Source: Patescibacteria group bacterium
Lineage (GTDB): Bacteria; Patescibacteriota; Patescibacteriia; UBA2196
Length of the DNA: 64,000 nt
Reading direction: 5' to 3'
NCBI GenBank assembly: GCA_028748975.1
Contig: JAQTPI010000006.1
Span: forward strand, 366-64,365
Shown: one piece after another, positions 1-64,000 of the stretch
Layout of the letters: each line of letters opens with the position of its first letter
How positions within the stretch are numbered: the first letter of the stretch is position 1
Made by a program: the position numbers and the translations under genes
Notes under the pieces: generated by a model
What the model was told of the DNA's origin: nothing
The model's database searches: none
Seen by the model: the letters and a program-made list of their open reading frames with translations, nothing else

Positions 1-63
1 AACCCCGCCAGAAGCTCCGGCAGGGCTAAAAATACAGCTTGTGTTGTAAAATAGAAAAACTTA

Positions 64-387
64 TCAATGTTTTTTCCCCTGCTGCCTAAGCAATTCTTGT
101 TTTAATTCGCCTACCGTAGAAACCACCTTCTTCAAGCTAGCGCCGCAATGGCATAAGCCACAGGTAAAAATGGTTTCATTTTTATTGGTGTCGTGCACAA
201 AACCCACGCTTCCTTCGCATGTTGGATAATGAAAAATACGGGCCAAAACCAAGGGAAAAGCATCATAGTTTTCATCTTCAAACTGTTTACGGTCTATAAA
301 TACCGTAATCCTTTCTCCTTCATTCAAAAAAAAGGACGCAACGCACCTTATTTCCGTTCTTCTTGTTTTTCCTGTTTTTTCCGCCAC
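64..387 (-). CDS. hypothetical protein with a CxxC/CxC cysteine cluster (107 aa)
   Basis: Intact ORF. A CGLCHCG motif suggests a small zinc-binding protein. No recognisable family. Confidence 0.35.
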   Translation of the reverse strand: MAEKTGKTRRTEIRCVASFFLNEGERITVFIDRKQFEDENYDAFPLVLARIFHYPTCEGSVGFVHDTNKNETIFTCGLCHCGASLKKVVSTVGELKQELLRQQGKKH

Positions 388-521
388 TTCCGCCTCCTTT
401 TTTATATTTTTATCCTATTTTATTAAGACTAAAATAATTATAGCAAATTTAAAAAAATATGTCAAGGAAATAAAAAACCTCTGCCAGATAAACCGACAGA
501 GGTGATATTGAGTTCTTAGCA

Positions 522-896
522 TTATTTCTTCAGCCAGGCGATTAAGAACCACCTCAAATAGATGCGCTCGCCCGTGGGAAAGCGGAATGTCCACCACGGA
601 CCACCGCCCCACATAAGCTTATACCCGCGAAGGCCTTTAGGCAGACGCTGTTGATCCTTGCTGACCAACTCCAGTTTTTCCCTGGTCACCCTGGGATCTC
701 CGATGACCAAGCGTCCTTTGGTGCCGATCTTGGTCTTGGACGGAATCCGGGGAAGAGCTGGCGCGCATTTACCCGAAGTCCGCGCTGGCAGCTTTTTTTC
801 CGAAACTGCCACCAAACCGCGGTCGTAGGGATAGCCTGCAATTCTTTTTTTCAGGTCATAAAAATAATACTTTTTTTCCTCTCTGCCACGACTCAT
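522..896 (-). CDS. hypothetical protein (124 aa)
   Basis: Intact ORF with a basic, Gly/Trp-rich C-terminus. No family recognised. Confidence 0.3.
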   Translation of the reverse strand: MSRGREEKKYYFYDLKKRIAGYPYDRGLVAVSEKKLPARTSGKCAPALPRIPSKTKIGTKGRLVIGDPRVTREKLELVSKDQQRLPKGLRGYKLMWGGGPWWTFRFPTGERIYLRWFLIAWLKK

Positions 897-1006
897 ACTT
901 TTTTCTCCTTTTCTCTCACGCTTAGCGCGAGGTTTGGTTGTGAAACAGGGATCAACTAGTGCCTAGCCATTATAGTGCAAAAAGAGAAAGATGTCAAATT
1001 GACGTC

Positions 1007-1843
1007 TTACTCTTTCTCCACCACAATCATTGTTTTTGGCATACCCACTCGCAACACATGATAACCGCTCGGATAATCGGCGATGGCGTTAAACAAAAGT
1101 TCTTCCGGATATTGGTAATTTTCACCCGTGCCAAATCCGACATCATTGGTAATGAATTTTCTCGTCTGAAAATCAAAACCCCGAATGATAATCATATGGC
1201 GCTCGGGACCGGGTTGGGTGAAATGAATATTTTTTAATAATTGCCCGTTGGCCGGCACCACCACCAAATTGCCTTTTCTTAATTCCTGAATTATATTTTC
1301 ACTTGTAATGTTTTCTTCCAGCCGGACTTTTTGATAATTAAAACAGCCGACATAAAGCCGCTCAATCGTATCCGCGGCCGAAGTATCGCGCGACTCGCCA
1401 AAATTTTCTTCTTGAAATTCAACCATGCCCAAAATTTTTTCTTTAGCTTCGGTTTTGTTAATTTTATTAACTCCCTCGGCCCAGCTGACTGCGAGTAGCG
1501 TGGTCATTTCCTCACAGGCATCCTGCTGGCGCGGATCCTTCCATTCGCCAAATGGCGCCTGCACCACAAACGGCACGCCGGTGATATAAATTTTTTCTTC
1601 CGTGGTAGTGGCTTGAGACGTCTCAATTTTTTCTGATTTTGATTCTGACGGTTCTGCCGCCAAGGGCGTGGTCGTTGGAATATTTTCTAAAACTTCAATT
1701 GATTCGGTTGTCTGTTCGCTTACTGCTTTGATGATCGTTGGTTCAGAAATTTTTTTAATATCTAAAAAAAGAAAAGAGCCCAAAATCGCCGCCATTAACA
1801 GCCAAAAAAACATCTTTTGTTTTATCCGTAATTTGTATCTCAT
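1007..1843 (-). CDS. membrane-anchored/secreted papain-like (peptidase C39-like) domain protein
   Basis: N-terminal hydrophobic segment MFFWLLMAAILGSFLF. Gln...Cys (QQDACEEM), a later His (ERHMIII) and Asn/Asp (ITNDVGFG) are arranged like the C39-like/transglutaminase fold. Confidence 0.45.
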   Translation of the reverse strand: MRYKLRIKQKMFFWLLMAAILGSFLFLDIKKISEPTIIKAVSEQTTESIEVLENIPTTTPLAAEPSESKSEKIETSQATTTEEKIYITGVPFVVQAPFGEWKDPRQQDACEEMTTLLAVSWAEGVNKINKTEAKEKILGMVEFQEENFGESRDTSAADTIERLYVGCFNYQKVRLEENITSENIIQELRKGNLVVVPANGQLLKNIHFTQPGPERHMIIIRGFDFQTRKFITNDVGFGTGENYQYPEELLFNAIADYPSGYHVLRVGMPKTMIVVEKE

Positions 1844-2076
1844 AACACGTCTTTATTATTCCGCTTTTTGGTTGAAAAGTCAAAGATTGTTTGTCATGAT
1901 TAAAATCATGACATAAAAAACATCAAAATAAAGAAAAACAGTCCGATAAACATCGGACTGTTTCCCAATTTATTTCTTTATATCCTTATATCTTTATTAT
2001 TCTTTCGTGAATGGCACGAGATCCTTCGTCCTCTCCGCCCCTCGGCGGATCGTCCTCAGGATGACACAAACATAGT

Positions 2077-3588
2077 TTACCTCGCGTACTCAATCGTTCT
2101 GGTTTCGCGGATGACATTCACTTTAATTTCACCCGGATATTTCAATTCCTGTTCAATTTTATTGGCGATTTCCCGCGCCAATTTTTGCGCGCCCCAGTCA
2201 TCAATTTTTCCCGGTTCCACAAACACGCGCACTTCCCGGCCCGCCTGAATGGCATAGACTTTTTCCACGCCTTCAAAAGTTTTAGCTGTATCTTCCAGTT
2301 CGGTCAATCGTTGAATATAATTTTCATAACTGTCTTTGCGCGCGCCTGGTCGAGCACCCGAAATGGCGTCCGCCACTTTGGCAATCAAGCCTTCCAAAGT
2401 TGAGGGCTGGTCCAAATGATGTTCGCCCGCCACTTTGGCCACTTCTTCCGGCAAACCGAATTTTTTCAAAATATTATAACCGATTTCCGGGTGCGTTCCT
2501 TCCACCTCGTGGTCCACCGCTTTGCCAATGTCATGCAACAGCCCGGCTTTTTTAGCCAAATTCACATTGGCGCCAAGCTCGGCCGCGAGTAACGCTGAGA
2601 GCTGCGCCACTTCCACGCTGTGCTGTAAAACATTCTGGCCATAAGAAGTGCGGAATCTTAAACGGCCGAGTACTTGAATCAATTTGGGATCAAGTCCGGC
2701 CACGCCTACTTCGTAGGCCGCGTCTTCGCCGGCTTTTTTAATTTCCAAAGCAATCTCTTGTTTGGCCGCTTCAATCGCTTCTTCAATCCGGCCCGGATGA
2801 ATCCGGCCATCAGCGATTAATTTTTCCAAAGCCACTTTGGCCACCTGGCGTCGAATCGGTGAAAATCCGGAAACAATAATACTCTCCGGCGTGTCATCAA
2901 TCACAATATCCACGCCTAATTGCGTTTCCAAAGTTTTAATATTTCTGCCTTCCCGGCCGATAATCCGGCCTTTCATTTCGTCTGAGGGTAAAGTAATCAC
3001 GGTCGTGGTTGTTTCCGCCGCATGGCTGGAAGCACAGCGCTCAATTACCGCGCTCAAAATATGTTTGGCTTCCTTGTTCCATTCTTCCTGTGTTTCATTT
3101 TGAATTTTTCTCACCCGGCTCAACAGTTCTTCTTTGACATCGCGCTCGGTGTTGTCCAAAAGAATTTTTTGCGCCTCTTCCTTGGTTAAGCCGGCGATTT
3201 TTTGCAGTTTTTCCATCTGTTCCTCGCGAATTTTGATTATTTCCGCTTTGGCCGCTTCCAATTTCTCGCCTTTATTCAAAAGTTCTTGCTTCTTATCTTC
3301 AAATTCCAAAAGTTTCTGGTCAAACAACGCTTCGCGTTTTTCCAAACGGCGCTGAATTTCCAAAATTTCCTTGCGGCGCTCGCTTTCTTCGCGCTTGGAT
3401 TCATCAATGATTTTAATGGCTTTTTCTTTGGCTGCCAATAAAAAATCTTTTTCCTTGTTTTTGGCCTCTTCCAAAATTTTCATGGCTCGGGCTTCCGCCG
3501 ATTCGGCATAACGTTTTACCATGTAGCGCCGCACCAAATAGCCGATGCCGAGTCCGACAATCAGTCCGATTAAAGTGCTTAAAAACAT
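2077..3588 (-). CDS. rny: ribonuclease Y
   Basis: N-terminal TM helix, coiled-coil region, KH domain (GREGRNIKTLETQLGVDIVID) and HD domain (LLHDIGKAVDHEVEGTHPEIG). Length 503 aa. Confidence 0.9.
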   Translation of the reverse strand: MFLSTLIGLIVGLGIGYLVRRYMVKRYAESAEARAMKILEEAKNKEKDFLLAAKEKAIKIIDESKREESERRKEILEIQRRLEKREALFDQKLLEFEDKKQELLNKGEKLEAAKAEIIKIREEQMEKLQKIAGLTKEEAQKILLDNTERDVKEELLSRVRKIQNETQEEWNKEAKHILSAVIERCASSHAAETTTTVITLPSDEMKGRIIGREGRNIKTLETQLGVDIVIDDTPESIIVSGFSPIRRQVAKVALEKLIADGRIHPGRIEEAIEAAKQEIALEIKKAGEDAAYEVGVAGLDPKLIQVLGRLRFRTSYGQNVLQHSVEVAQLSALLAAELGANVNLAKKAGLLHDIGKAVDHEVEGTHPEIGYNILKKFGLPEEVAKVAGEHHLDQPSTLEGLIAKVADAISGARPGARKDSYENYIQRLTELEDTAKTFEGVEKVYAIQAGREVRVFVEPGKIDDWGAQKLAREIANKIEQELKYPGEIKVNVIRETRTIEYAR

Positions 3589-3844
3589 AAAAACTCCTCA
3601 AATTCAAAACAGGAACTTAAAAGGAGTTTGGGGGAAATTTTTTAAATTTTCAGCACAGCCAAAAACCGGCCTTAGGCCAACTTTTTTATTTCTAAACTAT
3701 TAAATTCAACGAATAACTTAGTTAAAAAAGTCATAATATCCATCCAAAATTGGGCTAATTTAAGCTGAAATTTCCCCTGACTGCCTCAAAAACCTGTTTC
3801 TAAAATTAATTGATTACCTATTAAGTATAGCACACCTTGCTTTT

Positions 3845-3985
3845 TGATGCAAGGTAAGCACCAAATTACAAATTCCAAATAACAAACAATTGGCGCGAGG
3901 GCGCCAATTGTTTAGGATTTGAATTTTGATATTTAAAATTTGTTTGTATTTTGGTGCTTGTTGTTTGGAATTTATTTAATTATCT
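3845..3985. repeat. large hairpin element (arms of CAAATTACAA/GCACCAAA-type units around a central TTGGCGC-N3-GCGCCAA hairpin)
   Basis: Same architecture at 48110-48250 and 56575-56745. Confidence 0.55.
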
Positions 3986-4553
3986 TGTCAATCAGCCCGT
4001 ACTTCTTCGCCTCCTCCGCGCTCATGAAATAATCGCGGTCACTGTCTTTTTCAATTTTTTCAATCGCTTGGCCGGTGTGCTCCGCCAAAATTTTATTCAA
4101 TTTATCTTTCACTTTCAAAATATGCTCGGCATTAATTTTAATGTCCGAAGCCTGGCCTTCGGCTCCGCCCATCACCTGGTGTAAAAGAACTTCGGCATTG
4201 GGCAAAATAAATCTTTTGCCGTTTTTGCCAGCTGTCAAAAGCACCGCGGCCATGGAAGCCGCCATGCCCACGCCAATTGTTTGCACGTCGCATTTCACGT
4301 ATTGCATGGTGTCATAAATCGCCATGCCAGCTGTGACCGCGCCGCCCGGCGAATTAATGTAAAGCTTGATGTCTTTTTTTTCATCTTCGGCCGCCAAAAA
4401 CAAAAGCTGGGCAATGACGGTGTTGGCCAAATCATCGGTAATTTGCCCGCCCAAAAAAATTATTCTTTCCTTTAACAGGCGCGAATAAATATCATAGGCT
4501 CGTTCACCAAAATTAGATTTTTCAATAACCGTAGGAATTAAGTGCATAAACAA
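3972..4553 (-). CDS. clpP: ATP-dependent Clp protease proteolytic subunit
   Basis: ClpP hallmarks [36 protein letters not shown] and catalytic Ser/His/Asp context. 193 aa. Confidence 0.9.
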
Positions 4554-4680
4554 GTAATCAGAAATAAGTAATCAGTAATCAGGGTAGCCACCTTTACGGC
4601 TTAGCCACAAAGGTGGCTTTGTTCCTGTTTTCAGATTTCTAATTTCTGTTTTCTAAATTATATTTTTATTGTACCACACC

Positions 4681-5625
4681 TTATTCTATCTTCCAACCTC
4701 CGTCTTCTGTTTTTACTAATTTACCTTTAACCAAAAACGCTGCCGCTTTTTTATGCCCGCCGCCGCCCAGCTCCTTGGCCAATCTGGCCACATCCGCCTT
4801 TTTACTGCGCCAGCTCACTTTAATCATGCCATCGTCACCCTCTTTTAAAACCATAGTAATTTCCGCTTCTTTGTTTTGCTGTAAAAAATTACTCAAAATA
4901 TCAGTTTCCGCTCCTTCTTCCGCCAAATCCTCCTTGGTCAAAACCAAAAAAAGAATATTTAATTTTTCATTAAATTGCAGGCGTGATAAAAATTTTCCCA
5001 AAAATTTCAATTCCGGCAATTGCTGGCTATTAAACATTCTTTTTTTAATCAAATTAAAATCCGCTCCGCGGGCGACCAAAGCCGCTGCCTTTTTTACTGT
5101 TTCACCAGAAGTATTGGCAAAAGCAAATAAGCCGGTGTCGGTCAAAATCCCGGTCAAAAGCGCGGTCGCTGTTTCTTTTTGATATTTAAAATTAACATGT
5201 TGAAAAAAATCATAAATAACTTCGCAGGTGGAAGAAATATTTTTAATGGCATTGATGTCGCCCGCGCCGCGATTGGTGACGTGGTGGTCAATTTCAATTA
5301 TAAGCGGATGATCAGTGTCTTGTAAAAAATCGGCTATACCGGTCCGCTTAATATCGCCCGCGTCCAAAACCAAAACCGTATCATATTTTTCCATTTTCAA
5401 GTTTTTCATTCCCACTAAAATTTTCTCCGTATGCGCTAAAAAATCAAAATCATTTGGCAATTCTTCATCCAAAATTATTTCGTATTTTTTATTAAGACTA
5501 ATCAAATAATCCGCCATAGCTGAAAGCGCCCCCAAACAATCGCCATCCGGTCTAGGGTGCCCCACCAAAAGCACACTCTCCGCTTTCATTAGAGCCTGTT
5601 GAATTTTATTGAATTCGTTAATCAT
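4681..5625 (-). CDS. nrnA: DHH-family phosphoesterase (NrnA-like oligoribonuclease/pAp phosphatase)
   Basis: DHH motifs (GHPRPDGDCLGA, DHHV) and a DHHA1-like C-terminus with GGGH. Start trimmed to MINEFNK (ATG at 5625). The upstream 222 nt of the ORF-track call overlaps a terminator and the small upstream gene. Confidence 0.75.
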   Translation of the reverse strand: MINEFNKIQQALMKAESVLLVGHPRPDGDCLGALSAMADYLISLNKKYEIILDEELPNDFDFLAHTEKILVGMKNLKMEKYDTVLVLDAGDIKRTGIADFLQDTDHPLIIEIDHHVTNRGAGDINAIKNISSTCEVIYDFFQHVNFKYQKETATALLTGILTDTGLFAFANTSGETVKKAAALVARGADFNLIKKRMFNSQQLPELKFLGKFLSRLQFNEKLNILFLVLTKEDLAEEGAETDILSNFLQQNKEAEITMVLKEGDDGMIKVSWRSKKADVARLAKELGGGGHKKAAAFLVKGKLVKTEDGGWKIE

Positions 5626-5732
5626 AAAGACATTAAAGTAGTATAAATCTTTTTCCAAAAAGAAGCAAGAATACAAAATAAAAACCCCGTGTAATGAATT
5701 ACGCGGGGTGACACCGTGGCGATGTCTTGCGT

Positions 5733-5945
5733 TCATGTCGTGGCCGAGTTTGGCGCGAGCCAGCCGGTGAAATAGTGGGCTATCGTCATTCCCGAAAGGA
5801 AATAACACAGAAGACTCACAGATGCCCAAACACCGGCTACCGGGCAAGCGAATGCCGTCCGATTCGCGACTGCCATCATCACGGTGGCGAATAACCCTGC
5901 CACAAACGAAATGATGGCCGCGACCAAATATTGTCTCTTTCTCAT
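5733..5945 (-). CDS. small hydrophobic membrane protein (70 aa, 2 predicted TM helices)
   Basis: Strong RBS AGGAGGTG 8 nt upstream of ATG. Two hydrophobic helices. Followed on the minus strand by a hairpin plus T-run terminator near 5676-5709. Confidence 0.5.
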   Translation of the reverse strand: MRKRQYLVAAIISFVAGLFATVMMAVANRTAFACPVAGVWASVSLLCYFLSGMTIAHYFTGWLAPNSATT

Positions 5946-6167
5946 CTTTTTTTCACCTCCTTTCGTTATTTTGGCTACTTCTATAAAGCTTTTTAGCTAC
6001 TCCTATTATAGCATGCCTAACTTTTCTTGTCAACTATTAAATTGTGGGTAAGTCAAACTTTTACTATTTTTTGGCTAAAATTAGCTAAAAATTAGTAATA
6101 TTTTTTCAAATAAAAAATCGCCTCAATCAGAACGATTTTTATTATTGCTTTATTACTTTTAATGCTT

Positions 6168-6512
6168 TTATTCCTTAATTTCCAATCCCCCAATCAACCT
6201 CTCAATTCCTTCCGCCTTTTCTTCCGTGTCATCAATTTCAAAAATCAATTTGGGAATTTTCCTAAAACTTACTCGCCGATTAAGATATTCAATCAGGTCT
6301 TGATGATGAATTTGCAGTGTTTTTAGAGCGGCGCTGGATTTTTCAAAAGGCAAACAAGAAACAAGAATGCGCGCTGACTGTAAATTTTCCGCCACTTTAA
6401 TACCCACCAGCGTGACAAAAATTCCCTCGTCAAATTCTACCACCTGCTTAATCGCCTGGTTTAATTCTTCCAAAAAAATTTGATCCAATTTTTCTTGACG
6501 GTGGTGGCTCAT
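6168..6512 (-). CDS. rbfA: ribosome-binding factor A
   Basis: RbfA-like sequence pattern (R..E.L.....F..V..V.....A.V.V) and conserved position directly downstream of infB. Confidence 0.7.
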   Translation of the reverse strand: MSHHRQEKLDQIFLEELNQAIKQVVEFDEGIFVTLVGIKVAENLQSARILVSCLPFEKSSAALKTLQIHHQDLIEYLNRRVSFRKIPKLIFEIDDTEEKAEGIERLIGGLEIKE

Positions 6513-6652
6513 AAAAACATTTTAGCATCTTAGCATTAAAGCATAAAAGCATTAAAGCAAAACTCAATTAATAAAATTCGAGAAGCTGTTGCGACTATTG
6601 CGATTTCGTCGTGCGAGCTTAGCGGAGCATTGAGCGGATGATACTGCTTGCG

Positions 6653-6869
6653 CCTGCCGCCTTAAAAAAGTTTTGGTATAAAAGCGAGCTGAGTCGGAAC
6701 GGTTTTCTGCCGCAGCAGAAAAAATTTTGCTTCTGTCTGACGCAGTTCCGCCGAAGTCCTTAGAGGACGAGGCGGAACAAGGAGTTAACAAAATTAGTGA
6801 CGACGAGGTCGCTTTTGTCAAAACTTTTTTACAGCGGCGATTTTGGCGCCACCTTTATAAAAAGGTGGC
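6653..6869. repeat. structured ~215-bp intergenic element, copy 1 (downstream of infB, upstream of rbfA)
   Basis: About 93% identical to 60825-61038. The differences are compensatory within two hairpins. Terminal hairpin GCCACCTTT-ATAAA-AAGGTGGC. Confidence 0.7.
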
Positions 6870-6876
6870 AAGAAAA

Positions 6877-8880
6877 CTATTTCTCTTCCACCACATAAAA
6901 TTCCAAAATATCCCCCTCTTTAATCACATTCGTCCCTTCCACTGAAATTCCGCATTCTTCCCCCTCTACTACCTCCTTCATATTTTCCTTGCCGCACTGA
7001 ATACGCAGTGCTTTGCCTTTAGCCACCACTGTTTCGCCGTGCACCACATTAATTTCCGCCGCCGGTATGGCCTTGCCTTCCCAGATTTTAACTCCCACCA
7101 ACTGTGCTTTCTTTTCCGTGCGGAAAATTTTAATCACTCGGCCCTTGCCCAAACTCTTTACCACGCTCTCGGTTTTCGTCAATGCTTTTACTTTTTCCGC
7201 CACAAAATCCAACAGTTCATAAATAATTGGTGAAATTTTTACCTCCACGCCCAAATTGGCGGCCATGGTCTCGGCCTCCGGCATAATTTTATTATGAAAA
7301 CCAATCACGTCCGCGCCCAAATTTTTGGCCTGTTCAATATCGCCTTCATTAATATTTCCCAGTCCTTGCTTCACTACTTTAATTTTTACTCCTTTGTTTT
7401 CCAGTTTGGTCAGCGCTTCCAAAATTGCTTCCACTGACCCCAAAACATCCGCCTTCAAAACCAAATTAACATTGGCGCCTGTTTCTTTTTCTTCGCCGTT
7501 TTCATCTTTATTCACGCTTCGGGTGTTAACTTCTTCTCTTTTCATTAAACGATGTTTGTTTTGGTCAGTCATTTTCAAAAGCTGACGAATTTCTTTTTTA
7601 TCGCTGACTTCTGAAAGAATATCGCCGACCAGCGGCACCGCTTTCAGCCCCAAAATTCTAACTGGCATGGAGGGCGTGGCCTTCTCCACCTCTGCGCCAT
7701 GCCAATTTTTTAGTGCTCTAATTTTGCTTACTGACTGGCCGATTTTAACCACGTCGCCGCGGTTTAAAGTTCCGGTTTGCACAATACAAGTGGCCACCGG
7801 CCCCAAACCCTTGTCCAGACGCGCCTCAATAATCGTGCCGACTGCCGCCCGGTTGGGATTGCCCTGAATTTTTTCTTTTTCCATTTCATAGACCAAGATC
7901 AAGGTGTCCAAAAGACCGTCAATATTTATTTTTTCTTTAGCCGAAATTTCCACGCAAATCGTCTTACCGCCCCAATCTTCCGGCGCCACGCCCATCTCGG
8001 ACAGTGCTGTTTTAATTTTATCCACGTTGGCATCCGGCTTATCAATTTTATTAATCGCCACCACAAACGGCAAACCAGCCGAACGAATTAATGACAGCGC
8101 TTCAATAGTCTGCGGTTGCACGCCATCATCAGCCGCCACCACCAAAATTGCCAAATCCGCTACCGCTGCCCCGCGCGAACGCATGGCCGAAAAAGCTTCA
8201 TGGCCCGGCGTGTCAATGAAAGTTATCTGTTGCCCATTTTTAACGACTTGGTAGGCGCCAATATGCTGGGTAATGCCCCCGGCTTCGCCCGAGACCACAT
8301 CAGTGGAGCGAATGGCATCCAAAAGTTTTGTCTTGCCATGGTCCACGTGTCCCATCACCACCACGACTGGCGGCCGCGGCGACAAATTTTTGGCCTCGTC
8401 GCCGAAAATTTTTGTTCGTTCTTCTTTTTCTTTTTCCCAATCAACCTTTTCTCCGCCCGCCTCTTTTTTCACTTCAAAACCAAAATCAGCGGCAATCAAA
8501 AGCGCGGTTTCAAAATCCACCCGTTCATTAATGGAAGCCATCACTCCGTTTTTCATTAATTGTAAAATCAAGCGTGTCACCGGCACATTCAACTTAATGG
8601 CCAGTTCTTTCACGGTAATGGTGTCGCCCACCTCCACAATTCTGCTTTGTCCCGCCAAGAGTGGCGTCGTCATCTCTTTAACTGTTTTTAATTTCTGTCC
8701 GCCCTCGCCCAAAAACTTCTCGCGCACGCGCGGATCCTGAAATTTATGGAAAATATCCCGCGCCACCCGGTCGTCAACTTTAATCGCTTTTTTGCCAATG
8801 TCAAAACCAAGCTGCGGCAGAATTTCCAATAGCTTCGTGGTCGGCACTTTGACTTGGCGTGAAAGTTCGGTGACGTTCAT
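6877..8880 (-). CDS. infB: translation initiation factor IF-2
   Basis: N-terminal IF2_N, GTPase domain with VVVMGHVDHGKTKLLD, DTPGHEAF, NKID, and a C-terminal beta-barrel domain. 667 aa. Confidence 0.95.
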   Translation of the reverse strand: MNVTELSRQVKVPTTKLLEILPQLGFDIGKKAIKVDDRVARDIFHKFQDPRVREKFLGEGGQKLKTVKEMTTPLLAGQSRIVEVGDTITVKELAIKLNVPVTRLILQLMKNGVMASINERVDFETALLIAADFGFEVKKEAGGEKVDWEKEKEERTKIFGDEAKNLSPRPPVVVVMGHVDHGKTKLLDAIRSTDVVSGEAGGITQHIGAYQVVKNGQQITFIDTPGHEAFSAMRSRGAAVADLAILVVAADDGVQPQTIEALSLIRSAGLPFVVAINKIDKPDANVDKIKTALSEMGVAPEDWGGKTICVEISAKEKINIDGLLDTLILVYEMEKEKIQGNPNRAAVGTIIEARLDKGLGPVATCIVQTGTLNRGDVVKIGQSVSKIRALKNWHGAEVEKATPSMPVRILGLKAVPLVGDILSEVSDKKEIRQLLKMTDQNKHRLMKREEVNTRSVNKDENGEEKETGANVNLVLKADVLGSVEAILEALTKLENKGVKIKVVKQGLGNINEGDIEQAKNLGADVIGFHNKIMPEAETMAANLGVEVKISPIIYELLDFVAEKVKALTKTESVVKSLGKGRVIKIFRTEKKAQLVGVKIWEGKAIPAAEINVVHGETVVAKGKALRIQCGKENMKEVVEGEECGISVEGTNVIKEGDILEFYVVEEK

Positions 8881-9133
8881 AAAGTTAAAAACTCAAAACA
8901 CAATAAACAAGAAGCAAGAATTAAGAGTTAAGAATTAAGGTTACTAGTCTTGAGTTTTGCTAATTGAGTTTTGGGTTTTGTAGTTTAATTCTATCATCTT
9001 CCCCTTATTTTGTAAACTCCTCGCATTTGACCTCTTTTCACTATCGCGATATACTGTATTATTAACCATTGAGATAGAGAAACTTATTTGTACTATTTGT
9101 ATATTTGTACTTGATTTGTAATTCGTATTATCT

Positions 9134-10288
9134 ATGTTAGAAATTAATCAACAAATCATCTCCCAAATTGAAAAAGCCCGTCAAATTTTGCTTGTTTTCA
9201 AGAAAAATTGGGAAACTGATTCCGTAGCGAGCGCCTTGGCTCTGTTTTTGTGGCTGAAAAAAACCGACAAACTGGTTGATGTCATGGCTGATGGCTTTAT
9301 AGCGCCGGCTGAATTAAAATTTTTACCCGCTCTTGAAGAAATCAAACCAGAACTTCATAATCTCCAAAAATTTGTTATCAACCTGAAATTAAATCAAAAC
9401 CAAGTTTCCGATTTTGCTTATGACACAGACGGCGATAATTTAAAAATTTTTCTCACGCCCAAAACCGGCGAATTTAAAGAAAGCGATGTCACGGCCGGCC
9501 AAAGCAATTTTCTTTATGATTTAATCATCACTGTGGACACGCCGGACCTTAATTCTTTGGGCGCTATCTATGAAAAAAATCTGGATTTCTTTTTCAACAC
9601 TCCTTTGATTAATTTTGACCACGCCACCGGAAACGAACATTTCGGACAAATTAATCTGATTGATGTCCGCGCCAATTCCACAGCTGAAATTATCTATCAA
9701 TTTCTCCATGACAATTTTTCTGCCAATTTTGATGAAAATATCGCCACCTGCCTGTTGGCGGGTATTATGGGCGCCACCACCGGTTTTAAAACAGGCAACA
9801 TTTCCCCGCAAACCCTGGGTATCACCTCTGAGTTATTGGCCCTTGGCTCCAACCGCGAACAAATTGTCCAAAATCTTTTTCACGCCAAATCACTTTCTGC
9901 TCTCAAACTTTGGGGCCGGCTTTTAGCCCGGCTCCAGCCTGACCGCGCCAATCATTTGGTCTGGTCGCTTCTTTCCTATGATGATTTCATCAAATCCGGC
10001 GCCACGCCCACTGATATCAAAGGCGCAGTCAAAGAATTAGTAACTTCTCTGCCACAGGCGGAAATTATTTTAATTTTGTACGAACAGCCCTCGGGCGAAG
10101 TCGGCACGGAAGCGCTCGCTGTCCACGGCCAGCTTTTCACTTCACCCAATTACAGCGCCCTGGATTTGGTGCGCGCCTTTCGCCCCGCCGGCGACAAAAC
10201 CTTTGCTCATTTTATTATTCCCGAAGCCAAACTCCTGGAGGCGGAGAAAATTATGATTGATGAAATCAGAAAAAAAATTGCGAATTAA
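9134..10288 (+). CDS. DHH-family phosphoesterase-like protein (second NrnA-like paralog)
   Basis: DHH-like motif FDHATGNEHFG and a Gly-rich DHHA1-like segment. 384 aa. Followed by a GC hairpin terminator at 10322-10362. Confidence 0.5.
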   Translation: MLEINQQIISQIEKARQILLVFKKNWETDSVASALALFLWLKKTDKLVDVMADGFIAPAELKFLPALEEIKPELHNLQKFVINLKLNQNQVSDFAYDTDGDNLKIFLTPKTGEFKESDVTAGQSNFLYDLIITVDTPDLNSLGAIYEKNLDFFFNTPLINFDHATGNEHFGQINLIDVRANSTAEIIYQFLHDNFSANFDENIATCLLAGIMGATTGFKTGNISPQTLGITSELLALGSNREQIVQNLFHAKSLSALKLWGRLLARLQPDRANHLVWSLLSYDDFIKSGATPTDIKGAVKELVTSLPQAEIILILYEQPSGEVGTEALAVHGQLFTSPNYSALDLVRAFRPAGDKTFAHFIIPEAKLLEAEKIMIDEIRKKIAN

Positions 10289-10405
10289 TAGCGAATTACC
10301 TGCTAATTTTGCGAATAAAAATCCGCCCCGATGCGCTTTGCGCCATCGGGGCGGATTTGATTAGTCTTATTCGCCTCCATTAGCATTATTAGCAATTATT
10401 AAACT

Positions 10406-12586
10406 TTATTCGTTTTCTATCAAAATTTGATTGCTCTGCTCGCGCCACTGTGTCGCCGGAATAGTCGGATGTACTGTTTGTTTGCCATTCTTTGCCAAAT
10501 CAAATATCTCTTGCGGGGTATAACCGCCATAAATGAAAGCATTAACCACCGCGCCCCAGGAAGTATTTTTCAAGGTTAAAATCTTACCGCCATTCAGCGC
10601 TTTCAGTTCATCTCTTAAAACTATAGCTGCGTTCTCTTCAGTTTTCAAATCACCCAGTCGCGACAAACCGTAAATTTTATTCTTATTAGTGGAAATTTTC
10701 TTGGCTTCCGGCGAGAGCGGACTATAACCGCTTTTAATTTCCGTCAAATCATCAAAGCCGTCGCCATCAGTGTCTTCTTTGTTTAGATCCGTGCCATAAA
10801 GTCCTTCTTGAAAATCAGTCAGGCCATCGCCATCAGTATCAAGTTTGTAATCAACCGCTACTGTTGTTGGTGTTGATGTTTGTGTTGGTGTTGATGTTTG
10901 TGAACCAAGGCTTGGTTTAGTGCCCGAACATAAACTGTCTGCCACCACGCTGCCATTATTGTCTTGGCATCTGACTGCCCAAGAATAAGTGGTATTGGCA
11001 CTGGTACAGCTCTGGCTCGTTGTCGGCTTGGTGTCGAAACATAAACTGTCAGCCGCCGCGGCGCCGGTATTATCTTTGCAAGACACGCTTCTTGTTTGCG
11101 TACTATTGGTGCAAGTTGACCACGCACCCGAAGACCAGGAATAAGTCGTTGTGGTGGTGGTTGAACAACTTTGATTGGTTGTTGGTTTAATGCCGGAGCA
11201 TAAACTGTCAGCCACTGTGGCACTATTTTTATCTTTACAAACCACAGTTCTGGTTTGTGTGTTACTAGAACAGGTTGACCAATCACCCGAGGTCCAAGTA
11301 TAAGTAATTCCAACACCCAAAGTTGATCCTGCCACCCAACTTGTCCAATCAGAGCAACCATTAGAATTGCAGGCTTGAACTTTGGCGCTGTAAGAACGAT
11401 TGGAACTTAAAGGATTAAATGGCGCGCCATAATTAGCTGTGTTAAAAGAAGCGCCAGTTACTTTTTGGGCATCACCTACGCCATCTACTTGGACATAATA
11501 ATATGTGGCACTGCTGACTGCGTCCCAACTCCAAGTAAGGGAAGTGCTGGTTGAACCGGTAGATTTAAAATTGGTGGGTTTATCTGGTTTTGTTGCCCAA
11601 GTCGTCCCGGCCACCCAACTTGTCCAATCAGAACAACCATTAGAATTGCAGGCTTGAACTTTGGCGCTGTAAGAACGATTGGAACTTAAAGGATTAAATG
11701 GCGCGCCATAATTAGCTGTGTTAAAAGAAGCGCCAGTTACTTTTTGGGCATCACCTACGCCATCTACTTGGACATAATAATATGTGGCACTGCTGACTGC
11801 GTCCCAACTCCAAGTAAGGGAAGTGCTGGTTGAATCTGTGGTTTTCAAATTTGTAGGAGATGTAGGAATACTCTCTATTCTTGTCACTTGTTTCACATAT
11901 GAACTGTAAGCAGAACAACCGCCGGTGTTGCAGGCCCTGACTTTTGCCTGATAGTCTGTGTTTGGTTGTAATCCAGAAAAAGTAGCGGATTTAATGGAAG
12001 AAATATTGTCTTCGGTAATTTTTTGTGTTTCATCAAAACCGCCATAAAAAGGCCGGTCCTTAACAACCTCATAATACGTCGCGCCGGACTGCGCGCTCCA
12101 CACCCATTTGATGGAAGTGCTGGTATACTCATCTACTTTCAAATCCGTGGGAGTGGTAGGAGGAGTGGGCGTGGTTACCACTGGCGTTGCTGCCGCTGGC
12201 GTCTGGGCTATATCTGAACTGGCCGAAAAAACAGAACAAATGGCATTGCAAGCTTTAACCCTAGCTATGTATGCTGTATTCGGCTTTAAACCTTTAAATT
12301 CATAAGATGTGACTTTTATATCATTAGCATACAGTGTTTCTGAACCACCAACAGAATATTCCCCAAGATAAACTTCATATCTGCTCGCGCTGGCCACCAC
12401 ATTCCAAGTAAAAGAAATTGAAGTTTCTTTAATTGATTGTGGTTGTATTTGTGGCTTCCCTGGCGCTAGGGGCATAATAATTGCTTTAGCCGAATTTGCC
12501 AACAAAAAAAGCTGACCCGAAGCCAAAGCCAGCGTAAGAGCAAATATCAAAAGACCTTTAAAATTCTTTTGCGCGCGTTTTTTCAT
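10406..12586 (-). CDS. secreted surface protein with fibronectin type III-like repeats, Cys-rich modules and calcium-binding DxDxDG repeats
   Basis: Signal peptide MKKRAQKNFKGLLIFALTLALASG. Repeated ~93-aa FN3-like units, two of them identical. Repeated TWTSGDWSTCS...TQTRTVVCKD modules. DTDGDGLTDFQEG and DTDGDGFDDLTEI thrombospondin-type-3-like Ca-binding motifs. Confidence 0.7.
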   Translation of the reverse strand: MKKRAQKNFKGLLIFALTLALASGQLFLLANSAKAIIMPLAPGKPQIQPQSIKETSISFTWNVVASASRYEVYLGEYSVGGSETLYANDIKVTSYEFKGLKPNTAYIARVKACNAICSVFSASSDIAQTPAAATPVVTTPTPPTTPTDLKVDEYTSTSIKWVWSAQSGATYYEVVKDRPFYGGFDETQKITEDNISSIKSATFSGLQPNTDYQAKVRACNTGGCSAYSSYVKQVTRIESIPTSPTNLKTTDSTSTSLTWSWDAVSSATYYYVQVDGVGDAQKVTGASFNTANYGAPFNPLSSNRSYSAKVQACNSNGCSDWTSWVAGTTWATKPDKPTNFKSTGSTSTSLTWSWDAVSSATYYYVQVDGVGDAQKVTGASFNTANYGAPFNPLSSNRSYSAKVQACNSNGCSDWTSWVAGSTLGVGITYTWTSGDWSTCSSNTQTRTVVCKDKNSATVADSLCSGIKPTTNQSCSTTTTTTYSWSSGAWSTCTNSTQTRSVSCKDNTGAAAADSLCFDTKPTTSQSCTSANTTYSWAVRCQDNNGSVVADSLCSGTKPSLGSQTSTPTQTSTPTTVAVDYKLDTDGDGLTDFQEGLYGTDLNKEDTDGDGFDDLTEIKSGYSPLSPEAKKISTNKNKIYGLSRLGDLKTEENAAIVLRDELKALNGGKILTLKNTSWGAVVNAFIYGGYTPQEIFDLAKNGKQTVHPTIPATQWREQSNQILIENE
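11325..11850. repeat. near-perfect tandem duplication (2 x 279 bp) inside the FN3 surface-protein gene
   Basis: Segments about 11332-11565 and 11611-11844 are identical except for 1-2 nt. They encode a duplicated 93-aa unit. Confidence 0.85.
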
Positions 12587-12716
12587 AGTTTTTGTGTTTA
12601 TTTTTGTTTATTTTTTCGCTAATTTTAGCGAATTATACATTAAGTATAGCAAATTTTTTGCTACTTGTCAAATTAAAAAGCCGTTCTCTGAACGGCTTTT
12701 GTTTTTGATGAGTTTG

Positions 12717-12962
12717 TCAGAAATTATAAATCCGCGTCAAATTGTCAATAAACTGCGCTGGCGGCCATTCCTTGGTGTAACCGCACTGCCGGCAAGTCAA
12801 TTTTATTTTATTACCGGAAATTTCTTCTTCTTCCATTTGTTGTTCGCAATTAAAACAACGGCTCGCTAAATTATAAGATTGGCGTGTGATAAAACAAATG
12901 AAACCCAAAAAAAATACCACCAAAAGAATACCACCAAAAATAATTCCGATTATTCCCCACAT
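12717..12962 (-). CDS. small membrane protein with C-terminal CxxC...CxxC zinc ribbon
   Basis: N-terminal TM helix IIGIIFGGILLVVFFLGFICFI. CFNC...CRQCG motifs. Bidirectional hairpin terminator at 12675-12707. Confidence 0.45.
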   Translation of the reverse strand: MWGIIGIIFGGILLVVFFLGFICFITRQSYNLASRCFNCEQQMEEEEISGNKIKLTCRQCGYTKEWPPAQFIDNLTRIYNF

Positions 12963-13076
12963 TTCTGCCTCCTTTTTTAAATTATCAAAAAATAATAAAA
13001 TATTTTATATCCTTATATCTCCATATCTTTATTTCTAATATTTTTATTTCCCTTATTACTAGTTACTAGTTACTTA

Positions 13077-13769
13077 TTACCAATTTTTTTTCACCAACCC
13101 CTTTTCCGCCGCGTCCATCTGCGCTTCTTGTTTGGAAGTGCCCTCGCCTTTAGCCACCAATTCTTCTTCCAGATAAACTCCGATGATAAATTTCTTGTTA
13201 TGATCCGGGCCGGATTCAGAAATCACCTGATATGACGGCGTCACCCCGACTTTGTCTTGCGCCATTTCCTGAAAACGCGACTTGGCGTCAATATAAAGTT
13301 TATGTTTCAAAATATCCGGCAATTTCACCAAAATATTTTTGATAATAAATTTTTTAGCGGTATCCCAACCCAAATCCAAATAAATCGCGCCGATCACCGC
13401 TTCCATGGCGTTGGCAATAATGTAACCGCGCGCTTTCTGATTTTTATCTTTGGCTTCGCCGCGCGACAAAAATAAAAAATCATCCAATTCCAGTTCCTTG
13501 CCGATTTCCGAAAGCATCTTGGCGTTGACCAAAGCCGCCCGCCAGTTTGTCATCTCACCCTCGGGATTATTAGGATAATTTTCATATAAATTTTCCGTCA
13601 CGATTAATTCCAAGACCGCGTCGCCCAAAAATTCCAGCCGTTCATTGTGTTCCATTTTTAAAGACGGGTGCTCGTTCAAATATGACCGGTGCGTCAGCGC
13701 CTGTTTCAAAAGTTCCGGATGTTTAAAATTAACTTTTAAAATTTCTTCCAATTTGGAAATGTCTTTCAT
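13077..13769 (-). CDS. rnc: ribonuclease III
   Basis: RNase III signature ERLEFLGDAVLELIVTENLY plus a C-terminal dsRBD. 230 aa. Confidence 0.9.
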   Translation of the reverse strand: MKDISKLEEILKVNFKHPELLKQALTHRSYLNEHPSLKMEHNERLEFLGDAVLELIVTENLYENYPNNPEGEMTNWRAALVNAKMLSEIGKELELDDFLFLSRGEAKDKNQKARGYIIANAMEAVIGAIYLDLGWDTAKKFIIKNILVKLPDILKHKLYIDAKSRFQEMAQDKVGVTPSYQVISESGPDHNKKFIIGVYLEEELVAKGEGTSKQEAQMDAAEKGLVKKNW

Positions 13770-13890
13770 AAAATTTTTTAGTCCATCCTGACTTCTCGCC
13801 TTTCTAATTTATTTCATCAAAAAATAAAAAGGCGAGAAGGAAGGATCCCGTGGCCAACGGGAAAAATTAATGATTTTAATGATTTTAATA

Positions 13891-14376
13891 TTATTCGCCC
13901 AAATTCGACTGGGGCCCTTCGCTTTCGCTCAGGGCAGGCTCAGTAACTTTTATCTCTCCCTTCGCTTCCATCTCCCCATAAATCGCGCCCAAAACTCCAT
14001 TGACAAATTTGCCTGAAGATTCACCGCCAAATGTTTTGGCCATTTCAATCGCCTCATTAATCACCACTTTCGGCGGTACGTCGCTAGCGGCAAATTTCAA
14101 TTCATAAATTCCCAGGCGCAGCACGTTTCTGTCCACCACCGTAATTTTATCAAGAGGCCACTCCGGCGCGAATTTAATTATAATTTCATCAATCGCTTTG
14201 ATGTTTTTTACCACGCCTTTGACCAAACTTTCCACAAAAGAAATGTCTTCCAACCCGGCCGCCTGTTCTTTAATATTGTAAGTCAAAACCTCATTTAATT
14301 TTTCTGAATGGTGATTAAAATCCCACTCATAGAGCGTTTGCATGGCAATAGTTCTGGATAGGTGTCTGTTGGGCAT
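13891..14376 (-). CDS. nusB: transcription antitermination factor NusB
   Basis: NusB-like N-terminus ([13 protein letters not shown]) and all-helical body. Start moved to the internal ATG at 14376. The 45-codon upstream extension of the ORF-track call lies inside a MITE-like repeat (14386-14540). Confidence 0.75.
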
Positions 14377-14385
14377 TTTTCGGTA

Positions 14386-14540
14386 TAATCCTGAGCGAGG
14401 ACCCCGCATCTTGCGGGGGGACGAAGTCGAAGGATCCCCTGCGAACTTGGGCAGATAGTATTTTGTAAATCTTATCTTTCTGCCACGGGGTCCTTCGGTC
14501 CGATCCGCCAATCGGCGGACTATCGGACCTCAGGACAGGT
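14386..14540. mobile_element. MITE-like element (degenerate left TIR ATAATCCTGAG, right end CTCAGGACAGG)
   Basis: Internal sequence is about 80% identical to the element at 49623-49750 (GAAGGATCCCCTGCGAACTTGGG...CCACGGGGTCCTTCG). Confidence 0.55.
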
Positions 14541-14549
14541 TAAATAATT

Positions 14550-14771
14550 TTATTTCTTCATCTTCGCTTCCTTCTCTTTCTTCTTCAAATGCTTAAATTT
14601 AATTTTCAAAACTGCTTTGCTGCGATAAGTGCCGCAGCTGGCGCAGGCGTGGTGCGGCTTAACCGGTTTGGCGCATTTCGGGCAAACCGAAATTTGGTTG
14701 GTGCCCAATTTAAAAGCGGCGCGGCGCACGCGTCCTCGTGATTTGCATAATCGTTTGCCTGGTAAACCCAT
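14550..14771 (-). CDS. rpmF: 50S ribosomal protein L32 (zinc-ribbon type, with lysine-rich C-terminal tail)
   Basis: MGLPGKRLCKSRGRVRRAA... with CPKC...CASCG zinc-ribbon cysteines typical of L32. Start moved to the internal ATG at 14771. Confidence 0.75.
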   Translation of the reverse strand: MGLPGKRLCKSRGRVRRAAFKLGTNQISVCPKCAKPVKPHHACASCGTYRSKAVLKIKFKHLKKKEKEAKMKK

Positions 14772-14814
14772 ATTTTTGTTAATTTCCAAATTCCAATTTC
14801 CAATTTCCAAACAA

Positions 14815-14847
14815 TCGGTTTTTGCCAAAGGCAAAAACCGAACTTCG
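14815..14847. repeat. palindrome CGGTTTTTGCC-AAA-GGCAAAAACCG, flanked by (AATTTCC/T)n inverted tracts
   Basis: Identical cores at 20880-20908 (upstream of recA) and 26878-26906 (upstream of ssb). Confidence 0.6.
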
Positions 14848-15002
14848 GTCGTCTGGCCTTAGGCATTTCATTAGAAATTAGTAATTAGTAATTGGATATT
14901 TATTAATTCTTATTATAATTATTATAGCTTACTTTTAATTTTTTGGCAAGTAAAAGAAAAACCCGCTTTGACTGGCGTCAAAACGGGTTATTTGTGTGTT
15001 AT

Positions 15003-15884
15003 TTAATAAAACGGAATAAATTCGGCCTTCAAACGTACCAGGCCCTTTCTATCCATCCCAAATTCCAATATCCAAAAACCCATCATAGCTGCGATCTTCT
15101 GTCGACGCATAAAACCTGTTTGATGTTGTAAGGTAGCGGTTTGAAAAACCGCCACGTTACGATAATTGGGAATCCACTCCGCTTTATGATAATGTCCTAT
15201 CAAAATAATGTTTGGTTTTTCGCCACCCGTTATTATTTCGGTATATTTTTGTGGATGATACGACAAAGCATAAGCCGTACCGCCGCCCGGATGCGATAAA
15301 CGCAACCTAATCTTATGGCCACGCGAATCCTGAATATCTATATCTTTTTCTTCTTGTCCTTCATAAACCAAGTCTTCTCTTTTTTGCGCAATTTGGTAAC
15401 CGATATCACAACCCGCATTTTTCCAAAATGACAAGTCATGATTACCGGTAATGAAATGTGTTATTATATGTGGCTTATAGGGATAATGTTTACACACATA
15501 CTTCACCTGTTCATCAGCCCCATGAACCAACAACTCATACTCGTGGCCGCGATACATTTTTTCACCATCAACTAGATCACCAGTATGATAGACTCGACGT
15601 ATGCCCTCGGACTCAAAAATATTATAAGCGGTCTTTACTAGACCGATATCATCGCACTTAGAACCAAGTTGGGTATCGCCCAAAACTCCAATCTTGACCC
15701 TTTGTGTATGAAATTTCTCCAAAGGTATGACCGTGTTATTTAAAAATTCCACCATCTGTCGGTTCAAACGAAAAATTTCTTTTTCTTTTTGTGCTAACTC
15801 CCAAATATAATTACAAACATCGCACTTAACTTTTGGTGCGCTTTTTCCCTGATATGACTTATGTTTTTGACAGTGTCGCCTCAT
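15003..15884 (-). CDS. calcineurin-like metallophosphoesterase with N-terminal CxxC zinc finger
   Basis: Metallophosphatase motifs GDTQLG, GDLVDG, GNHD and GH..H. Putative promoter TTGACA-17-TAAAAT upstream. Hairpin terminator at 14951-14988. Confidence 0.65.
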   Translation of the reverse strand: MRRHCQKHKSYQGKSAPKVKCDVCNYIWELAQKEKEIFRLNRQMVEFLNNTVIPLEKFHTQRVKIGVLGDTQLGSKCDDIGLVKTAYNIFESEGIRRVYHTGDLVDGEKMYRGHEYELLVHGADEQVKYVCKHYPYKPHIITHFITGNHDLSFWKNAGCDIGYQIAQKREDLVYEGQEEKDIDIQDSRGHKIRLRLSHPGGGTAYALSYHPQKYTEIITGGEKPNIILIGHYHKAEWIPNYRNVAVFQTATLQHQTGFMRRQKIAAMMGFWILEFGMDRKGLVRLKAEFIPFY

Positions 15885-16198
15885 CTTCTCTTTCCTTTCG
15901 CTTGTTTGATGATAAATTTGATGATAAATTTGTCCGACAAATAAAAATATTTGTCACTTATCCCCAAATTAACAACTTTCTTTCAGCTTTCAAAAAAACA
16001 TCTTATTTAGGCGTAAAACCCCCCTTTTTTCACAATTTTCCTCCTTTCTTTTTCTTTTTCCGTTGTTAAAGTTCCTTTGTCTGCTTTAATTTTATCTTAC
16101 CTGGAAACCCTTGTCAAAAAAATAAAAAAACCCGCCTTCGGCTTGGCCGACAACGGGTTATTTTTGACTGATTATAAATAGATAATATTTATTCCAAG

Positions 16199-16816
16199 TT
16201 ATTTTTCTACCGCGCAATGGTGTTCTGTTTGAGACATATTTTCATCCGCCATCTCTGGCTTGCCACGACCGCAGCTGTCGCAAAATTCACCAATGCTAAT
16301 ATCCAAACTGCCGCCTCTGATGGCACCACTAATATAACGATGCTGGCATTTGGCGGCGCAGGCATCGCAAATGCCCCATTCGCAAGCAACGCGATTAATC
16401 ATATTGGCTTTGCACAATTTGCAGTGTCTAACGGTAACTTTGATTGCTTTTTTTTCATCCACCACTGTCTCGCCGATGAAAATCAGTTCGCCGCGACCAA
16501 AAAAACAGGCGTCTCTAATTTGGCTGACTTCTCGCCTGTCTTCTTTGGTGTTACCGCTGAGAGTTAATTTAATACCACCAATACAAGCGATGCTTATGCT
16601 GGTCCACCCATTCCCTTTTTCCACCTTCTCTTTCTTTTGGGCACCGGCGTAAAAAAAGAGTCTGGGGAAACCATCCCTATCCTCATCTCGCCCATCATAA
16701 AAAATTTTATCCCCTGGTTTGAGAATTTTGATAATGGAAGCAAGAATCCTTTTTTCGCTTCTCTTGTCCGGTACAAAAGTGAAGGTTCCTGATTTCTCAT
16801 CTCGCACAATTTTCAT
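16199..16816 (-). CDS. cysteine-rich hypothetical protein (205 aa)
   Basis: Intact ORF with multiple CxxC/CxC clusters near the C-terminus (CKLCK, CDACAAKC, CDSCG). Confidence 0.45.
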   Translation of the reverse strand: MKIVRDEKSGTFTFVPDKRSEKRILASIIKILKPGDKIFYDGRDEDRDGFPRLFFYAGAQKKEKVEKGNGWTSISIACIGGIKLTLSGNTKEDRREVSQIRDACFFGRGELIFIGETVVDEKKAIKVTVRHCKLCKANMINRVACEWGICDACAAKCQHRYISGAIRGGSLDISIGEFCDSCGRGKPEMADENMSQTEHHCAVEK

Positions 16817-16860
16817 TGCGCCCTTCCTCCTTCCGCCTTTCGTTTTTTATTTTTAATGGT

Positions 16861-17226
16861 TCAACTTTTTCCCTGTCCAAAAACAAATAAATACAAACCA
16901 ATTTCCGGGTATTTCTCTCCGGCTTTTTTCATTTCTTCGGGCAAATGTTTACAAACAACCATCAGTGCCTTTTGAATTTCTTTGTTAAAAGAATACATTG
17001 TTGCCATATAAAGAAGTTCTAGAAAATCTTTTTCATCAAATAATTCCTGCCATTGGAAATCATTAATCAAATAACGAATCTTTGAGCCGTTTTGAAGGGC
17101 CCGGCAAAGACGTTCTCGTTCTTCTCTCTCCGGGTGGTTCTTTAAAATATCAAGTAAAATCAATGCCCTGATTACGTGTAAAGCACCGCGAATTTCATTG
17201 TTTTCTTCCCGGTTGAATTCTTTCAT
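16861..17226 (-). CDS. hypothetical protein (121 aa)
   Basis: Intact ORF, 4-nt overlap with the upstream gene (translational coupling). Confidence 0.4.
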   Translation of the reverse strand: MKEFNREENNEIRGALHVIRALILLDILKNHPEREERERLCRALQNGSKIRYLINDFQWQELFDEKDFLELLYMATMYSFNKEIQKALMVVCKHLPEEMKKAGEKYPEIGLYLFVFGQGKS

Positions 17227-17582
17227 CTCTTCCTCCTGGCCTCTTGGCTCTTCAGTTTTTTTAATAACTCTTTCGACGGTTTTATTAAATCAAAAGGCAC
17301 TGATACTACCTGCGATAATTTCTGTTTTTTTTCAATAAAATCGCCCGTGGTTCTGTCATAAACCAAAAACTCAAAACCTTTGCCGCCACTGCCGGCAACA
17401 ACCCAAACAATTGTCTTGTCTTTGCCGAGAATAAAATCATCCGCTCGCAATTGCCGTTCCGCATGAAGCAAATCTAAAAAATCCCATAATTTTTCCATCT
17501 TTCCTCCTCTCGCTTTGCAGCTTTTAATTTTTGATGGTTCAATTGTCTCTCTTACCTTAGCACTCTTCAAAATCTTTGTCAA
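17223..17582 (-). CDS. hypothetical protein (119 aa)
   Basis: Intact ORF. First gene of an apparent 3-gene minus-strand operon. Confidence 0.4.
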   Translation of the reverse strand: MTKILKSAKVRETIEPSKIKSCKARGGKMEKLWDFLDLLHAERQLRADDFILGKDKTIVWVVAGSGGKGFEFLVYDRTTGDFIEKKQKLSQVVSVPFDLIKPSKELLKKLKSQEARRKR

Positions 17583-17626
17583 ACCCGATTTAAAGTGATA
17601 AAATATGTATGTAATTTTCTTTTTAT

Positions 17627-17816
17627 GTCATCCTGAAGCCGATGAATATCGGCTGAAGGATCCCGTGGCCGAAGAGATAAATAATAAAGATATAAAGAAA
17701 TAAGGATATAATAGGCTAGGTCGCCTATATCTTTATATCCCTATATCCTTATATCTTTTCACAAAACCGCGAGATCCCTCGGCTCAATACTTCCCAAAAA
17801 GGCCGCTCAGGATAAA
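17627..17816. mobile_element. MITE-like element (GTCATCCTGAAG ... CTCAGGATAAAC) containing the ATATCCTTATATC palindromic sub-repeat
   Basis: Same composite structure as 40731-40983. Immediately upstream of ftsK. Confidence 0.5.
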
Positions 17817-17825
17817 CTTCAGACC

Positions 17826-20078
17826 ATGAAACAAAAAACTCCCAAACTAGAAATCCCCTCTCCCATCAAACGCGATATTTTGATAATTTTTGTTTTTCTT
17901 CTGGCCATTTTTTCCCTGGCCTCCATGGCCAATCTAACTGGCAAAGCCGGCCAATTTTTGGACCAAATCTGGCAGTGGGTTTTTGGCTGGGGCTGGTGGG
18001 TCTGGCCTTTTGTGCTTTTTATTCTTGGGTTTTTACTGGTCAATAAAGAGCGTTTGCAAATCAAGCTTTTCCGCTGGCTCGGCCTTTTTCTTTTTGTTTT
18101 GTCCTATTCTGGCCTCTTCCATATTTTCTTGGGCCCCACCCAATTTTTAACCGCGGCCAAAAATGGCGCCGGCGGCGGCTATTTGGGCTATGTTATCGCC
18201 TGGCCCTTAAATCAAATTGCTGGTTTTTGGGGCGGGCTCGTCATTCTCTTGGCTCTTTTAATTATTTCCATTCTCTTACTTTCTGAAAAAACTTTGCTGG
18301 AACTAAAAGACGGTTTGGAAACGCCGCGCCTTGGTTTTTTTGACGCGCTTAAAGAAAAATTCCGCCGTCATCAAGACGGTGAGACAGAAGAAGAAATGGT
18401 TCCGGAAGAAATCGGTTTTGAACAAAAAGAAATCGCGGAAAAAGAATTTGGCGCTGAAGAAAAAATCAGCGGCGCGCTCACCGGCGCCTTGCCACTGGAT
18501 CAAAAAGAACTTTTTCCTACCGTCAAAAAACGCCTGCCCAAAATTGATTTGCCTCTGGATTTGTTAAGTGGTAAAACCGGCCAGCCCACGGCCGGCGACA
18601 CCAAAGCCAATCAGGAAGTCATTCGCCGCACTTTTCAATATTTCGGCATTGAAGTGGAAATGGGCGAAATCTCTGTTGGCCCCACCGTCACCGAATACAC
18701 CTTGCGCCCAGCTTCCGGCGTTAAGGTTGCTCAAATTCTTTCTTTAAATAATGATTTGGCCTTGGCTCTGGCCGCCCACCCCATTAGAATTCAAGCGCCG
18801 ATTCCCGGCAAATCTTTGGTCGGCATTGAAGTTCCCAATCAAAAAGTGGCGGTGGTTTCTCTGAAAGATATTTTAATGGCTCCGGAATTCAAACAGCGTC
18901 ATGACGCCCTGACCATCGCCTTGGGTAAAGATGTTTCCGGCAAACCCTGGGTGGCGGATTTGGACCGCATGCCGCATTTGCTTTTAGCCGGCGCCACCGG
19001 TTCTGGCAAAACCGTCTGTTTAAATTCTATTATAATTTCTCTTTTATATGGCAACCAGCCTGATGAATTAAAATTCATCATGATTGATCCCAAGCGGGTG
19101 GAATTGCCAAGTTATAATGGTATTCCGCACCTGATGTGCCCGGTGATTGTGGATGTTAAAAAAACCATTAACGCCCTCCATTGGTCGGTGCGCGAAATGG
19201 AGAAACGTTTTCAAATTCTCTCACACGCCGGCAAAAGAAACATTGCTGCCTACAATGCCGCTCATCCGCAGGAAAAAATTCCCTATCTGGTTATTGTCAT
19301 TGATGAGTTGGCTGATTTAATGGCCACAGCCGCGAACGAAGTGGAGGCCTCCATTGTCCGCTTGGCGCAAATGGCCCGCGCTGTCGGCATTCATTTGGTT
19401 CTGGCCACCCAAAGGCCATCAGTGGAAGTTATCACTGGTTTAATCAAAGCTAATATTACGAGCCGTATTGCTTTTTCCGTGGCTTCGCTCATTGACTCGC
19501 GCACCATTCTTGATTGTTCTGGCGCGGAAAAACTTCTTGGGAGGGGTGACATGCTTTTTTCCACGCCGGAAATTTCCAAACCAAAAAGATTACAGGGCGC
19601 TTTTGTTTCTGATGATGAAATTGAACGGGTAGTTGGTTATTTAAAACAAAAAGGTGAGCCGGATTATGATCCGACCGTTATGGAAAAATTTATTGCTAAT
19701 AATAATCATGGGATTGGCGCGGAAATGGAAGATTCATCTTGGGGCAGTGGTTCTGACGAATCCGATGATCTTCTGCCTGATGCCAAAGAAATTGTCATGC
19801 AAGCTGGCAAAGCCTCGGCCTCATATTTGCAACGGCGTCTGCGCATCGGCTACAGCCGCGCCGCGAGATTATTAGATTTATTGGAAGAACAAGGCATTGT
19901 CGGCCCGGCTGATGGCTCCCGTCCGCGCGAGGTCTTAGTTAAAAAAGGCACGCGGGAAGAAGAAATTATGGATATTGTTAACGGCGAAGCCGAAGAAATC
20001 GGCGAGAATGAAGAAAATTTTGACGACATTCCTGTGCCGGAAAATAATGAGGAAGAAAATGATAATCCAATAATCTAG
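17826..20078 (+). CDS. ftsK: DNA translocase FtsK/SpoIIIE
   Basis: N-terminal TM helices, acidic linker, motor domain with Walker A GATGSGKT, and a C-terminal gamma domain (winged helix). 750 aa. Confidence 0.9.
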   Translation: MKQKTPKLEIPSPIKRDILIIFVFLLAIFSLASMANLTGKAGQFLDQIWQWVFGWGWWVWPFVLFILGFLLVNKERLQIKLFRWLGLFLFVLSYSGLFHIFLGPTQFLTAAKNGAGGGYLGYVIAWPLNQIAGFWGGLVILLALLIISILLLSEKTLLELKDGLETPRLGFFDALKEKFRRHQDGETEEEMVPEEIGFEQKEIAEKEFGAEEKISGALTGALPLDQKELFPTVKKRLPKIDLPLDLLSGKTGQPTAGDTKANQEVIRRTFQYFGIEVEMGEISVGPTVTEYTLRPASGVKVAQILSLNNDLALALAAHPIRIQAPIPGKSLVGIEVPNQKVAVVSLKDILMAPEFKQRHDALTIALGKDVSGKPWVADLDRMPHLLLAGATGSGKTVCLNSIIISLLYGNQPDELKFIMIDPKRVELPSYNGIPHLMCPVIVDVKKTINALHWSVREMEKRFQILSHAGKRNIAAYNAAHPQEKIPYLVIVIDELADLMATAANEVEASIVRLAQMARAVGIHLVLATQRPSVEVITGLIKANITSRIAFSVASLIDSRTILDCSGAEKLLGRGDMLFSTPEISKPKRLQGAFVSDDEIERVVGYLKQKGEPDYDPTVMEKFIANNNHGIGAEMEDSSWGSGSDESDDLLPDAKEIVMQAGKASASYLQRRLRIGYSRAARLLDLLEEQGIVGPADGSRPREVLVKKGTREEEIMDIVNGEAEEIGENEENFDDIPVPENNEEENDNPII

Positions 20079-20143
20079 TGAAATAAATTTTTTGTTACTT
20101 TATTACCTTATTACTAGTTACTTATTACTTATTACCCTCGCCC

Positions 20144-20818
20144 ATGGCTCCCTTCCATCTCAAAAAAATCCAACCCCAAAGTGACACCGGCCGCCTGCTT
20201 AAACTTCAAAGAGAGCGGCTGGGTTTGTCTTTGGAAACAATCTCACGCCAGCTGCAAATCAATAAAAACTATCTGGAAGCCATTGAAGAAAGCGCCTGGT
20301 ACAATTTGCCCGGCGAATTCTATGTCACCACTTTTACCAAAAAATATGCCCTGGCCTTGGATTTAAAATGGGAAAAGCTCAAAAAAAATTTCGAAGCCGA
20401 AATAAAATCAACGCGCGGTTTGCTTCGCGATAAAAATTTAAACGCTCCCTCAAAAAAAATCAGCAGCCTGATTCTGCCTCGGCTCATCCGCAAATTTATT
20501 ATTTTTTTAATCGTTCTGTCTCTGCTAACTTATCTTGGGACACAAATCTGGCGCGTAACCGCTCCGCCCAAATTGGTTGTTTTAAATCCAATGGAAGAAC
20601 GCTCTATTCAAAACTCTCCGACCTTAACCATTACCGGCCAGACCGACCCCAAAGCCAAAATCAAAATCAATTCTCTGGAAGTTTCCCCCGATGACACCGG
20701 CTATTTTTCCGCCACTCTTGACTTATCCTACGACTTAAATATAATAAAGGTAGAAGCCAAGAAAAAATATTCCCGCAGCACTATCATAACGAGGAATGTG
20801 GTGTATAATAAAAATTAA
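20144..20818 (+). CDS. rodZ: RodZ-like HTH (XRE-type) single-pass membrane protein
   Basis: N-terminal HTH LGLSLETISRQLQINKNYLEAIEE, central TM helix FIIFLIVLSLLTYLG, and a C-terminal periplasmic domain. Confidence 0.55.
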   Translation: MAPFHLKKIQPQSDTGRLLKLQRERLGLSLETISRQLQINKNYLEAIEESAWYNLPGEFYVTTFTKKYALALDLKWEKLKKNFEAEIKSTRGLLRDKNLNAPSKKISSLILPRLIRKFIIFLIVLSLLTYLGTQIWRVTAPPKLVVLNPMEERSIQNSPTLTITGQTDPKAKIKINSLEVSPDDTGYFSATLDLSYDLNIIKVEAKKKYSRSTIITRNVVYNKN

Positions 20819-20877
20819 TTTCTAATTTCTAATTTCTAATTTTTAAACGATTTTTAATGACTTAATTTCTAATGACC

Positions 20878-20910
20878 GAGGTTCGGTTTTTGCCTCTGGC
20901 AAAAACCGAC
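20878..20910. repeat. same palindrome core, ~35 nt upstream of recA
   Basis: GGTTCGGTTTTTGCCTCTGGCAAAAACCGAC. Confidence 0.6.
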
Positions 20911-20944
20911 ATATTAGAAATTAAAAATTAAAAATTTTACTTTT

Positions 20945-22003
20945 ATGTCCAAAGAACAAGATCCCAAAGATGAAAAAACTACTGCCACCAACACCGCCGT
21001 GGAAGCCATTCGTGAAAAATTCGGCGATGGCGCCATCATGAAATTTGGCGAAGCCAAAAATATGGTAGTGGATGTCATCCCCACCGGCTGCCTGTCCATT
21101 GACATCGCCCTTGGCATCGGCGGCGTTCCGCGCGGCCGCGTCATTGAAATTTACGGCTCGGAATCTTCCGGCAAAACCACGCTCGCCCAGCACATCATTT
21201 GCGAAGTCCAGCGCCTTGGCGGCACCGCCGCTTTTGTGGACGCCGAACACGCGCTTGACCCCGAATACGCCAAAAAAATCGGCGTCAACATTAATGAGCT
21301 TTTAATTTCCCAGCCCGACTCTGGCGAACAGGCCCTGGATATTGTGGAAACACTGGTCCGCTCCAACAGCATGGATGTGATTGTGATTGACTCGGTGGCC
21401 GCCTTGACCCCGCGCGCGGAAATTGAAGGCGAAATGGGCGATTCGCACATGGCGCTTCAGGCGCGCCTGATGAGCCAGGCACTCCGCAAACTCACCGCCA
21501 TCATTTCTAAAACAAAAACCTGCGTCATTTTTATCAATCAAACTCGCCAAAAAATCGGCGTCTTCTTTGGCAATCCCGAAACCACCACCGGCGGCATGGC
21601 TTTAAAATTTTACGCCTCCGTCCGCATTGAATTGAAGCGTGCCGCGCAGATTAAGATGGGTGAAGTCACTGTTGGCAATCGCGTCAAAGCCAAAATAGTC
21701 AAAAACAAAGTCGCCGCCCCTTTCAAATCCGCCGAATTTGACATCATGTATAATGAGGGAATTTCTCTGCCCGGCGATGTTTTGGATTTGGGTATGCTTC
21801 ATGGGCTTATTAAAAAAGTCGGCACGACTTTTTCCTACGGTGAAATGAAACTTGGCGTCGGCCGCGAAACCGCCAAAAACTTTTTAAGGCAAGATAAAAA
21901 ATTAATGAAAGAAATCAGTAAGCAAATCTGGCACGCGGTCAAAGAACTGGAAAAATCCGGCAAACTTGTTTCCGCCGTTGACGAAGGCGCGGGCGAGGAA
22001 TAA
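20945..22003 (+). CDS. recA: recombinase RecA
   Basis: Classic RecA sequence: [18 protein letters not shown] Walker A and loops L1/L2. 352 aa. Bidirectional terminator at 22021-22056. Confidence 0.95.
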
Positions 22004-22087
22004 TAAAAATAATAATTTAGAAAAAAAACACCCCGCTTTTACCAGCGGGGTTTTTGAAAGTAATAATTTTTGAAAAAATCATCAAAT

Positions 22088-22411
22088 TTATATAATGTTA
22101 TCTTTTTTGAGAAAATTACCAAACTTATAAAACGGCTTCCAAAAAAATTTTGTTATTGGAAATTTTCCAAATTCCGGATATTTCGATGGTTGCTTATTAA
22201 AAGAAATAATAAAGGCTATCAAAACAAGGCAGAGATCGCTTGGTAAACTAATTCCTAGAGAAGCTAAAGAAATAGTACCAAGGACAAAAAAGCAAATAAC
22301 GCAACTTAACGCAGTGAGTGTGGTTAAACAAATATCAATAACAAGTTCTCCTATGGTAGATTCTTGCTCTTCCTTTTTCTGTGTCCCCGAGGGTGATGTT
22401 AATTTTTTCAT
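22088..22411 (-). CDS. small membrane protein, paralog A (conserved C-terminal YPEFGKFPITKFFWKP motif)
   Basis: RBS AAGGAGG upstream. Two TM helices. C-terminus nearly identical to the paralog at 22891-23184. Confidence 0.5.
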   Translation of the reverse strand: MKKLTSPSGTQKKEEQESTIGELVIDICLTTLTALSCVICFFVLGTISLASLGISLPSDLCLVLIAFIISFNKQPSKYPEFGKFPITKFFWKPFYKFGNFLKKDNII

Positions 22412-22479
22412 TTTCTTTTCCTCCTTGCCCCGATCCGCCAGCTGTCAGATAACAGAGGCGAGCGAAGGGCTTTTTTAAA

Positions 22480-22764
22480 TCAACGGTGGGTAACGAAAAA
22501 AATAGAATCATCTTTTGGATTATCCTCAATCCAAAACTTAAATCCACTATCTGGTTTTAAAAGAATTTCCGTCAAAATTTCACAAACTTCCCGTGTGTCT
22601 TGAGGATTAATTTGAGCGACATTACGGCAACTTCTCACAACAAAACGCCAATTAAGCGGACTGTTTCCGCTAAAAAGATCTCCTGTATACCTTGCTTTTA
22701 ATTTCTCCCGTAAAACTTCTGCTACTTCCCCGTCTTTAACAAATACCATTTTTGTAAATGACAC
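22480..22764 (-). CDS. hypothetical protein (94 aa), GTG start
   Basis: RBS AAGGAGG 6 nt upstream of GTG. Sits between the two paralogous membrane-protein genes. Confidence 0.45.
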   Translation of the reverse strand: MSFTKMVFVKDGEVAEVLREKLKARYTGDLFSGNSPLNWRFVVRSCRNVAQINPQDTREVCEILTEILLKPDSGFKFWIEDNPKDDSIFFVTHR

Positions 22765-22890
22765 GTTTCGCCTCCTTGTTTTTTGATTATGAAAGAATTT
22801 TTGTTTTTAATCTCTCTTTCTGAACCAGCCATTTTGATGACGGCCTCGGAAAGATTCCCGAAGTCATTGGAGCTTCGGGAAATATTTATT

Positions 22891-23184
22891 TTAAAGACTA
22901 AAACACTTTCTTATGTTTTCAATAGTCCAATCAAGTGGTTTCCAAAATATTTTGGTTATCGGAAACTTCCCGAATTCTGGGTAGCTAAATTTATTAAAAG
23001 AAATCAACAATGCGACAATTGCCAATATTAAATCTATCGGCAAACTAATCACCAAAGAGATAATTTCTAAAATAAACAAAATAACAGCAAAAATCCAAAT
23101 AAACAAAAAAAGCATGATTCCTATAATAGGAAAAAGAAATTTTTCTCCCACTGTTAATCTTGTTTCCTTTTCTTTGCTACTCAT
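22891..23184 (-). CDS. small membrane protein, paralog B (YPEFGKFPITKIFWKP motif)
   Basis: Start moved to the ATG at 23184, which has a strong AAGGAGG RBS. Two TM helices. Confidence 0.5.
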   Translation of the reverse strand: MSSKEKETRLTVGEKFLFPIIGIMLFLFIWIFAVILFILEIISLVISLPIDLILAIVALLISFNKFSYPEFGKFPITKIFWKPLDWTIENIRKCFSL

Positions 23185-23394
23185 TTTATCCTCCTTGTTT
23201 TTATTTGTTAGGTAAATTTGGCGTCTCCAAATTACAAACCTATTATATGCCAAAACAGAAAAAGTGTCTATAATAGAACACTAAAATTAATATAAAATTT
23301 GGCTGAAATTAGCCAAAAATAATTATTTTATCAAATTTTGTCGAGCCAACTTGACACAAAATCAGGTTTGGATGTATAATTAATAACAAAAACC

Positions 23395-23545
23395 CCTATA
23401 TGCGCCTATCGGCGAATACATAATAACAACCACCCCGCTCGCTCTCGCTCGCACCCCTCCTTCGAAAGGAGGGGATAATCGCGCCGCTATCCTCCCCTTT
23501 CGAAGGGGAGGTCTCCAACAGCAGTCGGAGGGAGGGATTGTAATA
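23395..23545 (+). promoter_or_regulatory. GC-rich leader element with two perfect hairpins (CCCCTCCTT-CGA-AAGGAGGGG and CCTCCCCTT-TCGA-AGGGGAGG), upstream of the TrmB-family regulator gene
   Basis: A related element GCCTATCGGCGA...CCCCCTCGCTCTCCCCC-TTGTTAA-GGGGGAG lies upstream of ychF at 28625-28700 in the same orientation relative to that gene. Confidence 0.45.
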
Positions 23546-23557
23546 AAGTAATTTTCT

Positions 23558-24382
23558 ATGCTCAACCTCCTCATCAAACTCGGCTTAGACGAAAACGAAG
23601 CCAAAATCTATTTGGCTTTATTAGAGTTGGGTCCGGCTCTGGTTACGGAAATCGGGCAAAAAGCCGACGTCGGCCGCACCACCTGTTATGACGTTTTGGA
23701 ACGCCTGGTCAAACATAACCTCGTTACCTACGCTTCCGGCCAGGCCGCCAAAAGAAAATATTCCGCTATGCCGCCCCATAACTTGGTTGGTTTCTTGGAG
23801 CGCAAACACCGGCAACAGGAAAAACAATTAGTGGAATTAAAAGAAAAAATGCCGGAATTAAAAATGCTCTATAAAGAAACCGAGCGCCCGACTGTCAAAT
23901 TTTTTGAAGGGGTGGAAGGCGTCAAATCAATTTACGCTGAAACCCTCAAAGCCAAGGGCGAAATTCTGTCAGTGGGCGACTGCGAAGAATGGGACACGCC
24001 CGAACTTTCCGTCTGGGGCGCCAATTACAACCGCCAGCGCTCAAAATTAAAAATTAAAGAACGGGTCATAATCCCGGCTGGCGAAAAAACTATTAATTGG
24101 TTTATTGATTACCCCACCACCAAAAAATATACCGAATTCCGAATTCTGCCCAAAGAAAAGATCAATTATCTTTTTTACAGCGAAATCAATATTTATGATG
24201 ACAAGGTGGTCATCGCGCTTTTAAAAAGGCCCAATCGTCTGGGCATCATGATCACCAGCCGGCAATTTGCCAATCTGTTGCGCGCTCTTTTTGAAATGGC
24301 TTGGCTGGCAGCGGAAAAATACCCAGGTGAAAAATATGGCAAGGAACTACTCAAAAAGAAAAATTTTGTCCAACCGGCTTGA
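23558..24382 (+). CDS. TrmB-family transcriptional regulator
   Basis: N-terminal TrmB-type winged HTH (LDENEAKIYLALLELGPALVTEIGQKADVGRTTCYDVLERL). 274 aa. Confidence 0.65.
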   Translation: MLNLLIKLGLDENEAKIYLALLELGPALVTEIGQKADVGRTTCYDVLERLVKHNLVTYASGQAAKRKYSAMPPHNLVGFLERKHRQQEKQLVELKEKMPELKMLYKETERPTVKFFEGVEGVKSIYAETLKAKGEILSVGDCEEWDTPELSVWGANYNRQRSKLKIKERVIIPAGEKTINWFIDYPTTKKYTEFRILPKEKINYLFYSEINIYDDKVVIALLKRPNRLGIMITSRQFANLLRALFEMAWLAAEKYPGEKYGKELLKKKNFVQPA

Positions 24383-24472
24383 CAAACTTCCCTTTCTGCG
24401 CTAAGATGGCTAAGCTAACTTTCTTTGACAATCACCCGCCATTTTAAGGGAAAACAATCAAAAAGGAGGAAA

Positions 24473-25150
24473 ATGTACGCTAAAAAGCTGTTTTTTGTGC
24501 CGTTTCTAGCCACGCTGATTATTGGGAGTTGTATTTTTACCGCTCCCCTCAGTGGCGGAAAAAAAACTAATTTTGCCAAAAATAGAGAAAAAGAATTGCT
24601 CAAGCAAACGCTCTTCCTCGTTAAAAACGATAGTCTGGATTTAAAAAATAATCCGATCGTGGAAAGAAGAAATAATTTTATTATCGTCAACGAGGTTGAT
24701 CTCGCTCTGAGGTTAAAAGGGATTGATGGTAATGGCATTTCCAGTTATGTCATTTCCGAAGATAGTGTCTGGATTTCGTTTCAAAGAAGTTTTAAATTAG
24801 AAGCCGGTGATGAGGCGACCCTGAATAGAATAATTAATTTGGTTGCTTGGAGTTTCGAGCTGCAAGCCGCCGAAAAGAAAAATGCTCAAAACATTAAAAA
24901 TATTCTTTCTCTTGGTCCGCAAAATCCGTTCTCTTTAAACACGGAGCTGGTGCGCATCAACGCCGATACCGTCATCTGTGGTAAAAAAATAATCAGGCAA
25001 AAAGTACGGCCCCGAGCTTTTATTGATCTGGTGCCTTACAAAAAAGAACTGGAAGATAATAATAAAATTCTGGAACAAGTTTATCGAAGGATGGAAACAA
25101 TCAAGCGGGAAAAAACAATTAATTCACTATCATGGGGAATTAAATCATAA
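24473..25150 (+). CDS. predicted lipoprotein / secreted hypothetical protein
   Basis: Start moved to MYAKK, which has an AAGGAGG RBS. Signal peptide with lipobox-like LIIGSC. Bidirectional terminator at 25159-25190. Confidence 0.5.
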   Translation: MYAKKLFFVPFLATLIIGSCIFTAPLSGGKKTNFAKNREKELLKQTLFLVKNDSLDLKNNPIVERRNNFIIVNEVDLALRLKGIDGNGISSYVISEDSVWISFQRSFKLEAGDEATLNRIINLVAWSFELQAAEKKNAQNIKNILSLGPQNPFSLNTELVRINADTVICGKKIIRQKVRPRAFIDLVPYKKELEDNNKILEQVYRRMETIKREKTINSLSWGIKS

Positions 25151-25291
25151 GAAACAAAAGGCTGGCGCCACTGCGCCAGCCTTTTTTATATTTATTTTAA
25201 AAATTTTTATAATCCTTTAATTCGTTAATTCGTTAATCCGTTAATAAATAATTCTTAAATTCTATCCTCATTTTTCATTATTCATTTTTCA

Positions 25292-25855
25292 TTATTCCGT
25301 TACGCGCTCCACATATTCTCCTGTTTCCGTATTAACTCTAATCAAAGCGCCTTCTTCCAAAAATAAAGGCGCGTTAACCACGGCACCGGTTTCCAGAGTC
25401 ACCGCTTTAAAACCGCCCGTGGCCGTGTTGCCTTTCACCCCCGGCGGCGCCGAGACAACTTTCAGCACGACTTTCGGCGGCAATTCCACCCCAATCACAT
25501 TATCTTCATAAAAAACCAAATTTACTTCCTGCGATTCTTTCAAAAATTTGGCGCCTTCGCCCACCATCTCCGCGCTTAAATAGTGCTGTTCATAATTTTC
25601 GCTCTCCATGAAACAAAAATTTTCTTTTTCTTTATACAAAAAACTGGCTTTCCGGCGAGCCACGTCCGCCTCTTCCACGCTTTCGCCCTGCTTGAAACTG
25701 TATTCCACCACTTGGCCCGTCTTGATGTTTTTCAATTTGGTCTGCATCACCGGCTTCCGCTGTTGCATGCGCAAAAACTTGGCGTCCATCACCACGTAGG
25801 GGTCGCCATTATATTTGATAATCAAGCCTTTTTTGATGTCAGTTAGAGAGGACAT
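25292..25855 (-). CDS. efp: elongation factor P
   Basis: EF-P N-terminal KOW-like (GLIIKYNGDPYVV, KPVMQTKLKNIKTG) and OB domains. Start placed at MSSLTDIKKG. Confidence 0.85.
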   Translation of the reverse strand: MSSLTDIKKGLIIKYNGDPYVVMDAKFLRMQQRKPVMQTKLKNIKTGQVVEYSFKQGESVEEADVARRKASFLYKEKENFCFMESENYEQHYLSAEMVGEGAKFLKESQEVNLVFYEDNVIGVELPPKVVLKVVSAPPGVKGNTATGGFKAVTLETGAVVNAPLFLEEGALIRVNTETGEYVERVTE

Positions 25856-26008
25856 AAAATGTAAAATAATAAACCCGCCTTCGTTCCTTAACATCCCTTT
25901 AACACTCCGGCGGGTAAACTCCAATTCTTGTCTGATGACAAGTTCTAAAAACAGGAGCCTGTCCGCCGGAGCGATAATGGGTCGCTAGGGAGCGGAGGCG
26001 GACAAAAT

Positions 26009-26242
26009 TTATTGTTTCACAAACGGCATCAGCCCCATGATGCGGGCGCGCTTAATGGCGCGGGAAGCCGCTCTTTGATGCTTGGCGCAAAGGCCGGTAC
26101 TGCGGCGCGGCACGATTCTGGCATAATGCGAAAAAAAACGCTGGAGCACTTGCGTGTCCTGCCAATCCACATTGCAGTTGTTGGCGCAATAATAGCAGTG
26201 TTTTTCTTCTGGCTGTTGTTGTGTATTATTTTTGGTAAACAT
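26009..26242 (-). CDS. rpsR: 30S ribosomal protein S18
   Basis: S18 signature CYYC...IVPRRSTGLCAKHQRAASRAIKRARIMGLMP. Confidence 0.9.
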   Translation of the reverse strand: MFTKNNTQQQPEEKHCYYCANNCNVDWQDTQVLQRFFSHYARIVPRRSTGLCAKHQRAASRAIKRARIMGLMPFVKQ

Positions 26243-26322
26243 AATATCTACTTATGACCTACAACTTACAACTTTTATCATCGGTTGTTTGTTGCCAGTT
26301 GTTAGTCGTTGGTTGTTAGTTG

Positions 26323-26820
26323 TTAAAACGGCACCACTTCTTCATCTCCCGTTACTGTTTCTGCCTCTTCCATCACCAAGGGCGCTTCTTCCACCTGAAT
26401 CACGGGGATTTCATCAATTGGCGCGACTGGAACGGCGGCCGGCTTCGGAGCAAAATTATTAGCTCCGCCAGCTGCCGCTGTGCCTGATCCCACGGCTTTT
26501 GGTCCCATCTGAAAATTTTCCGCCACCACTTCAGTGCGGTATCTTTTTACGCCGTCTTGCCCCACCCAATTCCTGGTTTGTAATCTTCCCTCCACCATCA
26601 CTGTCTGGCCTTTTTTCAAATATTGTCCGGCCACTTCTGCCAGACGCGCCCAAACCACGATGTTATGAAATTCCGCCTGTTCCTGCTTGGCGCCGGCTTT
26701 ATCGGTCCAAGTGCGGTTGGTGGCCATACTGAAAGAAGCCACTGTCTGGCCGGTAGAAGTATTGCGCACTTCTGGGTCCTGGGTCAATCGACCGATTAAA
26801 AAGACTTTGTTAAGATTCAT
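26323..26820 (-). CDS. ssb: single-stranded DNA-binding protein
   Basis: OB-fold SSB N-terminus (NKVFLIGRLTQDPEVR), Gly/Ala-rich linker and acidic tail DEEVVPF. Confidence 0.9.
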   Translation of the reverse strand: MNLNKVFLIGRLTQDPEVRNTSTGQTVASFSMATNRTWTDKAGAKQEQAEFHNIVVWARLAEVAGQYLKKGQTVMVEGRLQTRNWVGQDGVKRYRTEVVAENFQMGPKAVGSGTAAAGGANNFAPKPAAVPVAPIDEIPVIQVEEAPLVMEEAETVTGDEEVVPF

Positions 26821-26875
26821 AAATTTAATTTCTAATTCCTAATTACCAATTTCTAATGAAATGCCAAATGTTAAA

Positions 26876-26908
26876 TGTCCAAAATTCGGTTTTTGCCAAA
26901 GGCAAAAA
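26876..26908. repeat. same palindrome core, between rpsF and ssb
   Basis: TTCGGTTTTTGCCAAAGGCAAAAACCGAC. Confidence 0.6.
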
Positions 26909-26945
26909 CCGACAGATTGGAAATTAGAAATTGAAAATTGGAAAT

Positions 26946-27389
26946 TTAATTACTCACTTCTTCCCCCAAAATTTCATCCAGCTTCTTATCCAAATCCTCC
27001 ATGCTCATTTTTTTTGCTTCCGCGTGGGTAGTTGTTTTATATTCTTCTGTAGTAGTCGCCGTCTCTTTTTTAAAAATTGATCGGCGTGGTGACGCCACTG
27101 GCGCGCGTTTGGGTTTAGAAACTTGATAACGGACAACTTCTGATATTAATTTCAGCTTTTTTTCCAAATCCAAAACCATCGCGGGATTCATTTCCAGATA
27201 AAAATTCAAATAAATCCCGTTTCTGATTTTTTTAATGGCATAGGCCAGCCGTTTATGCGACGGTTCGTCAGCTCTTTTAATTTCTCCGCCTAAGCCCTTA
27301 ATTGTTTCGCCAATTTTAACACCCGCTTCTTTCACCAAATCTTCGCTCAAAGTGCCGGGTAAAATCACGCTTAGTTCGTAATTGGTCAT
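26946..27389 (-). CDS. rpsF: 30S ribosomal protein S6 (with C-terminal extension)
   Basis: S6-like N-terminal domain. Conserved rpsF-ssb-rpsR gene order. Confidence 0.85.
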   Translation of the reverse strand: MTNYELSVILPGTLSEDLVKEAGVKIGETIKGLGGEIKRADEPSHKRLAYAIKKIRNGIYLNFYLEMNPAMVLDLEKKLKLISEVVRYQVSKPKRAPVASPRRSIFKKETATTTEEYKTTTHAEAKKMSMEDLDKKLDEILGEEVSN

Positions 27390-27540
27390 AAGATCAATGC
27401 GAATTAGTAGCGAATTACCAGCGAATTATGCGAATAAGCGCAGAATAATCTGTTCGCAAAATTCGCACAAAATTCGTAAGTAATTCGCATATAAATTACT
27501 TATAAGTATCTTATCATGTCTTGAAATTCTTGGCAAGTCC

Positions 27541-28599
27541 TTAGGTATTCACGTGAAAATAAACTGTGTCCCCGTCTTTTATCTCATAATCCTTGCCTTC
27601 CAGCCGCACCAGGCCTTTTTCTTTTGCCTTAACCCAGCCGCCCACCTCCACGAATTTCTCCCAAGGGCAAACCTCTGCTCGAATAAATCCTTTAATAAAA
27701 TCAGTATGAATCACCCCGGCCGCTTCCGGCGCTTTGGCGCCTTTCACCACAGTCCAAGCGCGCGTTTCTTTTTCGCCCGAAGTCAAAAAAGTTACCAGAT
27801 TCAAAATTTCATAACTTTTAATGATTAATTTTTCCAAACCGGTGTGTTCAATCTTCAATTCGCGCAAATAATCTTTCAGCTCGGCTTCTGGCAATTCGGC
27901 CAATTCCGCTTCCAGTTTGGCATTCACAAACAGCGCGCCATCCTTGATTGTTTCCGGCGCGAATTTTTCATCCACGTTGTAGACAAAAATAATCGGCTTA
28001 GCTGTCAGCAAATTTAATTCTTTGATTATTTGTTTTTCGTCATCGTGTTGCCACTCAATTTCATTGGCCAGTTTGCCTTCATCCAATTTTTCTTTTAATG
28101 TCTTTAAAACACCTAACATTTTTAAAGAATTTTTATCACCCGCTTTGGCCTCTTTTTGTGCCGTGCTTAATCTTTTTTCCACGGTTTGCAAATCCGCCAT
28201 GGCCAATTCCAAATGAATGATGCTCTTGTCGCGCTCGGCATCCACCTCGCCTTCCACGTGAATTATATTTTTGTCTTCAAACTCGCGCAATACTTCCACA
28301 ATGGCATCAGTCTCGCGAATATGGGAGAGAAATTGGTTGCCCAGCCCCTCGCCCTGATGCGCGTTTTTAACCAGCCCCGCGATATCTACAAATTCAATCG
28401 TGGTCGGAATAATTTGCTTGGATTTGGAAATTACTGCCAGTTTTTCCAAGCGCTCATCGGGTACCTCAACCACGCCGACATTGGGATCAATGGTGCAAAA
28501 AGGATAATTGGCAATCTCAATTTGTTTTTTCGTCAGCGCCTTAAACAGGGTGGATTTGCCCACATTCGGCAAGCCGACAATTCCAATCTTAAAAGACAT
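27541..28599 (-). CDS. ychF: ribosome-binding ATPase YchF
   Basis: GIVGLPNVGKSTLF, NYPFCTIDPNVG, and a C-terminal TGS domain. 352 aa. Confidence 0.9.
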   Translation of the reverse strand: MSFKIGIVGLPNVGKSTLFKALTKKQIEIANYPFCTIDPNVGVVEVPDERLEKLAVISKSKQIIPTTIEFVDIAGLVKNAHQGEGLGNQFLSHIRETDAIVEVLREFEDKNIIHVEGEVDAERDKSIIHLELAMADLQTVEKRLSTAQKEAKAGDKNSLKMLGVLKTLKEKLDEGKLANEIEWQHDDEKQIIKELNLLTAKPIIFVYNVDEKFAPETIKDGALFVNAKLEAELAELPEAELKDYLRELKIEHTGLEKLIIKSYEILNLVTFLTSGEKETRAWTVVKGAKAPEAAGVIHTDFIKGFIRAEVCPWEKFVEVGGWVKAKEKGLVRLEGKDYEIKDGDTVYFHVNT

Positions 28600-28803
28600 A
28601 AACGGGTAATAAGTAATAAGTAACTAGTAATCAGGGGCGACGTTGCGACCATCTCCCCCTTAACAAGGGGGAGAGCGAGGGGGTAGATCGCCGATAGGCG
28701 AATATAATTATTTTTCTCCCTTTACTCTACCTTAATTTTCTAATAAAATCAAATAAAAAAGGCTGAGAACTTGACTCAGCCATAAATATCTACCAAACAA
28801 ACC

Positions 28804-29091
28804 TTAAAGCTCTAACGGATAAATTTGTATGTGATAAATCCATAAATTGGAAAAAATAATTTTCCATTCAAACATGTCCTGCCAACCAGGCCTTGATTTT
28901 TTAAACTCTTCTACTAGCTTCCAAATGTTTTCTCTATTTAAAAGTTCCTTTGCTTCTTTTTCCGCTTCTTCCAAATTTTTTGCTTTCAATGGCACCGTCA
29001 TTCCGTCTGGTTCACCCTTTATTAAATCTGCCTGGCGATTTTTGAAAGACCATTTAACCGTAAATTCAAGTTTCCATCCCGGCATTTCCAT
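28804..29091 (-). CDS. hypothetical protein (95 aa)
   Basis: Intact ORF downstream of the Ubl terminator. No family recognised. Confidence 0.35.
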   Translation of the reverse strand: MEMPGWKLEFTVKWSFKNRQADLIKGEPDGMTVPLKAKNLEEAEKEAKELLNRENIWKLVEEFKKSRPGWQDMFEWKIIFSNLWIYHIQIYPLEL

Positions 29092-29145
29092 TTATTCCTC
29101 CTTGGTTAATTTGTGTATCCTCATCTTATCTTAAGAAAAAAACAT

Positions 29146-29190
29146 TGTCAAATAAAAAATAAAAACGCCGATCACTGGTGTGATCGGCGT
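29146..29190 (-). terminator. rho-independent terminator of the Ubl gene
   Basis: Perfect hairpin CGCCGATCAC-ACCAG-TGATCGGCG followed by TTTTTATTTTTT on the minus strand. Confidence 0.8.
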
Positions 29191-29210
29191 AACTTGAACG
29201 GCTGGTATGT

Positions 29211-29507
29211 CTACCGGCCGTTGCCCTTGATGAATTTCGTCATGATGACGGTGTCGTTGGCCGACACGGGCTGGTCCAGCATCGCCATCTTGGTCTAGTC
29301 GACGAGGGTCGTATTCCACCGCAGTTCAAACTCGTCGCCACGGCCGACTACCGGCAGGTCGATTTGTTCTTTCGGCCCGCGGGCGGTATTGGCCACTTCG
29401 ATCGCTTCGCGCAGTGTCGTTCCTTCTTCCACATTGACTTCGGTCAGTCGTCCCGGGAATTTCCCCAGACGCATCGGAAAGTACCCGTATGTCCCTGTTT
29501 TCGTCAC
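29211..29507 (-). pseudogene. MoaD/ThiS-like ubiquitin-like beta-grasp protein interrupted by an in-frame TAG (29295-29297); 70 aa before the stop, 98 aa if read through
   Basis: RBS AAGGAGG then GTG at 29507. LTEVNVEEGTTLREAIEVA matches the MoaD/ThiS core. After the TAG the same frame continues with TKMAMLDQPVSANDTVIMTKFIKGNGR, which matches the MoaD C-terminal strand (xDGDxVxxxPPVSGG-like). Segment GC is about 58%. Confidence 0.55.
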
Positions 29508-29635
29508 TGTGAACCTCCTTGGTTTCCTGTTCTTGTTTGACCTCCCCAACACCACCCAATTTCTATTAATTTGCCTCTGTCATTCCCCCTTTCTTGGGCT
29601 AAGATGAGGATTTTAGATTATTTTTATTTTTGGCT

Positions 29636-29737
29636 AAAAATTAAGGCTCCACTTCACCTTAGCGTAATAAAAAAAACTTGTCAAATATTAATTAAGGTTC
29701 TACTTTACCCTAGCGCAGTAAAAAAAGTTTGTCAAAC
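29636..29737 (-). promoter_or_regulatory. two tandem copies of the cluster-specific promoter/leader module upstream of the Ubl gene
   Basis: On the minus strand: TTGACA-N17-TAAGGT and TTGACA-N17-TAGGGT, each followed by the conserved GAACCTTAA leader box. Confidence 0.55.
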
Positions 29738-30463
29738 AATGGTAAACTTTCGGCTATAAATTTGGGTCAGAGGACGCAGACCGAAAATCATCTCATTTTC
29801 CAATTCATCCTCTTCACCATCCAAAATGCTTTGCCAGCGCATCATCTGCCAGATTGCCAGACCGGACAAAATGTCCGAAGTCGGACCCACGCTGGGTTCA
29901 GACCGGCAGACAGAAGGAGTGGCATCTTCATCGGTATAATGCAGTGTCTCTTCATAACCTGCGACGTGAGCCGGATTAATGGGATTGACAACGTAAATTC
30001 TGCCCTGGTCAGCGCCCATTCTGGTTTCAATCACCAGTTTGACATTGGGTTTGTATTTCAACGAACCATTCCAAATGTCCACGCGGGATTTCATGGTGTC
30101 GGTTAAGACGAAAACCACCTCTCCCAAAGTTTGGATACCGTCCACGAATTCGTCGTGAATGGTAATTTCGGTTCCGGTTTTCAAGCGGATCCATTCCCGC
30201 ATAGCCTCAATTTTTTTCTTGCCTACATCGCTTGGAAAAAACCTGGTGTTGGGCACGTTATGGTCCACCACCACGTCTGTGTCATAAAGCTCGATATTGG
30301 GTACGCCCAGTTCGGCCACGCCCAGGGCCGCTTTGGAACCAGTGGATCCACTGCCAATTATGGTCACGAGTTTCTCACCGAATTTATAGGGTGAAAACAC
30401 ACCCAAATGTCTGTTAACATCAAGAATTATTCTTGGTGTTGGTGTCGCTGTTGTTTCCGGCAC
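29732..30463 (-). CDS. E1-like ubiquitin-activating enzyme family protein (ThiF/MoeB/HesA fold, minimal 243 aa)
   Basis: RBS AAGGAGG and GTG start. Gly-rich Rossmann loop IIGSGSTGS, LYDTDVVVDHNVPNTRFF (DxDxVxxxN.R motif), and a C...GVxGP-like catalytic loop VCRSEPSVGPTSDILSGLA. Confidence 0.7.
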   Translation of the reverse strand: MPETTATPTPRIILDVNRHLGVFSPYKFGEKLVTIIGSGSTGSKAALGVAELGVPNIELYDTDVVVDHNVPNTRFFPSDVGKKKIEAMREWIRLKTGTEITIHDEFVDGIQTLGEVVFVLTDTMKSRVDIWNGSLKYKPNVKLVIETRMGADQGRIYVVNPINPAHVAGYEETLHYTDEDATPSVCRSEPSVGPTSDILSGLAIWQMMRWQSILDGEEDELENEMIFGLRPLTQIYSRKFTIV

Positions 30464-30495
30464 GGTAACCTCCTTTTTTATTTTTAATCATGGCG

Positions 30496-31380
30496 TTAAT
30501 CGTATATGGTATTGTCTTCAAAACTGCCGCTTTTGTCAGCCAGATTGGTTCCTTGCTGAAAACCAACGGCCGCGGGGTCAGTACCGTAAGAACTGGTTTG
30601 ATAATACGGATAAACCGTTACTGGTTCCGGTTCTTTAATCACAATCTTATCTTTGATTACCTGCTGCCAATATTCGCGGCGAGCCGGATCAATCGGTTGG
30701 CGTTTGCCCAAAACTTCCCAAGGCGCATCCTCAATCAGTAAATTTTCTTCTATTAAATACAGGGTTACTTGCATCCGGCCGTCTTTATTAAAAATACACC
30801 GGATAAAATGGTCGTAGCAGTCCCCGACAAACTCATCCATTTGGTCCTCGTCCGGTCCGCTGGCAAATGTTCCCATATGAACATGGCAATGACCCCAATA
30901 GCGGATGGAGTTAAAAATCTCCGCGCCATTGGGACGGGTCAATATTTCTTGGGTAACCAACTCAGCTTGTCCACCCGGAGTCAGCTTGCATTCCGAACCG
31001 TGCACCTCTTGCCCGGGCACAAAAATCTCCTTGATGAAAAAATCTTGGCCCCGTTTCTCCACCCAACCCAAATTGCCGATTTCCACCCTCATTAAATCGG
31101 CCAGAATGAACTGGTCGTTGATAACGGTGGGGTCAAAATAGGTTATGGGAATATGCACATTTTGCGGCGGTGCGATAAAACTCACTTTTGGCACAAATTC
31201 ATGCTGTTTAAAATCTTTGGTCTTCCTGAATTTCTTTCGCCAACCCTTCCAGGTTCCTTTTTTCCAGGTTCCCTTGGTCCCGCCGCTTCCGACATAAATA
31301 ATTTTAGGCTCCTCTATTTTTTGTTCCGGTTTTGCCATCTCTGGTTTTGGGTCTGTCGCCACTTTGTCGGGCTTTGTCAT
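30496..31380 (-). CDS. JAB/MPN(+) domain metalloprotease (JAMM isopeptidase-like) with basic N-terminal extension
   Basis: Complete JAMM motif: upstream Glu (GQEVHGSE), then HCHVHMGTFASGPD, which is HxHx7Sx2D. 294 aa. Confidence 0.7.
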   Translation of the reverse strand: MTKPDKVATDPKPEMAKPEQKIEEPKIIYVGSGGTKGTWKKGTWKGWRKKFRKTKDFKQHEFVPKVSFIAPPQNVHIPITYFDPTVINDQFILADLMRVEIGNLGWVEKRGQDFFIKEIFVPGQEVHGSECKLTPGGQAELVTQEILTRPNGAEIFNSIRYWGHCHVHMGTFASGPDEDQMDEFVGDCYDHFIRCIFNKDGRMQVTLYLIEENLLIEDAPWEVLGKRQPIDPARREYWQQVIKDKIVIKEPEPVTVYPYYQTSSYGTDPAAVGFQQGTNLADKSGSFEDNTIYD

Positions 31381-31474
31381 TTCTTTTCCGTCCTTTCTTT
31401 TTTAAATCTTGGGTTAGAGGGGTTTAAATTGCGGGCGAGCGCTAGGTTTAACCCGGCGCCCGCCCCGCTGTTTT

Positions 31475-33445
31475 TTATTTTTTTGCCTTTTCTACAATTG
31501 GCCAGTTATCAATATGCTGGCCCATGGGATCGTTATAATTCGCCGATTCCAAAAAAACAATGCACATAATCAATAATGGCATGAAATCAAAACGGGCAAT
31601 CAATTGCGGTAAAACTTCTTCCATCTCGGCGCCCAGACAGGCATGGCCATCCTCAAATACGTGGGGAGCATTGTGTCCGCCTATCTTTTGCGTCAAATTA
31701 AAAAATCTGATTTGGTTGCAATCGCCATTAAGCGGAATAACAATCCGGAAAGCGCCAATCAAGTGTATTTGGTCTTTTCTCGGATGTTTGCAGAATAAAA
31801 TATCAGTATCCACTATTAACTGGTTTTTGATGCAGCTGACTTTTCTTATCTTTTCCAATTGCCGCATTTTTTCAAAATCAATGGCAAATTGCTTCCGGTA
31901 AACTCCGCCATCCTTCTTCTTGCCATCCGCCACCTCTTTTAAGGCATCGTATTTTCTAATCGCGGTCACCAGTTGGATTTGCAAACTGTTTACCCGGTTG
32001 GCCACTTCCGTCAATTCTTCCTTGGCGTCCTTAATAATTGACTCTTTATTTTGCAGACAAGTGTTGGCGTAGGCCTGTCCTTGTGCTGTCCGCATCTTGG
32101 CTTCCTGTTTTTGTCTTTCCGCTGTTGTGCTTGTTAAAAGACTGGCCACGGCTTGCATCAACTTTTTAAAAATCTTTTTATATTCTTCGTCCGCTCCCAA
32201 AATAGGGAAGGGAATATAAAGATTTCTGCCCGCTATGATTTGTCCGGCCTCTTGGCCGTCCTCATCATATATTATTTTCCCTTCGTTGGTAATCTGAAAA
32301 GATCCGCTTTTGGTTGGCAGAGGAATTCTCCAAAGCTGTTTGGGTGTTAAAAACCCCTGTCTGATGCTTTCCGTTGGCGCGGCAAAAAAATAAATATGAA
32401 ACATGTTGTCATAGCGCGGCAGGTCTCTCATCCGAAACTCGCCTCCGCCGTTATGCAAACAGATGCTCCGCCTAATCTTTGTCATTAATTCCCGGCTGAT
32501 GATGGGCGCGTAAACACGCCTGACTAATTCCAGCTCTCTGCTGTTAAAACCCCCAGAATCAATTACCATCGACCTGTCTATCTCTATGCCCTCCAGTTTT
32601 TTGGAGTCTTTCTTTTTTTCCGGTTCCACTGCTTTAACTGGCCGCCGAAACCTTTTCAGTTGGGAAAAAACTTCCGGCGCCACCACCGCTTCCAGAATTT
32701 TTCTAAAAATAGTAAGTTCTGACTCGCGGCCATAATGACACAGGTCGTGAAAAATATAAAGAGTGTTTTCGCCCACCAGCTCGGCCACCGCATATCTTTT
32801 GTCTCTAATCACTATGCCTTGGCCGCTGGGTGCGAAAGATTCATCATCACAAGCCACCCTTGTTCCCCAAATCTTCTCAGGTGTCTGGGTTTCCGTGTCA
32901 CCGCTTTCTGACGGGGCCGACCAAATGCGGATATGGAAAACATCGCCTTCAGCCGGGCTGGTATGTTTTCGATGCGGCACGCTGATGACAATTTCTGTTC
33001 CAATTTTTGGTAAAAGAATTTCTTTGGCTAATTTACGAAATCGGCTGCTGCCCTCGCCGTTCCAATCTTTGATTTTCACCTGGCAATCAGCGCCTCTGTC
33101 TTTTTTTGAATTATCAAAAATTACTCTTTGTATGATTCTTTTTTGTTCCTTGGTGATGGCCGAAGTGTTTTTCCACCATTTTAAATCATCGCCCTTGGCA
33201 TATTCCGGATCCAAACCGGTTATCTCCGCAATCTCCAGTTTAAAAACTCCGGTGATCTCGGTTGGTAATTCTGCCAAACTCATTTTTTTTAGGGCTCTTA
33301 ATCCCTGGCTTAACTGTGTTTCGTCCAAAACAATGCCTTTTTTACTGCCCATCTCAAAGTCGGCAAAAATGACCTTTTGGGCATTTAAAGCCGCTTTTTT
33401 ACTCTCGTCAATAGCTGGCAAAAAATAATTTCTCACCACTTCCAT
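31475..33445 (-). CDS. large paralog 1 (656 aa): internal duplicated domain, coiled coil, C-terminal UBC/E2-like domain with putative catalytic Cys (GHACLG)
   Basis: RBS AAGGAGG. C-terminal FRIVIPLNGD...IRFFNLTQKIGGHNAPHVFEDGHACLG...LLIMCIVFLESANYNDP aligns with the UBC-fold pattern F.L.I.FP.DYP...HPN...G.ICLDIL...LLSICSLL.DPNPDDP. Confidence 0.6.
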   Translation of the reverse strand: MEVVRNYFLPAIDESKKAALNAQKVIFADFEMGSKKGIVLDETQLSQGLRALKKMSLAELPTEITGVFKLEIAEITGLDPEYAKGDDLKWWKNTSAITKEQKRIIQRVIFDNSKKDRGADCQVKIKDWNGEGSSRFRKLAKEILLPKIGTEIVISVPHRKHTSPAEGDVFHIRIWSAPSESGDTETQTPEKIWGTRVACDDESFAPSGQGIVIRDKRYAVAELVGENTLYIFHDLCHYGRESELTIFRKILEAVVAPEVFSQLKRFRRPVKAVEPEKKKDSKKLEGIEIDRSMVIDSGGFNSRELELVRRVYAPIISRELMTKIRRSICLHNGGGEFRMRDLPRYDNMFHIYFFAAPTESIRQGFLTPKQLWRIPLPTKSGSFQITNEGKIIYDEDGQEAGQIIAGRNLYIPFPILGADEEYKKIFKKLMQAVASLLTSTTAERQKQEAKMRTAQGQAYANTCLQNKESIIKDAKEELTEVANRVNSLQIQLVTAIRKYDALKEVADGKKKDGGVYRKQFAIDFEKMRQLEKIRKVSCIKNQLIVDTDILFCKHPRKDQIHLIGAFRIVIPLNGDCNQIRFFNLTQKIGGHNAPHVFEDGHACLGAEMEEVLPQLIARFDFMPLLIMCIVFLESANYNDPMGQHIDNWPIVEKAKK

Positions 33446-33464
33446 GCTTCTTCCTCCTTTTAAG

Positions 33465-33541
33465 CTGGGTTTTTAAGGTTCATCTTCACTGTTTTTAGTG
33501 AATAGCTAACCTTAGCAAAACTAAAAAACCTTGTCAAGTAA
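33465..33541 (-). promoter_or_regulatory. promoter/leader module of paralog 1
   Basis: Minus strand: cTTGACA-N17-TAAGGT, hairpin TTCACT-N6-AGTGAA, GAACCTTAAAAACC box, AAGGAGG, ATG. Confidence 0.55.
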
Positions 33542-33601
33542 TAAAATAAATAAAAAACGGTCTGCTTTGCCAGCAGGCCGTTATCTTGAAAACATTTATT
33601 T

Positions 33602-35563
33602 TTATTTTTGTTCCGTAACTATTGGCCAGTCCGCCACCCGCTCTCCGGCGCTCGCCTGGCCCTCTGCCGTTTCCAGAAAAATAAGACACATGGTTATCAA
33701 TGGTCCAAAATCAAACCGGGCGATTAATTGCGGTAAGATTTCTTGCAGCTGGCTGCCAAAGTAAGCCTGGCCATCCGGCGCCACGTTGGGAGCATTAAAT
33801 TCGTTAACCCGCCGTGTCAGATTAAAAAATCTGATATCCTCGCAATTGCCCCAAAAAGGGATAAAAATCTGGAAAGCGCCAATCAGGCGTGTTTCTTTTT
33901 TGCTGTAGAAAAGAGTGTTGGTCTCCACTATAAGACAATCCGGGGTGAAAGTAATCTGCCTTATCTTTTCCAGTCGCCCCATTTTCTCAAAATCAGCGCT
34001 AAACTTCTCTTGGTCGCCACCCTTTCTTTTGCCCTCGGTTGCTTCCTTCAGCGCATCATGCTTTCTGATGGCCGCTATCAACTGTGTTTGAAAATTTTTG
34101 ATTTGCCTGGTAATATCCACAAACTCAGCCGCGGCATCTTTCTTGATCAAATCTTTATACTGCCAACAAATGGCGGCATAAGCTTTTCCTTTGGCTGCCC
34201 GCATTTCTTCTTCCCACTGCTGCCTTTCCGCTGCCGTACTGGTAAAAAGCCTGGCCACTTCTGCCATTAAACAGGTAAAAATCCGTTGCAATGTTTTTTG
34301 GTCGGAAAATAAAAAAAATGGAATATAAAGATTTCGGCCGCCGATAATTTGCCCGACTCTTTGTCCAGCATCATCATAAACCATTACCCCTTCCCTGGTA
34401 ATCGGGCAAGGGTTATTCCCGGCCGGCAAACTAATGCCCCATAATTTATTTGATGAAGAAAATTGTCTGCCCGCCATTGAATTGGTAAAAAATATATGAA
34501 ACACCTCGTCATAAAAAGGTAATGGCTGTTGTCTTATGCTCCTATTTTTATGCAGGCAAACGCCGCGCTTAATTTTTGCCATTAATTCCCGCGCGATAAT
34601 TGGAGCATAAACTTTTCTAGCCAAAGCGCATTCTTCTGAGCTAAACCCCGGTAATTCCATCGTCAGTGTTTTATTTATATCTATTTTTTTGCTTTCCAAT
34701 TCTTTTGATTTTGTTTCTTTTTTTACTGGAGCTGGCCGCCGAAACCTTTTCAGTTGGGAAAAAACTTCCGGCGCCACCACCGCTTCCAGAATTTTTCTAA
34801 AAATAGTAAGTTCTGACTCGCGGCCATAATGACACAGGTCGTGAAAAATATAAAGGGTGTTTTCGCCCACCAGCTCGGCCACTGCGTAGTTGTTTGTCTT
34901 GTCTTTAATAACTAGGCCAAGGCCGCTCGCTGGAAAAGATGCGTCACCGCAAGCCACTTCTGTTCCCCAGATAGTTGGGGGTGTGCGAACCTCTCTGGAT
35001 CCGCTCTTCAATGGTGCCGACCAGATGTAGATATAAAAATTATCATCTGCAACCGGTTCTTTTTGGTCTCCATGTGGCACGCTGATAAAAATGTTTGTTT
35101 TAATTCTGGGCCAAAGAATTTCTTCGGCTAGCTGGCAATAATCTTCGCTGTTACTGCGTCCGTCCCAATGATCAACTGTCACAAAACCCGACCCATCCTC
35201 CTCTTCTATTGTTTCTTCTTTTTTCAAACTCTCACCAATCTTTTCCTGTAAAAATCTCCGTTGCTCTGCCGCCAGGGTGTAGCTATTTTTGCACCACCTC
35301 AAATCATCGCCTTGGGCATATTCCGGATCCGCCCCTGTGATGTCAATGGTCAAAAGCTTGAAAGCTCCCTCAATCCCGGTGGACAGTTCCGCCAAGATTG
35401 CTTTGTTTAAAGCTCTCAATCCCTGAAGTAATTGGGTTTCGTCCAAAATAATGCCCTGTTCGCCTCCCAGTTCAAAATCGGCAAAAATGACCTTGTGGGC
35501 GTTTAAAGCTGTTTTTTGTGCCGCATTGACAGCTGCTAAAAAATAGCTTCTGACAACTTCCAT
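33602..35563 (-). CDS. large paralog 2 (653 aa): same architecture, E2-like active-site Cys/His replaced (DGQAYFG)
   Basis: 52-aa block identical to paralog 1. C-terminal domain is present but lacks the Cys and the NYNDP motif. Confidence 0.6.
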   Translation of the reverse strand: MEVVRSYFLAAVNAAQKTALNAHKVIFADFELGGEQGIILDETQLLQGLRALNKAILAELSTGIEGAFKLLTIDITGADPEYAQGDDLRWCKNSYTLAAEQRRFLQEKIGESLKKEETIEEEDGSGFVTVDHWDGRSNSEDYCQLAEEILWPRIKTNIFISVPHGDQKEPVADDNFYIYIWSAPLKSGSREVRTPPTIWGTEVACGDASFPASGLGLVIKDKTNNYAVAELVGENTLYIFHDLCHYGRESELTIFRKILEAVVAPEVFSQLKRFRRPAPVKKETKSKELESKKIDINKTLTMELPGFSSEECALARKVYAPIIARELMAKIKRGVCLHKNRSIRQQPLPFYDEVFHIFFTNSMAGRQFSSSNKLWGISLPAGNNPCPITREGVMVYDDAGQRVGQIIGGRNLYIPFFLFSDQKTLQRIFTCLMAEVARLFTSTAAERQQWEEEMRAAKGKAYAAICWQYKDLIKKDAAAEFVDITRQIKNFQTQLIAAIRKHDALKEATEGKRKGGDQEKFSADFEKMGRLEKIRQITFTPDCLIVETNTLFYSKKETRLIGAFQIFIPFWGNCEDIRFFNLTRRVNEFNAPNVAPDGQAYFGSQLQEILPQLIARFDFGPLITMCLIFLETAEGQASAGERVADWPIVTEQK

Positions 35564-35584
35564 GTTTCTGCCTCCTTTTCCATT

Positions 35585-35660
35585 AAATTTTTAAGGTCTG
35601 TTTGCTTCACTCTACTGGTGAATATTTCAGCTTAGCAAAACTTATCCCGCCTGTCAAGTT
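35585..35660 (-). promoter_or_regulatory. promoter/leader module of paralog 2
   Basis: TTGACA-N17-TAAGCT, hairpin TTCAC...GTGAA, CAGACCTTAAAAATT box, AAGGAGG. Confidence 0.55.
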
Positions 35661-35795
35661 TATTTTCTAAATAAAAATATAACAAAAAATAAAAAAACGG
35701 TCCAATAATTCGCCAGTTAGCGAATCGGACCGTTTGTTGAATTTTGAATTTTTATTATTTTTCGCTCAGTTTAAATATTTAAATCCAGACGAATC

Positions 35796-37790
35796 TTAGC
35801 TGGTTTTGCGTTTTCCTTTGTCCGCTTCCTCTTGTCCTGTTTTTACCAGCGGCCATTGATCAACATGTCTGCCGATATCATCAAGGTTCGCTGATTCCAA
35901 AAAAATAATGCACATAATAACAATTGACGTGAAATCAAAACGAGCCATCAGCTCTGGTATAATTTCATGCATCTCCCTGCCCAGACAGGCATGGCCGTCA
36001 GCATATACGTGGGGAGCGTTCATTCGGCTGTCATGCGCATTAATCAGCTGTGTCAAGTTAAAAAATCTGAGATCATTGCAGCTGCCCTTAAAAGGAATAA
36101 CGATCTGAAAAGCGCCGATCAGGCGTATTTCTTTATTAGTAGGGTGCTGGTAATAAAGAATATCAGTCTCCACAATCAGGTGGGTCTTGGTGAAAGAAGC
36201 CCATCTTATCTTGTCCAGTTGCCCTATTTTCTCAAATTCAGCGGCAAATCTCTCTTGATATAATTCTTTGCCCTCCTTTTTGTCCTCAACTACTCCTCTT
36301 AAAATATCCTGCCTTCTGTTGGCCGCTACCAATTGCGTTTGCAGATTTTTTATTTGGCTACCAGTCTCAGTCAGTTCCTGGCCGGCAGTTTCTTTTTTAA
36401 TTTTGGCAAGAATCGCCTCTTTGTAGTTTTGGCAAACACGAGCATAAGTTATTTTTTGAATTGCCATCAGCCCGGCTTCCCGCTGCTGCCTTTCGGCCGC
36501 CGTGCTCTTTAAAAGCCAGTTTACTTCTTCCAATAAACGAATAAAAAACTCTTTGTTTTCTTTGGTCTCAAAAGTTAAATAAAAAGGAAGGTAGAGATTG
36601 TTGCCATTAATGAGCCAAGCCACGACTTGGCCTTGGTTGTCATAAATCGCCCTTCCCTTGTTTAAGATCACTAGGGAGTTCTTGGGGTTATCCAATTTTA
36701 TGTTGATTCCCCAAGGCGTCGGTGGACTCAATGGCGCGTTTTTAATTGCCAGTCCCGGCGAGGCTCCCAAAAAAACATGGAACATATTATCATAAAAAGG
36801 CTGAGTTTTTTTGCCAAATTCCCCGCCATGTAAACACACGTTTCTTTTAATGACTGGGGTCAGCACCTGTTTAACTATCTTGGCTGCTTCTCCGTAAAGT
36901 CTTTCAAAAAAAATTCGTGAAGAAAAATCATTTGCGCCAGCTATGAAAACTTCTTGATCCAACCAATCAGCTGGTTTTTTTTCTTTTTCTTTCACTGCCA
37001 AGGCCTCAATAATAGCCATGGTTCTGGCGATTCCCTCTTCAAATATTCTTAACTCGTTTTCATCCCCGTTGTGGCTACAAATATCATGATGAAAATACAA
37101 ATTATTCATGCCGATTAATTCGGCTACCGCGTAGCCCGTGGCTTCATCCACCAGCGAAACTCCCAGACCACTGTCCACCGTACCAATACCACGATCTGAC
37201 ACTTCAATTCCCCAAATACTCTCCGGGGGACTCTTTGTGTTATGGCTTCCGCAACTGGGAGCGGCATGAAGGTGGATATAAAAATCCGAACCCAAAATCG
37301 GATCTGTCCAACCAGATTGTTTATGGATCTGGACCTTCTTTTTTATTTTTGGAGTTATGTTCTTCATTGCCAGCCGGGTAAAAGAATTGTCATCCGGCCA
37401 TTTCCGCCAATCTTGCCGAGCCGCCTTAATCCAATTTATTTCTCCTTCTCGCTCTTGTTCCGGCGGACATAAATAATTAAATAATAATTCCTTTGCCGCC
37501 TCCGGAATCTTCAAAATATTTTTGTACCAGTTCAATTCCTCTCCGGCTTCATAACCAGCATCGGGTTCCATCGGAACTAACAGAGTTTGATAAACTCCTC
37601 TCGCCCCAGTTGGTTGTTCCCAAAGTATGGCTTTTCGCAGCCGCAGTAAACAATGTTTAATTTGTGTCTCCTCAACCAAAATTTTTTGTCCATCTCCTGG
37701 TGTGACTCTGGAAAATTTCACGCCCTGCTGGGTTAAAAATGCCTCTTCCTCTCTGGTTACCATTAAAAGGAATTTTTTTGGTTCTTCCAT
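35796..37790 (-). CDS. large paralog 3 (664 aa): divergent member with intact E2-like motif NAPHVYADGHACLG...FLESANLDD
   Basis: Colinear with paralogs 1 and 2 at about 35-40% identity outside the conversion tract. Same promoter/leader module upstream. Confidence 0.6.
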   Translation of the reverse strand: MEEPKKFLLMVTREEEAFLTQQGVKFSRVTPGDGQKILVEETQIKHCLLRLRKAILWEQPTGARGVYQTLLVPMEPDAGYEAGEELNWYKNILKIPEAAKELLFNYLCPPEQEREGEINWIKAARQDWRKWPDDNSFTRLAMKNITPKIKKKVQIHKQSGWTDPILGSDFYIHLHAAPSCGSHNTKSPPESIWGIEVSDRGIGTVDSGLGVSLVDEATGYAVAELIGMNNLYFHHDICSHNGDENELRIFEEGIARTMAIIEALAVKEKEKKPADWLDQEVFIAGANDFSSRIFFERLYGEAAKIVKQVLTPVIKRNVCLHGGEFGKKTQPFYDNMFHVFLGASPGLAIKNAPLSPPTPWGINIKLDNPKNSLVILNKGRAIYDNQGQVVAWLINGNNLYLPFYLTFETKENKEFFIRLLEEVNWLLKSTAAERQQREAGLMAIQKITYARVCQNYKEAILAKIKKETAGQELTETGSQIKNLQTQLVAANRRQDILRGVVEDKKEGKELYQERFAAEFEKIGQLDKIRWASFTKTHLIVETDILYYQHPTNKEIRLIGAFQIVIPFKGSCNDLRFFNLTQLINAHDSRMNAPHVYADGHACLGREMHEIIPELMARFDFTSIVIMCIIFLESANLDDIGRHVDQWPLVKTGQEEADKGKRKTS

Positions 37791-37811
37791 GATTTTTACC
37801 TCCTTAAGTTA

Positions 37812-37884
37812 GGTTTTTAAAGTTCGTTTTCACTTCTTAAAGTGAGTACTTTAACTTAGCAAAATTAAAAAGAGTTGTCAAGTG
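37812..37884 (-). promoter_or_regulatory. promoter/leader module of paralog 3
   Basis: TTGACA-N17-TAAGTT, hairpin TCACTT...AAGTGA, GAACTTTAAAAACC box, AAGGAGG. Confidence 0.55.
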
Positions 37885-37948
37885 AGAAAAAATCAAAAAC
37901 CGTTCCGACACAATGTCGGAACGGCTCTTGTTTTTTGAAAAATCAAAA

Positions 37949-38266
37949 TTAGATTTTCAAATCATCAACCGCGGAGGTGTCGACCGGTTCGCGATTTTCT
38001 CTGCGCGGACCGCGAGTGGAACCTTCCGGTTCGTTGATTTTCATGTTAACGCGAGCGTTGTTTCTGGCGCCCACCACGCGCAGTAAGGTGCGGATGGCGT
38101 GGGCATTTCTGCCTTGGCGGCCAATGACATAACCCATATCAGCTGGGTTAAGGTCTAAAGTTAACAACACTCCCATTTCGTCAACCTTGCGATCAACTTT
38201 GACGTCGTTCGGGTTGTCCACAATCGCTTTGACCACGAACTCGACAAATTTCACATCATTTTCCAT
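37949..38266 (-). CDS. KH-domain RNA-binding protein (KhpA/YlqC-like) with C-terminal extension
   Basis: KH fold with GxxG: VIGRQGRNAHAIRTLLRVVG. Start placed at MENDVKF. Confidence 0.55.
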   Translation of the reverse strand: MENDVKFVEFVVKAIVDNPNDVKVDRKVDEMGVLLTLDLNPADMGYVIGRQGRNAHAIRTLLRVVGARNNARVNMKINEPEGSTRGPRRENREPVDTSAVDDLKI

Positions 38267-38484
38267 ATTTTCTCTTCTGTCAGGCCCGCAAATTCCAAAT
38301 GGCATTTCAGGCCTGTTTTTCCAGCAATCACGACCTTTCTTTACTTAATTTTTAAAAATATACCCTTGCTGGTTTTCAAAATAAGTATAGCATACCTTAA
38401 AATCTGTGTCAAATTCGAACTTGCGGTCTTTTGAAAGAAGGCTTATAATTAAATTAATATCAACAACAAAAATAGGAGGCAAAA

Positions 38485-38712
38485 ATGGCCGGACAAATTT
38501 TCAGGCGAGAATTGGTCGATCTCACACAAGACACAGAAGAAACCGCTCTCATGGTTGACATCGCTGGTAAATCACTAAAAGGAGGGGAGCTTATAATAGT
38601 TAGAGAAGTGATAAGCGATGAGACACCAGAAGGAAGAGCGCGGATAAAAAAACTTATTCAAAAGGGTTGGCAACAAGTAGAACCTGCCAAAAAAGAAGAC
38701 ATCAGGGGATGA
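38485..38712 (+). CDS. hypothetical protein (75 aa)
   Basis: RBS TAGGAGG upstream. Intrinsic terminator at 38703-38733. Confidence 0.45.
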   Translation: MAGQIFRRELVDLTQDTEETALMVDIAGKSLKGGELIIVREVISDETPEGRARIKKLIQKGWQQVEPAKKEDIRG

Positions 38713-38829
38713 ACATTCGTCCCCTGTTTTTTTGTCAAACAAAAAACATCACGAAAAACTCAAGATGTTTTTATTAATTTCCCGTTTCTGATTTCTAATT
38801 TCTGTTTTCTCTTTACTCTTCACTCTTCT

Positions 38830-40716
38830 CTATTCACTAATCGTCGCCTCCGTCGTCGTTGAGAGCGTCCCTTTCTCCACCCCAATCAAACACACTGCCT
38901 GCCACGGCCGGTAAAGCGAGTGCCAGTTTTCTTTTTTCTCCGTGCCATCAACCATAGTCACGATTCTTTCCAAATCCGTTTCCGCGCCATTATGCGCCGT
39001 TTCCGTGCACTTTTTTACACCCACTGCCAAATCTTCCGTTTCCACATATTTAGTCGGCCCCGGCGCCGTGATATTATAGATCGTTGTTTTTTTCACTTCC
39101 ACCTGGCGGCCGTCGCTTGTTCCCCAAAATTCAAAGGTTATTTCATTGCCTTCAATTCTTGTTTGTAATAATAAATTACTGCCAGTGTCATTTTTAAATC
39201 TCAAATCCGGATGCGGACTATAAATTGTCGCGTCCATGCCGGCCGGTTCATAGTAAACCACGCGGTAAGCATGCGGATATCTTTCCAAAATTGGCAGTCC
39301 CGCGTCCAAGGCTACCCGAAACATGGTGGTGGCAATTTGGCACAGTCCGCCGCCAAATTCCGGCACCGTTTTATTGCCCTTGATCACCAATTCCGGCAAA
39401 TAACCGGTGGCGCCGCTAATTTCTCCCAAAGCCGTATTTAAAGAAAATTCTTCAGCCGGCGCGATAATCAAACCATTTAGGGACGCGGCACCGGTCTTAA
39501 TATTATGAATTCTGTTTTTGGGTGAACCGCTAAAATTTGACTGGCCCACCCCCACGATTTCTTTGATGCCCAAATCATTAACATCGCCGGTTAAATTTTT
39601 CACTGGAATTTCTTTGGTGTAAATCACTGAACGCGGCTTTGGCAAATTCAATAAATTAAATTCCCATTGCGCCAAAGTTTTTTCCAAATCAATCTCAATC
39701 CCCGCTTGGGATGCCTGAAATTCCACCACTCGTCCGTTTTGCATCATAATTTTTGGTTCCCGCGCCTCCACCTCAATTTCCGCGGTTAGTGGCTTTAAAA
39801 TTTCCCAAAAAACCGCGTTATCAAAACCCAGGTATGGTTTTTGTTGTTTTTCATCCCATTTCAAAACCAATCCTTTTTTAACATCTTCTTTTAATATCGG
39901 CCATTCTTTTGCCAAGGGCTGGCGCAACCAACTGCGAGTGATGGTGGCCGTCAGAAAAAAACTTTCTTTGTTTAAAACCGATTCCATTAAAGGTATTAGT
40001 TGTTCTCCGGCTGCCAAAGAAATTTTCGGCTCCACTTGAATTTTTTTAAGTTCAATCGCTACCAGATTACCCATTCTTAATTGTTTTTTAAATTGCTTTA
40101 TGGCGCTCTCATAATCCAATTCTTCGCCTGCCTGTCCCGCCACAATTTCTGGCTGGTTGTTTTGATAACTAATATTTGTCTCGCGCGCGCCGGACACCAA
40201 ATCGCCAAAATTTGTTTTCAGGGCTTTTTTTAATTCTTCTTCCGCTACCTGATTTATCCAAATAAAATTAACTCGCGAAAAAATAGTCCGCAATCGCTCC
40301 CAAAAATTTGCCAAAAAAAATCCCTGCCGGCCAAAGTGGAAAGCTTGGTTCAAAATATCTTCGGTTTCCACGTTGTAAATTTTATATGATAAATCCGGGT
40401 CGCTGGTGGAAACTGAAATCGGCAGCACCGCCACTTTTCTTTCGCCATAAATAAAAGTAACCCCCTCCTGTTCCAGCTTGCCAACTTTTTCCGTTACCAT
40501 TTGACCGGCCTTGTCATAACTTAAGCCGCCCACATTCACTCCGCCAATGCTGATATTGGGAAAAAACCGGCCGACATAAATTTGTTCCAAAGCCAAAGTC
40601 GTCCCTGCTCCCAGAATCAACAAAATTAAAAAAACGGTCAGCGTCGCCACCAACCAGGAAGGAATTCGGTATTTTTCCTTTTTTTCTTTCAAAAATTCTT
40701 TGGTTTTTTCTATCAT
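38830..40716 (-). CDS. VanW-family protein with N-terminal TM anchor
   Basis: TM helix near the N-terminus. C-terminal VanW-like region with GGGLCQIATTMFRVALDAGLPILERYPH. 628 aa. Confidence 0.65.
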   Translation of the reverse strand: MIEKTKEFLKEKKEKYRIPSWLVATLTVFLILLILGAGTTLALEQIYVGRFFPNISIGGVNVGGLSYDKAGQMVTEKVGKLEQEGVTFIYGERKVAVLPISVSTSDPDLSYKIYNVETEDILNQAFHFGRQGFFLANFWERLRTIFSRVNFIWINQVAEEELKKALKTNFGDLVSGARETNISYQNNQPEIVAGQAGEELDYESAIKQFKKQLRMGNLVAIELKKIQVEPKISLAAGEQLIPLMESVLNKESFFLTATITRSWLRQPLAKEWPILKEDVKKGLVLKWDEKQQKPYLGFDNAVFWEILKPLTAEIEVEAREPKIMMQNGRVVEFQASQAGIEIDLEKTLAQWEFNLLNLPKPRSVIYTKEIPVKNLTGDVNDLGIKEIVGVGQSNFSGSPKNRIHNIKTGAASLNGLIIAPAEEFSLNTALGEISGATGYLPELVIKGNKTVPEFGGGLCQIATTMFRVALDAGLPILERYPHAYRVVYYEPAGMDATIYSPHPDLRFKNDTGSNLLLQTRIEGNEITFEFWGTSDGRQVEVKKTTIYNITAPGPTKYVETEDLAVGVKKCTETAHNGAETDLERIVTMVDGTEKKENWHSLYRPWQAVCLIGVEKGTLSTTTEATISE

Positions 40717-40730
40717 ATTATTCTTTTTGT

Positions 40731-40983
40731 GTCATCCTGAGCGAAGGTCCGATGGACATCGGACCGGAGTCGAAGGATCTCGTTGTTTTATAAAAAAATA
40801 TAAGGATATAGAGATATAAAGATATAAGCGACCAGCCTGTTATATCCTTATTTCCTTATATCTTTATTATTTATCGCTTTGGCCACGGGATTCCCTGCCT
40901 CGCCTGACGCTCGCCTCGATTCGGCGAAGCGGGCGAGTCAAGGCGGGCTTCCTCTCCCGAGTACTCGGGATCGTCAGGATGAC
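40731..40983. mobile_element. complete MITE-like element (~253 bp) with terminal inverted repeats GTCATCCTGAG / CGTCAGGATGAC
   Basis: The two ends are reverse complements. The interior carries the ATATAAGGATATA palindromic sub-repeat and a GCGAAGCGGGCGAG sub-repeat seen elsewhere. Confidence 0.6.
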
Positions 40984-40998
40984 AACTACTTAAAAAGT

Positions 40999-41220
40999 TT
41001 ATTTCTCCAAAATCTCATTTATCAATTCTTTGGCCAACTTTCTTCTTTCCTCCTCTGCCGTAGCTTCATTAGAAACTGTTAGACGCAAAACCGCACCTTC
41101 TTTCACTTCTGCCGGCAAATTTTTTATCGGCCAAATAATTTCTTTGCCATCATCAAAAACCAGCACCGCACTCGTGCCCTCAAACCGGTCAATCGTGACT
41201 TGGCGTTCATAATTTTCCAT
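40999..41220 (-). CDS. small hypothetical protein (73 aa, DUF3006-like)
   Basis: Intact ORF. Weak recollection of the DUF3006 family. Confidence 0.4.
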   Translation of the reverse strand: MENYERQVTIDRFEGTSAVLVFDDGKEIIWPIKNLPAEVKEGAVLRLTVSNEATAEEERRKLAKELINEILEK

Positions 41221-41452
41221 AATAAAACTTATAATACTTAGTAACTTGCGATTGCTGCGATTTCGTCGTGCGAGCTTAGCGGAGCGTTAGTTAGAAAATC
41301 GAGGCGAAAGCGCCGTTAAGAAATCAATGGGGACGAACCGCAGGTGAGTCGGGACCCATTGATTTTAGGCGCTAAGCCTGATTTTCTCTAACGCGCAGCT
41401 CGCTCGCCAGTTTCTTTCAGCCACTTTCTTTGTCCAAAGAAAGTGGCATAAA

Positions 41453-41950
41453 TTACTCTCCCTTCACCTTCACCGCGATTGACTTCGCTTTCTGCGCTTT
41501 GGGTAAAATCAAAGTTAAGACGCCATTTTTCAAAATTGCCTGCGCTTCTTCCGCTTTCACTTCCACCGGTAAAACCACCGAGCGGGAAAAATCGCCCCAA
41601 TAACATTCTTGGTAAAAATAATCTTCTTCTTTAATTTCCTCTTCCAAGTGGCGCGACCCACGGACGGTCACCATGTCATTATCAATAGCAATATCAATAT
41701 CTTCCGGTTTCACGCCGGCAATGGTTGATTTGATGATGATATTGTCTGGCGTCTGAAAAACATCCACCGAGAGCTGGCCGTCCGCTCCGCTCCTGTCCAG
41801 CCATTCGCTGTCGCGCAGCCGCGCCGCCGTGGCTTCCGCCAATGGCTCCATTGGCGCCGCCGGTTCATTAATTATCGCTTCCATTTCCAGCGGTTTTTCC
41901 GGCAAATCATAACTTTCATCGTTTTTTATAACCTTGGTAAAAAATGCCAT
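41453..41950 (-). CDS. Hsp20/alpha-crystallin family small heat-shock protein
   Basis: ACD core DVFQTPDNIIIKSTIAGVKPEDIDIAIDNDMVTVRG...GVLTLILPK. Start trimmed to 41950, because the upstream extension lies in a repeat element. Confidence 0.75.
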   Translation of the reverse strand: MAFFTKVIKNDESYDLPEKPLEMEAIINEPAAPMEPLAEATAARLRDSEWLDRSGADGQLSVDVFQTPDNIIIKSTIAGVKPEDIDIAIDNDMVTVRGSRHLEEEIKEEDYFYQECYWGDFSRSVVLPVEVKAEEAQAILKNGVLTLILPKAQKAKSIAVKVKGE

Positions 41951-42111
41951 AAAAAAATATGGTGTCATTCTGACCCCGCCAATGCGGGGAGAGAATCTCT
42001 TTGTTTCTGTCTTATCCAGAAACAATTAATTTATAACTTTATTATACACCACTATTTGACAAAAATCCAAAAAAGGACTAAGCTTTTTCTATCATAATTC
42101 ACTCTAACCTG

Positions 42112-44433
42112 GTGGCCCTGTTTTTAAGCGCCGCCAATCAAAAACCTATGTCTACTCGACTCAAAGTCTTTTCTTTTGTTTTTTTAGCCGTGCTCGCTTC
42201 TTCTCTGGCTTTTCTGATTAAATCCGCCCGCACTGCCGACGCCAATTTAAGTTTTGTTGTCATCCCCGACGCTCAAAGCGAATCACGGGAAGTGATTGAC
42301 GCCATCTGCCAATGGGTTGTTGACAATAAAACCGACCAAAATATTCAAGCCGTGATTGGTCTTGGTGATTTAACCAATTATGCCACCGATGCTGAATTCC
42401 AAAGAGTCACCCCTTGCTTTGACCGTCTTAATGCCGCTGATATTATTAACGTGCCCATCATGGGCAACCATGATTATGATAATTACGCGCCGCAAAATCG
42501 CGTGGCCGCCAAATTTGATCAATATTTCGGTCCCGCGCGTTTTGCCAATAAAACCTGGTATGGCGGCAATTACAATGGCAGCAACGCCAACTATTATGTA
42601 AAATTCACTTTTGGTTCCCGCAAATTTCTCATTCTGGCCTTGGAATTTTTTCCGCGTCCGGCCGTAGTTAATTGGGCTTCCGCTGTTTTGGATCAAAATT
42701 GGGATTCGGAAGTTATTGTCACTACCCATGGTTATTTGAATCCAAACAAAACCAGAATTACAGATGGCGATACCACTGGTCCTACTTTTTACAGCCTGCC
42801 GGCCGCTGACAACAGCGGCGAGGATTTATGGCTTAATCTCTTAAAAAAGAAAGGCAATATTAAATTGGTTGTTTCCGGCCACCAGCTTGATGGCACCACT
42901 GCTTTTCGCTCTGACACCGGTGAAAAAGGCAACACCGTTAATCAGCTTTTCAATAATTTTCAATTAATGACTGATGGTAATGGCTGGCTGGGCGTGATTA
43001 AACTTGATTCTGTGACTGGCAAAGCCAGTGTTAAATATGTTAAAGCCTATCCACCAACTTATAATTTAAATTGGTCAGCTGGTACTGTCGCGCCAGCTAA
43101 CAAAGCGCCGGCGGTTAATGCTGGTTTAGATCAAAATATTATTTTGCCAGCCACTGTCAGTCTTTCTGGCACAGCCACTGATGATGGTTTGCCCGCTGGT
43201 TCTTCTTTAACTATTTCTTGGAGTAAAGTCTCCGGTCCCGGTGGAGTAACTTTCTCCAATTCTGGGGCCGTTGTTACTACCGCCTCTTTCAGCGCCGCTG
43301 GCCAATATCTTTTGCGCCTGACCGCCTCCGATGGTTCTTTGTCCGCCAGTGATGATATTATAATTTCAGTCAATTCTACCATCAGTACTTGGTATGATAC
43401 CGCTTGGCCTTATCGCAAAATTATTACTATTAATCGCGCTAAAGTCGCGGGTAATCTTGCCTCTTTCCCAGTGCTTGTTTCCATCACCGACGCGGATTTA
43501 AAGTCAACTGACAACGGCGGCAAAGTTGGGAATATTAATGGTTTTGATTTTGTCTTCACCAACTCTGCCAACACTAAATTGGCGCATGAAATTGAAAAAT
43601 ATGACCCGGCTACTGGCCAGCTTTTGGTTTGGGTGAATGTTCCGCAAATTTCCAACGCCTCCGACACTCGCCTCAATTTATATTTCGGTAATGCCACCGC
43701 CGCCAACCAACAAAATAAAACTAGTGTTTGGGACAGTCATTTCATGGCGGTCTGGCACCTGAATGAAAAATCCGGCAATCAGCTTGATGCCACTTCTCAA
43801 AATTATAACTCTACTGTTTTGGCACTCTCTGGCCAGGGCACAGCTGTTGGCAAAATCAATGACGCTGATTATTTTGCCAGCGCCACTGATTATATTTCTT
43901 TTCCTGCCACTGCCACGAATTTGAAAAAACAATTTTCTCAAATCAGTGTCAGCGCCTGGGTTTCACCAGCTTCCTATGGCGCCGGCTATTGGGGCCCCAC
44001 CATCATCTCCAACACTGACGGCGATGGCTGGGCCATGAGAATTAATGATGGCTATCTGGAGCCTGATTTCCGTCTCTCCAATGGCAATATTATGTTAAAA
44101 ATGGGTCCGCAATTGCCTTTGAACGCCTGGAGTTATGTCAATCTTGTTTATGATGGCGCCAAAATAACCGGTTATGTTAATGGTGTTTCTGTTGGTTCAA
44201 CCATCGCCACTGGCACTATGAAAAATTCAGCCAACAGTAACACTTGCACTTTCCTTGGCAATGATCCCCTGTATTGTACGGTTACCGTGAATGAATTTAA
44301 TTTTAATGGCAATTTGGATGAAGTTCGCGTTTCCGATTCCGCCCGCTCGGCCGCCTGGATCGCCACTGAATACGCCAACCAATCAAACCCGGCCGCCTTC
44401 CTCACCGCCGGCGCCACGGAAAGCAAGCCATAA
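42112..44433 (+). CDS. secreted multidomain protein: calcineurin-like metallophosphoesterase + PKD/Ig-like + DUF2341/LamG-like (concanavalin-type) domains
   Basis: Signal peptide (alternative start at ATG 42148). Motifs GLGDLTNY and GNHDYDNY. The C-terminal LDEVRVSDSARSAAWIATEY is typical of LamG_3 jelly-roll domains. 773 aa. Confidence 0.65.
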   Translation: MALFLSAANQKPMSTRLKVFSFVFLAVLASSLAFLIKSARTADANLSFVVIPDAQSESREVIDAICQWVVDNKTDQNIQAVIGLGDLTNYATDAEFQRVTPCFDRLNAADIINVPIMGNHDYDNYAPQNRVAAKFDQYFGPARFANKTWYGGNYNGSNANYYVKFTFGSRKFLILALEFFPRPAVVNWASAVLDQNWDSEVIVTTHGYLNPNKTRITDGDTTGPTFYSLPAADNSGEDLWLNLLKKKGNIKLVVSGHQLDGTTAFRSDTGEKGNTVNQLFNNFQLMTDGNGWLGVIKLDSVTGKASVKYVKAYPPTYNLNWSAGTVAPANKAPAVNAGLDQNIILPATVSLSGTATDDGLPAGSSLTISWSKVSGPGGVTFSNSGAVVTTASFSAAGQYLLRLTASDGSLSASDDIIISVNSTISTWYDTAWPYRKIITINRAKVAGNLASFPVLVSITDADLKSTDNGGKVGNINGFDFVFTNSANTKLAHEIEKYDPATGQLLVWVNVPQISNASDTRLNLYFGNATAANQQNKTSVWDSHFMAVWHLNEKSGNQLDATSQNYNSTVLALSGQGTAVGKINDADYFASATDYISFPATATNLKKQFSQISVSAWVSPASYGAGYWGPTIISNTDGDGWAMRINDGYLEPDFRLSNGNIMLKMGPQLPLNAWSYVNLVYDGAKITGYVNGVSVGSTIATGTMKNSANSNTCTFLGNDPLYCTVTVNEFNFNGNLDEVRVSDSARSAAWIATEYANQSNPAAFLTAGATESKP

Positions 44434-44499
44434 ATTTTTCTGAATCAAAAAACTAAACAAAAAACACCTGATTTAATTCTGGTGTTTTTTGGTACCGCT

Positions 44500-44574
44500 A
44501 CGGGGAATCGGACCCCGATTACCAGGATGAAAACCTGGCGTCCTAACCGTTAGACGATAGCGGCATATCTTTAG
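44500..44574 (-). tRNA. tRNA-Glu (anticodon UUC), CCA encoded
   Basis: Reverse-complement folds as a cloverleaf: acceptor GCCGCUA/UAGCGGU, D-arm GUCUAACGGUUAGGAC, anticodon arm CCAGG-UUUUCAU-CCUGG, T-arm CGGGG-UCCGAUU-CCCCG, discriminator A, CCA. Unusual C at position 55. Confidence 0.8.
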
Positions 44575-44851
44575 TTCTTAAAAAATTATAGCGTATTTTT
44601 TCTTTTTTGTCAAAAATCAAAATTACTACCGCATTTTATCGTTTATTAATTTATAAAATTTGACTTGACGGGTAATTCTAGTTGCGCTATGCTTTTATTT
44701 GACGAGTTAGCCCTCATCAGGGACAAAAATAATTCGTAATTTCTCTTTTTAAAATCAATTTGAAAAGGAGGTGAAAAAACGTCAATTTTAGGCTGGTACA
44801 AAAAACATCAGTCATCGTACCCAAGTACCCCAAAACCAAAGGAGGTTCCAG

Positions 44852-45994
44852 GTGAACCTGAGGTTTCGCGGCCGTCCGCCAATTCTCATCGCGGACTCCG
44901 TAAAAAGCGTTGTCGGTCTTACCGATCCGTATGCCAAAGAAATCATGGATCGAATGTCTCCAGTCGAAAACTTTGTTTTTCCGATTCTCAGCCAATCGGT
45001 TTTTGACTGGACCGGCAGAAATCCGCGTCCGGCTTTGGATGCCGACGGCGATTTCCAGTGTACTGATCTCGACCTTTTTTCGTTTTTGATGCCCCTGGCT
45101 GACCGCGGAGCCATTATCGAAATTCCACGTTACCGCAACCGCCGCCAGGTGGTCGTAAAAGAAAGTGAGCGAAAAATCGGCAGCAACAATTTCGGGCCGC
45201 TGCACAGCCTGGTTTCCAATCAAGAGGCCTTTTCTTTTTCAGTAAAAATCATCGATCAGACCATCATGAAAACCAATCCCGAAACCGGCAAGGAAACGCT
45301 GGGCGAACCCCGAAATTACATGATCGTGGATGTCGACGGCCACTGGTATTACGGTTGGGACTGCATCAGGTGGAATCCGACGGCGCCGGAAAACCGCTTC
45401 CTGACCGAAAAGGGATTATGGACCGGTAACTCCGTCTATTTCCAGTTCTATGTCCACCCCAACCGGTGGCGAAGCATTTTCGGCGCTCCCTATCTCTTGC
45501 TGAAGATGCTGTCAAGTCGTCTGACTGAAGAAGGCGCTTTCTACCGAAACGAAGTGAAACGCCTTGAAGATTTGGGTTTTCGGTTGCCACCTGGCGAAAA
45601 AAAGGAATATGAACCGTCAATCAGTGAAAGCACAACCAGGCCTATTACTGTTTCCACTATGGAAACGATTCTGGACCTGCCGCCTTTCAACGGTTCGTAT
45701 CCAAGAGCGATCAATACCCGAAATGGTCTGCTCGCGGCTTACCACCGGCAAAAATACCTGACCTATGTCTTAAAACCATTGGTTCAATTTGCTCTCCGGG
45801 CCGACGAAGCGGCTTATTTCCAGTATGGAGCGCGCGACATGAAAATCGCTCCCTGGCTGGATAGCCGCGCCTGGAAAACCGGCTGGCGTCCGCCCAAAGG
45901 CCGAGTCGACTGGAACTTGTTGGTGCTGAGTAACGACGTCGGCCTGCGTTGGCGCCTCAAAGACATCACCCAGCAAGTTTACGTCACCGAGTAA
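44852..45994 (+). CDS. hypothetical protein (380 aa), GC-rich (~55%), likely foreign origin
   Basis: RBS AAAGGAGG then GTG. Long intact ORF with an overlapping antisense ORF typical of high-GC DNA. Immediately adjacent to tRNA-Glu. Confidence 0.5.
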   Translation: MNLRFRGRPPILIADSVKSVVGLTDPYAKEIMDRMSPVENFVFPILSQSVFDWTGRNPRPALDADGDFQCTDLDLFSFLMPLADRGAIIEIPRYRNRRQVVVKESERKIGSNNFGPLHSLVSNQEAFSFSVKIIDQTIMKTNPETGKETLGEPRNYMIVDVDGHWYYGWDCIRWNPTAPENRFLTEKGLWTGNSVYFQFYVHPNRWRSIFGAPYLLLKMLSSRLTEEGAFYRNEVKRLEDLGFRLPPGEKKEYEPSISESTTRPITVSTMETILDLPPFNGSYPRAINTRNGLLAAYHRQKYLTYVLKPLVQFALRADEAAYFQYGARDMKIAPWLDSRAWKTGWRPPKGRVDWNLLVLSNDVGLRWRLKDITQQVYVTE

Positions 45995-46107
45995 TCTTTA
46001 CACCTTACAATCATTTCTTTAAATCCCCTGGTTCAAAAAAATCAGGGGATTTTTATTTTTATCAAAAAATAATAAACCCGGCATTGCTGTCGGGTTTGCT
46101 TGAATAA

Positions 46108-46878
46108 TTAATACAATTTTTGATTATACGCCCTAAGGATTAACCGGCCGTCTTTGCCCTGGTTGGGATCACCATCATAAATTGTCACGCCGCAATTGAT
46201 TGGCTTTTCATGTTCATCAAGATAAATAAATTGTTTTGGGCTTAATCTTTCTAGATTGGCTTTTTCAGACAATTTTGTTATGTGATGAATTATAGCCCAA
46301 ACAGTTTTATTGAAAAATTCTCTAATCAAAGTGGTGTTCCATGACCTAACTCGCTCTCTCACGTCACATTTATTTTCACCTTGTGGAAAACGATAATAAT
46401 AAGGGCCTAAAAGTTCATAAAGTCTGCGCTGGTCAGGATAAAAAGTTTGAAAAATTTTCCAATCATTAAAAAGTAATACCTTGCCATGATCTTGTTCTCT
46501 AATTCGTTCTTCTTCCACGATTTTAACTTTGGCCAATTCCGGCCAACCTATTATCATATTTTTAAGGGTTTGTTTGGTTCTTGGATATGGTGAAACAAAA
46601 ATTACATCGGGCAAGAGAACTTTATTTTTTAAAGCCGCGCCGATTATCTGGGCCTGTTTTTTGCCCTCGGCAGTTAATGCCGTTGTTTCATCATTCATAG
46701 TGCCAGGAAAAGATTTTAAAACTAGGTGGGCCAATGTTTTTGTTAAAATACTGGTATAATTTTTATTCCAGGCCCAAACAAAAGTTTGGTAAAGTTGGCT
46801 TTCTTGTTTTAATTTCTTTGCTTCATTATAAGTCGATTCCCCATGCCGAATAAGTAAAAGTTGTTTTGGCCACTTCAT
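46108..46878 (-). CDS. histidine phosphatase superfamily protein (phosphoglycerate mutase-like)
   Basis: LLLIRHGESTYN (RHG motif) at the N-terminus and downstream His (IIHHI). 256 aa. Confidence 0.75.
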   Translation of the reverse strand: MKWPKQLLLIRHGESTYNEAKKLKQESQLYQTFVWAWNKNYTSILTKTLAHLVLKSFPGTMNDETTALTAEGKKQAQIIGAALKNKVLLPDVIFVSPYPRTKQTLKNMIIGWPELAKVKIVEEERIREQDHGKVLLFNDWKIFQTFYPDQRRLYELLGPYYYRFPQGENKCDVRERVRSWNTTLIREFFNKTVWAIIHHITKLSEKANLERLSPKQFIYLDEHEKPINCGVTIYDGDPNQGKDGRLILRAYNQKLY

Positions 46879-47088
46879 TCTTCCTCCTTTTTTATTTAGT
46901 TTAAAAGAACCTACACTTAACTTAGCTTATTTTTCTTTTTTTGTCAAAACTATAAATTATTGCTACTATTATTTTATTAATCATTCGCAAAATTCGCCCG
47001 CCTCGACTCGCGTCAGATGCTCGCCTCGATTTAGCGAAGCGGGCAAGTCGACGCGAGGCGGGCCTATGATTCGCAAAATTCGCAATAT

Positions 47089-48120
47089 ATGAAAATTTTA
47101 GCTATTGAAACCTCCTGTGATGAAACTTCTGCCGCCGTGCTCAATCTTGAGCGCGGCCAGTTTAATTTGCTAAGTAATATTGTTTCCTCTCAAGTTAAAA
47201 TTCACGCTAAATTCGGCGGCGTGGTGCCGGAAGTGGCGGCACGGATGCAAATGGAAATGATTCTGCCGGTGATTGATGAATCCTTAATCGCTGCTAATAT
47301 AAAATTAAAAAATATTGATTATTTAGCTGTCACTTATGGTCCGGGTTTAATTACTTCTCTCACTGTTGGTGTGGAAACTGCCAAATCTTTGGCCTTTGCC
47401 CTAAAAAAAACACTCATCCCCACCAACCATCTGGCTGGCCATCTCTTAGCAAATTTTCTACCCAACAAAAAAATTACTGACATAAAATTTCCAGCACTTG
47501 GTCTGATTGTTTCCGGCGGACACACTCTTTTGGTTTTAATGAAAAACGAATCCAATTATAAAATTATTGGTGAAACCCTGGATGATGCCGTGGGCGAGGC
47601 CTTTGATAAAGTCGCCAAAATTTTAAATCTTGGCTATCCCGGCGGCCCCATTATTTCCAAACTAGCCAATAATGGCAATTCCGTCGCTTTTAATTTTCCG
47701 CGCCCGATGCTGAACTCTGGCGATCTTAATTTTTCTTTTTCTGGTCTGAAAACAGCCGTGTTCTACACATTAAAACATAAAAACATTAAAACATTAAAAC
47801 AAAAAGAAATAAACGACGTTTGTGCTTCATTTCAGGTGGCATGCGTCGATGTTTTAACTATTAAAACATTACGAGCGCTCCAAATTCATCAACCAAATTC
47901 ATTTCTCTTGGGCGGCGGTGTAGCTGCCAATCCCACCTTGCGCCAGCGCCTTCAAGAACAAATTAATAAAAATTTTCCTAAAATCAAAATTTTCATTCCC
48001 GAACTGCGTTTTACCGGCGATAACGCGGGAATGATCGCCGCCGCAGGATATTTTCAAGTTAAAAAAAGTAAATTCGCTAATTTCAAAAAACTGAAAGCCA
48101 ACCCAAATTTATCACTTTAA
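47089..48120 (+). CDS. tsaD: tRNA N6-adenosine threonylcarbamoyltransferase TsaD (Kae1/YgjD)
   Basis: MKILAIETSCDETSAAV, HLAGH metal-binding and GGGVAAN motifs. 343 aa. Confidence 0.9.
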   Translation: MKILAIETSCDETSAAVLNLERGQFNLLSNIVSSQVKIHAKFGGVVPEVAARMQMEMILPVIDESLIAANIKLKNIDYLAVTYGPGLITSLTVGVETAKSLAFALKKTLIPTNHLAGHLLANFLPNKKITDIKFPALGLIVSGGHTLLVLMKNESNYKIIGETLDDAVGEAFDKVAKILNLGYPGGPIISKLANNGNSVAFNFPRPMLNSGDLNFSFSGLKTAVFYTLKHKNIKTLKQKEINDVCASFQVACVDVLTIKTLRALQIHQPNSFLLGGGVAANPTLRQRLQEQINKNFPKIKIFIPELRFTGDNAGMIAAAGYFQVKKSKFANFKKLKANPNLSL

Positions 48121-48250
48121 TAAATTACAAATCACAAGCACCAAAATACAAACAAATCTCAAATATCAATAACCAAATTACAAACGCGACGGTTTAGGAT
48201 TTGAGATTTGGTGCTTGGAATTTGTTTGTTATTTGGAATTTGGTGCTTGG
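48110..48250. repeat. large hairpin element, copy 2 (between tsaD and tsaE)
   Basis: Left arm ATTACAAATCACAAGCACCAAAATACAAACAAATCTCAAATATCAA. Right arm is its imperfect reverse complement. Confidence 0.55.
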
Positions 48251-48261
48251 TGCTTAAAAAT

Positions 48262-48729
48262 ATGCTCTCTCATTCCCCCTCCCAAACCAAAACCATTGCC
48301 AAAAAACTTGCCTCTCAGTTAAAACCCGGCGCGGTTTTGGCTTTGGTCGGTGATCTCGGCGCCGGCAAAACCCATTTTGTCAAAGGTTTGGCTGAATATT
48401 TTGGCATTAAAAAAAATATTACTTCCCCGACTTTCGTTTTATTGAAAATTTATCCAATAACTAAAGTTTATCCCGAGCGAGCGGAGCGAGCCGAGGGATC
48501 TCGTAATAGAAATAAAATTAAAAAATTAATTCACCTTGACTGCTATCGCCTCAGTCATCCTGACGAACTTCTCGCCATCGGCTTCCGGGAATTTTTACAA
48601 GATAAAAATTGTTTGGTTGTAATTGAATGGGCCGACAAAATCAAAACTCTCTTGCCGAAAAATACCACTTGGCTAAAATTCAGTTTAGGCCAGAAAGAAA
48701 ATGAAAGAAAAATTGAAATCAAAAAATAA
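48262..48729 (+). CDS. tsaE: tRNA threonylcarbamoyladenosine biosynthesis protein TsaE (YjeE), with a ~14-aa in-frame insertion derived from a MITE-like element
   Basis: P-loop GDLGAGKTHFVKG. Start placed at MLSHSP, because upstream is a hairpin repeat. Residues YPERAERAEGSRNR are encoded by the repeat at 48466-48507. Confidence 0.75.
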   Translation: MLSHSPSQTKTIAKKLASQLKPGAVLALVGDLGAGKTHFVKGLAEYFGIKKNITSPTFVLLKIYPITKVYPERAERAEGSRNRNKIKKLIHLDCYRLSHPDELLAIGFREFLQDKNCLVVIEWADKIKTLLPKNTTWLKFSLGQKENERKIEIKK

Positions 48730-48732
48730 AAA

Positions 48733-48768
48733 ATCTCCGTTCTTCAACGGAGATTTTTAAATTTCATT
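48733..48768. terminator. bidirectional intrinsic terminator between convergent tsaE and the 48778 gene
   Basis: Hairpin ATCTCCGTT-CTTC-AACGGAGAT flanked by an A-run and a T-run. Confidence 0.75.
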
Positions 48769-48777
48769 ATTCTTAGT

Positions 48778-49236
48778 CTATGAATAATCACATTCTGCAA
48801 AATCCAAGTCCAACTCGTCAACCTTCTCGTGGGTTAAGGGCACTTTTCCAATAATCTTCATTTTGGCAAAAGATGTTTTCCAGCCCAAACCACTGTCAGA
48901 ATCAGTGTCCAATCCGCTACCTTCCAAAATGTACAAAAATTTAGCTTTTTTTCCATATAATTTCTTTGTATTTGTAGCATAATGTACGCAGTTATCGTCG
49001 CCGGGTAAAATAAAATCACCAACTTCAAAATTTTTGTCTGAACAATGATAACCATTAATTACCCTTTCAAAACCAGTTTCTTGTCTCTCTCTTATTATTT
49101 CCTCAATTTTCCCAACCGAAGATTTTTCCCATTTTTTTCTCACTTCTTCCGGTAACTGATTCAGCAGGGCTTCTTTAAAAGTTTTCGTTAAACCAGCCTT
49201 TTTATCAATTTGTTTTTCAATTGTTTTTACTGTCAT
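48778..49236 (-). CDS. hypothetical protein
   Basis: ORF trimmed to MTVKTIEKQ to avoid the overlap with yraN. Confidence 0.4.
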   Translation of the reverse strand: MTVKTIEKQIDKKAGLTKTFKEALLNQLPEEVRKKWEKSSVGKIEEIIRERQETGFERVINGYHCSDKNFEVGDFILPGDDNCVHYATNTKKLYGKKAKFLYILEGSGLDTDSDSGLGWKTSFAKMKIIGKVPLTHEKVDELDLDFAECDYS

Positions 49237-49246
49237 ATGTTTTATA

Positions 49247-49612
49247 TTAAATATATTTCTCCTGTTTAATTTTTGCCGAACGATTTTTAACATCCAGCTC
49301 TACTGAAATTATATCAAATCGGTAGTTTTGATTCAAACCATAATTATTCTCTTTCAAATATTTCTGCGCCGTGTAGGTCAGCCGCGCTTTTTTGCGCCGG
49401 TCCACCGCCTCCGACGGACTCCCGTAAAAAATTCCGCTTCTGGTTTTCACTTCCACAAAAACCACGTCTTTTGTTTTCTGGTCATAGACGACTAAATCCG
49501 CCTCGCCATGCCGACTATGATAATTGCCGGATAAAATTTTGTAACCCCTTTCCTCCAAAAACTTCCGCGCCAAATCCTCGCCCAAATTGCCTAATGATTT
49601 TTTGGTATTCAT
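49247..49612 (-). CDS. yraN: YraN-family (UPF0102) endonuclease-like protein
   Basis: GEDLARKFLEERGYKIL...GEADLVVYD...VFVEVKTR pattern of the YraN/restriction-endonuclease-like fold. Confidence 0.7.
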   Translation of the reverse strand: MNTKKSLGNLGEDLARKFLEERGYKILSGNYHSRHGEADLVVYDQKTKDVVFVEVKTRSGIFYGSPSEAVDRRKKARLTYTAQKYLKENNYGLNQNYRFDIISVELDVKNRSAKIKQEKYI

Positions 49613-49622
49613 ACTCTTCCTG

Positions 49623-49750
49623 GTGTCATCCTGAGGCCGATATCACATCAGCCGAAGGATCCCCTGCGAACTTGGGGAGGTAGTATTTTTTACGCTTTTC
49701 CCATTTGCCACGGGGTCCTTCGTCCCGAGTAATCGGGACTCAGGACAGGT
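49623..49750. mobile_element. MITE-like element with GTCATCCTGAGG left TIR
   Basis: See 14386-14540. Lies between yraN and yebC. Confidence 0.55.
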
Positions 49751-49760
49751 TGTAAAAAAA

Positions 49761-50480
49761 TTACATTAGATTAGTAAAATATTCCGCCACGTCCTGATGC
49801 TCTTCCAAGTCATCAATTAATTTATGTAATTTTTCACTCGTCTCATCGGAAATTTCCATTTTCTCTTTAGCCAAATATTCTACTCCGGCCGCTTCAATTT
49901 TAATTCCATCTTTTTCCAAACCGTCTTTAACTCTCCGCAAATCCTCCGGTTTGGTATAAATTATTATATCATTCTCTTCTTCTAAAAAATCTTCCGCCCC
50001 CAAATCAATCACCTTTAATTCAAACTCCTCATTATTCATTTTTAATTTTTCATTTTTCACTATTATTACACCTTTCCTCTCAAACATCCAACTTACTGCG
50101 CCAGGAGTTGCTAAAATTCCGCCGTGATTGGCAAAAAGATGTTTTAATTCATTAAAAGTTCGGTTGCTGTTGTCGCTGATGGCTTCCATAATAAAAGCGA
50201 CTTGGCCCGGACCAAAACCTTCATAAACAGTGTGGTTAAGTTGCGCTCCGCCCGCTCCGCCAGAGCCCCTGGCAATAGCACGGTCAATGTTTTCTTTGGG
50301 CATGCTCACGGCTTTAGCGCGGTCAATGGCCAGGCGCAAATTAAAATTCATCTCCGGGTCAGCCCCTAAGCGCGCCGCCACGGAAATGGCATTGGACAGC
50401 TTGGTAAAAGCGCTACCGCGCCGCTGGTCCACCACTTCTTTTTTTCTTTTAGTTGTCGCCCATTTGGAATGTCCGCTCAT
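49761..50480 (-). CDS. yebC: YebC/PmpR-family DNA-binding transcriptional regulator
   Basis: MSGHSKWATTKRKKEVVDQRRG...NFNLRLAIDRAK signature. 239 aa. Confidence 0.9.
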   Translation of the reverse strand: MSGHSKWATTKRKKEVVDQRRGSAFTKLSNAISVAARLGADPEMNFNLRLAIDRAKAVSMPKENIDRAIARGSGGAGGAQLNHTVYEGFGPGQVAFIMEAISDNSNRTFNELKHLFANHGGILATPGAVSWMFERKGVIIVKNEKLKMNNEEFELKVIDLGAEDFLEEENDIIIYTKPEDLRRVKDGLEKDGIKIEAAGVEYLAKEKMEISDETSEKLHKLIDDLEEHQDVAEYFTNLM

Positions 50481-50641
50481 TTTTGTTGGTTGTCATCCCG
50501 AGGAGTCACGCGACGAGGGATCTCGTAGTAACCCGCTCGGAATATTAAACTAAAGCTAATTTAACCTTATCATTTTAAAACACAAAAATCAAATAAAAAA
50601 GCGGGGCAAACTGAATTGCCACCGCCGTGTTATTTTAACTC

Positions 50642-50965
50642 TTAGCCAGGTAAGATCTCGTGTAATTTTCCGTTCTTAACGCTTAAACTGTGGAGGCCGG
50701 AAAATATCTTTATTTTTTGTTTGTGCCTTTCTTTCAAAAAGAAATTGGTATTGTTTTTTTGGTCCACCTGTATTTTTGCAGTATCTCGACTGCTAATAAT
50801 GAAATCCCCGTCCTTTAGGCGGGCAAAAGGACCCTCCTCTTCCACTTTCAGACGTAGGGGATTTGTTTGAATAACTTCCGCAATATAAGTTCCAATCATT
50901 CCGGTTATCTGAATCACCACATAATCACCAGGATTGGTGGTATACTTTTCGTCCTCATTATTCAT
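50642..50965 (-). CDS. hypothetical protein (107 aa)
   Basis: Intact ORF, no family recognised. Confidence 0.35.
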   Translation of the reverse strand: MNNEDEKYTTNPGDYVVIQITGMIGTYIAEVIQTNPLRLKVEEEGPFARLKDGDFIISSRDTAKIQVDQKNNTNFFLKERHKQKIKIFSGLHSLSVKNGKLHEILPG

Positions 50966-51481
50966 AGCAACCCCTTATTTTTTATTTTCATTTTTTCCTC
51001 TTTACTTCATGATAAAAAATTGTGGTCAAAATGGCGAAATAGCCGTGTTCTGTGTCTGTGGTTTCTGATCTCTGAAACCGCTCCGTAATTTTGATATTAT
51101 TACCCATTTTTGTAAGCCATTTATTTACTTTTCTTTCGTGTGCCGCGGCTTTTCCGTCAGTCTGAAAATATTTTACTTGCTCCATTTTTTCCTCCTTTTG
51201 TGTGATTTTGGCACGATTGCCATTTTTTAATAAAGATCCTTATTCGTCTTAATCCTAACGCACTTATAATTTTATGTCAAAGGATAAAAATACTTGATTT
51301 TTTAATACAAAAATTCTATACTAAAACTTGGGTTTTGTTATTTGCCTGCCCGCTTCGAGTCGCGAAGCGAGTCGGGTGGGTGTTTTGAGCTTTGTTCAAG
51401 CTGGAGTGGCGGAATTGGCCCGCCTCGACTCGCCTCGCTTGTCGAGGCGAGGCGGGTATACCTGCCCGCCATATGCCTTGA

Positions 51482-51563
51482 GCCGGAGTGGTGAAATTGG
51501 CAGACACGCCAGGTTTAGGACCTGGTGCCGAAAGGTTTGTGGGTTCGAGTCCCACCTCCGGCA
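51482..51563 (+). tRNA. tRNA-Leu (anticodon UAG), class II with long variable arm
   Basis: GCCGGAG acceptor, D-arm GUG-AAAUUGGCAGA-CAC, anticodon arm CCAGG-UUUAGGA-CCUGG, variable hairpin, T-arm GUGGG-UUCGAGU-CCCAC, acceptor CUCCGGC, discriminator A. Confidence 0.85.
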
Positions 51564-51803
51564 TAAGGCAAATGGCAGGCAGGCGCGCCCCGCAAATGCG
51601 GGGTTCCCGCAAGGGATTGAGAGTTCGAGTCTCTCCTCCAGCATTAAAAGTTACAGAAATTTTTTATAAATTTCTGTTTTTTTATTTATTTTTTTGCACT
51701 TGACATTAAATATCAACTATGCTAAACTTAAATATTATCGAATTTTCGATAATCCCTGCCACGGGGAACCCGTGGAAATTCAAAATCAAAAAAGGAGGAA
51801 GTT

Positions 51804-52589
51804 ATGAAGGAAAAATTAATAACGGCAGAAGAGCTAAAATCATTGCTTCTGGCGCGTTATCGTATGGATCAAGAAAAAAATGTAAGGTTACAAACACGCC
51901 TCCAACAAGAACTTGGTCAAGAACTTGGTAATGAGGCGCAAAAAGAGGGGCCAGAAGTCGTCGCAATCAATAACAAATTAGCCGACTGGCTCTGTGATAT
52001 AGTTGCTCAGCGCCTCAAACAAAATTGCCATGATGTTCCACTTCTCTCGACTCAAGATCTCGTCAAGTTCGTCCCCGCCATACTTGAAGTTCTTGAGCAA
52101 GGAGAAAACAGCAAACTTGATGATGTAGAACGCAAAAGGTTTGAAAAAACCATGGAAATTGTGTTTAATAACTACCTCGAAATGGTGTTTAGTCTGGTGC
52201 CTGCAGAAAAAAATATTTATGAAGAGTATTGGCGATGGATAGAGATCGTTCTCAAGCTTGCGGCCGAACGCAATGTTCCGCCGACGGAACTTTTCAATCT
52301 TGAAGATACGGCCGACGAAATCACGCGGCAAATGCTCTCTAAAGAACAATTTATCGCTATTTCCAAAAAAGCGGTAGATAAATTCGTTAACGCTGACACT
52401 CTCAAAAAAACTCTCTTCCAACCAACACTCGACGCTCTGGCCGACGGTGACGAACAAGAACGTCAAGAGTTGGAGCAAGAATTTGAAAAAGAAATTATGC
52501 CGCAATTACGTGAGATTGCTGAAAAATCCAACAAAATTATCAAGATTTTTTTTGACGAGGAAACCGCGCGAATTTATACCATAACCTAA
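51804..52589 (+). CDS. hypothetical acidic helical protein (261 aa)
   Basis: RBS AAAGGAGG. Strong intrinsic terminator at 52610-52655. Confidence 0.5.
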   Translation: MKEKLITAEELKSLLLARYRMDQEKNVRLQTRLQQELGQELGNEAQKEGPEVVAINNKLADWLCDIVAQRLKQNCHDVPLLSTQDLVKFVPAILEVLEQGENSKLDDVERKRFEKTMEIVFNNYLEMVFSLVPAEKNIYEEYWRWIEIVLKLAAERNVPPTELFNLEDTADEITRQMLSKEQFIAISKKAVDKFVNADTLKKTLFQPTLDALADGDEQERQELEQEFEKEIMPQLREIAEKSNKIIKIFFDEETARIYTIT

Positions 52590-52775
52590 TTCAATCCCAA
52601 CAACATTAACCTCTCACAGATTCGCCATAAACGAATCTTTGTGAGAGGTTTTTTCTTTTTTCAAAAAAACATTTTATTGAAAAAAATATCACAATAAGCT
52701 ATGATTAATTTGTAATCACTTTTTCTTGCTTTCCTTATTTTTTTCTAATCACTCTTCTCTAATCTCTATTCTCTT

Positions 52776-53246
52776 ATGATAATTTTAGGCATCGATCCCG
52801 GCTATGCCATTACTGGCTGGGCCATTTTGGAAAAAAAAGGCGCCAAACTAATACCCCTTGATTACGGCGCCATTGAAACAATGTCCGGCCTGCCCCATGC
52901 CGAACGGCTTTTAATTCTGCACCAAGCACTGCAAAAAATTATTAAAAAATTTAAACCCGAACTTCTCTCGGTGGAAGAACTTTTCTTTTTCAAAAATTTA
53001 AAAACTGCCATCAAAGTGGCGGAAGCGCGCGGCGTGATTCTTGCTGTTGCCGCCGAAGCTGGTTTAAAAATTTTAGAAATTACTCCGCTTCAAATTAAAC
53101 AAGCTCTTGTCGGCTATGGCCGCGCTGAAAAAAAACAGGTTCAGCAAATGGTCAAAGTAATTCTGGGCCTGAAAGAAATTCCCGAGCCCGACGACGCCGC
53201 CGACGCCCTTGCCGCCGCGATTACGGGAGCAAACAATCGGCGCTAG
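52776..53246 (+). CDS. ruvC: crossover junction endodeoxyribonuclease RuvC
   Basis: MIILGIDPGYAITGWAIL and catalytic Asp/Glu positions typical of RuvC. 156 aa. Confidence 0.9.
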   Translation: MIILGIDPGYAITGWAILEKKGAKLIPLDYGAIETMSGLPHAERLLILHQALQKIIKKFKPELLSVEELFFFKNLKTAIKVAEARGVILAVAAEAGLKILEITPLQIKQALVGYGRAEKKQVQQMVKVILGLKEIPEPDDAADALAAAITGANNRR

Positions 53247-53566
53247 CCCAATAGTTTATCCCGAGCGACCCCGAGTACTTGGGGGAGTCGAGGGATCTCG
53301 TGGTTTGGTAAATTTTATAATAAAGATATAGGGATATAAGGATATATAAAAACAAGAAAAGCCCGCCCGAACGACTGCTGTCGTTCAGTCGGGCGGGCAA
53401 GAAAAAAGTAAAAAACATTTTTGTAAATACCTCACGATCGTGAGGTATTTACAAAATTAAAAATAAAAAAAGTTTGGTTATTTTCGCGGCCGCAATTTTA
53501 ATCAAACTTTTTTAATTTAAAAAAAACAGCCCCAAAGGAATCGTCCTTCGGGGCTTTTTGAAAATT

Positions 53567-54169
53567 TTACTCACGCACGGCCATAAAACGGCAACCGCCA
53601 TGCCAGTCGTAATACCATTCACGCATGATACAATACAAACCTAACCGACGCCGACCATCGTGTCTATCAAGAAACAACACACAATGATAACCATACGCAT
53701 TCCTCCACGGAGAGCCGAGAGCCACGACAGGAAATTCTCGTTGTTTTTCCGGGTAGATGAAGCCGAACATCAAAAGCTCAGCAGGTTCGGCTGGACGCAA
53801 TCCTCGTAGCTTAAGATCATTGAGAACTGCCTGGTTAGACATATCCCGATCATAGTGGACCAAGACCAGATCGGTGGATTTACCGAGTTCCAACCTGATA
53901 GGGAAATGATCGTCAGTGATGACCGAATCGGACCAGTCGTATTTACCGGCCTTAATCAGGGAGTTGACGGTGGAACCGTTTGGAATGGTTATGGTGTAGA
54001 CATCACCAATGGTCATATCACCGAACTTTCCTTCAATTGCATTCTGTAAACACTTACGCAATTTCAGCAGATCATACGGATAACCTTTCGCCCCCCTGAT
54101 CTGCTTTTCGATTTCGAACAGTTGGGCCAAAAGCCCGTTTTTCAGCTCGCCTGTGACGATGGTCGCCAT
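53567..54169 (-). CDS. hypothetical protein (200 aa), elevated GC (~50%)
   Basis: Strong RBS AAAGGAGG. Bidirectional terminator at 53521-53565. No family recognised. Confidence 0.45.
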   Translation of the reverse strand: MATIVTGELKNGLLAQLFEIEKQIRGAKGYPYDLLKLRKCLQNAIEGKFGDMTIGDVYTITIPNGSTVNSLIKAGKYDWSDSVITDDHFPIRLELGKSTDLVLVHYDRDMSNQAVLNDLKLRGLRPAEPAELLMFGFIYPEKQREFPVVALGSPWRNAYGYHCVLFLDRHDGRRRLGLYCIMREWYYDWHGGCRFMAVRE

Positions 54170-54313
54170 GACGAACCTCCTTTGTTGAATTTTCCGCGTT
54201 AGCCCACGGCAGATGTCACCATTATTGGTAACATCTACATTATACTAAATCCACAAATTTTGTCAATAGCCAACAAAAAAACGGGCCAAAGCCCGCTTTT
54301 ATTTTTACCTAAT

Positions 54314-55522
54314 TTAAATTTTTTCACTAAGTTCTAAGTTTATAAATCTCCTCTTTCCCACCTGTATCACCATTCTGTTTTTAATTTCAATTTCTGCCTG
54401 CCAGTCTTTGATGACTTCGTCATCAATTTTTACCCCGCCTTGTTCAACCAAACGTCGTGCTTCAGCTTTACTGGATACCAATTTTGTATTAACCAATAAG
54501 TTCAAAATATTTTGAACTCTGGTTTTAACTCTAACTTTCTCCATTTCCACTGGCTTTTCTTTTTCGCTGAAAACTTTAATAAAATTTTCCCGCGCTTTTT
54601 TGGCTTCCTTTTCTGAATGCAATAATTTTACAACTTCCAAAGCCAAATCCAATTTCAAATCGCGCGGATTCTCGCCTTTCTCCATTCTCTTTTTAATTTT
54701 TCCCAAATCCGCTTTGGTTAAAATTTCAAAACCCGGCAAAATCAAACCATCAGGCCAAGACATTACTTTACCGAATTTATCATTCGCCGAATCAGTCAAG
54801 GCCGCCATGTTGCCTTCGGTTTTGCCCATTTTTTGCCCGCTGGCATCAGTCAAAAGTTTCACCCCAATCACAAATTTTTCTTTGTTTTTCAATGCCTTCA
54901 TCAAATCGCGTCCGGCCAAAATATTGAAAAGCTGATCATTGCCGCCCAGTTCTCCATCCACATCCATGGCGACACAGTCGTAACCCTGCATCAGAGGATA
55001 TAAAAATTCATGAAGATAAATCGGTTTGTTTTCTTTCATGCGCTTGTCAAACATGTCGCGCGCGAGCATCTGCTGCACCGTAAAATTGGAAGCCAAGTTC
55101 ACCACCTCTTCAAACTTAAGTTTGGAAAGCCATTTGCTATTAAATTCTACCCTCACTCCGCCCCAGCCAAATTTCAAAACCGGCGCCAATTGTTTTTTAT
55201 AACCGCTCAAATTTTTCTTTACTTCTTTTTTAGTCAATTGTTTTCGCGCCGCGCTTTTGTCCGTTGGGTCGCCAATCATACCGGTAAAATCTCCCATTAA
55301 AAGAATTGCCTCGTGCCCCAAATCCGCGAATTCTTTCAGTTTTAAAATCGTTACCAAATGCCCGAGGTGTAAATTTGGCCCGGTCGGGTCAATTCCCAGA
55401 TACATTTTCAGTTTTTTGCCGGACATTAATTTTTCCCGCACAAATTCCTTAGATGGCAAAACCGTCTCCACCCCGCGGGAGAGAAACTCGTCAATTCGTT
55501 TTGGATCGGTGATAATTTTCAT
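54314..55522 (-). CDS. tyrS: tyrosine--tRNA ligase
   Basis: HIGH motif (HLGHLV), KMSKS-like QKMGKTEGN, and C-terminal S4 domain. Start trimmed to MKIITDPKR, because the upstream codons lie in the MITE TIR. Confidence 0.9.
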   Translation of the reverse strand: MKIITDPKRIDEFLSRGVETVLPSKEFVREKLMSGKKLKMYLGIDPTGPNLHLGHLVTILKLKEFADLGHEAILLMGDFTGMIGDPTDKSAARKQLTKKEVKKNLSGYKKQLAPVLKFGWGGVRVEFNSKWLSKLKFEEVVNLASNFTVQQMLARDMFDKRMKENKPIYLHEFLYPLMQGYDCVAMDVDGELGGNDQLFNILAGRDLMKALKNKEKFVIGVKLLTDASGQKMGKTEGNMAALTDSANDKFGKVMSWPDGLILPGFEILTKADLGKIKKRMEKGENPRDLKLDLALEVVKLLHSEKEAKKARENFIKVFSEKEKPVEMEKVRVKTRVQNILNLLVNTKLVSSKAEARRLVEQGGVKIDDEVIKDWQAEIEIKNRMVIQVGKRRFINLELSEKI

Positions 55523-55532
55523 AATCAGCAAT

Positions 55533-55681
55533 GTCATTCCGAGCCACGCGCCAGCGGGCGAGGAATCTTGTAGAATACTAACAAATTTTTATTAAATTAT
55601 TGGTTTTATTGAATTATTGGATTATTATTCTCTTTACTCACGAGATCCTTCGTCCTCGCTCTCGCTCGTCCTCAGGATGAC
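55533..55681. mobile_element. complete MITE-like element (~150 bp) with TIRs TGTCATTCCGAG / CTCAGGATGACA
   Basis: The ends are reverse-complementary. Sits between divergent tyrS and the ROK kinase gene and extends both ORF-track calls. Confidence 0.6.
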
Positions 55682-55742
55682 ACGCCCTTACTCTTTCTGC
55701 TATAATACTATTATAATTCATTACCCTAATTTATTCAAATTT

Positions 55743-56576
55743 ATGGCTACTTATTCCATCGCCCTTGACATCGGCGCGACCAAAACCGCCGCCGCCTTGC
55801 TCGCCGGCAATAAAATCATCAAAAAAGTCGTCAAGCCCACTGGCGCCGGCCAAAACAAAACAAAAATTTTAAAAAACATCAGCGGCCTCATCCGCTCTCT
55901 TTGGATTCCTAATGTTAAAAAAATTGGAATTGGCCTCGCTGGCCAAATTGACGCCAAAAAAGGCATTGTTAATTCCACCGTCAATTTTAATAAAGATTTC
56001 CGTCAAATCAAGCTGGCAGAAATTTTGAAAAAAGAATTCAAAGTTCCGGTTTCTCTGGATAACGATGTCAAATGTTTTGCCCAAGGTGAACTAAAATTCG
56101 GCCAAGGCAGATATTTTAATAATTTTCTGGCGCTCACTTTTGGCACTGGCATCGGCGGCGCTGTTATTATTGACCAAAAACTTTATCGCGGCAAAAATAA
56201 TTTAGCCGGCGAATTCGGTCATCTGAAAATTGCCGGCACCTGGAGCGGCGAAACACCGCTCTGCGGCTGCGGCCAAAAATATTGTTTTGAATCTTTGGCC
56301 TCTGGCCGCGCTTGGCACAAACTGGCCAAAAAATATGGCGAAAAATCCGCCGACAAAATTATTGCGCCCAATATTGCCGTTGGTTTAGCCAATTTGGCCA
56401 CCGCCTTCAACCCCGAGGCCATCATCGTCGCCGGCGGTTTGATGGACCACAAAGGCCTTTTTGAAAAAGTCAGAAAAGAATTTAACCTTAAAGTTCCCTA
56501 CCCCGTTCTCCGCCAAACCCGCCTGATTAAATCAAAATTAGGCGAAAATGCAATACTATTAGGAGCTTTATTATAA
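55743..56576 (+). CDS. ROK-family sugar kinase (glucokinase-like)
   Basis: IALDIGATKTAAAL N-terminal ATPase motif. ROK zinc motif CGCGQKYCFESLASG. Start placed at MATYSIALD. Confidence 0.8.
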   Translation: MATYSIALDIGATKTAAALLAGNKIIKKVVKPTGAGQNKTKILKNISGLIRSLWIPNVKKIGIGLAGQIDAKKGIVNSTVNFNKDFRQIKLAEILKKEFKVPVSLDNDVKCFAQGELKFGQGRYFNNFLALTFGTGIGGAVIIDQKLYRGKNNLAGEFGHLKIAGTWSGETPLCGCGQKYCFESLASGRAWHKLAKKYGEKSADKIIAPNIAVGLANLATAFNPEAIIVAGGLMDHKGLFEKVRKEFNLKVPYPVLRQTRLIKSKLGENAILLGALL

Positions 56577-56745
56577 AAATTCCAAATTACAAGCACCAAA
56601 TGCCAGCTCCGCTGGCATCCCGCAATTCTGCGGGATGGTTGTTAAAGCAACCACAAACAAATCTCAAATATCAAAATTCAAATTTCAAACAAATTGGCGC
56701 TCCGCGCCAACCGTTTGTTATTTGGAATTTGTAATTTGGTGCTTC
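56575..56745. repeat. large hairpin element, copy 3 (between the ROK kinase and PBP genes)
   Basis: Arms CCAAATTACAAGCACCAAA ... TTTGGAATTTGTAATTTGGTGCTTC. Central TTGGCGCTCCGCGCCAA. Confidence 0.55.
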
Positions 56746-56753
56746 TTTTCTAT

Positions 56754-59258
56754 ATGTTTCATCCTAGAAAAGGAAACTGGCGCGCCGCCGAGAAAAACTT
56801 TCTCCAAAGCTACGCCCAAAAATATTCTTCTTCTTTTAATCGCCCCGGCCAAAAAAAATTCCGCCGGGTGCTTTGGAAATTCATTTTAAAAATCATTCTT
56901 ATTCTCATCATTATCGCTGGTGTCTTTCTGGCCGGCGCCGTGGCCTGGTTTTCCCGCGACTTGCCCAAATCCACCAATCTTTTGACCAAAGACAAAATGG
57001 CCGCGGCTAAAATTTATGACCGCACCGGTCAAACCATTCTCTACGATACTGGCGGCGATTTTGTCCGCACCAAAATTAAACTTTCCGACATTCCCGATTA
57101 TGCCAAATGGTCCACCATCGTGGCCGAAGACCGTGGTTTCTATTCCCACGGTGGTTTGAATTTCAAAGGCATGCTCCGCGCGCTTCTGGTTGATATCCTA
57201 CATGGCGGCAGCGCCTCCCAAGGCGGTTCTTCTATCACTCAACAATTTGTCAAAAATGCCCTGCTTTCCAATGAAAAAACTATTACCAGAAAAATTAAAG
57301 AAGTAATTTTATCTTGGCGTATGGAACAGCGCTTCAGCAAAGACGAAATTTTGGAAATGTATTTTAATGAAATTCCCTATGGCGGCACGGCCTATGGCAT
57401 TGAAGCCGCGGCTCATAAATATTTTAATAAAAATGCCAAAGATTTAACTTTGGCCGAAGGCGCGGTTTTGGCCGCTCTGCCGCAAGCGCCTTCCTATCTT
57501 TCGCCTTATGGCCCCAATAAAGATAAACTTTTAGCACGCAAAGATTGGATTTTAGACAGCTTAGTTAGTGAAGGCTATATTAGTAAAGAAAAAGCCGAAG
57601 CGGCTAAAAAAGAAGAATTAAAATTTGTTAATATCAGTAATTCCATCATCGCTCCGCATTTTTCTTTTTACATTAAAGAATTGGTGACGGAAAAATATGG
57701 TGAGCAGGCGCTCACTGATCAGGGTTTAAAAATTATTACTACCCTGGATTTAGATCAGCAAAAAAAAGCGGAAGAAGCTATTAATAAATTCTATGACCGC
57801 AATGTTAAAAGTTTTAATGCTCGTAATGCCGCCCTGGTCGCCTTGAATCCCAAAACTGGCGAAATCACGGCCATGGTCGGCTCTCACGATTATTTTGATG
57901 AGGAAAACGACGGCGCGGTTAATGTTGCCATTAGCCCGCGCCAGCCCGGCTCATCTTTCAAACCCATTGTCTATTCCGCCGCTTTTGAGGCTGGTTTTTC
58001 TCCAGACACCGTACTTTTTGATTTGCTTACCACTTTCAAAACAGAGGTGGGCGACTACACTCCGCATAATTATAACGACCATTATTTTGGCCCGGTTTCC
58101 ATCCGCAAAGCTCTGGCTGGTTCCTTGAATGTCCCGGCTGTTAAAACAATTTATTTAGTGGGTATTAATAATGTTTTAGATTTAGCCGAACGTCTGGGCT
58201 ATACTACCTTCTCTGATCGCTCGCGCTTCGGGCTTTCTCTGGTGCTTGGCGGCGGCGAAGTCAAACTTTTGGAACATGTTTCCGCTTTTTCCGCTTTGGC
58301 CAACGACGGCCGTCAATTTCAGCCCTTGGCTATTTTGAGAATTGAAAATTCTGATGGTGATATTTTGGAAGAAAACAAACCAGAAAAAAATAGGAATAAA
58401 GAAGCTCTCAAACCGCAAATCACTCGCCAGGTTGTCGGTATTATGTCTGATAATTCCGCCAGGGCCTTTGTTTTTGGTGAAAAAAATTACCTCACTCTTC
58501 CCGACCGGCCAGTCGCGGCCAAAACCGGCACCACCAACGATTTCAAAGATGGCTGGACTTTGGGTTTCACGCCCTCGCTCGCAGTTGGTGTTTGGGTTGG
58601 CAACACTCGTGGTGATGTGATGAAAGGCGCCGCTGACGGCTCCAATGTGGCCGCCCCGATTTGGCATGAATTTATGGTGAATGCCCTAAAAGGCACGCTG
58701 GTGGAAAATTTTATTGCGCCTGACTCCATTATTTTACCAAATAAACCCATGTTAAATGGCAGTTTTACTGCCGAAACAATTGTCGGTAATGTCAAAAAAA
58801 TTGAAGTCCATAATATTTTGCATTATATTAATCGCAATAATATTTTAGGACCGGCTCCGGCCACGCCTTGGGATGACCCTAATTACAATTCTTGGGAATT
58901 GGCGGTGCAGGATTGGGCACAAAAAAATGGTTATATTAATAAAGAAGTTGTTGTTGACGGCAGCGAACCAATCGTGACAATTTTAAAGCCAGTTGCCGGC
59001 GCGATTTTAACCAAAGATGATTTTCCTTTCACTATTAGTTTTCAATTAAAAAATTATCAAAACATTAATAAAGTTGACGCCTACCTGATTGATTCTGCCA
59101 GCCAAACCAACTGGCTCACTTACAAAAACATCAGCAGTTCCAATAACGACCTCCTCTGGACCGCCGCCCCTGTCCCTGGCAAATATAAATTTTATTTACT
59201 TCTCACTTCTGGCTCTCAAACTCAAAAAAGTAATGAAATTGATTTGGAAATAAAATGA
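56754..59258 (+). CDS. class A penicillin-binding protein (PBP1A; glycosyltransferase + transpeptidase)
   Basis: GT51 motifs EDRGFYSHGG and GGSSITQQ. Transpeptidase SSFKP and KTGTT. N-terminal TM anchor. Start trimmed to MFHPRKG. Confidence 0.9.
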   Translation: MFHPRKGNWRAAEKNFLQSYAQKYSSSFNRPGQKKFRRVLWKFILKIILILIIIAGVFLAGAVAWFSRDLPKSTNLLTKDKMAAAKIYDRTGQTILYDTGGDFVRTKIKLSDIPDYAKWSTIVAEDRGFYSHGGLNFKGMLRALLVDILHGGSASQGGSSITQQFVKNALLSNEKTITRKIKEVILSWRMEQRFSKDEILEMYFNEIPYGGTAYGIEAAAHKYFNKNAKDLTLAEGAVLAALPQAPSYLSPYGPNKDKLLARKDWILDSLVSEGYISKEKAEAAKKEELKFVNISNSIIAPHFSFYIKELVTEKYGEQALTDQGLKIITTLDLDQQKKAEEAINKFYDRNVKSFNARNAALVALNPKTGEITAMVGSHDYFDEENDGAVNVAISPRQPGSSFKPIVYSAAFEAGFSPDTVLFDLLTTFKTEVGDYTPHNYNDHYFGPVSIRKALAGSLNVPAVKTIYLVGINNVLDLAERLGYTTFSDRSRFGLSLVLGGGEVKLLEHVSAFSALANDGRQFQPLAILRIENSDGDILEENKPEKNRNKEALKPQITRQVVGIMSDNSARAFVFGEKNYLTLPDRPVAAKTGTTNDFKDGWTLGFTPSLAVGVWVGNTRGDVMKGAADGSNVAAPIWHEFMVNALKGTLVENFIAPDSIILPNKPMLNGSFTAETIVGNVKKIEVHNILHYINRNNILGPAPATPWDDPNYNSWELAVQDWAQKNGYINKEVVVDGSEPIVTILKPVAGAILTKDDFPFTISFQLKNYQNINKVDAYLIDSASQTNWLTYKNISSSNNDLLWTAAPVPGKYKFYLLLTSGSQTQKSNEIDLEIK

Positions 59259-59398
59259 CACCGCAGTGTCATCCTGAGCAACAGCGAAGGATCTCATTTT
59301 AAATTATAAAGCCGGGCCGACGAATGTCGGCCCGGCCTTTTGTTTTATTTATTATTATTCGGATACATTCGGAAAAAATTCGTACGGTATTCGGGAAG

Positions 59399-60805
59399 TT
59401 AAACCACCGCCTCTTCCACAAACTTAGCGCACCGACAATTTCTTTCCGCTGGTAAATTTTTTATTAATTCAAAAATTAATTCTTTAACTTTCTGATTATT
59501 TTCATTAAAAACTTTAATCACATCCTGCGCGTTCACGATTGGCACTTCCGGGTGCCCTTCCAGTCCCGCGTCGTAGTCCGTCACTAAACCAATACTTAAA
59601 TAACACATTCCCAACTCTCTAGCTAAAGCCACTTCCGGGTAGGCCGTCATATTAATTATGTCCCAGCCTTGTGCGCCAAAAAATTCCGATTCTGCCCGGG
59701 TGGAAAATCTCGGCCCCTCAATTACCACTACTGCGCCATGGGGATGAAAAGGAATGTTTAATTTCTGGCAGGCCTCCAAACTGAATTTTCTAAGTTCGGG
59801 ACAATAGGGATCAGCCAGGGAAATATGCGCCACTTTTTCCAAGTCGCCATTTTTTGAATTAACCCCATGGAAAAAAGTATCATCGCGCAAATCCGCTCCG
59901 CGGGTTCTGGTCCAGTTAATAAACTGGTCACAAATCACAAACTCGCCCGGCTTGATGTGCGCCTGCAAACTCCCGACCGCCGCTGGCGAAATAATTTTTT
60001 TCACTCCCAATTTTTTCATCGCCCATAAATTCGCCTTGTAAGGAATCTGGTGCGGCGGCAATTTATGTCCTTGGCCATGGCGCGCGATAAACGCCACATT
60101 TTTCCCGCCAATCCGGCCAATGGAAATTTTATCTGAAGTTACGCCATAGGGCGTAGGCAAATCAATTTCAATTTTTTCACCCATCAAATCATAAAAACCA
60201 GATCCGCCGAAAACTCCGATTTCCGCCACAGGAATTTCTGAATTTATATTTTCTTTTTCCTCTTTTTTTTCGGCCCATTCCGCATCATATTTTACCAAAT
60301 AATTCGTCTGATATTTTTCTTTCAATTTATTAATTCCTCCTAAAAACGGCAAATCCACCACATAACTCACGCCCACAATTTTTCCCCCCATCTCTTCCAC
60401 TAATTTGCAGGTGGCGAGCAATGTGCCGCCAGTGGCCACCAAATCATCAACCACCACCACTCTTTCGCCCGGCTTAATGGTGTCCTCGTGCATTTCAATG
60501 GTATTAGAGCCGTATTCCAAATCATAATCCGCTGATTTTGTTTTATATGGCAGTTTTCCTTTTTTGCGCACAATGGAAAGGCCGGCGCCAAGTTTGTAGG
60601 CCATAGTACTCGCCAAAAGAAACCCGCGCGCGTCAATCCCCACCACTTTATCAATTTTTTCATTTTGATAAGGAAGGCATAACTCATCAATCACAAATTT
60701 AAAAACCTCTTTATTTTCCAAAAGAGTGGTAATGTCTTTAAAATTAACTCCCGGCTTGGGCCAGTCGGGAATTTCACGAATATATTTTTTTAAATTAATT
60801 TCCAT
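59399..60805 (-). CDS. bifunctional fusion: adenine phosphoribosyltransferase (N-terminal) + 5'-methylthioadenosine/purine nucleoside phosphorylase (C-terminal)
   Basis: Apt-like PRPP-binding VVVVDDLVATGGT in residues ~1-175. MTAP/PNP-II-like GVFGGSGFY...ARHGQGHKLPPHQIPYKANLWA in residues ~190-468. Confidence 0.75.
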   Translation of the reverse strand: MEINLKKYIREIPDWPKPGVNFKDITTLLENKEVFKFVIDELCLPYQNEKIDKVVGIDARGFLLASTMAYKLGAGLSIVRKKGKLPYKTKSADYDLEYGSNTIEMHEDTIKPGERVVVVDDLVATGGTLLATCKLVEEMGGKIVGVSYVVDLPFLGGINKLKEKYQTNYLVKYDAEWAEKKEEKENINSEIPVAEIGVFGGSGFYDLMGEKIEIDLPTPYGVTSDKISIGRIGGKNVAFIARHGQGHKLPPHQIPYKANLWAMKKLGVKKIISPAAVGSLQAHIKPGEFVICDQFINWTRTRGADLRDDTFFHGVNSKNGDLEKVAHISLADPYCPELRKFSLEACQKLNIPFHPHGAVVVIEGPRFSTRAESEFFGAQGWDIINMTAYPEVALARELGMCYLSIGLVTDYDAGLEGHPEVPIVNAQDVIKVFNENNQKVKELIFELIKNLPAERNCRCAKFVEEAVV

Positions 60806-60824
60806 AATAATCGGTTAGTGGTAA

Positions 60825-61038
60825 CTGCCGCCTTAAAAAAGTTTTGGTATAAAAGCGAGCTGAGTCGGAACGATTTTTGACCGCAGTCAAAAAAATTTTG
60901 CTTCTGTCTGACGCAGTTCCGCCGAGTTGAGCGCAACGAGGCGGAACAAGGAGTTAACAAAATTAGTGACGACGAGGCCGCTTTTGTCAAAACTTTTTTA
61001 CAGCGGCGCTTTTGGCGCCACCTTTATAAAAAGGTGGC
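60825..61038. repeat. structured ~215-bp intergenic element, copy 2 (between dnaN and the apt-MTAP gene)
   Basis: See copy 1. Confidence 0.7.
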
Positions 61039-61048
61039 TAAAAGAAAT

Positions 61049-62149
61049 TTACTGTTTAATCGGCATCACCAAATACATATATTTTTCCTCGCCCGCCGGA
61101 CGAAAAACAATCGGATTAGCCGCGGAATTGATGAAAATTCTGGTCTTATTGGAATTAATATTATTTAAACCATCAAGTAAAAACTTATAATTAAACACCA
61201 CCACCACATTGCCGCCTTTTTGCTCAGTTTTAATTTTAATGGTATTTTCGCCCACTTGGCTGTTAATCGCCTTAATCACCACCGCGGCATTAATAAATTC
61301 CAAGGTCACATCAAAAATTCCGGTCTTGGCAAACAAACTGGCCGCTTTCACCGCCTTAATTAATTCATTTGTTTCAATTTCCACCTCGGTGTTAAAATTG
61401 GCCGGCACCACCTGTTTATAATCCGGGTAATCACCTTCAATCAGGCGTGAAATCACCACTGTTTCCTCAAAATCAAACTTGACCTGGGTGTCTTCAAAAT
61501 CAATGGTAAAAAATTCATTTTCCATATCCAACATCACCCGCGAGAGTTCTTGGACTGATCTTAAGGGCACAATAATTTTTTCTTCTTTCACCTCTTCTTC
61601 TAATTCTATAATTTTCTCCGCCAAGCGGTAGCTGTTGGTAGCGGCCAAAATCAGATTTTTACCTTTAAAATTAAATAAAATTCCGGTTAATTCCGGCCGC
61701 GCTTCGTCAAAAGACGCGGCAAAAACCACCGCATTAAGTGCTTGTTTAAATTCGTTTAGTTTTATTTTATATTTCTTGCCGCCTTTCACTTCCGGAATTA
61801 AAGGATAATCATCAGCCGGATTGGTTTTGATTTTTGTCTGCCAATCTTCGCTCATCACATTTAATTCACCACTCACCTCCTCTAAATCAATGTTTTTATC
61901 ACTATTAATTAAATTAATATAGTCGGTGATAATTTTGGCCGGCACCGTAATTCGGCCTTCGCCCTCCACCTTGCCCCTGATTTGGGTTTTGACTCCAATT
62001 TCCAAGTTGGTAGCCGAAATTTCAATATTTCCTTTTTCCGCCTTGAATAAAATATTATTCAAAATCGGCAAGTTAAAATTTTTGCCGGTTAAATGAGAAA
62101 CCTTATTCAAACCTTTGATTAAATTTTCTTGTTTGCAAATTATTTTCAT
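61049..62149 (-). CDS. dnaN: DNA polymerase III beta sliding clamp
   Basis: Three-domain beta-clamp length (366 aa), MKIICKQENLIKGLN start, and position downstream of dnaA. Confidence 0.9.
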   Translation of the reverse strand: MKIICKQENLIKGLNKVSHLTGKNFNLPILNNILFKAEKGNIEISATNLEIGVKTQIRGKVEGEGRITVPAKIITDYINLINSDKNIDLEEVSGELNVMSEDWQTKIKTNPADDYPLIPEVKGGKKYKIKLNEFKQALNAVVFAASFDEARPELTGILFNFKGKNLILAATNSYRLAEKIIELEEEVKEEKIIVPLRSVQELSRVMLDMENEFFTIDFEDTQVKFDFEETVVISRLIEGDYPDYKQVVPANFNTEVEIETNELIKAVKAASLFAKTGIFDVTLEFINAAVVIKAINSQVGENTIKIKTEQKGGNVVVVFNYKFLLDGLNNINSNKTRIFINSAANPIVFRPAGEEKYMYLVMPIKQ

Positions 62150-62439
62150 AAATATTTTTTCGCCAGCTGGCGAAGATTACTTATTATTATATTATTTAAA
62201 TATTAATTTAATATTATTCATAATAATTGGTTGTGGATTTGTTGATAACCATTCCCCGTAGCCTGTAAAGCTAGTATAATTGAAAAACAAGAAACAATTT
62301 TTGTTAATAAGTAATGTGGAAATGTTTGGTATAAAAATATTTTTTAAAAAATTTATATAAAAAATATTTTTTTTGGGGATAATTTTTTGTTTTTCCACAA
62401 TTAATAATTGTACTTTTCCCGTGTCTTATCCCCAACTTA
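62150..62439. other. candidate oriC segment between dnaA and dnaN: AT-rich unwinding region plus DnaA-box-like 9-mers
   Basis: TGTGGATTT (62230-62238), TTTTCCACA (62391-62399), TTATCCCCA (62427-62435), and an AT-rich run at 62290-62390. Confidence 0.5.
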
Positions 62440-63807
62440 CTATTTATTATAAATTTTTTGTTTAAGCAGAGTAATATCCTGTTTAATTTTATTATCATGG
62501 TTTAAAGCTTCTTTAATTTTATCGCAAGCATGAATGACGGTGGTGTGATCGCGGCCGCCCAGTTCGTTGCCAATATTAATATAAGACGCTCCCACCTCTT
62601 CCCGCATCAAATACATGGCGATTTGGCGCGGCATCACCAGTTCTTTTTTGCGGCAAGCGCCGGTTAAATCCGATAGTGAGGTGTCAAAAAATTCCGAAAC
62701 CGACTGTAAAATAGATTTAGTGGTTAAAGAACTTCGGGGAGTAATGGTATTAATGGACTGCAGTACGCTTTTTACTTCTTCCAGAGTTGGCTTATGCTGG
62801 CTCAATTGAAAGCGGGCGTAAATATGGTTGAGAGCCCCTTCCAATTCGCGGATATTGCTTTGGATGTTTTCCGCCAGATAATCAATAATTTCACGGTCTA
62901 AAGAAAAATTTTTATCAATTAATTTTTGCTGTAAAATTGCCACCCGGGTTTCATAGTCTGGCTCGGAAATGTCGGCAATCATGCCCCATTCAAAACGCGA
63001 CTGCAATCTCTGTTCCAGATTATTAATGGCTTTGGGCGGCCGATCCGAAGAAAGAATAATTTGTTTGTCTTTTTGGTACAGATCATTAAAGGTGTGAAAA
63101 AATTGTTCTTGCGTCTGTTCTTTGCCCGCCATAAACTGAATATCATCAATAATTAAAAAATCAATACTGCGGTATTTGTGCTGGAATTCGGTGATTTTAT
63201 TGGCGCGCAGCGCCCCGATAAATTCATTGGTAAATTTTTCGCAAGTTAGATAGTTTAGTTTGCAATTGGGGTTGTTTTTTAGAACTTCCTGGCCAATGGC
63301 CTGTAAAAGATGGGTTTTACCAAGCCCTGCCCGGCCATAAATGAAAAGCGGGTTATAGGCTTTGCCCGGTGTTTTTACCACCGCCCTGGCTGCGGCGTGA
63401 GCCAGTTCATTGTTTTTTCCCACAATAAATTTATCAAAAGTATATTTTGGATTAAGTCCAAAAGGATTGTTGGAAACCTCTATTTCTTGACTTTCTGCTT
63501 CAAATTTGTTGATATTTCTGATTTTTTCCTTCAAATTTACTATGTTTTTTGGTTTTGCACTGGTTTCTACCCGATAAAACACTTGACGTAATTTATTGTT
63601 TGTGATGTGTTTCAAAGCCTCCACAATCTTTTCTTGATACTTGTTTTCCATCCAGGCTTTGGTAAATTCATTAGGCACACCAACAACAACATTATCTTCT
63701 TCTTGAGAGATAATAAAAGTGTTTTTAAACCAAGTTGTAAAATTGGCCTTGGATAAGGACAATTCCAGTTCTCCTAAAATTGCCTGCCAAAGTTGTTCGT
63801 TGGTCAT
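62440..63807 (-). CDS. dnaA: chromosomal replication initiator DnaA
   Basis: AAA+ domain GRAGLGKTHLLQAIG and a C-terminal DnaA-box-binding HTH. 455 aa. Confidence 0.95.
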   Translation of the reverse strand: MTNEQLWQAILGELELSLSKANFTTWFKNTFIISQEEDNVVVGVPNEFTKAWMENKYQEKIVEALKHITNNKLRQVFYRVETSAKPKNIVNLKEKIRNINKFEAESQEIEVSNNPFGLNPKYTFDKFIVGKNNELAHAAARAVVKTPGKAYNPLFIYGRAGLGKTHLLQAIGQEVLKNNPNCKLNYLTCEKFTNEFIGALRANKITEFQHKYRSIDFLIIDDIQFMAGKEQTQEQFFHTFNDLYQKDKQIILSSDRPPKAINNLEQRLQSRFEWGMIADISEPDYETRVAILQQKLIDKNFSLDREIIDYLAENIQSNIRELEGALNHIYARFQLSQHKPTLEEVKSVLQSINTITPRSSLTTKSILQSVSEFFDTSLSDLTGACRKKELVMPRQIAMYLMREEVGASYINIGNELGGRDHTTVIHACDKIKEALNHDNKIKQDITLLKQKIYNK

Positions 63808-64000
63808 AATATTGTTTTTGTTTTTATCACTTTAATTTTAGCACCAATTCCAAACACCATCAAGCATCGAAAAAAAGTGGAAAAGTTCCTGGTTTGGGGA
63901 CAATTTGGGGACAAATGGGGATATCACGAGAATTTTTAATTTTCAATTTCTAATTTCTAAAAATTAGTTAATTTTTTGACATAATTTATTTTTTCAGCTA
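63808..64000. other. dnaA upstream region with three tandem TTTGGGGACAA-type 9-10-mers (possible divergent DnaA boxes) and an (AATTTCT)n tract
   Basis: tggTTTGGGGACAAtTTGGGGACAAaTGGGGATAtc at 63890-63925. The reverse complement TTGTCCCCA matches TTATCCACA at 7/9. Confidence 0.4.

Follow-up and report, generated by a model that had tools for sequence, protein, structure and literature searches.

Three tandem genes in a 64,000-nt stretch of DNA from a Patescibacteria bacterium (hereafter the window) are best explained as members of a large family of E2-like (UBC-fold) multidomain proteins that had not been annotated before, a reading to which we give a probability of about 0.65. They are adjoined by genes for a JAB peptidase, an E1 and a ubiquitin-like protein (Ubl), and we regard this cassette as a previously undescribed variant among the ubiquitin-like conjugation systems of bacteria. 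Each of the four elements of the initial annotation was supported, among them gene conversion, internal duplication and one paralog with a degenerate E2 active site, with corrections of detail given below.

Three tandem paralogs and their domains

The three genes are intact minus-strand ORFs and tandem paralogs, P3 (664 aa), P2 (653 aa) and P1 (656 aa). In the paralog alignment, protein identity was 55% for P1/P2, 40% for P1/P3 and 38% for P2/P3.

35796..37790, minus strand: P3, E2-like paralog, 664 aa, triad intact (His594, 36009-36011; Cys602, 35985-35987; Asn635, 35886-35888); from ORF and paralog alignment
33602..35563, minus strand: P2, E2-like paralog, 653 aa, degenerate active site (Asn593 for His, 33785-33787; Tyr601 for Cys, 33761-33763; Glu634 for Asn, 33662-33664); from ORF and paralog alignment
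31475..33445, minus strand: P1, E2-like paralog, 656 aa, triad intact (His595, 31661-31663; Cys603, 31637-31639; Asn636, 31538-31540); from ORF, paralog alignment and AlphaFold2 models
37791..37948, minus strand: P3 upstream unit with terminator hairpin, TTGACA-N17-TAAGTT promoter-like site, leader hairpin and AAGGAGG (repeat families D7, D10)
35564-35795, minus strand: P2 upstream unit, homologous to that of P3 (D7, D10)
33446-33601, minus strand: P1 upstream unit, homologous to that of P3 (D7, D10)

P2 has a separate promoter-like site and a ribosome-binding site of its own. The array was probably built by duplicating complete transcription units in tandem, each with its terminator, promoter-like site, leader and gene, at a period of approximately 2.1–2.2 kb. 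The age of the array is addressed by a sister genome, in which a P3 ortholog (71% identical) lies at the equivalent position after VanW and KhpA and is followed by a P2 ortholog, the same order as in the window. Conservation of this P2 ortholog was seen over the N-terminal 150 aa; a search for P1 or P2 orthologs with the C-terminal half found none.

Each paralog consists of an N-terminal alpha/beta domain, two modules of approximately 135 aa, a helical segment of approximately 90 residues and an E2-like C-terminal domain, located in P1 as follows.

32660..33082, minus strand: module 1, alpha/beta, ~135 aa, ~aa 122-262 (hhalign against module 2)
32126..32548, minus strand: module 2, ~aa 300-440 (hhalign against module 1)
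31862..32125, minus strand: long helical (coiled-coil-like) segment, ~aa 441-528, starting with STTAERQ
31496..31861, minus strand: UBC/E2-fold domain, ~aa 529-650

The two tandem module copies proposed for each protein were borne out by hhalign, which aligned module 1 with module 2 at 99% probability (E = 7.9e-18, 119 columns, 25% identity), so that the internal duplication is significant in a profile-profile comparison. Among 156 proteins (about 150 search representatives, the window paralogs and other hits), 1 to 5 module copies were present per protein. No match to the module was found among PDB sequences. The segment described as starting with STTAERQ was likewise recovered, with the STTAERQ/STAAERQ motif opening a long helix, which the AlphaFold2 model places at residues 441-511 and 513-528.

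The AlphaFold2 model of the C-terminal domain (pLDDT 89.5) showed canonical UBC topology. When its profile was compared with PDB sequences, 9 of the 11 matches were UBE2L3 or UBE2L3-derived, at an E value (~0.6) not significant by itself; in this alignment GaFRIeI falls on GAFRIEINF and aPHVxxxGxaCLG on HPNIDEKGQVCLP. The family motif APH[VI]xxxGxxCLGN thereby comes to lie opposite HPN...Cys of UbcH7, and the UbcH7 residue matched to the family cysteine is one that we take to be the catalytic Cys86. Canonical eukaryotic E2s (UBC, Pfam UQ_con; UBE2S, UBE2L3) share with the model the order a1-b1-b2-b3-b4-loop-a2-a3-a4 and a His-containing tripeptide (HPN there, APH here) 7 or 8 residues before the cysteine. 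They differ in that the Asn of HPN is replaced here (APH[VI]), an ESVN motif without obvious counterpart is conserved in the C-terminal helices, and a large N-terminal extension is present.

The E2-like proteins gave no match above noise with models of Pfam, NCBIfam, PADLOC and PHROGs. The family comprises 3064 clusters at 50% identity (E<=1e-3), or 720 at E<=1e-30, and its members are proteins of 450–1100 aa with an N-terminal domain, 1–5 modules and a long helical segment.

The conserved cassette and its possible role

The remaining components of the cassette are also on the minus strand, downstream of P1.

30496..31380, minus strand: JAB/JAMM-type peptidase, 294 aa, probably co-transcribed with P1 (motif, conserved position)
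29732..30463, minus strand: single-domain E1, ThiF-type adenylating enzyme, 243 aa (Pfam ThiF, 5e-12)
29211..29513, minus strand: Ubl (beta-grasp) gene ending in ..FIKGNGR, with in-frame TAG at 29295-29297 (sequence reading, alignment)
29190-29165: terminator hairpin at the Ubl gene

The JAB motif E...HxHx7Sx2D was invariant in 10 homologs, 5 of which gave weak Prok-JAB matches, and the position of the gene is conserved across related loci. In the E1, the P-loop and the cysteine (GxGxTGS and SxC) were invariant in 11 homologs, with 43–55% identity across loci; the invariant C186 is placed in the crossover loop by our own comparison with E. coli ThiF. The Ubl was aligned with its counterpart genes from six related Saccharibacteria/Paceibacterota loci, which end in KIKGN or KIRGN; four of these genes follow the E1 and one, in locus L007, precedes the JAB gene. 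Because TAG serves as a normal stop in this organism, the cascade may be crippled here, or the sequence of this metagenome-assembled genome (MAG) may contain an error at that base.

A further 14 loci carry the cassette of E2-like, JAB, E1 and Ubl genes; their sources are Saccharibacteria, Paceibacterota and Melainabacteria, together with one IMG/VR contig and an unclassified metagenome contig. Of the 12 GTDB loci holding all three, 11 have the order E2-like, JAB, E1, which also occurs in loci L015 and L018. Ubl genes, often poly-Ubl, were common to 10 loci. Among the 13 clustered loci, no gene family beyond the four components was shared and no E3 gene was recognised.

The relay through thioesters, the choice of targets by the modules and the formation of heteromers are inferred, as is the biological role. 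The JAB peptidase would trim the Ubl precursor at the terminal K/R-G-N; the Ubl C-terminus would be adenylated by the E1, taken onto the invariant E1 cysteine and handed to the cysteine in the APHVxxxGxACLGN loop of the E2-like domain, with targets presumably chosen by the N-terminal domain and the repeated modules.

Bil (BilABCD; operon class 6d, Iyer et al. 2006) resembles the cassette in having Ubl, E2, JAB/JAMM and E1 as separate proteins, no recognised E3 gene, an E2 presumed to pick the target and a Ubl that is often multi-domain (PMC11601596; PMC1779556). In contrast to BilD, an IAD-AAD-CYS multidomain protein (PMC11601596), the E1 here is a single adenylation domain, and the E2-like proteins carry the additional N-terminal domain, modules and helical segment. 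The histidine upstream of the cysteine, absent from class 6d E2 (PMC1779556), is kept. The cassette also differs from Bil in the K/R-G-N end of the Ubl, in its distribution in Patescibacteria and Melainabacteria and in its housekeeping context. Type II CBASS Cap2/Cap3 likewise includes a JAB partner, and the E1 matched PADLOC E1-E2 models at ~1e-10; however, Cap2 is an E2-E1 fusion that conjugates the CD-NTase, neither CD-NTase nor effector is present here, and the E2-like proteins reached PADLOC E2 models only at the level of noise (E 0.02–0.03).

The cassette could act in anti-phage defence of the Bil type, with the paralogs as diversified sensors, each for a different phage protein, and the degenerate copy as decoy or regulator; we consider this possible but unlikely. 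Phage defence is the function of every bacterial E1/E2/Ubl/JAB operon so far characterised, namely Type II CBASS, Bil and probably Bub, and direct target recognition has been proposed for Bil E2 proteins (PMC11601596; PMC10557695). Consistent with such a role, the N-terminal regions are the fastest-diverging part of the paralogs, module number is variable, and one homologous locus lies on the IMG/VR contig. Against it, the neighbours are housekeeping genes (YchF, S6, SSB, EF-P, RecA, FtsK, KhpA, VanW, Hsp20), synteny is conserved in the sister genome, the E2-like and JAB proteins have no PADLOC match, no mobile-element genes were seen, and the cassettes of Saccharibacteria and Paceibacterota lie within large chromosomal contigs. 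A defence role would concern function only and is compatible with the biochemical explanation.

Near-identical tract shared by P1 and P2

P1 and P2 share a near-identical tract encoding the last strands and helix of module 1 and the start of the following linker.

32638..32788, minus strand: P1 copy, 151 nt, one mismatch with the P2 copy
34732..34882, minus strand: P2 copy, 151 nt

The existence of the tract agrees with the initial annotation; the span of 152–153 nt given there takes in a second mismatch at the edge. Repeat search paired 32638-32794 with 34732-34888 at 98% identity. The tract contains an exact run of 124 nt, whereas permuting the match/mismatch vector 10,000 times gave no run longer than 41 nt (P<1e-4). 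The encoded block of 52 aa is identical as claimed, every residue of P2 Y226-P277 being invariant. The flanks are more diverged than the tract, but the figure of 50–60% was not reproduced: identity over the whole P1/P2 alignment was 66%, and most 30-codon windows outside the tract were at approximately 45–80%. Identity at third codon positions was 96–100% in the tract and approximately 25–70% elsewhere; dS (Nei-Gojobori), computed by region as had been proposed, was 0.09 in the tract and 1.0–2.9 in the other regions. On the 5′ coding side identity rose gradually towards the tract (75, 83, 93%), and on the 3′ side it dropped abruptly.

Because the loss of synonymous divergence is localised (0.09 versus at least 1) and has a sharp 3′ edge, the sequences support the proposed recent gene conversion, a non-reciprocal exchange between tandem P1 and P2 with a classic signature. 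P1 and P2 would have exchanged approximately 150 nt at the end of module 1 after the array had formed.

It is improbable that the tract is an assembly or consensus artefact, one paralog's sequence having been pasted onto the other by bulge-popping or mis-polishing. The window is a MAG contig, the tract is about one short-read length, E2-like paralogs of other loci have no such tract, and the in-frame stop of the Ubl gene may point to flaws in the consensus. However, the contig is unbroken through both copies, each flanked by unique diverged sequence; one mismatch persists within the tract; the gradual fall of identity on the 5′ side is the pattern expected of nested, older exchanges and not of a pasted block; and the reading frame is preserved in both copies. 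Assemblers also tend to break contigs at repeats, not to homogenise sequences 60–70% identical.

The degenerate active site of P2

The triad His, Cys, Asn, intact in 165 of 193 family domains, is replaced in P2 by Asn, Tyr and Glu. P2 has NAPNVAPDGQAYFG and FLETAEGQAS where P1 and P3 have NAPHV..DGHACLG and FLESAN(Y/L)(N/D)D, so that the paralog alignment agrees with the earlier reading of DGQAYFG for DGHACLG and loss of the SANYNDP motif. Judged from sequence, P1 and P3 would be catalytically competent, and P2 would keep the fold without the three residues.

P2 had been proposed as a regulatory or decoy copy. The non-catalytic role is retained, but a free decoy is not favoured, as 18 of 22 degenerate domains were demonstrably paired with an intact one, in an adjacent gene or a fusion. 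Such pairs recur across the family: long intact and short degenerate genes in Melainabacteria loci; in L015 an intact gene followed by a degenerate one of 289 aa sharing the His-to-Asn change of P2; in L018 a gene of 453 aa with Cys to Val behind an intact one of 535 aa; and in six proteins an intact first domain fused to a degenerate second one. This nearly constant pairing suggests that P2 is a non-catalytic UEV-like partner, most likely joining an active paralog in a heteromer, probably via the long helical segment.

That P2 is instead a decaying duplicate (an incipient pseudogene), its active site lost under relaxed selection, is quite unlikely. Three conserved positions are lost, lineage-specific changes in the C-domain are somewhat more numerous than in P1 (24 versus 15), and the premature stop in the neighbouring Ubl gene might mean that the system is eroding. 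However, the 653-aa ORF is intact and has its promoter-like and ribosome-binding sites, and every structural invariant position is retained. Pairwise dN/dS to P1, a value not specific to the P2 lineage, was 0.26 overall (0.12 for the helical segment), and the relative-rate test against P1 was not significant (chi2 2.1). The ortholog in the sister genome is conserved over its N-terminal 150 aa, and degenerate partners have arisen repeatedly and independently, some fused to intact domains.

We think it very unlikely that the C-domain is a UBC-superfold binding module (RWD/UEV-like) with its conserved cysteine serving another purpose, the proteins being scaffolds rather than conjugating enzymes. 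Least probable is a P2 still catalytic through the Tyr of DGQAYFG as oxyester-forming nucleophile, by analogy with the Bub pathway: the Cys-to-Tyr change also occurs in another family member (P0076), but the accompanying His and Asn are lost too, the position holds no consistent nucleophile in other degenerate members (Gly, Ala, Val, Lys, Asp, Leu, Phe or Arg), TGY to TAY takes one mutational step, and the cognate E1 retains its cysteine. Bub (6E/DUF6527) forms Tyr and Ser oxyesters with an E1 and E2 lacking catalytic cysteines, whereas cysteines are kept here in the E1 and in two of the three E2-like proteins; nor were the Ubl-E2 or E2-E1 fusions and the DUF6527 protease of Bub seen here.

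The UEV-like partner reading has its counterpart in eukaryotic E2/UEV pairs (Ubc13 with Mms2 or Uev1a), although pairing here is deduced from adjacency and fusion only, and association would presumably be via the long helical segment, not a direct UBC-UEV interface. Within the bacterial family the degenerate copies had independent origins, P2 being closest to P1.

Tandem E2-like genes and their domain architecture

The three tandem paralogs were found as intact open reading frames, followed downstream on the same strand by three further genes, encoding a JAB protein, an E1 and a Ubl, which complete the cassette:

37790..35796, minus strand, P3, E2-like protein of 664 aa
35563..33602, minus strand, P2, E2-like protein of 653 aa
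33445..31475, minus strand, P1, E2-like protein of 656 aa

The three proteins were alignable end to end, with identities of 55% (P1/P2), 40% (P1/P3) and 38% (P2/P3), and their exact sequences are deposited at NCBI as 'MAG: hypothetical protein' of Patescibacteria group bacterium, on a contig of 65 kb; the NCBI locus tags are PHT40_02965 to PHT40_02975. The array was flanked by housekeeping genes (YchF, ribosomal protein S6, SSB, EF-P, RecA, FtsK, KhpA, VanW and Hsp20). Neither the E2-like nor the JAB proteins could be placed in a family of Pfam, NCBIfam, PADLOC or PHROGs; the PADLOC E2 models scored E values of 0.02-0.03 against the E2-like proteins, which is noise level.

Modelling of the C-terminal domain (C-domain) alone by AlphaFold2 with 38 diverse homologs gave a pLDDT of 89.5 and a pTM of 0.84. 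The modelled order, a1-b1-b2-b3-b4-loop-a2-a3-a4, was that of the UBC/E2 superfold, with a1, an antiparallel sheet of four strands, an active-site loop and three C-terminal helices. Matches of the C-domain profile to PDB sequences were all sub-threshold (E about 0.6), and 9 of 11 were UBE2L3 or derived from it. In the alignment to UbcH7, GaFRIeI fell on GAFRIEINF and aPHVxxxGxaCLG on HPNIDEKGQVCLP, the family cysteine being paired with the residue that we take to be the catalytic Cys86. A loop cysteine after b4, with a preceding HPN-like tripeptide, was present in P1 (His595 and Cys603) and P3 (His594 and Cys602); P2 has Asn593 and Tyr601 and thus lacks the catalytic E2 motif. Pfam, including UQ_con and Prok-E2_A-E, gave no match to the whole proteins (E<=0.1) or to the 38 C-domains (E<=1). 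Because the PDB matches were sub-threshold and no Pfam E2 family was matched, the C-domain is assigned as a probable E2 from structure prediction, motif geometry and gene context, not from a sequence-family match.

An internal duplication within each paralog had been proposed in the initial annotation, and it was borne out by profile-profile comparison of the two repeated units of about 135 aa, modules 1 and 2 (probability 99%, E 8e-18, 119 columns); self-BLASTP of each paralog did not pick up the repeat. Of 156 family proteins, comprising about 150 search representatives, the window paralogs and other hits, 99 carried a single copy of the module, 44 carried two copies and 8 carried three to five. 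The full-length AlphaFold2 model, of modest confidence (pLDDT 68), placed an N-terminal alpha/beta domain before the two modules, followed by a helix of about 70 residues (441-511), a second helix (513-528) and the C-terminal alpha/beta domain. Foldseek comparison of this low-pTM model with PDB returned no match (best E 0.41), nor did the module profile match any PDB sequence. The modules were ruled out as cryptic UBC repeats, since hhalign detected no relation to the C-domain (probability 0.6%). The modular N-terminal extension may stand in for an E3.

Duplication in the array and probable sequence exchange

A repeat search of the window paired 32638-32794 with 34732-34888 at 98% identity. 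Compared base by base, the tract common to P1 and P2 was 151 nt long (32638-32788 and 34732-34882); a single position differed, and 124 nt matched without interruption, in an alignment with 66% nucleotide identity as a whole. When the match vector was permuted 10,000 times, no run was longer than 41 nt. Third codon positions were 96-100% identical within the tract and about 25-70% identical in other regions. Correspondingly, Nei-Gojobori dS was 0.09 within the tract and 1.0-2.9 in all remaining regions. The 3' edge of the tract was abrupt, and on the 5' coding side identity decayed stepwise (93, 83 and 75%). The gene conversion between P1 and P2 proposed earlier is thus supported: the tract bears the marks of a non-reciprocal exchange that took place recently between neighbouring paralogs. 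An artefact of assembly or consensus could leave a similar tract, and the failure to find conversion tracts between E2-like paralogs of the other fetched loci speaks for one; it is nevertheless improbable, as a mismatch is kept inside the tract, the 5' edge is graded and the flanks are unique. An exact run of 18 nt between P3 and P1 (P about 0.009) was not accepted as conversion. Scanning of JGI metagenomes revealed no near-identical genome and no close orthologs of P1 or P2.

Upstream of each paralog, a homologous unit was found, consisting of a terminator-like hairpin, a promoter-like site (TTGACA-N17-TAAGnT), a leader that contains a UUCAC...GUGAA hairpin, and the sequence AAGGAGG:

37791-37948, upstream unit of P3
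35564-35795, upstream unit of P2
33446-33601, upstream unit of P1

The fold z-score was notable for the P1 leader only (-2.7). Since the upstream unit is repeated at every paralog, it was entire transcription units that were duplicated to form the array, in which they recur about every 2.1-2.2 kb. The sister genome, with about 77-85% nucleotide identity, carried VanW, KhpA and the orthologs of P3 and P2 in the same order. Its P3 ortholog was 71% identical in amino acid sequence, and the first 150 aa of its P2 ortholog were 68% identical to P2 and 53% to P1. The P3/P2 split, at least, is therefore older than the divergence of the two genomes. The sister genome, whose reads are filed under SRR22388184 and SRR22387777, was represented by contigs from two independent samples, L013 (4893-5342) and L014 (3816-4265). 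Both contigs break off at the same base of the P2 ortholog, after 150 codons; a repeat common to another paralog could be the cause.

Degeneracy of P2 and pairing with intact domains

For the count of active-site residues, 193 C-domains were aligned to the family HMM. The His/Cys/Asn triad (APH, xxC and ESVN) was complete in 165 of the 193, and the His upstream of the Cys was kept in 85% of the family domains. In P2 the triad reads Asn/Tyr/Glu, which agrees with the degenerate active site described in the initial annotation. A Leu-to-Phe change beside the Cys position of P2 is tolerated in intact members. All structural invariants were retained in P2 (in P1 domain numbering, G61, P91, G102, L112, P146, T44, N80, G97, F128, G139 and W145). 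The overall dN/dS of P2 versus P1 was 0.26, a pairwise value that is not assignable to the P2 lineage alone; within the helical segment it was 0.12. With P3 as the outgroup, unique changes in the C-domain numbered 24 in P2 and 15 in P1, a difference that was not significant. The intact reading frame, the dN/dS of 0.26 and the lack of a significant excess of changes argue against decay of P2.

Degenerate domains recurred elsewhere in the family. In Melainabacteria loci, a long intact gene was directly followed by a gene of about 290 aa with Thr/Gly/Glu or Arg/Cys/Gly. L015, a JGI contig, had an intact 642-aa gene and then a 289-aa gene with Asn/Ala, the His-to-Asn change being that of P2, and in the IMG/VR contig L018 an intact 535-aa gene preceded a 453-aa gene with Cys changed to Val. 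Six family proteins had two C-domains, the first intact and the second degenerate: P0048 (LLS), P0024 (NCD), P0022 (QFN), P0029 (NCN), P0043 (RCD) and P0073 (KRA). Two others, P0013 and P0143, had two UBC-like domains that were both intact. In total, 18 of the 22 degenerate domains adjoin an intact domain or are fused behind one. As the nearest relative of P2 is P1, loss of the triad in P2 was independent of the losses elsewhere.

Gene fusion and adjacency are classical evidence for functional partnership, and the intact/degenerate pairs parallel the E2/UEV pairs of eukaryotes. P2 resembles a UEV in having kept the fold positions and lost the Cys; partnership is suggested by the 18/22 pairing. 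Because degenerate domains recur fused or next to intact ones in the manner of E2/UEV, a non-catalytic partner is favoured for P2 over a pseudogene or the decoy suggested earlier. Catalysis by P2 through a tyrosine oxyester, a mechanism reported for Bub (PMC11601596), would make use of the Tyr at the Cys position. It is unlikely because the His and Asn are lost as well and because a nucleophile is missing from this position in the other degenerate members.

The cassette, its relatives and its possible role

Further features of the cassette and its downstream side were as follows:

29650-29740, minus strand, two tandem promoter-like motifs, TTGACAA..TTTTTT..GCTA(A/G)GGT, past the stop codon of E1 and ahead of the Ubl gene
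29211-29513, minus strand, Ubl gene, small beta-grasp protein
29295-29297, in-frame TAG in the Ubl gene
28804-29091, minus strand, 95-aa ORF downstream of Ubl, with its own TTGACA promoter-like site, ribosome-binding site (AAGGAGG) and terminator, and no family match except a weak one to DUF6065 (E 0.001)

The JAB protein (294 aa) contained the JAMM motif E...HxHx7Sx2D, of which E100, H164, H166, S174 and D177 were invariant in 10 homologs. Pfam Prok-JAB matched 5 of the 10, weakly (best E 0.033), and no PDB sequence was matched by the JAB profile. The E1 (243 aa; homologs 228-243 aa) was of ThiF type (Pfam 5e-12) with a single ThiF domain; its GxGxTGS loop and SxC cysteine, the latter presumably in the crossover loop judging from our comparison with ThiF, were invariant in 11 homologs. 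The Ubl ends ..FIKGNGR. Its in-frame TAG lies within a short insertion relative to homologs, and past it the frame runs on to ..DTVIMTKFIKGNGR, aligning with intact homologs whose last residues are KIKGN or KIRGN. The gene has 57% GC, and the window 42%. TAG recoding was rejected as the reason for this stop because TAG is a normal stop here, terminating 4 of the window's 37 long ORFs. The stop therefore means either that this organism has an impaired cascade or that the consensus contains an error at this base.

A word-indexed protein search had little sensitivity for the family, with 4 matches each for P1 and P3 and 1 for the C-domain profile, and an exhaustive HMM search gave 3064 clusters at 50% identity, 720 of them at E<=1e-30. 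All 10 clusters sampled had no name but 'hypothetical protein'. Scanning one genome per GTDB species, with the closer subset of the family alignment as the query, identified 12 loci (7 in Saccharibacteria, 1 in Paceibacterota, and 4 in Melainabacteria or Obscuribacterales). E2-like, JAB and E1 genes were present together in 11 of these, and in that order in ten; in L007 the E2-like gene followed E1, and the L011 contig ends before the JAB and E1 positions. The same order was found in L015 and L018. When the ORFs of the window and of the 12 GTDB loci were clustered all against all, the four cassette components were common to them and no further family was. L018 (IMGVR_UViG_3300028883_000032, 206 kb) is classified as viral and carries the cassette at 6852-11381, with JAB and E1 placed after the intact and degenerate E2-like pair; the contig could come from a large phage or be a Patescibacteria fragment that was misclassified.

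The Ubl proteins of related loci end in Lys/Arg-Gly-Asn. Those of Melainabacteria had three tandem repeats, each ending RPVRGN, and that of L015 had two, ending RPVVGN:

L008 4604-5485, L012 5479-6351 and L015 9417-9926, Ubl in repeat form, ends RPV(R/V)GN
L004 10296-10649, L006 10029-10292 and L007 5106-5348, Ubl of other loci, ends Lys/Arg-Gly-Asn

The multi-repeat forms are probably poly-Ubl precursors. A repeated Ubl with a residue after the Gly recalls the polyubiquitin precursor with its capping residue.

Bacterial Ubl conjugation is a young field, the characterisation of Type II CBASS, Bil and Bub dating from 2023-2024. The gene complement of the cassette is that of Bil (class 6d), with Ubl, E2, JAB and E1 as separate genes of one operon. 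In contrast, the Bil E1, BilD, is a multidomain IAD-AAD-CYS protein (PMC11601596), whereas the cassette E1 is one ThiF domain of 243 aa. The class 6d E2 has no classical upstream His and carries a conserved His C-terminal to the Cys (Iyer et al. 2006, PMC1779556), whereas the family E2 has the upstream His, and its His...Cys loop is nearer to the eukaryotic HPN...Cys than is that of the class 6d (Bil-type) E2; the family E2 also differs in its large modular extension. Bub systems have a serine protease, DUF6527, together with E1 and E2 proteins that lack catalytic cysteines, and Ubl-E2 or E2-E1 fusions, whereas the E1 and E2 cysteines of the cassette are conserved and its genes are separate. 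DUF6527 (Pfam) was absent from the operon proteins, the 95-aa ORF, KhpA and ten flanking genes, and no additional family was common to the 13 clustered loci. CBASS Cap2, an E2-E1 fusion accompanied by a CD-NTase, does not apply to the cassette. Because of these differences from Bil, Bub and CBASS Cap2, we place the cassette outside every named family, as a new form of bacterial Ubl-conjugation operon. No description of the family was found in the literature searched. The locus points to a further operon family, a large one for which Pfam, NCBIfam, PADLOC and PHROGs have no model. Most of the loci examined belong to Patescibacteria and Melainabacteria, whose genomes were largely absent from the earlier operon surveys consulted.

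From the invariant-Cys E1 together with the Ubl and JAB genes, we infer that the E2-like Cys would receive Ubl from E1 as a Ubl~Cys thioester. The thioester relay, recognition of targets by the modules, and heteromer formation are all proposals. Genomic context favours a housekeeping role, and precedents favour defence. In the reading that we put forward tentatively, at a probability of roughly 0.3, the cassette is an unrecognised chromosomal Ubl system, widespread among Patescibacteria and Melainabacteria, that acts on host proteins and works as an active-E2/UEV-like heteromer. It would serve housekeeping or stress proteostasis rather than phage defence, with the active E2 and the degenerate UEV-like paralog joined via the long helical segment. 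Such a heteromer would be the bacterial equivalent of Ubc13-Uev1a, having arisen more than once, and would be accompanied by poly-Ubl precursors with repeats ending Gly-Asn. The recurrent pairing of intact and degenerate E2 domains offers a concrete hypothesis, that pseudo-E2 partners exist in bacteria, and the three-paralog array is a natural experiment in enzyme diversification through unit duplication, active-site loss and gene conversion. If the system does act on host proteins, the known roles of prokaryotic Ubl tagging would be widened.

Additional ORFs were observed beside the cassette in some loci:

L004 9929-10285 and L005 9945-10262, ORF of 105-118 aa between E1 and Ubl in two Saccharibacteria loci
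L008 11149-end, L010 11188-end and L012 12019-end, ClpC-type AAA+ look-alike directly after E1 in Melainabacteria

The Saccharibacteria ORF ends ..DYVIxxGDxxxL.. and may be a second beta-grasp protein. The Melainabacteria gene resembles, by eye, a chaperone of this type with a Clp N-terminal domain; its position after E1 could be due to chance or could reflect a link between tagging and unfolding.

Follow-up and report, generated by a model that had tools for sequence, protein, structure and literature searches.

The Ssn enzymes, described in 2025, were the first site-specific nucleases found to cut single-stranded DNA and nothing else (PMC11893778, Chenal et al., Nat Commun 2025). SsnA of Neisseria, a 94-aa single-domain GIY-YIG nuclease, binds the NTS hairpin CGTCATTCCCGCGMAVGCGGGAATCYRG, which contains dRS3, as single-stranded DNA only and on one strand only, does not bind RNA, and makes its cut a few nucleotides to the 5' side of the hairpin. 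A 5' GTC is required for cutting and a 3' C, the most important base, for binding; the enzyme is indifferent to loop content. The ssn gene, which encodes a cd10448-type protein, is typically flanked by repeats in an arrangement resembling that of an insertion sequence (IS), and the catalogue of Ssn-related motifs (SRMs) was built mainly from Proteobacteria, with Rickettsia among the SRM-rich genera. An analogy with REP sequences and their RAYT proteins is drawn in the same work (PMC11893778). The dRS3 hairpins of Neisseria NIMEs are short and GC-rich (ATTCCC-N8-GGGAAT) and alternate with lower-GC RS spacer families at gene borders (PMC1797815).

The window studied here, the whole 64,000-nucleotide stretch of Patescibacteria DNA, is a segment of bacterial chromosome with housekeeping genes and harbors a repeat family that a preliminary description classed as MITE-like. 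The family is real: the repeat sequence is present at all eleven coordinates first given for it, and GTCATCCTGAG with at most one mismatch is found nine times in the 64-kb window compared with 0.34 expected, a count reached by none of 100 shuffles of the window. A pattern requiring both halves of the hairpin gave 13 matches in the window compared with 1.3 in shuffles. The supposed terminus of the element (GTCATCCTGAG) and its supposed interior (GAAGGATC(T/C)CG) together make up one hairpin module, of which they form the 5' and the 3' half, respectively. This module is strand-specific, 25-105 nt long, and follows the formula (T)GTC-AYCCY-GA-N-(variable inner hairpin)-N'-GA-RGGRT-C(T/C), where AYCCY and RGGRT form a 5-bp stem. 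Our curated scan of the 64 kb gave 18 modules, a density of about one per 3.6 kb; six are single and 12 form six inverted pairs around AT-rich spacers, with the 3' ends of each pair facing each other across the spacer. One pair, 13782-13938, had been overlooked, and the segment 48554-48564 proved to be ordinary tsaE coding sequence (SHPDE). The modules, spacers and associated blocks are given below with coordinates, strand in brackets (a dot for features without one) and description; a composite is an inverted pair together with its spacer.

1940-1959 (.), stand-alone mini-hairpin AGTCCGATAAACATCGGACT, beside module 2019-2065
1970-2005 (.), AT-rich TATATCCTTATATC spacer block, beside module 2019-2065
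2019-2065 (-), single G·A-type module, GTC ATCCT GA G...C GA AGGAT CT, 14 nt downstream of the RNase Y stop codon in sense orientation; inner part a G·A ladder around a TCCGCC-GAGG-GGCGGA hairpin
13782-13848 (+), module with a long inner hairpin, left arm of composite 13782-13938; 5' flank TCC, not GTC; DNA fold z = -7.2
13912-13938 (-), minimal module GCCCT GA G CGAAAG C GA AGGGC
14385-14437 (+), module, left arm of composite 14385-14539; 5' flank ATA, not GTC
14438-14487 (.), spacer CCCCTGCGAACTTGGG...TGCCACGGGG, homologous to spacer 49663-49712
14488-14539 (-), module with GTCCT/AGGAC stem; inner hairpin doubly nested, a CCGAT hairpin containing a TCCGCC hairpin; DNA fold z = -7.4
17627-17663 (+), module with covarying third pair (GA-A...T-GA), left arm of composite 17627-17816, which sits between divergent genes
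17664-17771 (.), AT-rich palindromic spacer with TATATCCTTATATC words, about 92% identical to the reverse complement of 40781-40879
17772-17816 (-), degenerate module, right arm of the same composite; TTT flank, one T·G in the stem
40731-40780 (+), module, left arm of composite 40731-40983, 15 nt from the start codon of a VanW-domain gene on the opposite strand
40781-40879 (.), AT-rich palindromic spacer of composite 40731-40983
40880-40983 (-), right arm of composite 40731-40983, beginning just past the stop codon of the upstream (-) gene; 5' half GTCATCCTGAC, inner part a TCCCGAGTACTCGGGA hairpin plus a 59-nt nested GC-rich hairpin, 3' half degenerate (GGGAAT CCCGTGGCC)
41964-41998 (+), single module with compensated ATTCT/AGAAT stem; fold z = -4.4
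48467-48501 (+), single module in frame inside tsaE, encoding the peptide VYPERAERAEGSR
49625-49662 (+), module, one arm of the composite at the junction of yebC and a UPF0102 gene
49663-49712 (.), spacer of composite 49625-49749, conserved in relative L123 and in 14438-14487
49713-49749 (-), module with GTCCT/AGGAC stem, other arm of composite 49625-49749, beginning 12 nt past the yebC stop codon; z = -4.9
50492-50523 (+), single module 14 nt upstream of the yebC start, on the strand opposite yebC
53255-53298 (+), single module with TTT flank, 11 nt past the ruvC stop codon, sense; an AT-rich spacer block runs from it to about 53350
55533-55568 (+), module with compensated ATTCC/GGAAT stem, adjoining the tyrS start codon; left arm of composite 55533-55681, which sits between divergent genes
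55643-55681 (-), module, right arm of composite 55533-55681; inner part, as read from the sequence, a pure G·A ladder (GA-G-GA-C-GA-GC-GAGA-GC-GA-G-GA-C-GA), to which nearest-neighbour folding gives no credit
59268-59294 (+), shortest module of the window (27 nt), single, 13 nt past the stop codon of a class A PBP gene, sense

The inner region of the modules may be as small as a GNA triloop or as large as nested hairpins exceeding 60 nt. In the minimal form, GTCAYYCYGAGCGNAGCGARGRATC, a GCGNAGC mini-hairpin lies within the tandem G·A pairs, while the G·A step is repeated as a ladder in several modules (55643-55681, 2019-2065) and nested inner hairpins take some beyond the 20-50 nt of SRMs. Sequences first noted as internal sub-repeats are of two kinds: the AT-rich TATATCCTTATATC blocks are spacers common to some of the composites, and the GC-rich GCGAAGCGGGCGAG blocks are hairpins, either nested or independent. 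A 3' C is present in all 18 window modules and a 5' GTC in ten; the eight without GTC may be bindable but uncuttable copies, or decayed ones. The copies had been placed between genes, but the one within tsaE (48466-48507 in the original copy list) is in frame, and module 13912-13938 encodes the C-terminal tail (...ALSESEGPQ...) of a nusB-like ORF. At gathering thresholds, an Rfam search of the whole window found two tRNAs only and nothing at the repeats, and a permissive search of 40700-41000 returned noise. Literature searches with the repeat sequence strings gave unrelated primer matches only. Two known RNA motifs were considered and rejected: the hammerhead core (CUGANGA...GAA), because only some copies fit CUGANGA and stem I is absent, and the K-turn or box C/D motif, because the 3-nt bulge is absent.

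To assess the constraint on the module, we scanned one genome per species with the pattern GTCATYCYGAG-N(3-33)-CGARGRATC, in which the Y and R positions vary independently. Fully complementary stems were found in 185 of 187 modules, spread over four roughly equal stem types, and when the 3' half was left free, 239 of 252 stems were still perfect. Across the modules of these genome loci, the two G·A steps are invariant and the pair next to them covaries (G-C 218, A-T 27, C-G 10). The flanks were not imposed by the search, yet T-GTC at the 5' flank and C-T/C at the 3' flank are 98-100% conserved; in a further count, GTC is present in 238 of 258 modules. The 3' C, which the search did not demand, is present in 98% and is followed by T (75%) or C. 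In a formal count on 90 distinct 25-nt modules, 92.9% of cells were paired compared with 83.1% in shuffles and two-sided changes numbered 96 compared with 29.7, each value being exceeded in none of 500 shuffles; controls slid out of register reached at most 0.16 compared with 0.42 for the true register. In 16 of the 18 window modules, DNA folding reproduces the stem together with the G·A loop and the inner hairpin. Among the 252 stems with a free 3' half, the outer stem has three T·G pairs as opposed to 12 C·A or A·C mismatches. This combination of covariation, strand-asymmetric G·A mismatches and lack of wobble tolerance points to a single-stranded DNA structure as what is conserved, rather than a double-stranded site or an RNA.

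Public loci with the module number more than 300 and represent at least 18 phyla; the genome scan by itself gave at least 120 loci, also representing at least 18 phyla, among them Chloroflexota, Acidobacteriota, Nitrospirota, Planctomycetota, Bacteroidota and Verrucomicrobiota, as well as several proteobacterial classes, Bacillota, Patescibacteria, Omnitrophota and Cloacimonadota. The matches listed also include many viral contigs of IMG/VR, where no ssn gene lies near the module. The idea that the copies might be restricted to the window is thus set aside by those in other genomes, metagenomes and viral contigs. About half of the modules across the genome loci stand alone. These single modules are oriented with respect to the preceding gene, with 13 sense and no antisense copies within 30 nt of a stop codon, and 25 sense and four antisense within 60 nt. 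In the window, five modules begin 11-14 nt past a stop codon. This bias after stop codons is not predicted by a target of a single-strand nuclease alone. It suggests a secondary role in transcripts, as is known for REPs, which in E. coli act secondarily as terminators or mRNA stabilisers, or else insertion tied to the exposed non-template strand.

The same bias speaks for an element acting primarily as RNA, whether as a terminator or mRNA-stabilising hairpin in 3'-UTRs or as a structured RNA that binds a protein and contains tandem G·A pairs, and such pairs are stable in RNA as well. We consider this reading unlikely. G·U pairs in the outer stem are no more frequent than C·A mismatches, no Rfam family matches the repeats, and the 3' flanks (CTCG or CCCG) carry no consistent U-tract. 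Some modules are antisense and upstream of genes (50492, 40731), two composites separate divergent genes (17627-17816, 55533-55681), and one module sits inside tsaE. The near-identity of the sequence across phyla and its tie to one nuclease clade would be unexpected for a terminator, and SsnA does not bind RNA (PMC11893778).

That nuclease emerged from the gene neighborhoods of the modules. All-against-all clustering of the ORFs in the 120 listed module loci showed a single recurrent small neighbor, a GIY-YIG protein of about 95 aa; the other clusters were common metabolic families, and no recurrent transposase was present. The search for an autonomous transposase partner, proposed at the outset, ended with a nuclease gene that belongs to no recognised transposase family. 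Inverted modules stand on either side of the gene in Saccharibacteria, Gracilibacteria, Cyclobacteriaceae and at one further locus (L082), the left one in some cases ending 0-4 nt before the ATG and the right one sometimes providing the stop codon. Among Pfam families, the bracketed protein matches PF01541 (GIY-YIG) only and not Y1_Tnp; NCBIfam holds no specific model for it, and a sequence search found no solved structure. Starting from the protein, we analyzed 80 metagenome loci with homologues that share 57-73% identity with the Saccharibacteria protein, and 73 of them carry at least one strict G·A-type module. A module lies upstream of the nuclease gene in 45 of 76 loci, downstream in 49 of 72 and on both sides in 31 of 68. 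Modules of the same type also flank ssn in Planktothrix and Spirosoma plasmids.

The nuclease is 46% identical over its full length to the product of gonococcal ssnA, a locus flanked by canonical NTS, and conserves the residues Y6, Y17 and E64 that were mutated in the study of SsnA (PMC11893778). Among the database matches listed, nucleases of the G·A clade are 67-75% identical between phyla, an unusually high conservation. The two ssn genes that we looked up are each single-copy at a fixed locus, and one of them adjoins type IV pilus genes. In this they are more like domesticated RAYTs than an active IS. No ssn-like gene was detected in the window (64.0 of the 65.1 kb of its contig) or in the contigs of its relatives by tblastn with E up to 10, the best E being 0.25.

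The G·A-type modules and the SRM/NTS hairpins both begin with a 5' (C/T)GTC head and a stem that opens with AT(T/C)CC and closes with GG(A/G)AT, both have a C directly 3', and both are strand-specific with a free loop, mostly intergenic and present in high copy number, with inverted copies bracketing a gene for a single-domain GIY-YIG protein of about 94 aa. Where SRM/NTS hairpins have an upper stem, the window type has tandem G·A mismatches that never vary and are often repeated in ladder fashion; they enclose a GNA triloop or nested hairpins. The pattern published for SRM searches, HGTCWYN(0-2)YYVSBRHN(0-5)WNVSBRGN(0-2)RNCYNB (PMC11893778), matches the NTS consensus but gives no match in the window and none among 238 G·A-type modules, in which the stem positions VSBR and VSBRG are taken by GA-N and N-GA. 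In Proteobacteria (Rhizobium, Azospirillum, Sphingobium, Aeromonas, Neisseria), the hairpins flanking genes for Ssn homologues are fully paired and match the pattern, whereas Spirosoma, Planktothrix and the 80 metagenome loci together have 218 matches of the G·A type and one of the published pattern. The two types of flanking hairpin thus appear to mark separate specificity classes, the G·A type being tied to its own nuclease clade, which is 57-75% identical across phyla. Hosts of this class include Patescibacteria, which are not mentioned in the main text of PMC11893778. Taken together, we assign a probability of about 0.8 to the repeats being a tandem-G·A variant of the SRM (NTS/dRS3) hairpin family, with binding and cutting of the G·A type predicted from its sequence likeness to SsnA targets.

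Under this reading, a plausible mechanism can be drawn from the biochemistry of SsnA (PMC11893778). When the DNA is single-stranded, the hairpin would form on one strand only; Ssn would then bind the stem base and the 3' C and cut a few nucleotides 5' of GTC. The inner region would be free to vary because loop content is immaterial to Ssn. Modules, singly or as inverted pairs, together with AT-rich spacers make up a mosaic of NIME/BIME kind that mimics a MITE; spread would resemble that of REP/RAYT systems, in which one single-copy nuclease gene would correspond to many dispersed hairpins.

Comparison of copies and of related genomes gives a view of how the repeats change. Composites 17627-17816 and 40731-40983 are inverted copies of one another with spacers about 92% identical, and composites 14385-14539 and 49625-49749 have a common spacer (about 85% identical). 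Between copies, stem bases and spacers are kept, while inner hairpins are replaced outright from a small repertoire and are sometimes nested; template switching between copies is a possibility for this exchange. Composite 49625-49749 fills the junction of yebC and the UPF0102 gene both in the window and in an 89%-identical relative (L123), but the junction is empty in L121, L122 and L327; in the three relatives at 83%, 78% and 77% identity, the two genes overlap or lie 1 nt apart. A 79%-identical relative has an unrelated palindrome there. The module upstream of yebC (50492-50523) is conserved in L121, takes the form of a fully paired NTS-like hairpin in L328, and is absent from L123, L327, L329 and L122. 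At the place of the in-frame tsaE module, L121 also has a module, with a different inner part; the insert amounts to 14-17 residues. A check for target-site duplications, suggested for these elements from the start, found none at the flanks of the six composites and none on comparing the filled with the empty yebC junction. From these sequence comparisons, modules and composites have evidently been gained, lost and duplicated at gene junctions, and even in frame, without target-site duplication.

Palindromic repeats within a reading frame are also known from another bacterium with a reduced genome. The Rickettsia palindromic elements (RPEs), as Ogata et al. reportedly described in 2000, can lie in frame inside protein-coding genes of a reduced symbiont genome. 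The tsaE module at 48467-48501 is similar in this respect, although RPEs are about 100-150 bp long and of different sequence.

The preliminary reading as a classical MITE, a deletion derivative of an IS whose terminal inverted repeats a DDE-type transposase encoded at another site would bind in double-stranded form and which would insert with target-site duplication, captured the appearance and dynamics of the composites. They are 130-260 bp long, intergenic and multicopy; all six have inverted TGTCA...TGACA outer ends; some are duplicated within the window; orthologous sites are found both empty and filled; and elsewhere inverted modules bracket a gene. The mechanism and the mosaic interiors do not agree with it. 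Six of the window modules have no partner, as do about half of those across the genome loci, and each supposed terminal repeat is self-complementary, a hairpin standing by itself. Stem covariation and the invariant G·A mismatches argue for a single-strand structure and not a double-strand site. With target-site duplication absent, arms that fold by themselves and a GIY-YIG nuclease rather than a DDE-type transposase as the only associated gene, the classical MITE is largely refuted, and we regard it as very unlikely.

Mobilisation by a RAYT, a Y1 HUH transposase of IS200/IS605 type, would follow the same logic as seen here: REP/REPIN elements are likewise short, dispersed, extragenic hairpins of single-stranded DNA, made asymmetric by a conserved 5' flank; they form inverted doublets and mosaic clusters, show no target-site duplication, and have a single-copy cognate gene with repeats on its flanks. 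The head of the modules is TGTC, however, not GTAG or GTGG, and no recurrent gene other than the GIY-YIG nuclease is found near them. Membership in REP/REPIN itself is refuted by the PF01541 match of the flanked gene, which encodes no HUH tyrosine transposase, and is extremely unlikely in our judgment. As analogues, REP/BIME sequences with RAYT and the Neisseria NIMEs are still the closest to the tandem-G·A variant of the SRM hairpins, closer than DDE-type MITEs. The dRS3/NIME system has the same module-spacer-module mosaic with spacer families as the window, but differs in core sequence, in forming long arrays where the window has pairs, and in being found in an unrelated organism.

A further, tentative proposal concerns how the G·A hairpins spread. 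Together with the conserved Ssn clade, they might constitute a horizontally spreading selfish element, a GIY-YIG analogue of an insertion sequence, of which the single hairpins and MITE-like doublets would be non-autonomous derivatives; inner hairpins would then be swapped by an undescribed template switch or loop insertion driven by the hairpin or by Ssn. We doubt this more than we believe it. The two ssn genes looked up, each fixed and single-copy, give no sign that Ssn itself moves the repeats, and to our knowledge no strand-transfer activity of Ssn has been reported. If the proposal is true, such derivatives invade the gene junctions and reading frames of the reduced genomes of Patescibacteria, as well as viral contigs.

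The G·A type would represent a second specificity class of Ssn, present in at least 18 phyla and in viral contigs and dense in a Patescibacteria genome. Since this class is invisible to the published pattern, the numbers of SRM repeats and of genomes carrying them have been underestimated. The hairpin and its nuclease are a candidate nuclease-site pair for single-stranded DNA tools, and the empty and filled sites, duplicated composites, tsaE insertion and swapped inner hairpins bear on whether and how these repeats move. The location of an ssn gene beside type IV pilus genes fits the proposed link with DNA uptake, which may be relevant to DNA-scavenging episymbiotic bacteria.

Modules are found within protein-coding genes of the window at the following sites:

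48467-48501, + strand: module inside tsaE (gene at 48262-48708)
13912-13938, - strand: module at the 3' end of a nusB-like ORF (13891-14376)

The tsaE reading frame is kept through the module, which contributes approximately 14-17 extra residues (VYPERAERAEGSR), and in L121 (9407-9907), a contig of a relative, tsaE carries an insertion at the matching site with a different inner part (YPERSSVATEQAEGS). This situation is reminiscent of the Rickettsia palindromic elements that can be located within genes. In the nusB-like ORF the module encodes the C-terminal tail of the protein, so here the repeat has altered how a housekeeping gene ends.

Outside the window, half-modules occur as tandem arrays in a module-bearing genome locus (L021) and in the Planktothrix agardhii plasmid NZ_LR882964.1 (L206):

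L021 4120-4245, - strand: CCCCCC-TGTCATTCTGAACG, seven copies, period 21
L206 925-1000: GTTCTCCTGTGC-TGTCATTCTGA, three copies, period 23

The repeated unit in both is a 5' half-module plus its upstream flank, and each array is terminated by one complete module. By their appearance, both arrays were produced when the hairpin repeatedly broke or caused slippage.

The window also contains other repeats, including at least four additional AT-rich, word-like intergenic families.

Other repeats of the window
14781-14900/26827-26946, 20817-20936, 63916-63972: AT-rich word family AATTTCTAATTTCTAA
4545-4584, 13050-13086, 20106-20137, 28597-28636: AT-rich word family TAATCAGAAATAAGTAATCAG
3855-3979, 48116-48256, 56653-56744: AT-rich word family CAAGCACCAAAATACAAAC
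10279-10315, 27397-27490, flanks of 46985-47090: AT-rich word family TTCGCAAAATTCGCA
46985-47090, 51340-51470, 40895-40950: GC-rich long hairpins (GCCCGCCTCGACTCGC...GCGAGTCGAGGCGGGC)
16087-16128, 29121-29162, 29654-29737, 33498-33548, 35618-35659, 37842-37892, - strand: promoter-like repeated blocks
6654-6887 and 60825-61056: direct duplicate of ~230 nt, 91% identical
31475-37790, - strand: three tandem paralogous genes of ~655 aa each, with DNA blocks 70-98% identical
10406-12586, - strand: 726-aa ORF with internal tandem repeats (11317-11857) of ~280 nt, 95% identical

The AT-rich families often form local hairpins or long inverted pairs, and similar word repeats are present at corresponding intergenic sites in three contigs of relatives (L123, L327 and L329). 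The GC-rich long hairpins are both free-standing and nested in the right arm of the composite at 40731-40983, with a DNA fold z-score of -5.2 for 51335-51475. Repeat families D4, D7, D10 and D16 are the promoter-like blocks (TTGACA, ~17 nt, TAnnnT), positioned upstream of - strand genes. Mismatches between the two copies of the ~230-nt duplicate cluster in two hairpins whose arms have been replaced by others in a compensatory manner, one of them a GTTCCGCC-GA-[variable]-GA-GGCGGAAC stem, and a terminator-like hairpin closes the duplicate. It matched no Rfam family. A small RNA present in two copies is one possible identity, and another mosaic hairpin element is the other.

G·A-type modules are frequent in IMG/VR contigs classed as viral (L207-L326; at least 120 stretches), a classification by IMG/VR that may cover true phage genomes or prophages and host flanks. 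No Ssn-like gene was found among the module-bearing stretches listed. On the Planktothrix plasmid, an Ssn-type GIY-YIG gene (L206 601-885) has G·A-type modules on both sides and is in a defence-island setting, neighboured by an MmeI-type restriction-modification gene on one side and DISARM drmA on the other. In the contigs encoding Ssn protein P0124 (L346-L354), the G·A-clade ssn occupies a fixed locus directly adjoining type IV pilus genes, which encode a prepilin peptidase, a pilin bearing an N-methylation motif and a PilC-type platform protein. This location agrees with the proposal that Neisseria SsnA is linked to DNA uptake.

Follow-up and report, generated by a model that had tools for sequence, protein, structure and literature searches.

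The tsaE gene of an uncultured Patescibacteria bacterium (candidate phyla radiation, CPR) carries, in frame and at the permissive tip of a β-hairpin of its product, what is very probably an inserted singlet of a REP/REPIN-like palindromic repeat. The insert lies at 48466-48504 on the forward strand of the 64-kb stretch of DNA analyzed here (the window), runs from GTTTATCCCGAG to CGAGGGATCTCGT, and measures 39 nt or 13 codons (VYPERAERAEGSR). Its limits follow from a gap in the corresponding gene of a relative (contig L001, DNA alignment A2) and from a covariance model of the repeat (R1). A first-pass annotation of the same DNA had described a repeat-derived in-frame loop insertion at this place, and both the match to R1 (E = 3.8e-7) and the empty site in L001 (protein P0002) bear this out. 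The accompanying term "MITE fragment" needs revision. The segment is indeed repeat-derived, but R1 recognizes it as a complete unit, the family resembles REP singlets and REPIN doublets, and neither a target-site duplication nor a parent insertion sequence was found. The sequence itself was as described, with the start moved by one position: the 41-mer quoted in that annotation begins at 48467, and 48466 is the G of GTTTATCC.

By profile, motifs and predicted fold, the product of the host open reading frame (48262-48729, +, 155 aa, ATG at 48262 and end at 48729) is TsaE, the ATPase subunit of the t6A threonylcarbamoyl-transfer complex. The Pfam profile PF02367 (TsaE/YjeE) matches this ORF with E = 5e-35 (120.7 bits; cut-off 26.6), and the translation is identical to the NCBI MAG protein MDD5290143.1, in agreement with the original assignment. 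The protein agrees with alignment A1 in each of its 34 invariant columns, which include the intact GDLGAGKT (Walker A, GxxGxGKT), SPTF, HLDCYR (HxDxYR), and EWA (EW) motifs. An AlphaFold model based on 25 homologs (pLDDT 86, pTM 0.82) aligns in Foldseek with TM scores of 0.74-0.77 (∼0.75) to PDB entries 5np9, 6n9a_E, and 1htw, which are solved structures of TsaE, YdiB, and YjeE. The intact motifs and the literature on this protein suggest that the insert-bearing TsaE has retained its function. TsaE is essential in bacteria generally (PMC6009658), and we assume that the same holds for the host organism. The partner gene tsaD (47089-48120, +; PF00814) stands immediately 5' of tsaE, and this gene order is conserved in relatives; those found by TsaE are Patescibacteria (Kuenen-, Buchanan-, and Falkowbacteria, among others). 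The spacer between the two genes (48118-48264) contains a long AT-rich hairpin of its own (MFE -37.9 kcal/mol, z = -4.2, equaled by 0 of 200 shuffles), and low-complexity TAATTTC and AGTAATC arrays that resemble the repeats of this spacer occur in further spacers of the window.

Alignment with orthologs, proposed earlier as a check, delimits the insert. The closest TsaE (P0002, encoded on L001 with the gene order conserved) shares 87% identity with the window protein outside the loop and is shorter by 15 residues, and in alignment A2 the L001 gene shows a clean gap opposite the element. Rather than carrying the same residues without similarity to the repeat, this ortholog lacks them altogether. 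A phmmer comparison with TsaE from Thermotoga maritima splits the match in two and leaves query residues 69-85 (17 residues) unaligned. The insert can therefore be counted as 13 codons (the element), as 15 residues relative to the closest ortholog, or as 17 relative to the T. maritima protein. Its translation as ITKVYPERAERAEGSRNRNKIK between the segments SPTFVLLK and LIHLDCYRL, as first reported, is correct. Comparison of the filled with the empty site revealed no target-site duplication; the flanks are ACTAAA and AATAGA.

The recommended structure prediction places the segment in a low-confidence loop at a hairpin tip. Strands 61-65 and 88-93 of the AlphaFold model flank this loop, and pLDDT falls below 50 at residues 73-82. 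The insert is thus predicted to form a disordered loop at the tip of the β-hairpin between SPTF and HxDxYR. In the crystal structure of Thermotoga TsaBDE, TsaE makes its contacts through S61PTFT, helix 90-100, and loop 115-120, and ATP is sandwiched against TsaD (PMC6009658). The insertion point corresponds approximately to T. maritima residues 73-75. SPTF opens this hairpin, and the residues lie at its distal end, a tip that is absent from the TsaB/TsaD contact elements listed for the Thermotoga protein. By this homology the insertion point is probably solvent exposed and distant from the TsaB/TsaD interface. TsaE would tolerate the insert because the tip faces away from the ATP site and lies outside the listed contacts.

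The first-pass annotation had also pointed to the element at 53253-53305, and this match holds: the 14-mer TTTATCCCGAGCGA (48467-48480) and the 13-mer CGAGGGATCTCGT (48492-48504) recur exactly in the copy at 53255-53301. The numbers of matches expected in dinucleotide shuffles with up to two mismatches allowed are 0.48 for TTTATCCCGAGCGA and 0.32 for CGAGGGATCTCGT. Model R1 was built from 13 other copies in the window, with the tsaE copy left out. Its match to 48464-48507 spans the whole model (positions 1-54 of 54) and scores 35.6 bits (E = 3.8e-7), so that membership of the tsaE copy in the family is not in doubt. The tsaE copy contains the characteristic features of the family: a basal stem of five base pairs between ATCCC (48470-48474) and GGGAT (48495-48499), a tandem G·A step (GA/GA), and a closing G-C pair. 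GAG (48475-48477) comes directly after the 5' arm, and the 3' arm stands between CGA (48492-48494) and the conserved tail CTCGT. In place of the apical hairpin found in long-form copies, the window copy contains a 9-nt tandem duplication at 48475-48492 (GAGCGAGCG followed by GAGCGAGCC), which reads ERA-ERA in the protein. The tsaE copy on contig L002 retains an intact apical palindrome (GTCCCGAGTACTCGGGAC), and the copy on L084 also keeps its apical hairpin. By the covariance model the window copy is a complete hairpin unit, of which the apical part alone is degenerate. Folding of this copy is no better than that of shuffled sequences (RNA z = 0.06, DNA z = 0.79), and the same is true of the energy of the 28-nt core. 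Therefore, the structural claim rests on covariation and not on energy.

A loose pattern search followed by R1 located about 17 copies of the family in the 64-kb window, 15 of them outside coding sequence. Several follow directly after stop codons, as is the case for the RNase Y gene, ruvC, and a PBP gene. The copies share a common layout with a 5' tail (T)GTC, a 5-bp stem (ATCCT, ATCCC, ATTCC, or GTCCT), GAG, a variable middle that usually forms its own hairpin, CGA, the complementary stem, and the tail CTCGT. In the 13 copies compared without the tsaE copy, 78 of 78 stem cells are paired, with changes on both sides in four of the six pairs; no shuffled or register-slid control comes close. 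The G·A/A·G step that separates the stem from the closing G-C pair does not vary. We found no Rfam family over any copy at either gathering or permissive thresholds. A hammerhead-like reading of the motif CUGAnGA...GAA was rejected: only two helices are present, there is no three-way junction, and the motif does not occur in all copies.

The closest intergenic relative of the tsaE insert follows the ruvC stop codon (53252-53304, +); it has the GTTTATCC 5' arm and an apical hairpin that hardly differs from the one in the tsaE insert of L002. A second copy of the GTTTATCC type (17766-17819, -) forms the left end of a composite unit of ∼260 nt with an inverted right-end copy at 17624-17669. The copy at 40728-40786 (+) forms the left end of a homologous unit. 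These two units (17560-17819 and 40728-40985) consist of inverted end repeats around an AT-rich inverted repeat of GATATAAGG-type 8-mers. Together with the units at 14382-14542 (rpmF/nusB spacer; R1 and doublet comparison), 49622-49752 (upstream of yraN and homologous to the former), and 55530-55684 (spacer between tyrS and a ROK-family gene; R1), they make up five inverted, REPIN-like doublets of 130-260 nt with inverted TGTCATCCTGAG at their ends. R1 also matches solo copies immediately downstream of the RNase Y gene (2013-2068, -) and in an intergenic region (50489-50529, +), and a solo copy of the short form just past the PBP gene stop (59265-59300, +). Another short-form copy, identified by R1 and by ORF read-through, makes up the C-terminal end ALSESEG of NusB (13906-13941, -). 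None of the 31 window ORFs compared with Pfam matched a transposase; most belong to housekeeping families and eight are without a match. A parent insertion sequence was not seen in the window either.

Several further observations concern the same DNA. Arrays of GATATAAGG-type 8-mers also follow solo copies (1976-1992 and 53325-53341) and occur at 13003-13019. NusB (nusB 13891-14376, -) has a 29-residue C-terminal tail beyond its Pfam domain, which ends at residue 132 of 161, and this tail over the 13906-13941 copy is the second coding overlap in the window. The longest ORF for tyrS (54314-55537, -) starts with an ATG (55535-55537) inside the 5' arm of a repeat copy (55530-55574, +; CAT of GTCATTCC); the true start may lie slightly inside the gene at the next in-frame ATG at lower coordinate. 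Two noncoding-looking copies of ∼230 nt (6654-6887 and 60825-61056) are ∼92% identical and have no Rfam match. Their predicted fold is closed and has several hairpins (consensus -89.7 kcal/mol), the differences between the two copies are mostly compensatory and fall in one stem, and one internal hairpin shows the tandem-GA design with a CCGCC/GGCGG stem. This pair is a candidate for an ncRNA or a larger MITE. Other repetitive regions include three tandem paralogous ORFs of ∼655 aa (31475-37790, -) with 70-98% DNA identity in blocks, the first of them without a Pfam match, and a fibronectin-III repeat protein (10406-12586, -) with 279-nt tandem DNA repeats (95% identical units, 11317-11857).

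The TsaE loop is also occupied in other genomes. Two independent assemblies (L002 and L003) contain a 51-nt copy of the same family with its apical palindrome intact at the identical position. In L084 the copy is shifted by three codons, L086 has variant arms, and L019 contains a further variant. In L085 and its relatives P0024 and P0033 the family copy is reversed and read as RDPSS. Among 77 Patescibacteria species loci, 12 (∼16%) encode a SPTF-HxDxYR loop of at least 33 residues, with a mode of 27-29. Loops of at least 36 residues occur in 47 of the best 119 protein matches, a number that is possibly inflated, as the query itself bears the insert. Where DNA is available, long loops have a GC content of 0.45, compared with 0.31, and form mostly hairpins (mean z -2.3) with L028, L012, L004, and L010 as strong cases. 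The expansions consist mostly of GC-rich hairpins that belong to several families and occur in either orientation. The TsaE loop is thus a recurrent insertion site of several unrelated palindromic elements.

The neighboring gene provides a comparison. TsaD proteins from 44 of the same loci contain 11 insertions of at least eight residues at approximately six sites, and several of these look repeat-derived; in-frame repeat insertion therefore seems to be a general feature of element-rich Patescibacteria. Expanded loops at the TsaE tip occur in 16% of loci compared to at most 7% for any single TsaD site. The tip is then simply the one permissive site in a very compact protein, used somewhat more often than single sites in TsaD. 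In two genomes (L012 and L028) both proteins carry repeat-like inserts, which reach 34 aa in TsaD and 38 extra aa in TsaE, and the TsaE insert of L028 comprises three hairpins. Such double inserts suggest genome-wide bursts of in-frame insertion. A simple regex scan of 87 related loci returned 71 matches, 19 of them from the window, compared to 42 in a shuffled control. With this count near background, the expansion of the family appears specific to the window lineage and a few relatives.

The distribution of filled (window, L002, L084) and empty (L001, L087) alleles conflicts with the tree of the tsaE backbone, where the window clusters with L001 and L002 clusters with L087, so that each pair joins a filled and an empty allele; identity is 87% for members of one pair and 69% across the two pairs. 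Despite this divergence, the filled window and L002 alleles share the insertion point and the common flanks YPI(T/F)K and N(R/K)NK. The neighboring genes for TsaD and YraN give a star-like tree for the filled and empty genomes. There may have been one old insertion followed by recombination or loss, or there may have been repeated insertion; the star-like tree fits either history. At third codon positions, filled alleles agree to 83-88% within the element and to 50-60% beyond it, which is not predicted by plain neutral vertical inheritance. This difference fits young or converted copies, or a constraint at the nucleotide level.

Based on these observations, we propose that a REP/REPIN-like singlet inserted, in frame and stop-free, at the tip of the SPTF/HxDxYR β-hairpin of TsaE and would now be translated as a disordered, charged loop of 13 residues. 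Mobilization would most likely involve an ssDNA hairpin handled in trans by a Y1 (RAYT/IS200-like) transposase, or else a replication-linked process. Element-rich genomes would supply many attempts, and selection would remove those inserts that fall elsewhere in the compact 140-residue TsaE. We infer neutrality of the tsaE insert, its expression as part of the protein, and this route of mobilization. Against this proposal stands the absence of any hallmark of transposition, as the search found neither a target-site duplication nor a GTAG/CGTC tag, and none of the 31 window ORFs scanned matched a transposase.

One alternative is that insertion at this site was directed, with the 5' end of the element targeted by its similarity to the native K-V/I-Y-P codons (AAAxTTTATCC). 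Such targeting would give rise to identical insertion points in different tsaE backbones, as are seen in the window and L002, where position and flanks coincide in backbones that are only 69% identical. The native sequence AAAATTTATCC (K-I-Y-P; 48445-48455, +) is repeated directly, at 10 of 11 positions, 18 nt downstream by AAAGTTTATCC (48463-48473) at the 5' edge of the element. In L002 the agreement is 11 of 11, so that both alleles contain the 10-11-nt direct repeat AAA[AG]TTTATCC, and L084 contains a duplicated TTTATCC. Furthermore, the GTTTATCC arm occurs only in tsaE copies and in the two intergenic window copies at 53252 and 17766. This distribution and the edge repeat hint that microhomology guides targeting, or that the tsaE copy has served as a source. 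However, the inserts of other lineages lie at different codons of the loop, some of them reversed, and the star-like neighbor trees leave room for a single ancestral insertion with recombination or loss. A chance match is needed for only about three bases beyond the arm of the family. We regard directed insertion as unlikely.

A broader proposal would make the pan-bacterial hairpin TGTCATCC-Y-GAG...CGA-R-GGATCTCGT an undescribed mobile element that acts as ssDNA. It would be stabilized by tandem sheared G·A pairs and GNA loops, its unpaired tails would mark a dedicated enzyme, and K-V-Y-P microhomology would draw it to the TsaE tip. Copies inside genes would continue to act as sources of further copies; the GTTTATCC arm found in tsaE is also present at 53252 and 17766. 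In the 1990s Hirao and Yoshizawa reportedly characterized d(GCGNAGC) mini-hairpins and 5'-YGAR-3' tandem sheared G·A motifs in biophysical work that did not concern mobile elements. The commonest short form of the present family, CCTGA-GCGAAGC-GAAGG, contains a d(GCGNAGC) mini-hairpin flanked by Y-GA-R steps. This similarity suggests that the short-form structure forms in single-stranded DNA as well as in RNA; the folding parameters used here do not capture the stability bonus. We consider this combined proposal quite unlikely. If true, the TsaE loop would be a natural reporter of element activity across Patescibacteria.

It is also conceivable that the insert has been co-opted, such that the charged loop or the mRNA or DNA hairpin fulfills a function as a new contact, as a processing or pausing site, or as a recombination signal, and is kept by selection. 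This idea is consistent with the high third-codon identity of the element arms (83-88% compared to 50-60% for the host gene), with the occupation of the TsaE loop in many lineages, and with the conservation of the unpaired tails TGTC and CTCGT across phyla. On the other hand, the inserts vary in family, length, orientation, and position within the loop, close relatives do without one, and the loop is predicted to be disordered. The window copy lacks the apical hairpin and shows no excess stability, and the conserved arms could equally result from young or independent insertions or from gene conversion by other copies. Selective retention appears very unlikely.

An artefact of assembly or binning, in which a repeat copy was misjoined into the tsaE gene of a MAG, has to be considered since the gene derives from a single MAG contig and repeats are a classic source of misassembly. 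This explanation is extremely improbable, given that the insert is exactly 13 codons long and stop-free with colinear flanks, and that the same kind of insert occurs at the same site in independent ENA, Logan, and JGI assemblies. Finally, the short length of the element is all that would favor a chance resemblance between a native TsaE loop and the repeat, and this possibility is effectively refuted by the gap in the DNA alignment with L001 and the R1 match (E = 3.8e-7), together with the exact 14-mer and 13-mer, a closest ortholog devoid of these residues, and a loop GC content of 0.6 compared to 0.31 in relatives.

Beyond the window, an exact-pattern scan of metagenome contigs returned at least 120 contigs with the core motif, spanning GC contents of 32-75%. 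The commonest form among the matches listed is the 28-mer TCATCCTGAGCGAAGCGAAGGATCTCGT. The 125 metagenome copies among the matches listed have 5' TG and 3' CTCGT as their conserved ends and nothing beyond; the GTAG/CGTC tag is absent from them, and no base preference follows CTCGT (AG in 5 of 125). Named plasmid matches come from Cyanobacteriota, Bacteroidota, and Acidobacteriota, with a weak match in Acinetobacter (E = 0.3), and include copies under annotated MmeI-type and PglX genes. A Planktothrix agardhii plasmid (NZ_LR882964.1, 13955-16987), for example, contains an MmeI-type R-M gene with in-frame VILSE, AQNDK, and RDSSQAQNDK in both orientations. Counts of copies within ORFs by stop-free length are unreliable in high-GC contigs; we used only cases confirmed by Pfam in contigs of lower GC. 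Such in-frame copies exist in PolA from the related genome L084 and in UvrA, MurG, MnmA (two copies in two frames), and a CofH/MqnC-type radical-SAM enzyme. The polA copy of L084 (9084-9136, -, in polA 6948-9797) reads CHPEDSRQQSEDEGSRS and falls inside the 5'-3' exonuclease SAM-fold domain. Contigs with an in-frame core motif are L192, L147, L135, L124, and L090, and a reversed core motif was observed in a stop-free metagenome ORF that by eye looks prepilin peptidase-like. Across genes, copies of the family are read in different frames and orientations.

Literature searches by insert peptide and DNA motif returned nothing relevant, and searches combining CPR with palindromic insertions returned no earlier description. 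The family and its Patescibacteria hosts appear to be undescribed in the searchable literature. The kind of insertion is already known, since intragenic REPs and RPEs have been reported. The present case extends in-frame palindromic selfish DNA in housekeeping genes, classically a feature of Rickettsia, to the reduced genomes of Patescibacteria (CPR). For annotation and phylogenetics it calls for caution, in that an expanded loop of a CPR protein may consist of repeat DNA instead of reflecting lineage-specific function, and may be homoplastic. The acceptance of 10-40 extra residues by one loop of a 140-residue ATPase is useful for tagging and engineering, and the variability of this loop is relevant to drug-target work that treats TsaE as conserved. 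With a core motif that is widespread, outside Rfam, and inside UvrA, MurG, MnmA, PolA, and R-M genes, a systematic description may be worthwhile.

Comparison with known repeat systems helps to classify the element. REPs, short imperfect palindromes of 20-40 nt, are found mainly between genes and often just 3' of one; those with the GTAG/CGTC tag occur as singlets and inverted dimers, and some are found in frame in genes of several phyla (Di Nocera et al. 2013, PMC3733652). Among the genes with intragenic REPs, uvrA and others for replication and repair stand out, and related species sometimes share the insertion site (PMC3733652). The window family is similarly a short, imperfect, multicopy palindrome that is mostly extragenic, close to the 3' ends of genes, and present as singlets and inverted doublets. 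Unlike GTAG/CGTC REPs, it has no such tag, its tails are 5' TGTC and 3' CTCGT, its stem contains the tandem G·A step, and its hosts are Patescibacteria. The five inverted doublets with spacers, and singlets that look like remnants, recall REPINs and BIMEs (Bertels & Rainey 2011, PMC3116915). In contrast to REPINs, two of the window doublets hold a long AT-rich GATATAAGG inverted-repeat core, and no RAYT was found among the 31 ORFs scanned.

RPEs, in the part of PMC10969869 that recounts Ogata et al. 2000, are palindromic selfish DNA inserted in frame in housekeeping genes, with inserts predicted to be compatible with the fold and surface-exposed. The same account gives their length as ∼100-150 bp and describes a conserved peptide of ∼45 residues. 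The window family shares with them the in-frame location in housekeeping genes at predicted exposed sites, but differs by its shorter length (30-57 nt; 39 nt for the tsaE copy), by the absence of a conserved peptide, and by a sequence family that showed no relation to RPEs in the tests made. Coxiella QMITEs and other bacterial MITEs are non-autonomous elements of 100-400 bp with terminal inverted repeats and target-site duplications that occasionally cause in-frame fusions or C-terminal extensions (PMC5896051, PMC10969869). The NusB tail is a C-terminal extension of this type. Unlike MITEs, however, the tsaE site has no target-site duplication, and at 39 nt the tsaE copy is below the MITE size range of ∼50-500 bp, into which only the doublet units of 130-260 nt fall. 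By these comparisons, the element in tsaE is REP/REPIN-like rather than a demonstrated MITE.

What the first reader, a model, noticed from the sequence alone, without database searches (positions are those of the whole stretch)
51402..51643. tRNA-Leu(UAG) nested between the two halves of a tRNA-like structure with perfectly complementary acceptor arms
GCTGGAGTGGCGGAATTGGC at 51402-51421 looks like the 5' acceptor and D-arm of a class II tRNA (compare GCCGGAGTGGTGAAATTGGCAGAC of the adjacent tRNA-Leu). At 51600-51643 there is a variable-arm-like hairpin (TCCC-GCAA-GGGA), a canonical T-arm GAGAG-TTCGAGT-CTCTC and CTCCAGC-A. CTCCAGC is the exact complement of GCTGGAG. Between the halves lie a GC palindrome (CCGCCTCGACTCGCCTCGC...) and the intact tRNA-Leu. 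The 3' half has a 6-bp/4-nt hairpin (CCCCGC-AAAT-GCGGGG) where an anticodon arm should be, so it is not a normal tRNA. Possibilities are a tRNA gene disrupted by insertion of a repeat plus a tRNA copy, a remnant of an integrase att site duplication, or a tRNA-like regulatory RNA.
Basis: seen in the sequence. Interest (0 to 1): 0.55.

Follow-up and report, generated by a model that had tools for sequence, protein, structure and literature searches.

The report
Broken tRNA gene enclosing its replacement
In this small uncultured (Patescibacteria) bacterium the usual leucine tRNA gene has been split by inserted GC-rich palindromes, one of which holds a second, intact leucine tRNA that now does the job. 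It is an unusual gene fossil, and nothing shows the shell is a new kind of RNA.

Summary
An intact tRNA-Leu(UAG) (51482-51563) lies between two pieces that together form a tRNA-shaped shell.

Relatives explain the shell. At the same position (RuvC / tRNA-Leu / YebC-YraN-TsaE-TsaD), L252 carries one ordinary tRNA-Leu(UAG). L254, the closest relative, shows the same gene's 5' part before its contig ends. With two insertions removed in silico, the shell is collinear with the L252 gene: 27/28 and 39/40 bases are identical outside the anticodon arm.

The shell is therefore the resident tRNA-Leu(UAG) gene. It was broken by:
- a 38-nt REP-like palindrome in the D loop;
- a 123-nt palindrome-bounded insert carrying the inner tRNA;
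- replacement of the anticodon arm by a 16-nt GC hairpin.

A further 36-nt palindrome sits in the leader. The resident promoter and a downstream terminator now most likely express the inner tRNA. The shell cannot decode.

L253 carries a different tRNA-Leu(UAG) followed by a 3' remnant of the resident type. Replacement therefore happened at least twice in this clade.

The att-site and regulatory-RNA options are not. Interest is moderate.

The parts
51294..51322 (+). Sigma-70-like promoter TTGATT-17-TATACT of the resident tRNA-Leu gene; it now most likely drives the whole composite transcript
   Evidence: Consensus scan. The same hexamers and spacer occur upstream of the intact tRNA-Leu in L254 and L252.
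51345..51380 (+). GC-rich palindromic (REP-like) insertion in the 5' leader
   Evidence: A clean 36-nt insertion relative to L254: GTTATTT|...|GTGTTTTGAG. It starts with CCTGCCCGC, the same 9-mer as the left arm of the tRNA-bearing insert (D7).
51400..51418 (+). 5' remnant of the resident tRNA-Leu(UAG): acceptor 5' strand GCTGGAG, U8/G9, D-stem 5' strand and D loop up to GG
   Evidence: Matches L252/L254 GCTGGAGTGGCGGAATTTGG apart from one missing T.
51419..51456 (+). 38-nt REP-like palindrome CCCGCCTCG...CGAGGCGGG inserted in the D loop
   Evidence: Absent from L252/L254 at this point. Related copies with GCCCGCC...GGCGGGC ends lie at 40894-40948, 46996-47063 and 53361-53398.
51457..51461 (+). 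Resident D-loop bases TATAC kept between the two insertions
   Evidence: Collinear with GGTATACGCG of L252/L254.
51462..51584 (+). 123-nt insert: inverted arms 51461-51479 and 51565-51583 (19 positions, 2 mismatches) enclosing the inner tRNA
   Evidence: Inverted repeat I1. Mean pair probability over the arm positions is about 0.94. It is a clean insertion between resident TATAC and GCG.
51482..51563 (+). Intact inner tRNA-Leu(UAG), A73 discriminator, no encoded CCA; taken to be the working gene
   Evidence: ARAGORN. Rfam RF00005 at 57.7 bits against a gathering score of 29. Only 72% identical to the resident type.
51585..51587 (+). Resident D-stem 3' strand GCG
   Evidence: Collinear with L252.
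51588..51603 (+). GC hairpin CCCCGC-AAAT-GCGGGG in place of the 17-nt anticodon arm
   Evidence: L252/L254 have CATGGCTTAGGACCATG here. A near-copy, CCCCGCCAATGCGGGG, lies at 41974-41989.
51604..51643 (+). 3' remnant of the resident tRNA-Leu(UAG): variable arm, T arm, acceptor 3' strand CTCCAGC, discriminator A
   Evidence: 39/40 identical to L252 over 51604-51643. blastn over 51603-51643 gives 40/41, E = 1e-14.
51653..51684 (+). Intrinsic-terminator-like hairpin ACAGAAATTT/AAATTTCTGT followed by a T run
   Evidence: Inverted repeat I10; sequence. A similar hairpin precedes the homologue of the 261-aa gene in L083.

Best explanation
The outer 'tRNA-like structure' is the resident, syntenic tRNA-Leu(UAG) gene of this Patescibacteria lineage, broken in place.

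Three clean insertions of GC-rich palindromic DNA landed in its transcription unit: 36 nt in the leader, 38 nt in the D loop, and 123 nt at the 3' end of the D loop. Its anticodon arm was also swapped for a 16-nt GC hairpin. The 123-nt insert is bounded by 19-nt inverted arms and carries a complete, sequence-divergent tRNA-Leu(UAG).

Inferred working. The old promoter (51294-51322) makes one precursor of about 350 nt that ends at the terminator (51653-51684). RNase P and a 3' processing nuclease release the inner tRNA, and the CCA-adding enzyme completes it because no CCA is encoded. The inner tRNA then decodes in place of the destroyed resident tRNA.

The shell keeps a perfect acceptor stem and T arm because it descends from a real tRNA and has had little time to decay. 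With a 6-nt or 4-nt loop in place of the anticodon loop and 161 nt inserted in its D loop, it cannot decode.

Shown: the homology, the insertion boundaries, the intact state in relatives, and an independent replacement in L253. Inferred: the transcript limits, the processing steps, and that the shell has no function.
For: Synteny. RuvC / tRNA-Leu(UAG) / promoter / YebC / YraN / TsaE / TsaD is kept in L252 and L253; L254 shows the same arrangement from the tRNA through YebC and YraN (versus for the window).

Intact orthologue. L252 has a normal 85-nt tRNA-Leu(UAG). L254, the closest relative (YebC 88.7% identical), has the same promoter, leader and 5' part up to the anticodon arm, without any palindrome.

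Collinearity. Removing 51419-51456 and 51462-51584 in silico gives an 83-nt sequence collinear with L252. It matches 27/28 and 39/40 bases outside the anticodon arm. ARAGORN then calls it 'tRNA-???' with a two-base anticodon, that is a 6-nt loop.

Divergence of the inner gene. It is only 72% identical to the resident type.

Polarity. On YebC pairwise identities the window pairs with L254 (88.7%), while L252 is no more than 80% identical to any other member of the clade and L253 groups with other sequences. On that reading the intact type is ancestral.

Independent replacement. L253 has a different tRNA-Leu(UAG) followed 8 nt later by a 3' remnant of the resident type.

Repeat family. The palindromes recur in intergenic DNA of the window.

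Expression signals and assembly. Promoter and terminator bracket the composite. A Logan contig made by a separate assembler, probably from the same sample, confirms the sequence from the inner T arm through the outer 3' half, 161/161 bases.
Against: The shell is unusually well preserved. It shows 1 substitution and 1 single-base deletion in 67 nt, while four-fold degenerate sites of yebC differ by 38% between the window and L254. If the shell had been neutral for the whole branch, about 18 changes would be expected. A recent event explains this (about a 1-in-6 chance under uniform timing, my estimate), but constraint is not excluded.

The anticodon arm was replaced by a hairpin of almost the same length, which keeps a cloverleaf outline. 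For a pure relic this is a coincidence.

Only 64 kb of the genome is visible, so I cannot show that the inner gene is the only tRNA-Leu(UAG).

L254's contig ends inside the tRNA, so its 3' half is unseen.

There are no expression data.
Confidence: 0.8

Rival explanations
1. Self-complementing mobile cassette. The 123-nt insert is a member of the palindromic repeat family that carries a tRNA-Leu(UAG) as cargo and tends to land in the resident tRNA-Leu gene. The damage it causes is repaired by its own cargo. The shell is still a relic, but the event is a directed, recurrent process rather than an accident.
For: The insertion is clean, with no loss of resident bases. Its 19-nt inverted ends begin with CCTGCCCGCC and end with GGCAGGCAGG, which contain the family's end motif GCCCGCC / GGCGGGC with one mismatch. 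The leader palindrome starts with the same 9-mer. Two other lineages show a foreign tRNA-Leu(UAG) next to remnants of a GCTGGAG-type gene: L253 and L247. L247 has a CCTGCC...GGCAGG hairpin at the same D-loop position.
Against: Only one copy of the arms is found in the window, and none of the fetched loci matches the insert's left arm or trailing sequence, apart from the window's own Logan contig L001. The breakpoints differ between lineages: D loop here, variable/T-arm junction in L253, after the D arm in L247. The three incoming tRNAs and their flanks are only 70-78% alike. GCCCGCC is a common 7-mer here (19 copies against 9 expected). No transposase was seen nearby. L247 was found through a pattern that forced the 5' half to match, and its contig looks error-prone.
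Confidence: 0.2
2. The shell is kept because it works as a tRNA-like scaffold. An acceptor/T-arm minihelix would give RNase P, RNase Z and the CCA enzyme entry points at 51400 and 51643. It would protect or chaperone the long precursor, or yield a non-decoding tRNA-like RNA in one or two pieces that LeuRS could still charge.
For: The acceptor stem (7/7), T stem (5/5), T loop and variable arm are perfect. The outer acceptor stem has pair probability 0.99 in the 244-nt RNA and about 0.6 in the full transcript. The anticodon arm is replaced by a hairpin of like size. Few changes have accumulated despite 38% divergence at silent sites from the sister lineage. From established knowledge: bacterial LeuRS does not read the anticodon, and A73 is a leucine identity element.
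Against: The composite is not conserved: the sister lineage L254 and the more distant L252 have the plain gene. There is no covariation to test. The preservation is compatible with a recent event. In the full transcript the leader palindrome competes with the outer 5' half. In L253 and L247 only one remnant survives, so the closed shell is not required.
Confidence: 0.1
3. Leftover of site-specific integration (att duplication) by an integrase-bearing element that has since been lost.
For: From general knowledge, tRNA genes are common integration sites. The locus has lineage-specific genes on both sides: the 107-aa and 65-aa ORFs, and the 261-aa ORF. Homologues of the 261-aa gene lie next to various tRNA genes elsewhere.
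Against: Integration duplicates one tRNA segment as a direct repeat. Here the two halves are the complementary 5' and 3' parts of one gene, with nothing duplicated. The insert is 123 nt. No integrase domain was found among the predicted proteins scanned between 47.1 and 59.3 kb.
Confidence: 0.02
4. Assembly chimera of two strains that carry different tRNA-Leu(UAG) genes at this locus.
For: The window is from a metagenome-assembled genome. Logan contigs of this and related organisms break inside the tRNA.
Against: The outer and inner genes share no exact stretch longer than about 11 nt, which is too short for a de Bruijn switch. Four junctions within 250 nt would all have to be artefacts. A contig from a separate assembler reproduces the 3' junctions, 161/161 bases. 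The palindromes are separate insertions that a strain mix does not explain.
Confidence: 0.03

Closest known systems
tRNA pseudogenes and disrupted tRNA genes; tRNA genes interrupted by insertion elements (general knowledge)
   Same: A once-functional tRNA gene is interrupted and left as recognisable halves, while the function is supplied by another copy.
   Different: The replacement copy sits inside the broken gene and uses its promoter. The interrupting DNA is short palindromes, not an IS element or an island. I found no report of a tRNA gene nested in a tRNA gene: a full-text search gave only a tRNA-Sec inside selB (PMC8124441).
REP / BIME-type repetitive extragenic palindromes and MITE-like elements of bacteria
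   Same: Short GC-rich imperfect palindromes with conserved ends and variable centres, dispersed in intergenic DNA and inserted cleanly.
   Different: They occur here in a roughly 42% GC Patescibacteria genome and lie inside an RNA gene, and one carries a whole tRNA between its arms. No RAYT/TnpA partner was looked for beyond the scanned neighbourhood (47.1-59.3 kb). Family membership was not tested against known REP classes.
Archaeal intron-containing, split and permuted tRNA genes (e.g. PMC4033280, PMC4390854, listed)
   Same: tRNA coding sequence is interrupted at a non-canonical position (D loop), and the halves can pair through the acceptor stem.
   Different: Those are functional genes rejoined by a splicing endonuclease at bulge-helix-bulge motifs. 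This genome is bacterial, the inserts appear as ordinary hairpins in the predicted fold, the anticodon loop is destroyed, and relatives have the uninterrupted gene.
Group I introns in bacterial tRNA-Leu genes (e.g. 10.1101/2020.01.27.920355, listed)
   Same: An intervening sequence lies inside a bacterial tRNA-Leu gene.
   Different: Those introns sit in the anticodon loop and have a catalytic core. No Intron_gpI match was found here even at E <= 10, and the insert is in the D loop.
Genomic-island integration at tRNA genes with restoration of the tRNA by the element (general knowledge)
   Same: Incoming DNA lands in a tRNA gene and brings the sequence needed to keep that tRNA function.
   Different: Islands supply only the displaced 3' segment, leave a direct repeat and encode an integrase. 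Here a whole independent tRNA is supplied, nothing is duplicated and no integrase is present.

Membership tests
tRNA (Rfam RF00005 / ARAGORN) - inner gene 51482-51563 | Contiguous cloverleaf scoring above the family threshold, with a 7-nt anticodon loop | tested here: met
   57.7 bits against a gathering score of 29. ARAGORN calls tRNA-Leu(tag).
tRNA - outer structure 51400-51643 | Contiguous cloverleaf detectable by tRNA models | tested here: not met
   No ARAGORN call. No Rfam tRNA hit for the outer structure even at E <= 10.
tRNA - outer structure with the inserts removed in silico | 7-nt anticodon loop with U33 and a three-base anticodon | tested here: not met
   ARAGORN returns 'tRNA-???' with a two-base anticodon, that is a 6-nt loop. 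The MFE fold closes it as a 7-bp stem with a 4-nt loop.
Disrupted orthologue (pseudogene) of the resident tRNA-Leu(UAG) | Collinear with an intact gene at the syntenic position in relatives | tested here: met
   Synteny. Matches of 27/28 and 39/40 bases outside the anticodon arm. blastn 40/41 and 35/37.
Disrupted orthologue (pseudogene) of the resident tRNA-Leu(UAG) | Loss of function, shown by no mature product | not testable with these tools
   Needs RNA data. Inferred only from the destroyed anticodon loop and the 161 nt inserted in the D loop.
REP-like palindromic repeat family | Several dispersed intergenic copies with shared ends and hairpin potential | tested here: met
   Copies at 40894-40948, 46996-47063, 51345-51380, 51419-51456 and 53361-53398. 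The search motif occurred 15 times against 3 expected.
REP-like palindromic repeat family | Cognate RAYT / IS200-IS605-type transposase in the genome | not tested
   Only the predicted proteins between 47.1 and 59.3 kb were scanned. The rest of the genome is not available.
Integrase att-site duplication at a tRNA gene | Direct repeat of the same tRNA segment flanking the inserted DNA, with an integrase in the element | tested here: not met
   The halves are complementary parts of one gene with no duplicated segment. No integrase domain nearby.
Group I intron in tRNA-Leu | Catalytic core, with insertion in the anticodon loop | tested here: not met
   No Intron_gpI hit at E <= 10. The inserts lie in the D loop.
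Archaeal-type BHB intron or split tRNA | Bulge-helix-bulge motif at the exon/insert junctions | tested here: not met
   In the predicted fold the inserts emerge as separate hairpins from a multiloop. The gene neighbourhood is bacterial: RuvC, TsaE, PBP.
tmRNA (tRNA-like domain formed by the 5' and 3' ends) | ARAGORN/Rfam tmRNA call, G3:U70 alanine identity pair, tag reading frame | tested here: not met
   No tmRNA call. Pair 3:70 is T-A.

The most novel reading that the evidence does not exclude
In this Patescibacteria clade, tRNA-Leu(UAG) genes are repeatedly overwritten by palindrome-bounded mini-cassettes that carry their own tRNA-Leu(UAG) and insert into the resident gene. This would be a self-complementing 'invade and replace' element, and so a previously undescribed way for tRNA genes to move and turn over. 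The window (both remnants kept), L253 (3' remnant only) and L247 (5' remnant only) would be three snapshots of the same process.
Probability: 0.15. Interest if true: 0.7.

Novelty: new variant of a known kind. Interest (0 to 1): 0.4.

Why it matters
The finding shows how an essential single-copy tRNA gene in a tiny genome can be destroyed without loss of function, because the destroying DNA carries a substitute that takes over the old promoter.

It also documents short GC-rich palindromes inserting into an RNA gene in a Patescibacteria genome. The same tRNA-Leu(UAG) locus was replaced independently in a related lineage, which marks it as a hot spot of tRNA turnover.

Practically, the shell is a trap for annotation. 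Split-tRNA or tRNA-like RNA searches would flag it, and its perfect stems could be mistaken for evidence of function.

If the cassette reading were right, it would add a new class of small mobile element with a tRNA cargo.

Tried and rejected

(2) Homologues of the 261-aa downstream gene and their contigs gave no synteny. The gene sits beside tRNA-Ile, Leu(CAA) or Ala genes, or no tRNA at all.

(3) A nested-specific pattern (inner 3' end, 40-70 nt, outer 3' end) found nothing in the metagenome collection.

(4) A degenerate T-arm/acceptor pattern in viral contigs hit many unrelated tRNAs (Thr, Met, Leu) and was too unspecific to use on metagenomes.

(5) Viral scans for the insert's trailing sequence, the inner anticodon arm and the resident variable/T arm were all empty. 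A phage origin therefore has no support.

(6) The phage database matched only the inner tRNA, as a generic tRNA-Leu.

(7) A low-threshold Rfam scan of the locus gave only noise besides the inner tRNA.

(8) Selenocysteine tRNA, tmRNA and a split decoding tRNA were considered from the sequence and dropped. The acceptor stem is 7 bp, pair 3:70 is T-A, and there is no usable anticodon loop.

(9) I first read the D-arm-like pairing GGCGG/CCGCC as a native D arm. Its 3' strand is in fact the first bases of the inserted palindrome.

Full report
WHAT IS THERE

The window comes from a Patescibacteria (CPR) metagenome-assembled genome. The gene downstream of the locus is identical to NCBI PHT40_03065, 'Patescibacteria group bacterium'.

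ARAGORN and Rfam find one tRNA at the locus, tRNA-Leu(UAG) at 51482-51563, scoring 57.7 bits.

The 244-nt stretch 51400-51643 folds as a cloverleaf inside a cloverleaf-like shell at -146.4 kcal/mol. The 242-nt version scores z = -8.9 against shuffles. The shell has these parts:
- a 7-bp outer acceptor stem;
- a GC palindrome;
- a 19-position stem with 2 mismatches that carries the inner tRNA at its tip;
- two small hairpins;
- a canonical T arm.

A promoter-like site (TTGATT-17-TATACT, 51294-51322) and a terminator-like hairpin with a T run (51653-51684) bracket the whole. Neither tRNA finder calls the outer structure, even at E <= 10.

FINDING RELATIVES

Several routes failed and are listed under Tried and rejected. 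The route that worked was a protein search with YebC, the gene about 0.9 kb away. It returned relatives at 77-89% identity, and I fetched their contigs.

The gene order RuvC / tRNA-Leu(UAG) / promoter / YebC / YraN / TsaE / TsaD is kept in L252 and L253. L254 shows the tRNA, YebC and YraN part of it (the window's genes are).

L252 has an ordinary 85-nt tRNA-Leu(UAG): GCTGGAGTGGCGGAATTTGGTATACGCGCATGGCTTAGGACCATGTTCCCGCAAGGGATTGAGAGTTCAAGTCTCTCCTCCAGCA.

L254 is the closest relative, with YebC 88.7% identical. It has the same promoter, the same leader and the same tRNA 5' part up to the anticodon arm, where its contig ends.

THE SHELL IS THE RESIDENT GENE

The window's outer halves are this gene. 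Deleting 51419-51456 and 51462-51584 in silico leaves 83 nt collinear with L252. The match is 27/28 bases for the 5' part and 39/40 for the 3' part. Only the 17-nt anticodon arm (CATGG-CTTAGGA-CCATG) differs, replaced by the 16-nt hairpin CCCCGC-AAAT-GCGGGG. blastn gives 40/41 for the 3' part against L252 and 35/37 for leader plus 5' half against L254.

ARAGORN calls the reconstruction 'tRNA-???' with a two-base anticodon. It becomes tRNA-Leu(tag) when L252's anticodon arm is put back.

The inner tRNA is only 72% identical to the resident type. It is therefore a different gene and not a recent copy.

WHAT BROKE IT

Compared with the relatives, the window has three clean insertions:
- 36 nt in the leader (51345-51380);
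- 38 nt in the D loop (51419-51456);
- 123 nt between the resident D-loop bases TATAC and the D-stem strand GCG (51462-51584).

All three are GC-rich palindromes. Similar elements with GCCCGCC...GGCGGGC ends and variable centres lie in other intergenic regions, at 40894-40948, 46996-47063 and 53361-53398. A near-copy of the hairpin that replaces the anticodon arm is at 41974-41989.

The arms of the 123-nt insert begin CCTGCCCGCC and end GGCAGGCAGG. They therefore contain the family's end motif with one mismatch, and the leader palindrome starts with the same 9-mer. This suggests, but does not prove, that the tRNA-bearing insert belongs to the same repeat family. The 7-mer itself is common here, with 19 copies against 9 expected.

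POLARITY AND RECURRENCE

On YebC pairwise identities the window pairs with L254. L253 groups with other sequences, and L252 is no more than 80% identical to any of them. On that reading the plain GCTGGAG-type gene, seen in L252 and (5' part) in L254, is ancestral, and the window's state is derived after the split from L254.

L253 has a different tRNA-Leu(UAG), with acceptor GCCGGGA. It is followed 8 nt later by a 3' remnant of the resident type, ATTGAGAGTT[22-nt double hairpin]CAAGTCTCTCCTCCAGCA. That is a second, independent replacement.

A metagenome contig found with the 5'-half pattern (L247) shows the mirror case. It has an orphan GCTGGAG-type 5' half with a CCTGCC...GGCAGG hairpin in its D loop, 16 nt upstream of an intact tRNA-Leu(UAG). 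That contig is short, looks error-prone, and was selected by the pattern itself, so I give it little weight.

HOW IT MOST LIKELY WORKS

This section is inference. The resident promoter makes one long precursor. RNase P and a 3' nuclease release the inner tRNA, and CCA is added because neither gene encodes it. The inner tRNA replaces the destroyed one.

The shell cannot decode. Its perfect stems are inherited. It has 1 substitution and 1 single-base deletion in 67 nt, whereas four-fold degenerate sites of yebC differ by 38% from L254. By my estimate this means about 18 changes if the shell had been neutral for the whole branch, and a chance of roughly 1 in 6 of seeing 2 or fewer if the event fell at a random time. 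So the event is recent or the shell is constrained, and the data do not decide which.

Predicted pairing of the outer acceptor stem is 0.99 in the 244-nt RNA but about 0.6 in the full transcript. There the leader palindrome can pair with the D-loop palindrome instead.

RIVALS

- A functional tRNA-like scaffold is not excluded, but the composite is absent from the closest relatives.
- An att-site remnant is contradicted by the collinearity and by the absence of an integrase.
- A chimeric assembly is unlikely. The two genes share no long exact words, and a contig from a separate assembler reproduces the 3' junctions.
- A mobile tRNA-carrying cassette is the most interesting reading still open. 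The differing breakpoints and the unrelated flanks in the three lineages argue against a site-specific process.

COMPARISON WITH WHAT IS KNOWN

The pieces are all known kinds: a tRNA pseudogene, REP-like palindromes, and a tRNA locus as a hot spot. The arrangement, a working tRNA gene nested in the D loop of the orthologue it replaces and using its promoter, is one I could not find described. I file it as a new variant of a known kind, of moderate interest.

Noticed in passing
L253:2905-3047 (minus strand): A different tRNA-Leu(UAG) (acceptor GCCGGGA) is followed 8 nt later by a 3' remnant of the GCTGGAG-type tRNA. The remnant's T loop holds a 22-nt insert that looks like two copies of a variable-arm-like hairpin (TCCCAAAGGGA, TCCCTTCGGGA). 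A methyltransferase gene lies between this and RuvC.
   Followed up: partly
L247:1508-1650: An orphan 5' half GCTGGAGTGGTGAAATTGGCAGA, then hairpin CCTGCCTACCGCAGGCAGG, then CAC, lies 16 nt upstream of an intact tRNA-Leu(UAG). The hairpin has the same stem sequence and the same D-loop position as the arms of the window's tRNA-bearing insert. The contig's ORFs look frameshifted.
   Followed up: partly
window 50642-51185 and 51804-52589: Three ORFs without family matches (107 aa, 65 aa, 261 aa) flank the tRNA locus and are absent from the same interval in L252 and L254. L253 has a methyltransferase there instead. The tRNA-Leu locus is a general hot spot of gene gain.
   Followed up: partly
L082:2762-2870 and L083:2739-2850: Homologues of the 261-aa gene lie downstream of different tRNA genes (Ile-UAU, Leu-CAA, Ala). 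In L082 and L083 the tRNA's CCA end is followed by a shared module of about 100 nt (CGTWGGAAA...GCTCGGCGACCAAAT...). Rfam, run on the L083 copy only, found no match. This may be the edge of a tRNA-targeting element or an unknown RNA.
   Followed up: partly
window 50492-50522 (minus strand is the yebC leader); L252:4950-5000: A conserved GC-rich hairpin (GATCCCTCGTCGCGYGACTCCTCGGGATGAC) lies just upstream of the yebC start codon in both the window and L252.
   Followed up: no
window 53258-53305, 40950-40975, 2023-2066, 48471-48505, 55533-55571: A second family of GC-rich palindromes built on TCCCGAG...CGAGGGATC / GTCATCC motifs is scattered through the window, partly inside predicted ORFs.
   Followed up: no
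window 41974-41989: Hairpin CCCCGCCAATGCGGGG is a one-mismatch copy of the hairpin that replaces the outer anticodon arm. It lies near the start of a minus-strand ORF.
   Followed up: no
L254:1 and L255:1: Logan contigs from two different sequencing runs both end at exactly the same base, just after the anticodon stem of the intact tRNA-Leu(UAG). This suggests a graph branch (strain variants or a repeated 3' half) at that point in those samples.
   Followed up: no
L134, L138, L139, L142, L144, L147, L183, L202, L209, L222, L237, L239, L242, L243: About 14 of the 120 metagenome hits to the 5'-half pattern are tRNA-Leu(CAA) 5' parts that stop at or just after the anticodon arm and continue into unrelated sequence. 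They are likely att sites of integrated elements or introns in other bacteria (several contig series are shared with normal copies).
   Followed up: no
window 51653-51684 and L083:2868-2900: The terminator hairpin after the outer 3' end (ACAGAAATTT...AAATTTCTGT) resembles the hairpin upstream of the 261-aa homologue in L083. The terminator may have arrived together with that gene.
   Followed up: no
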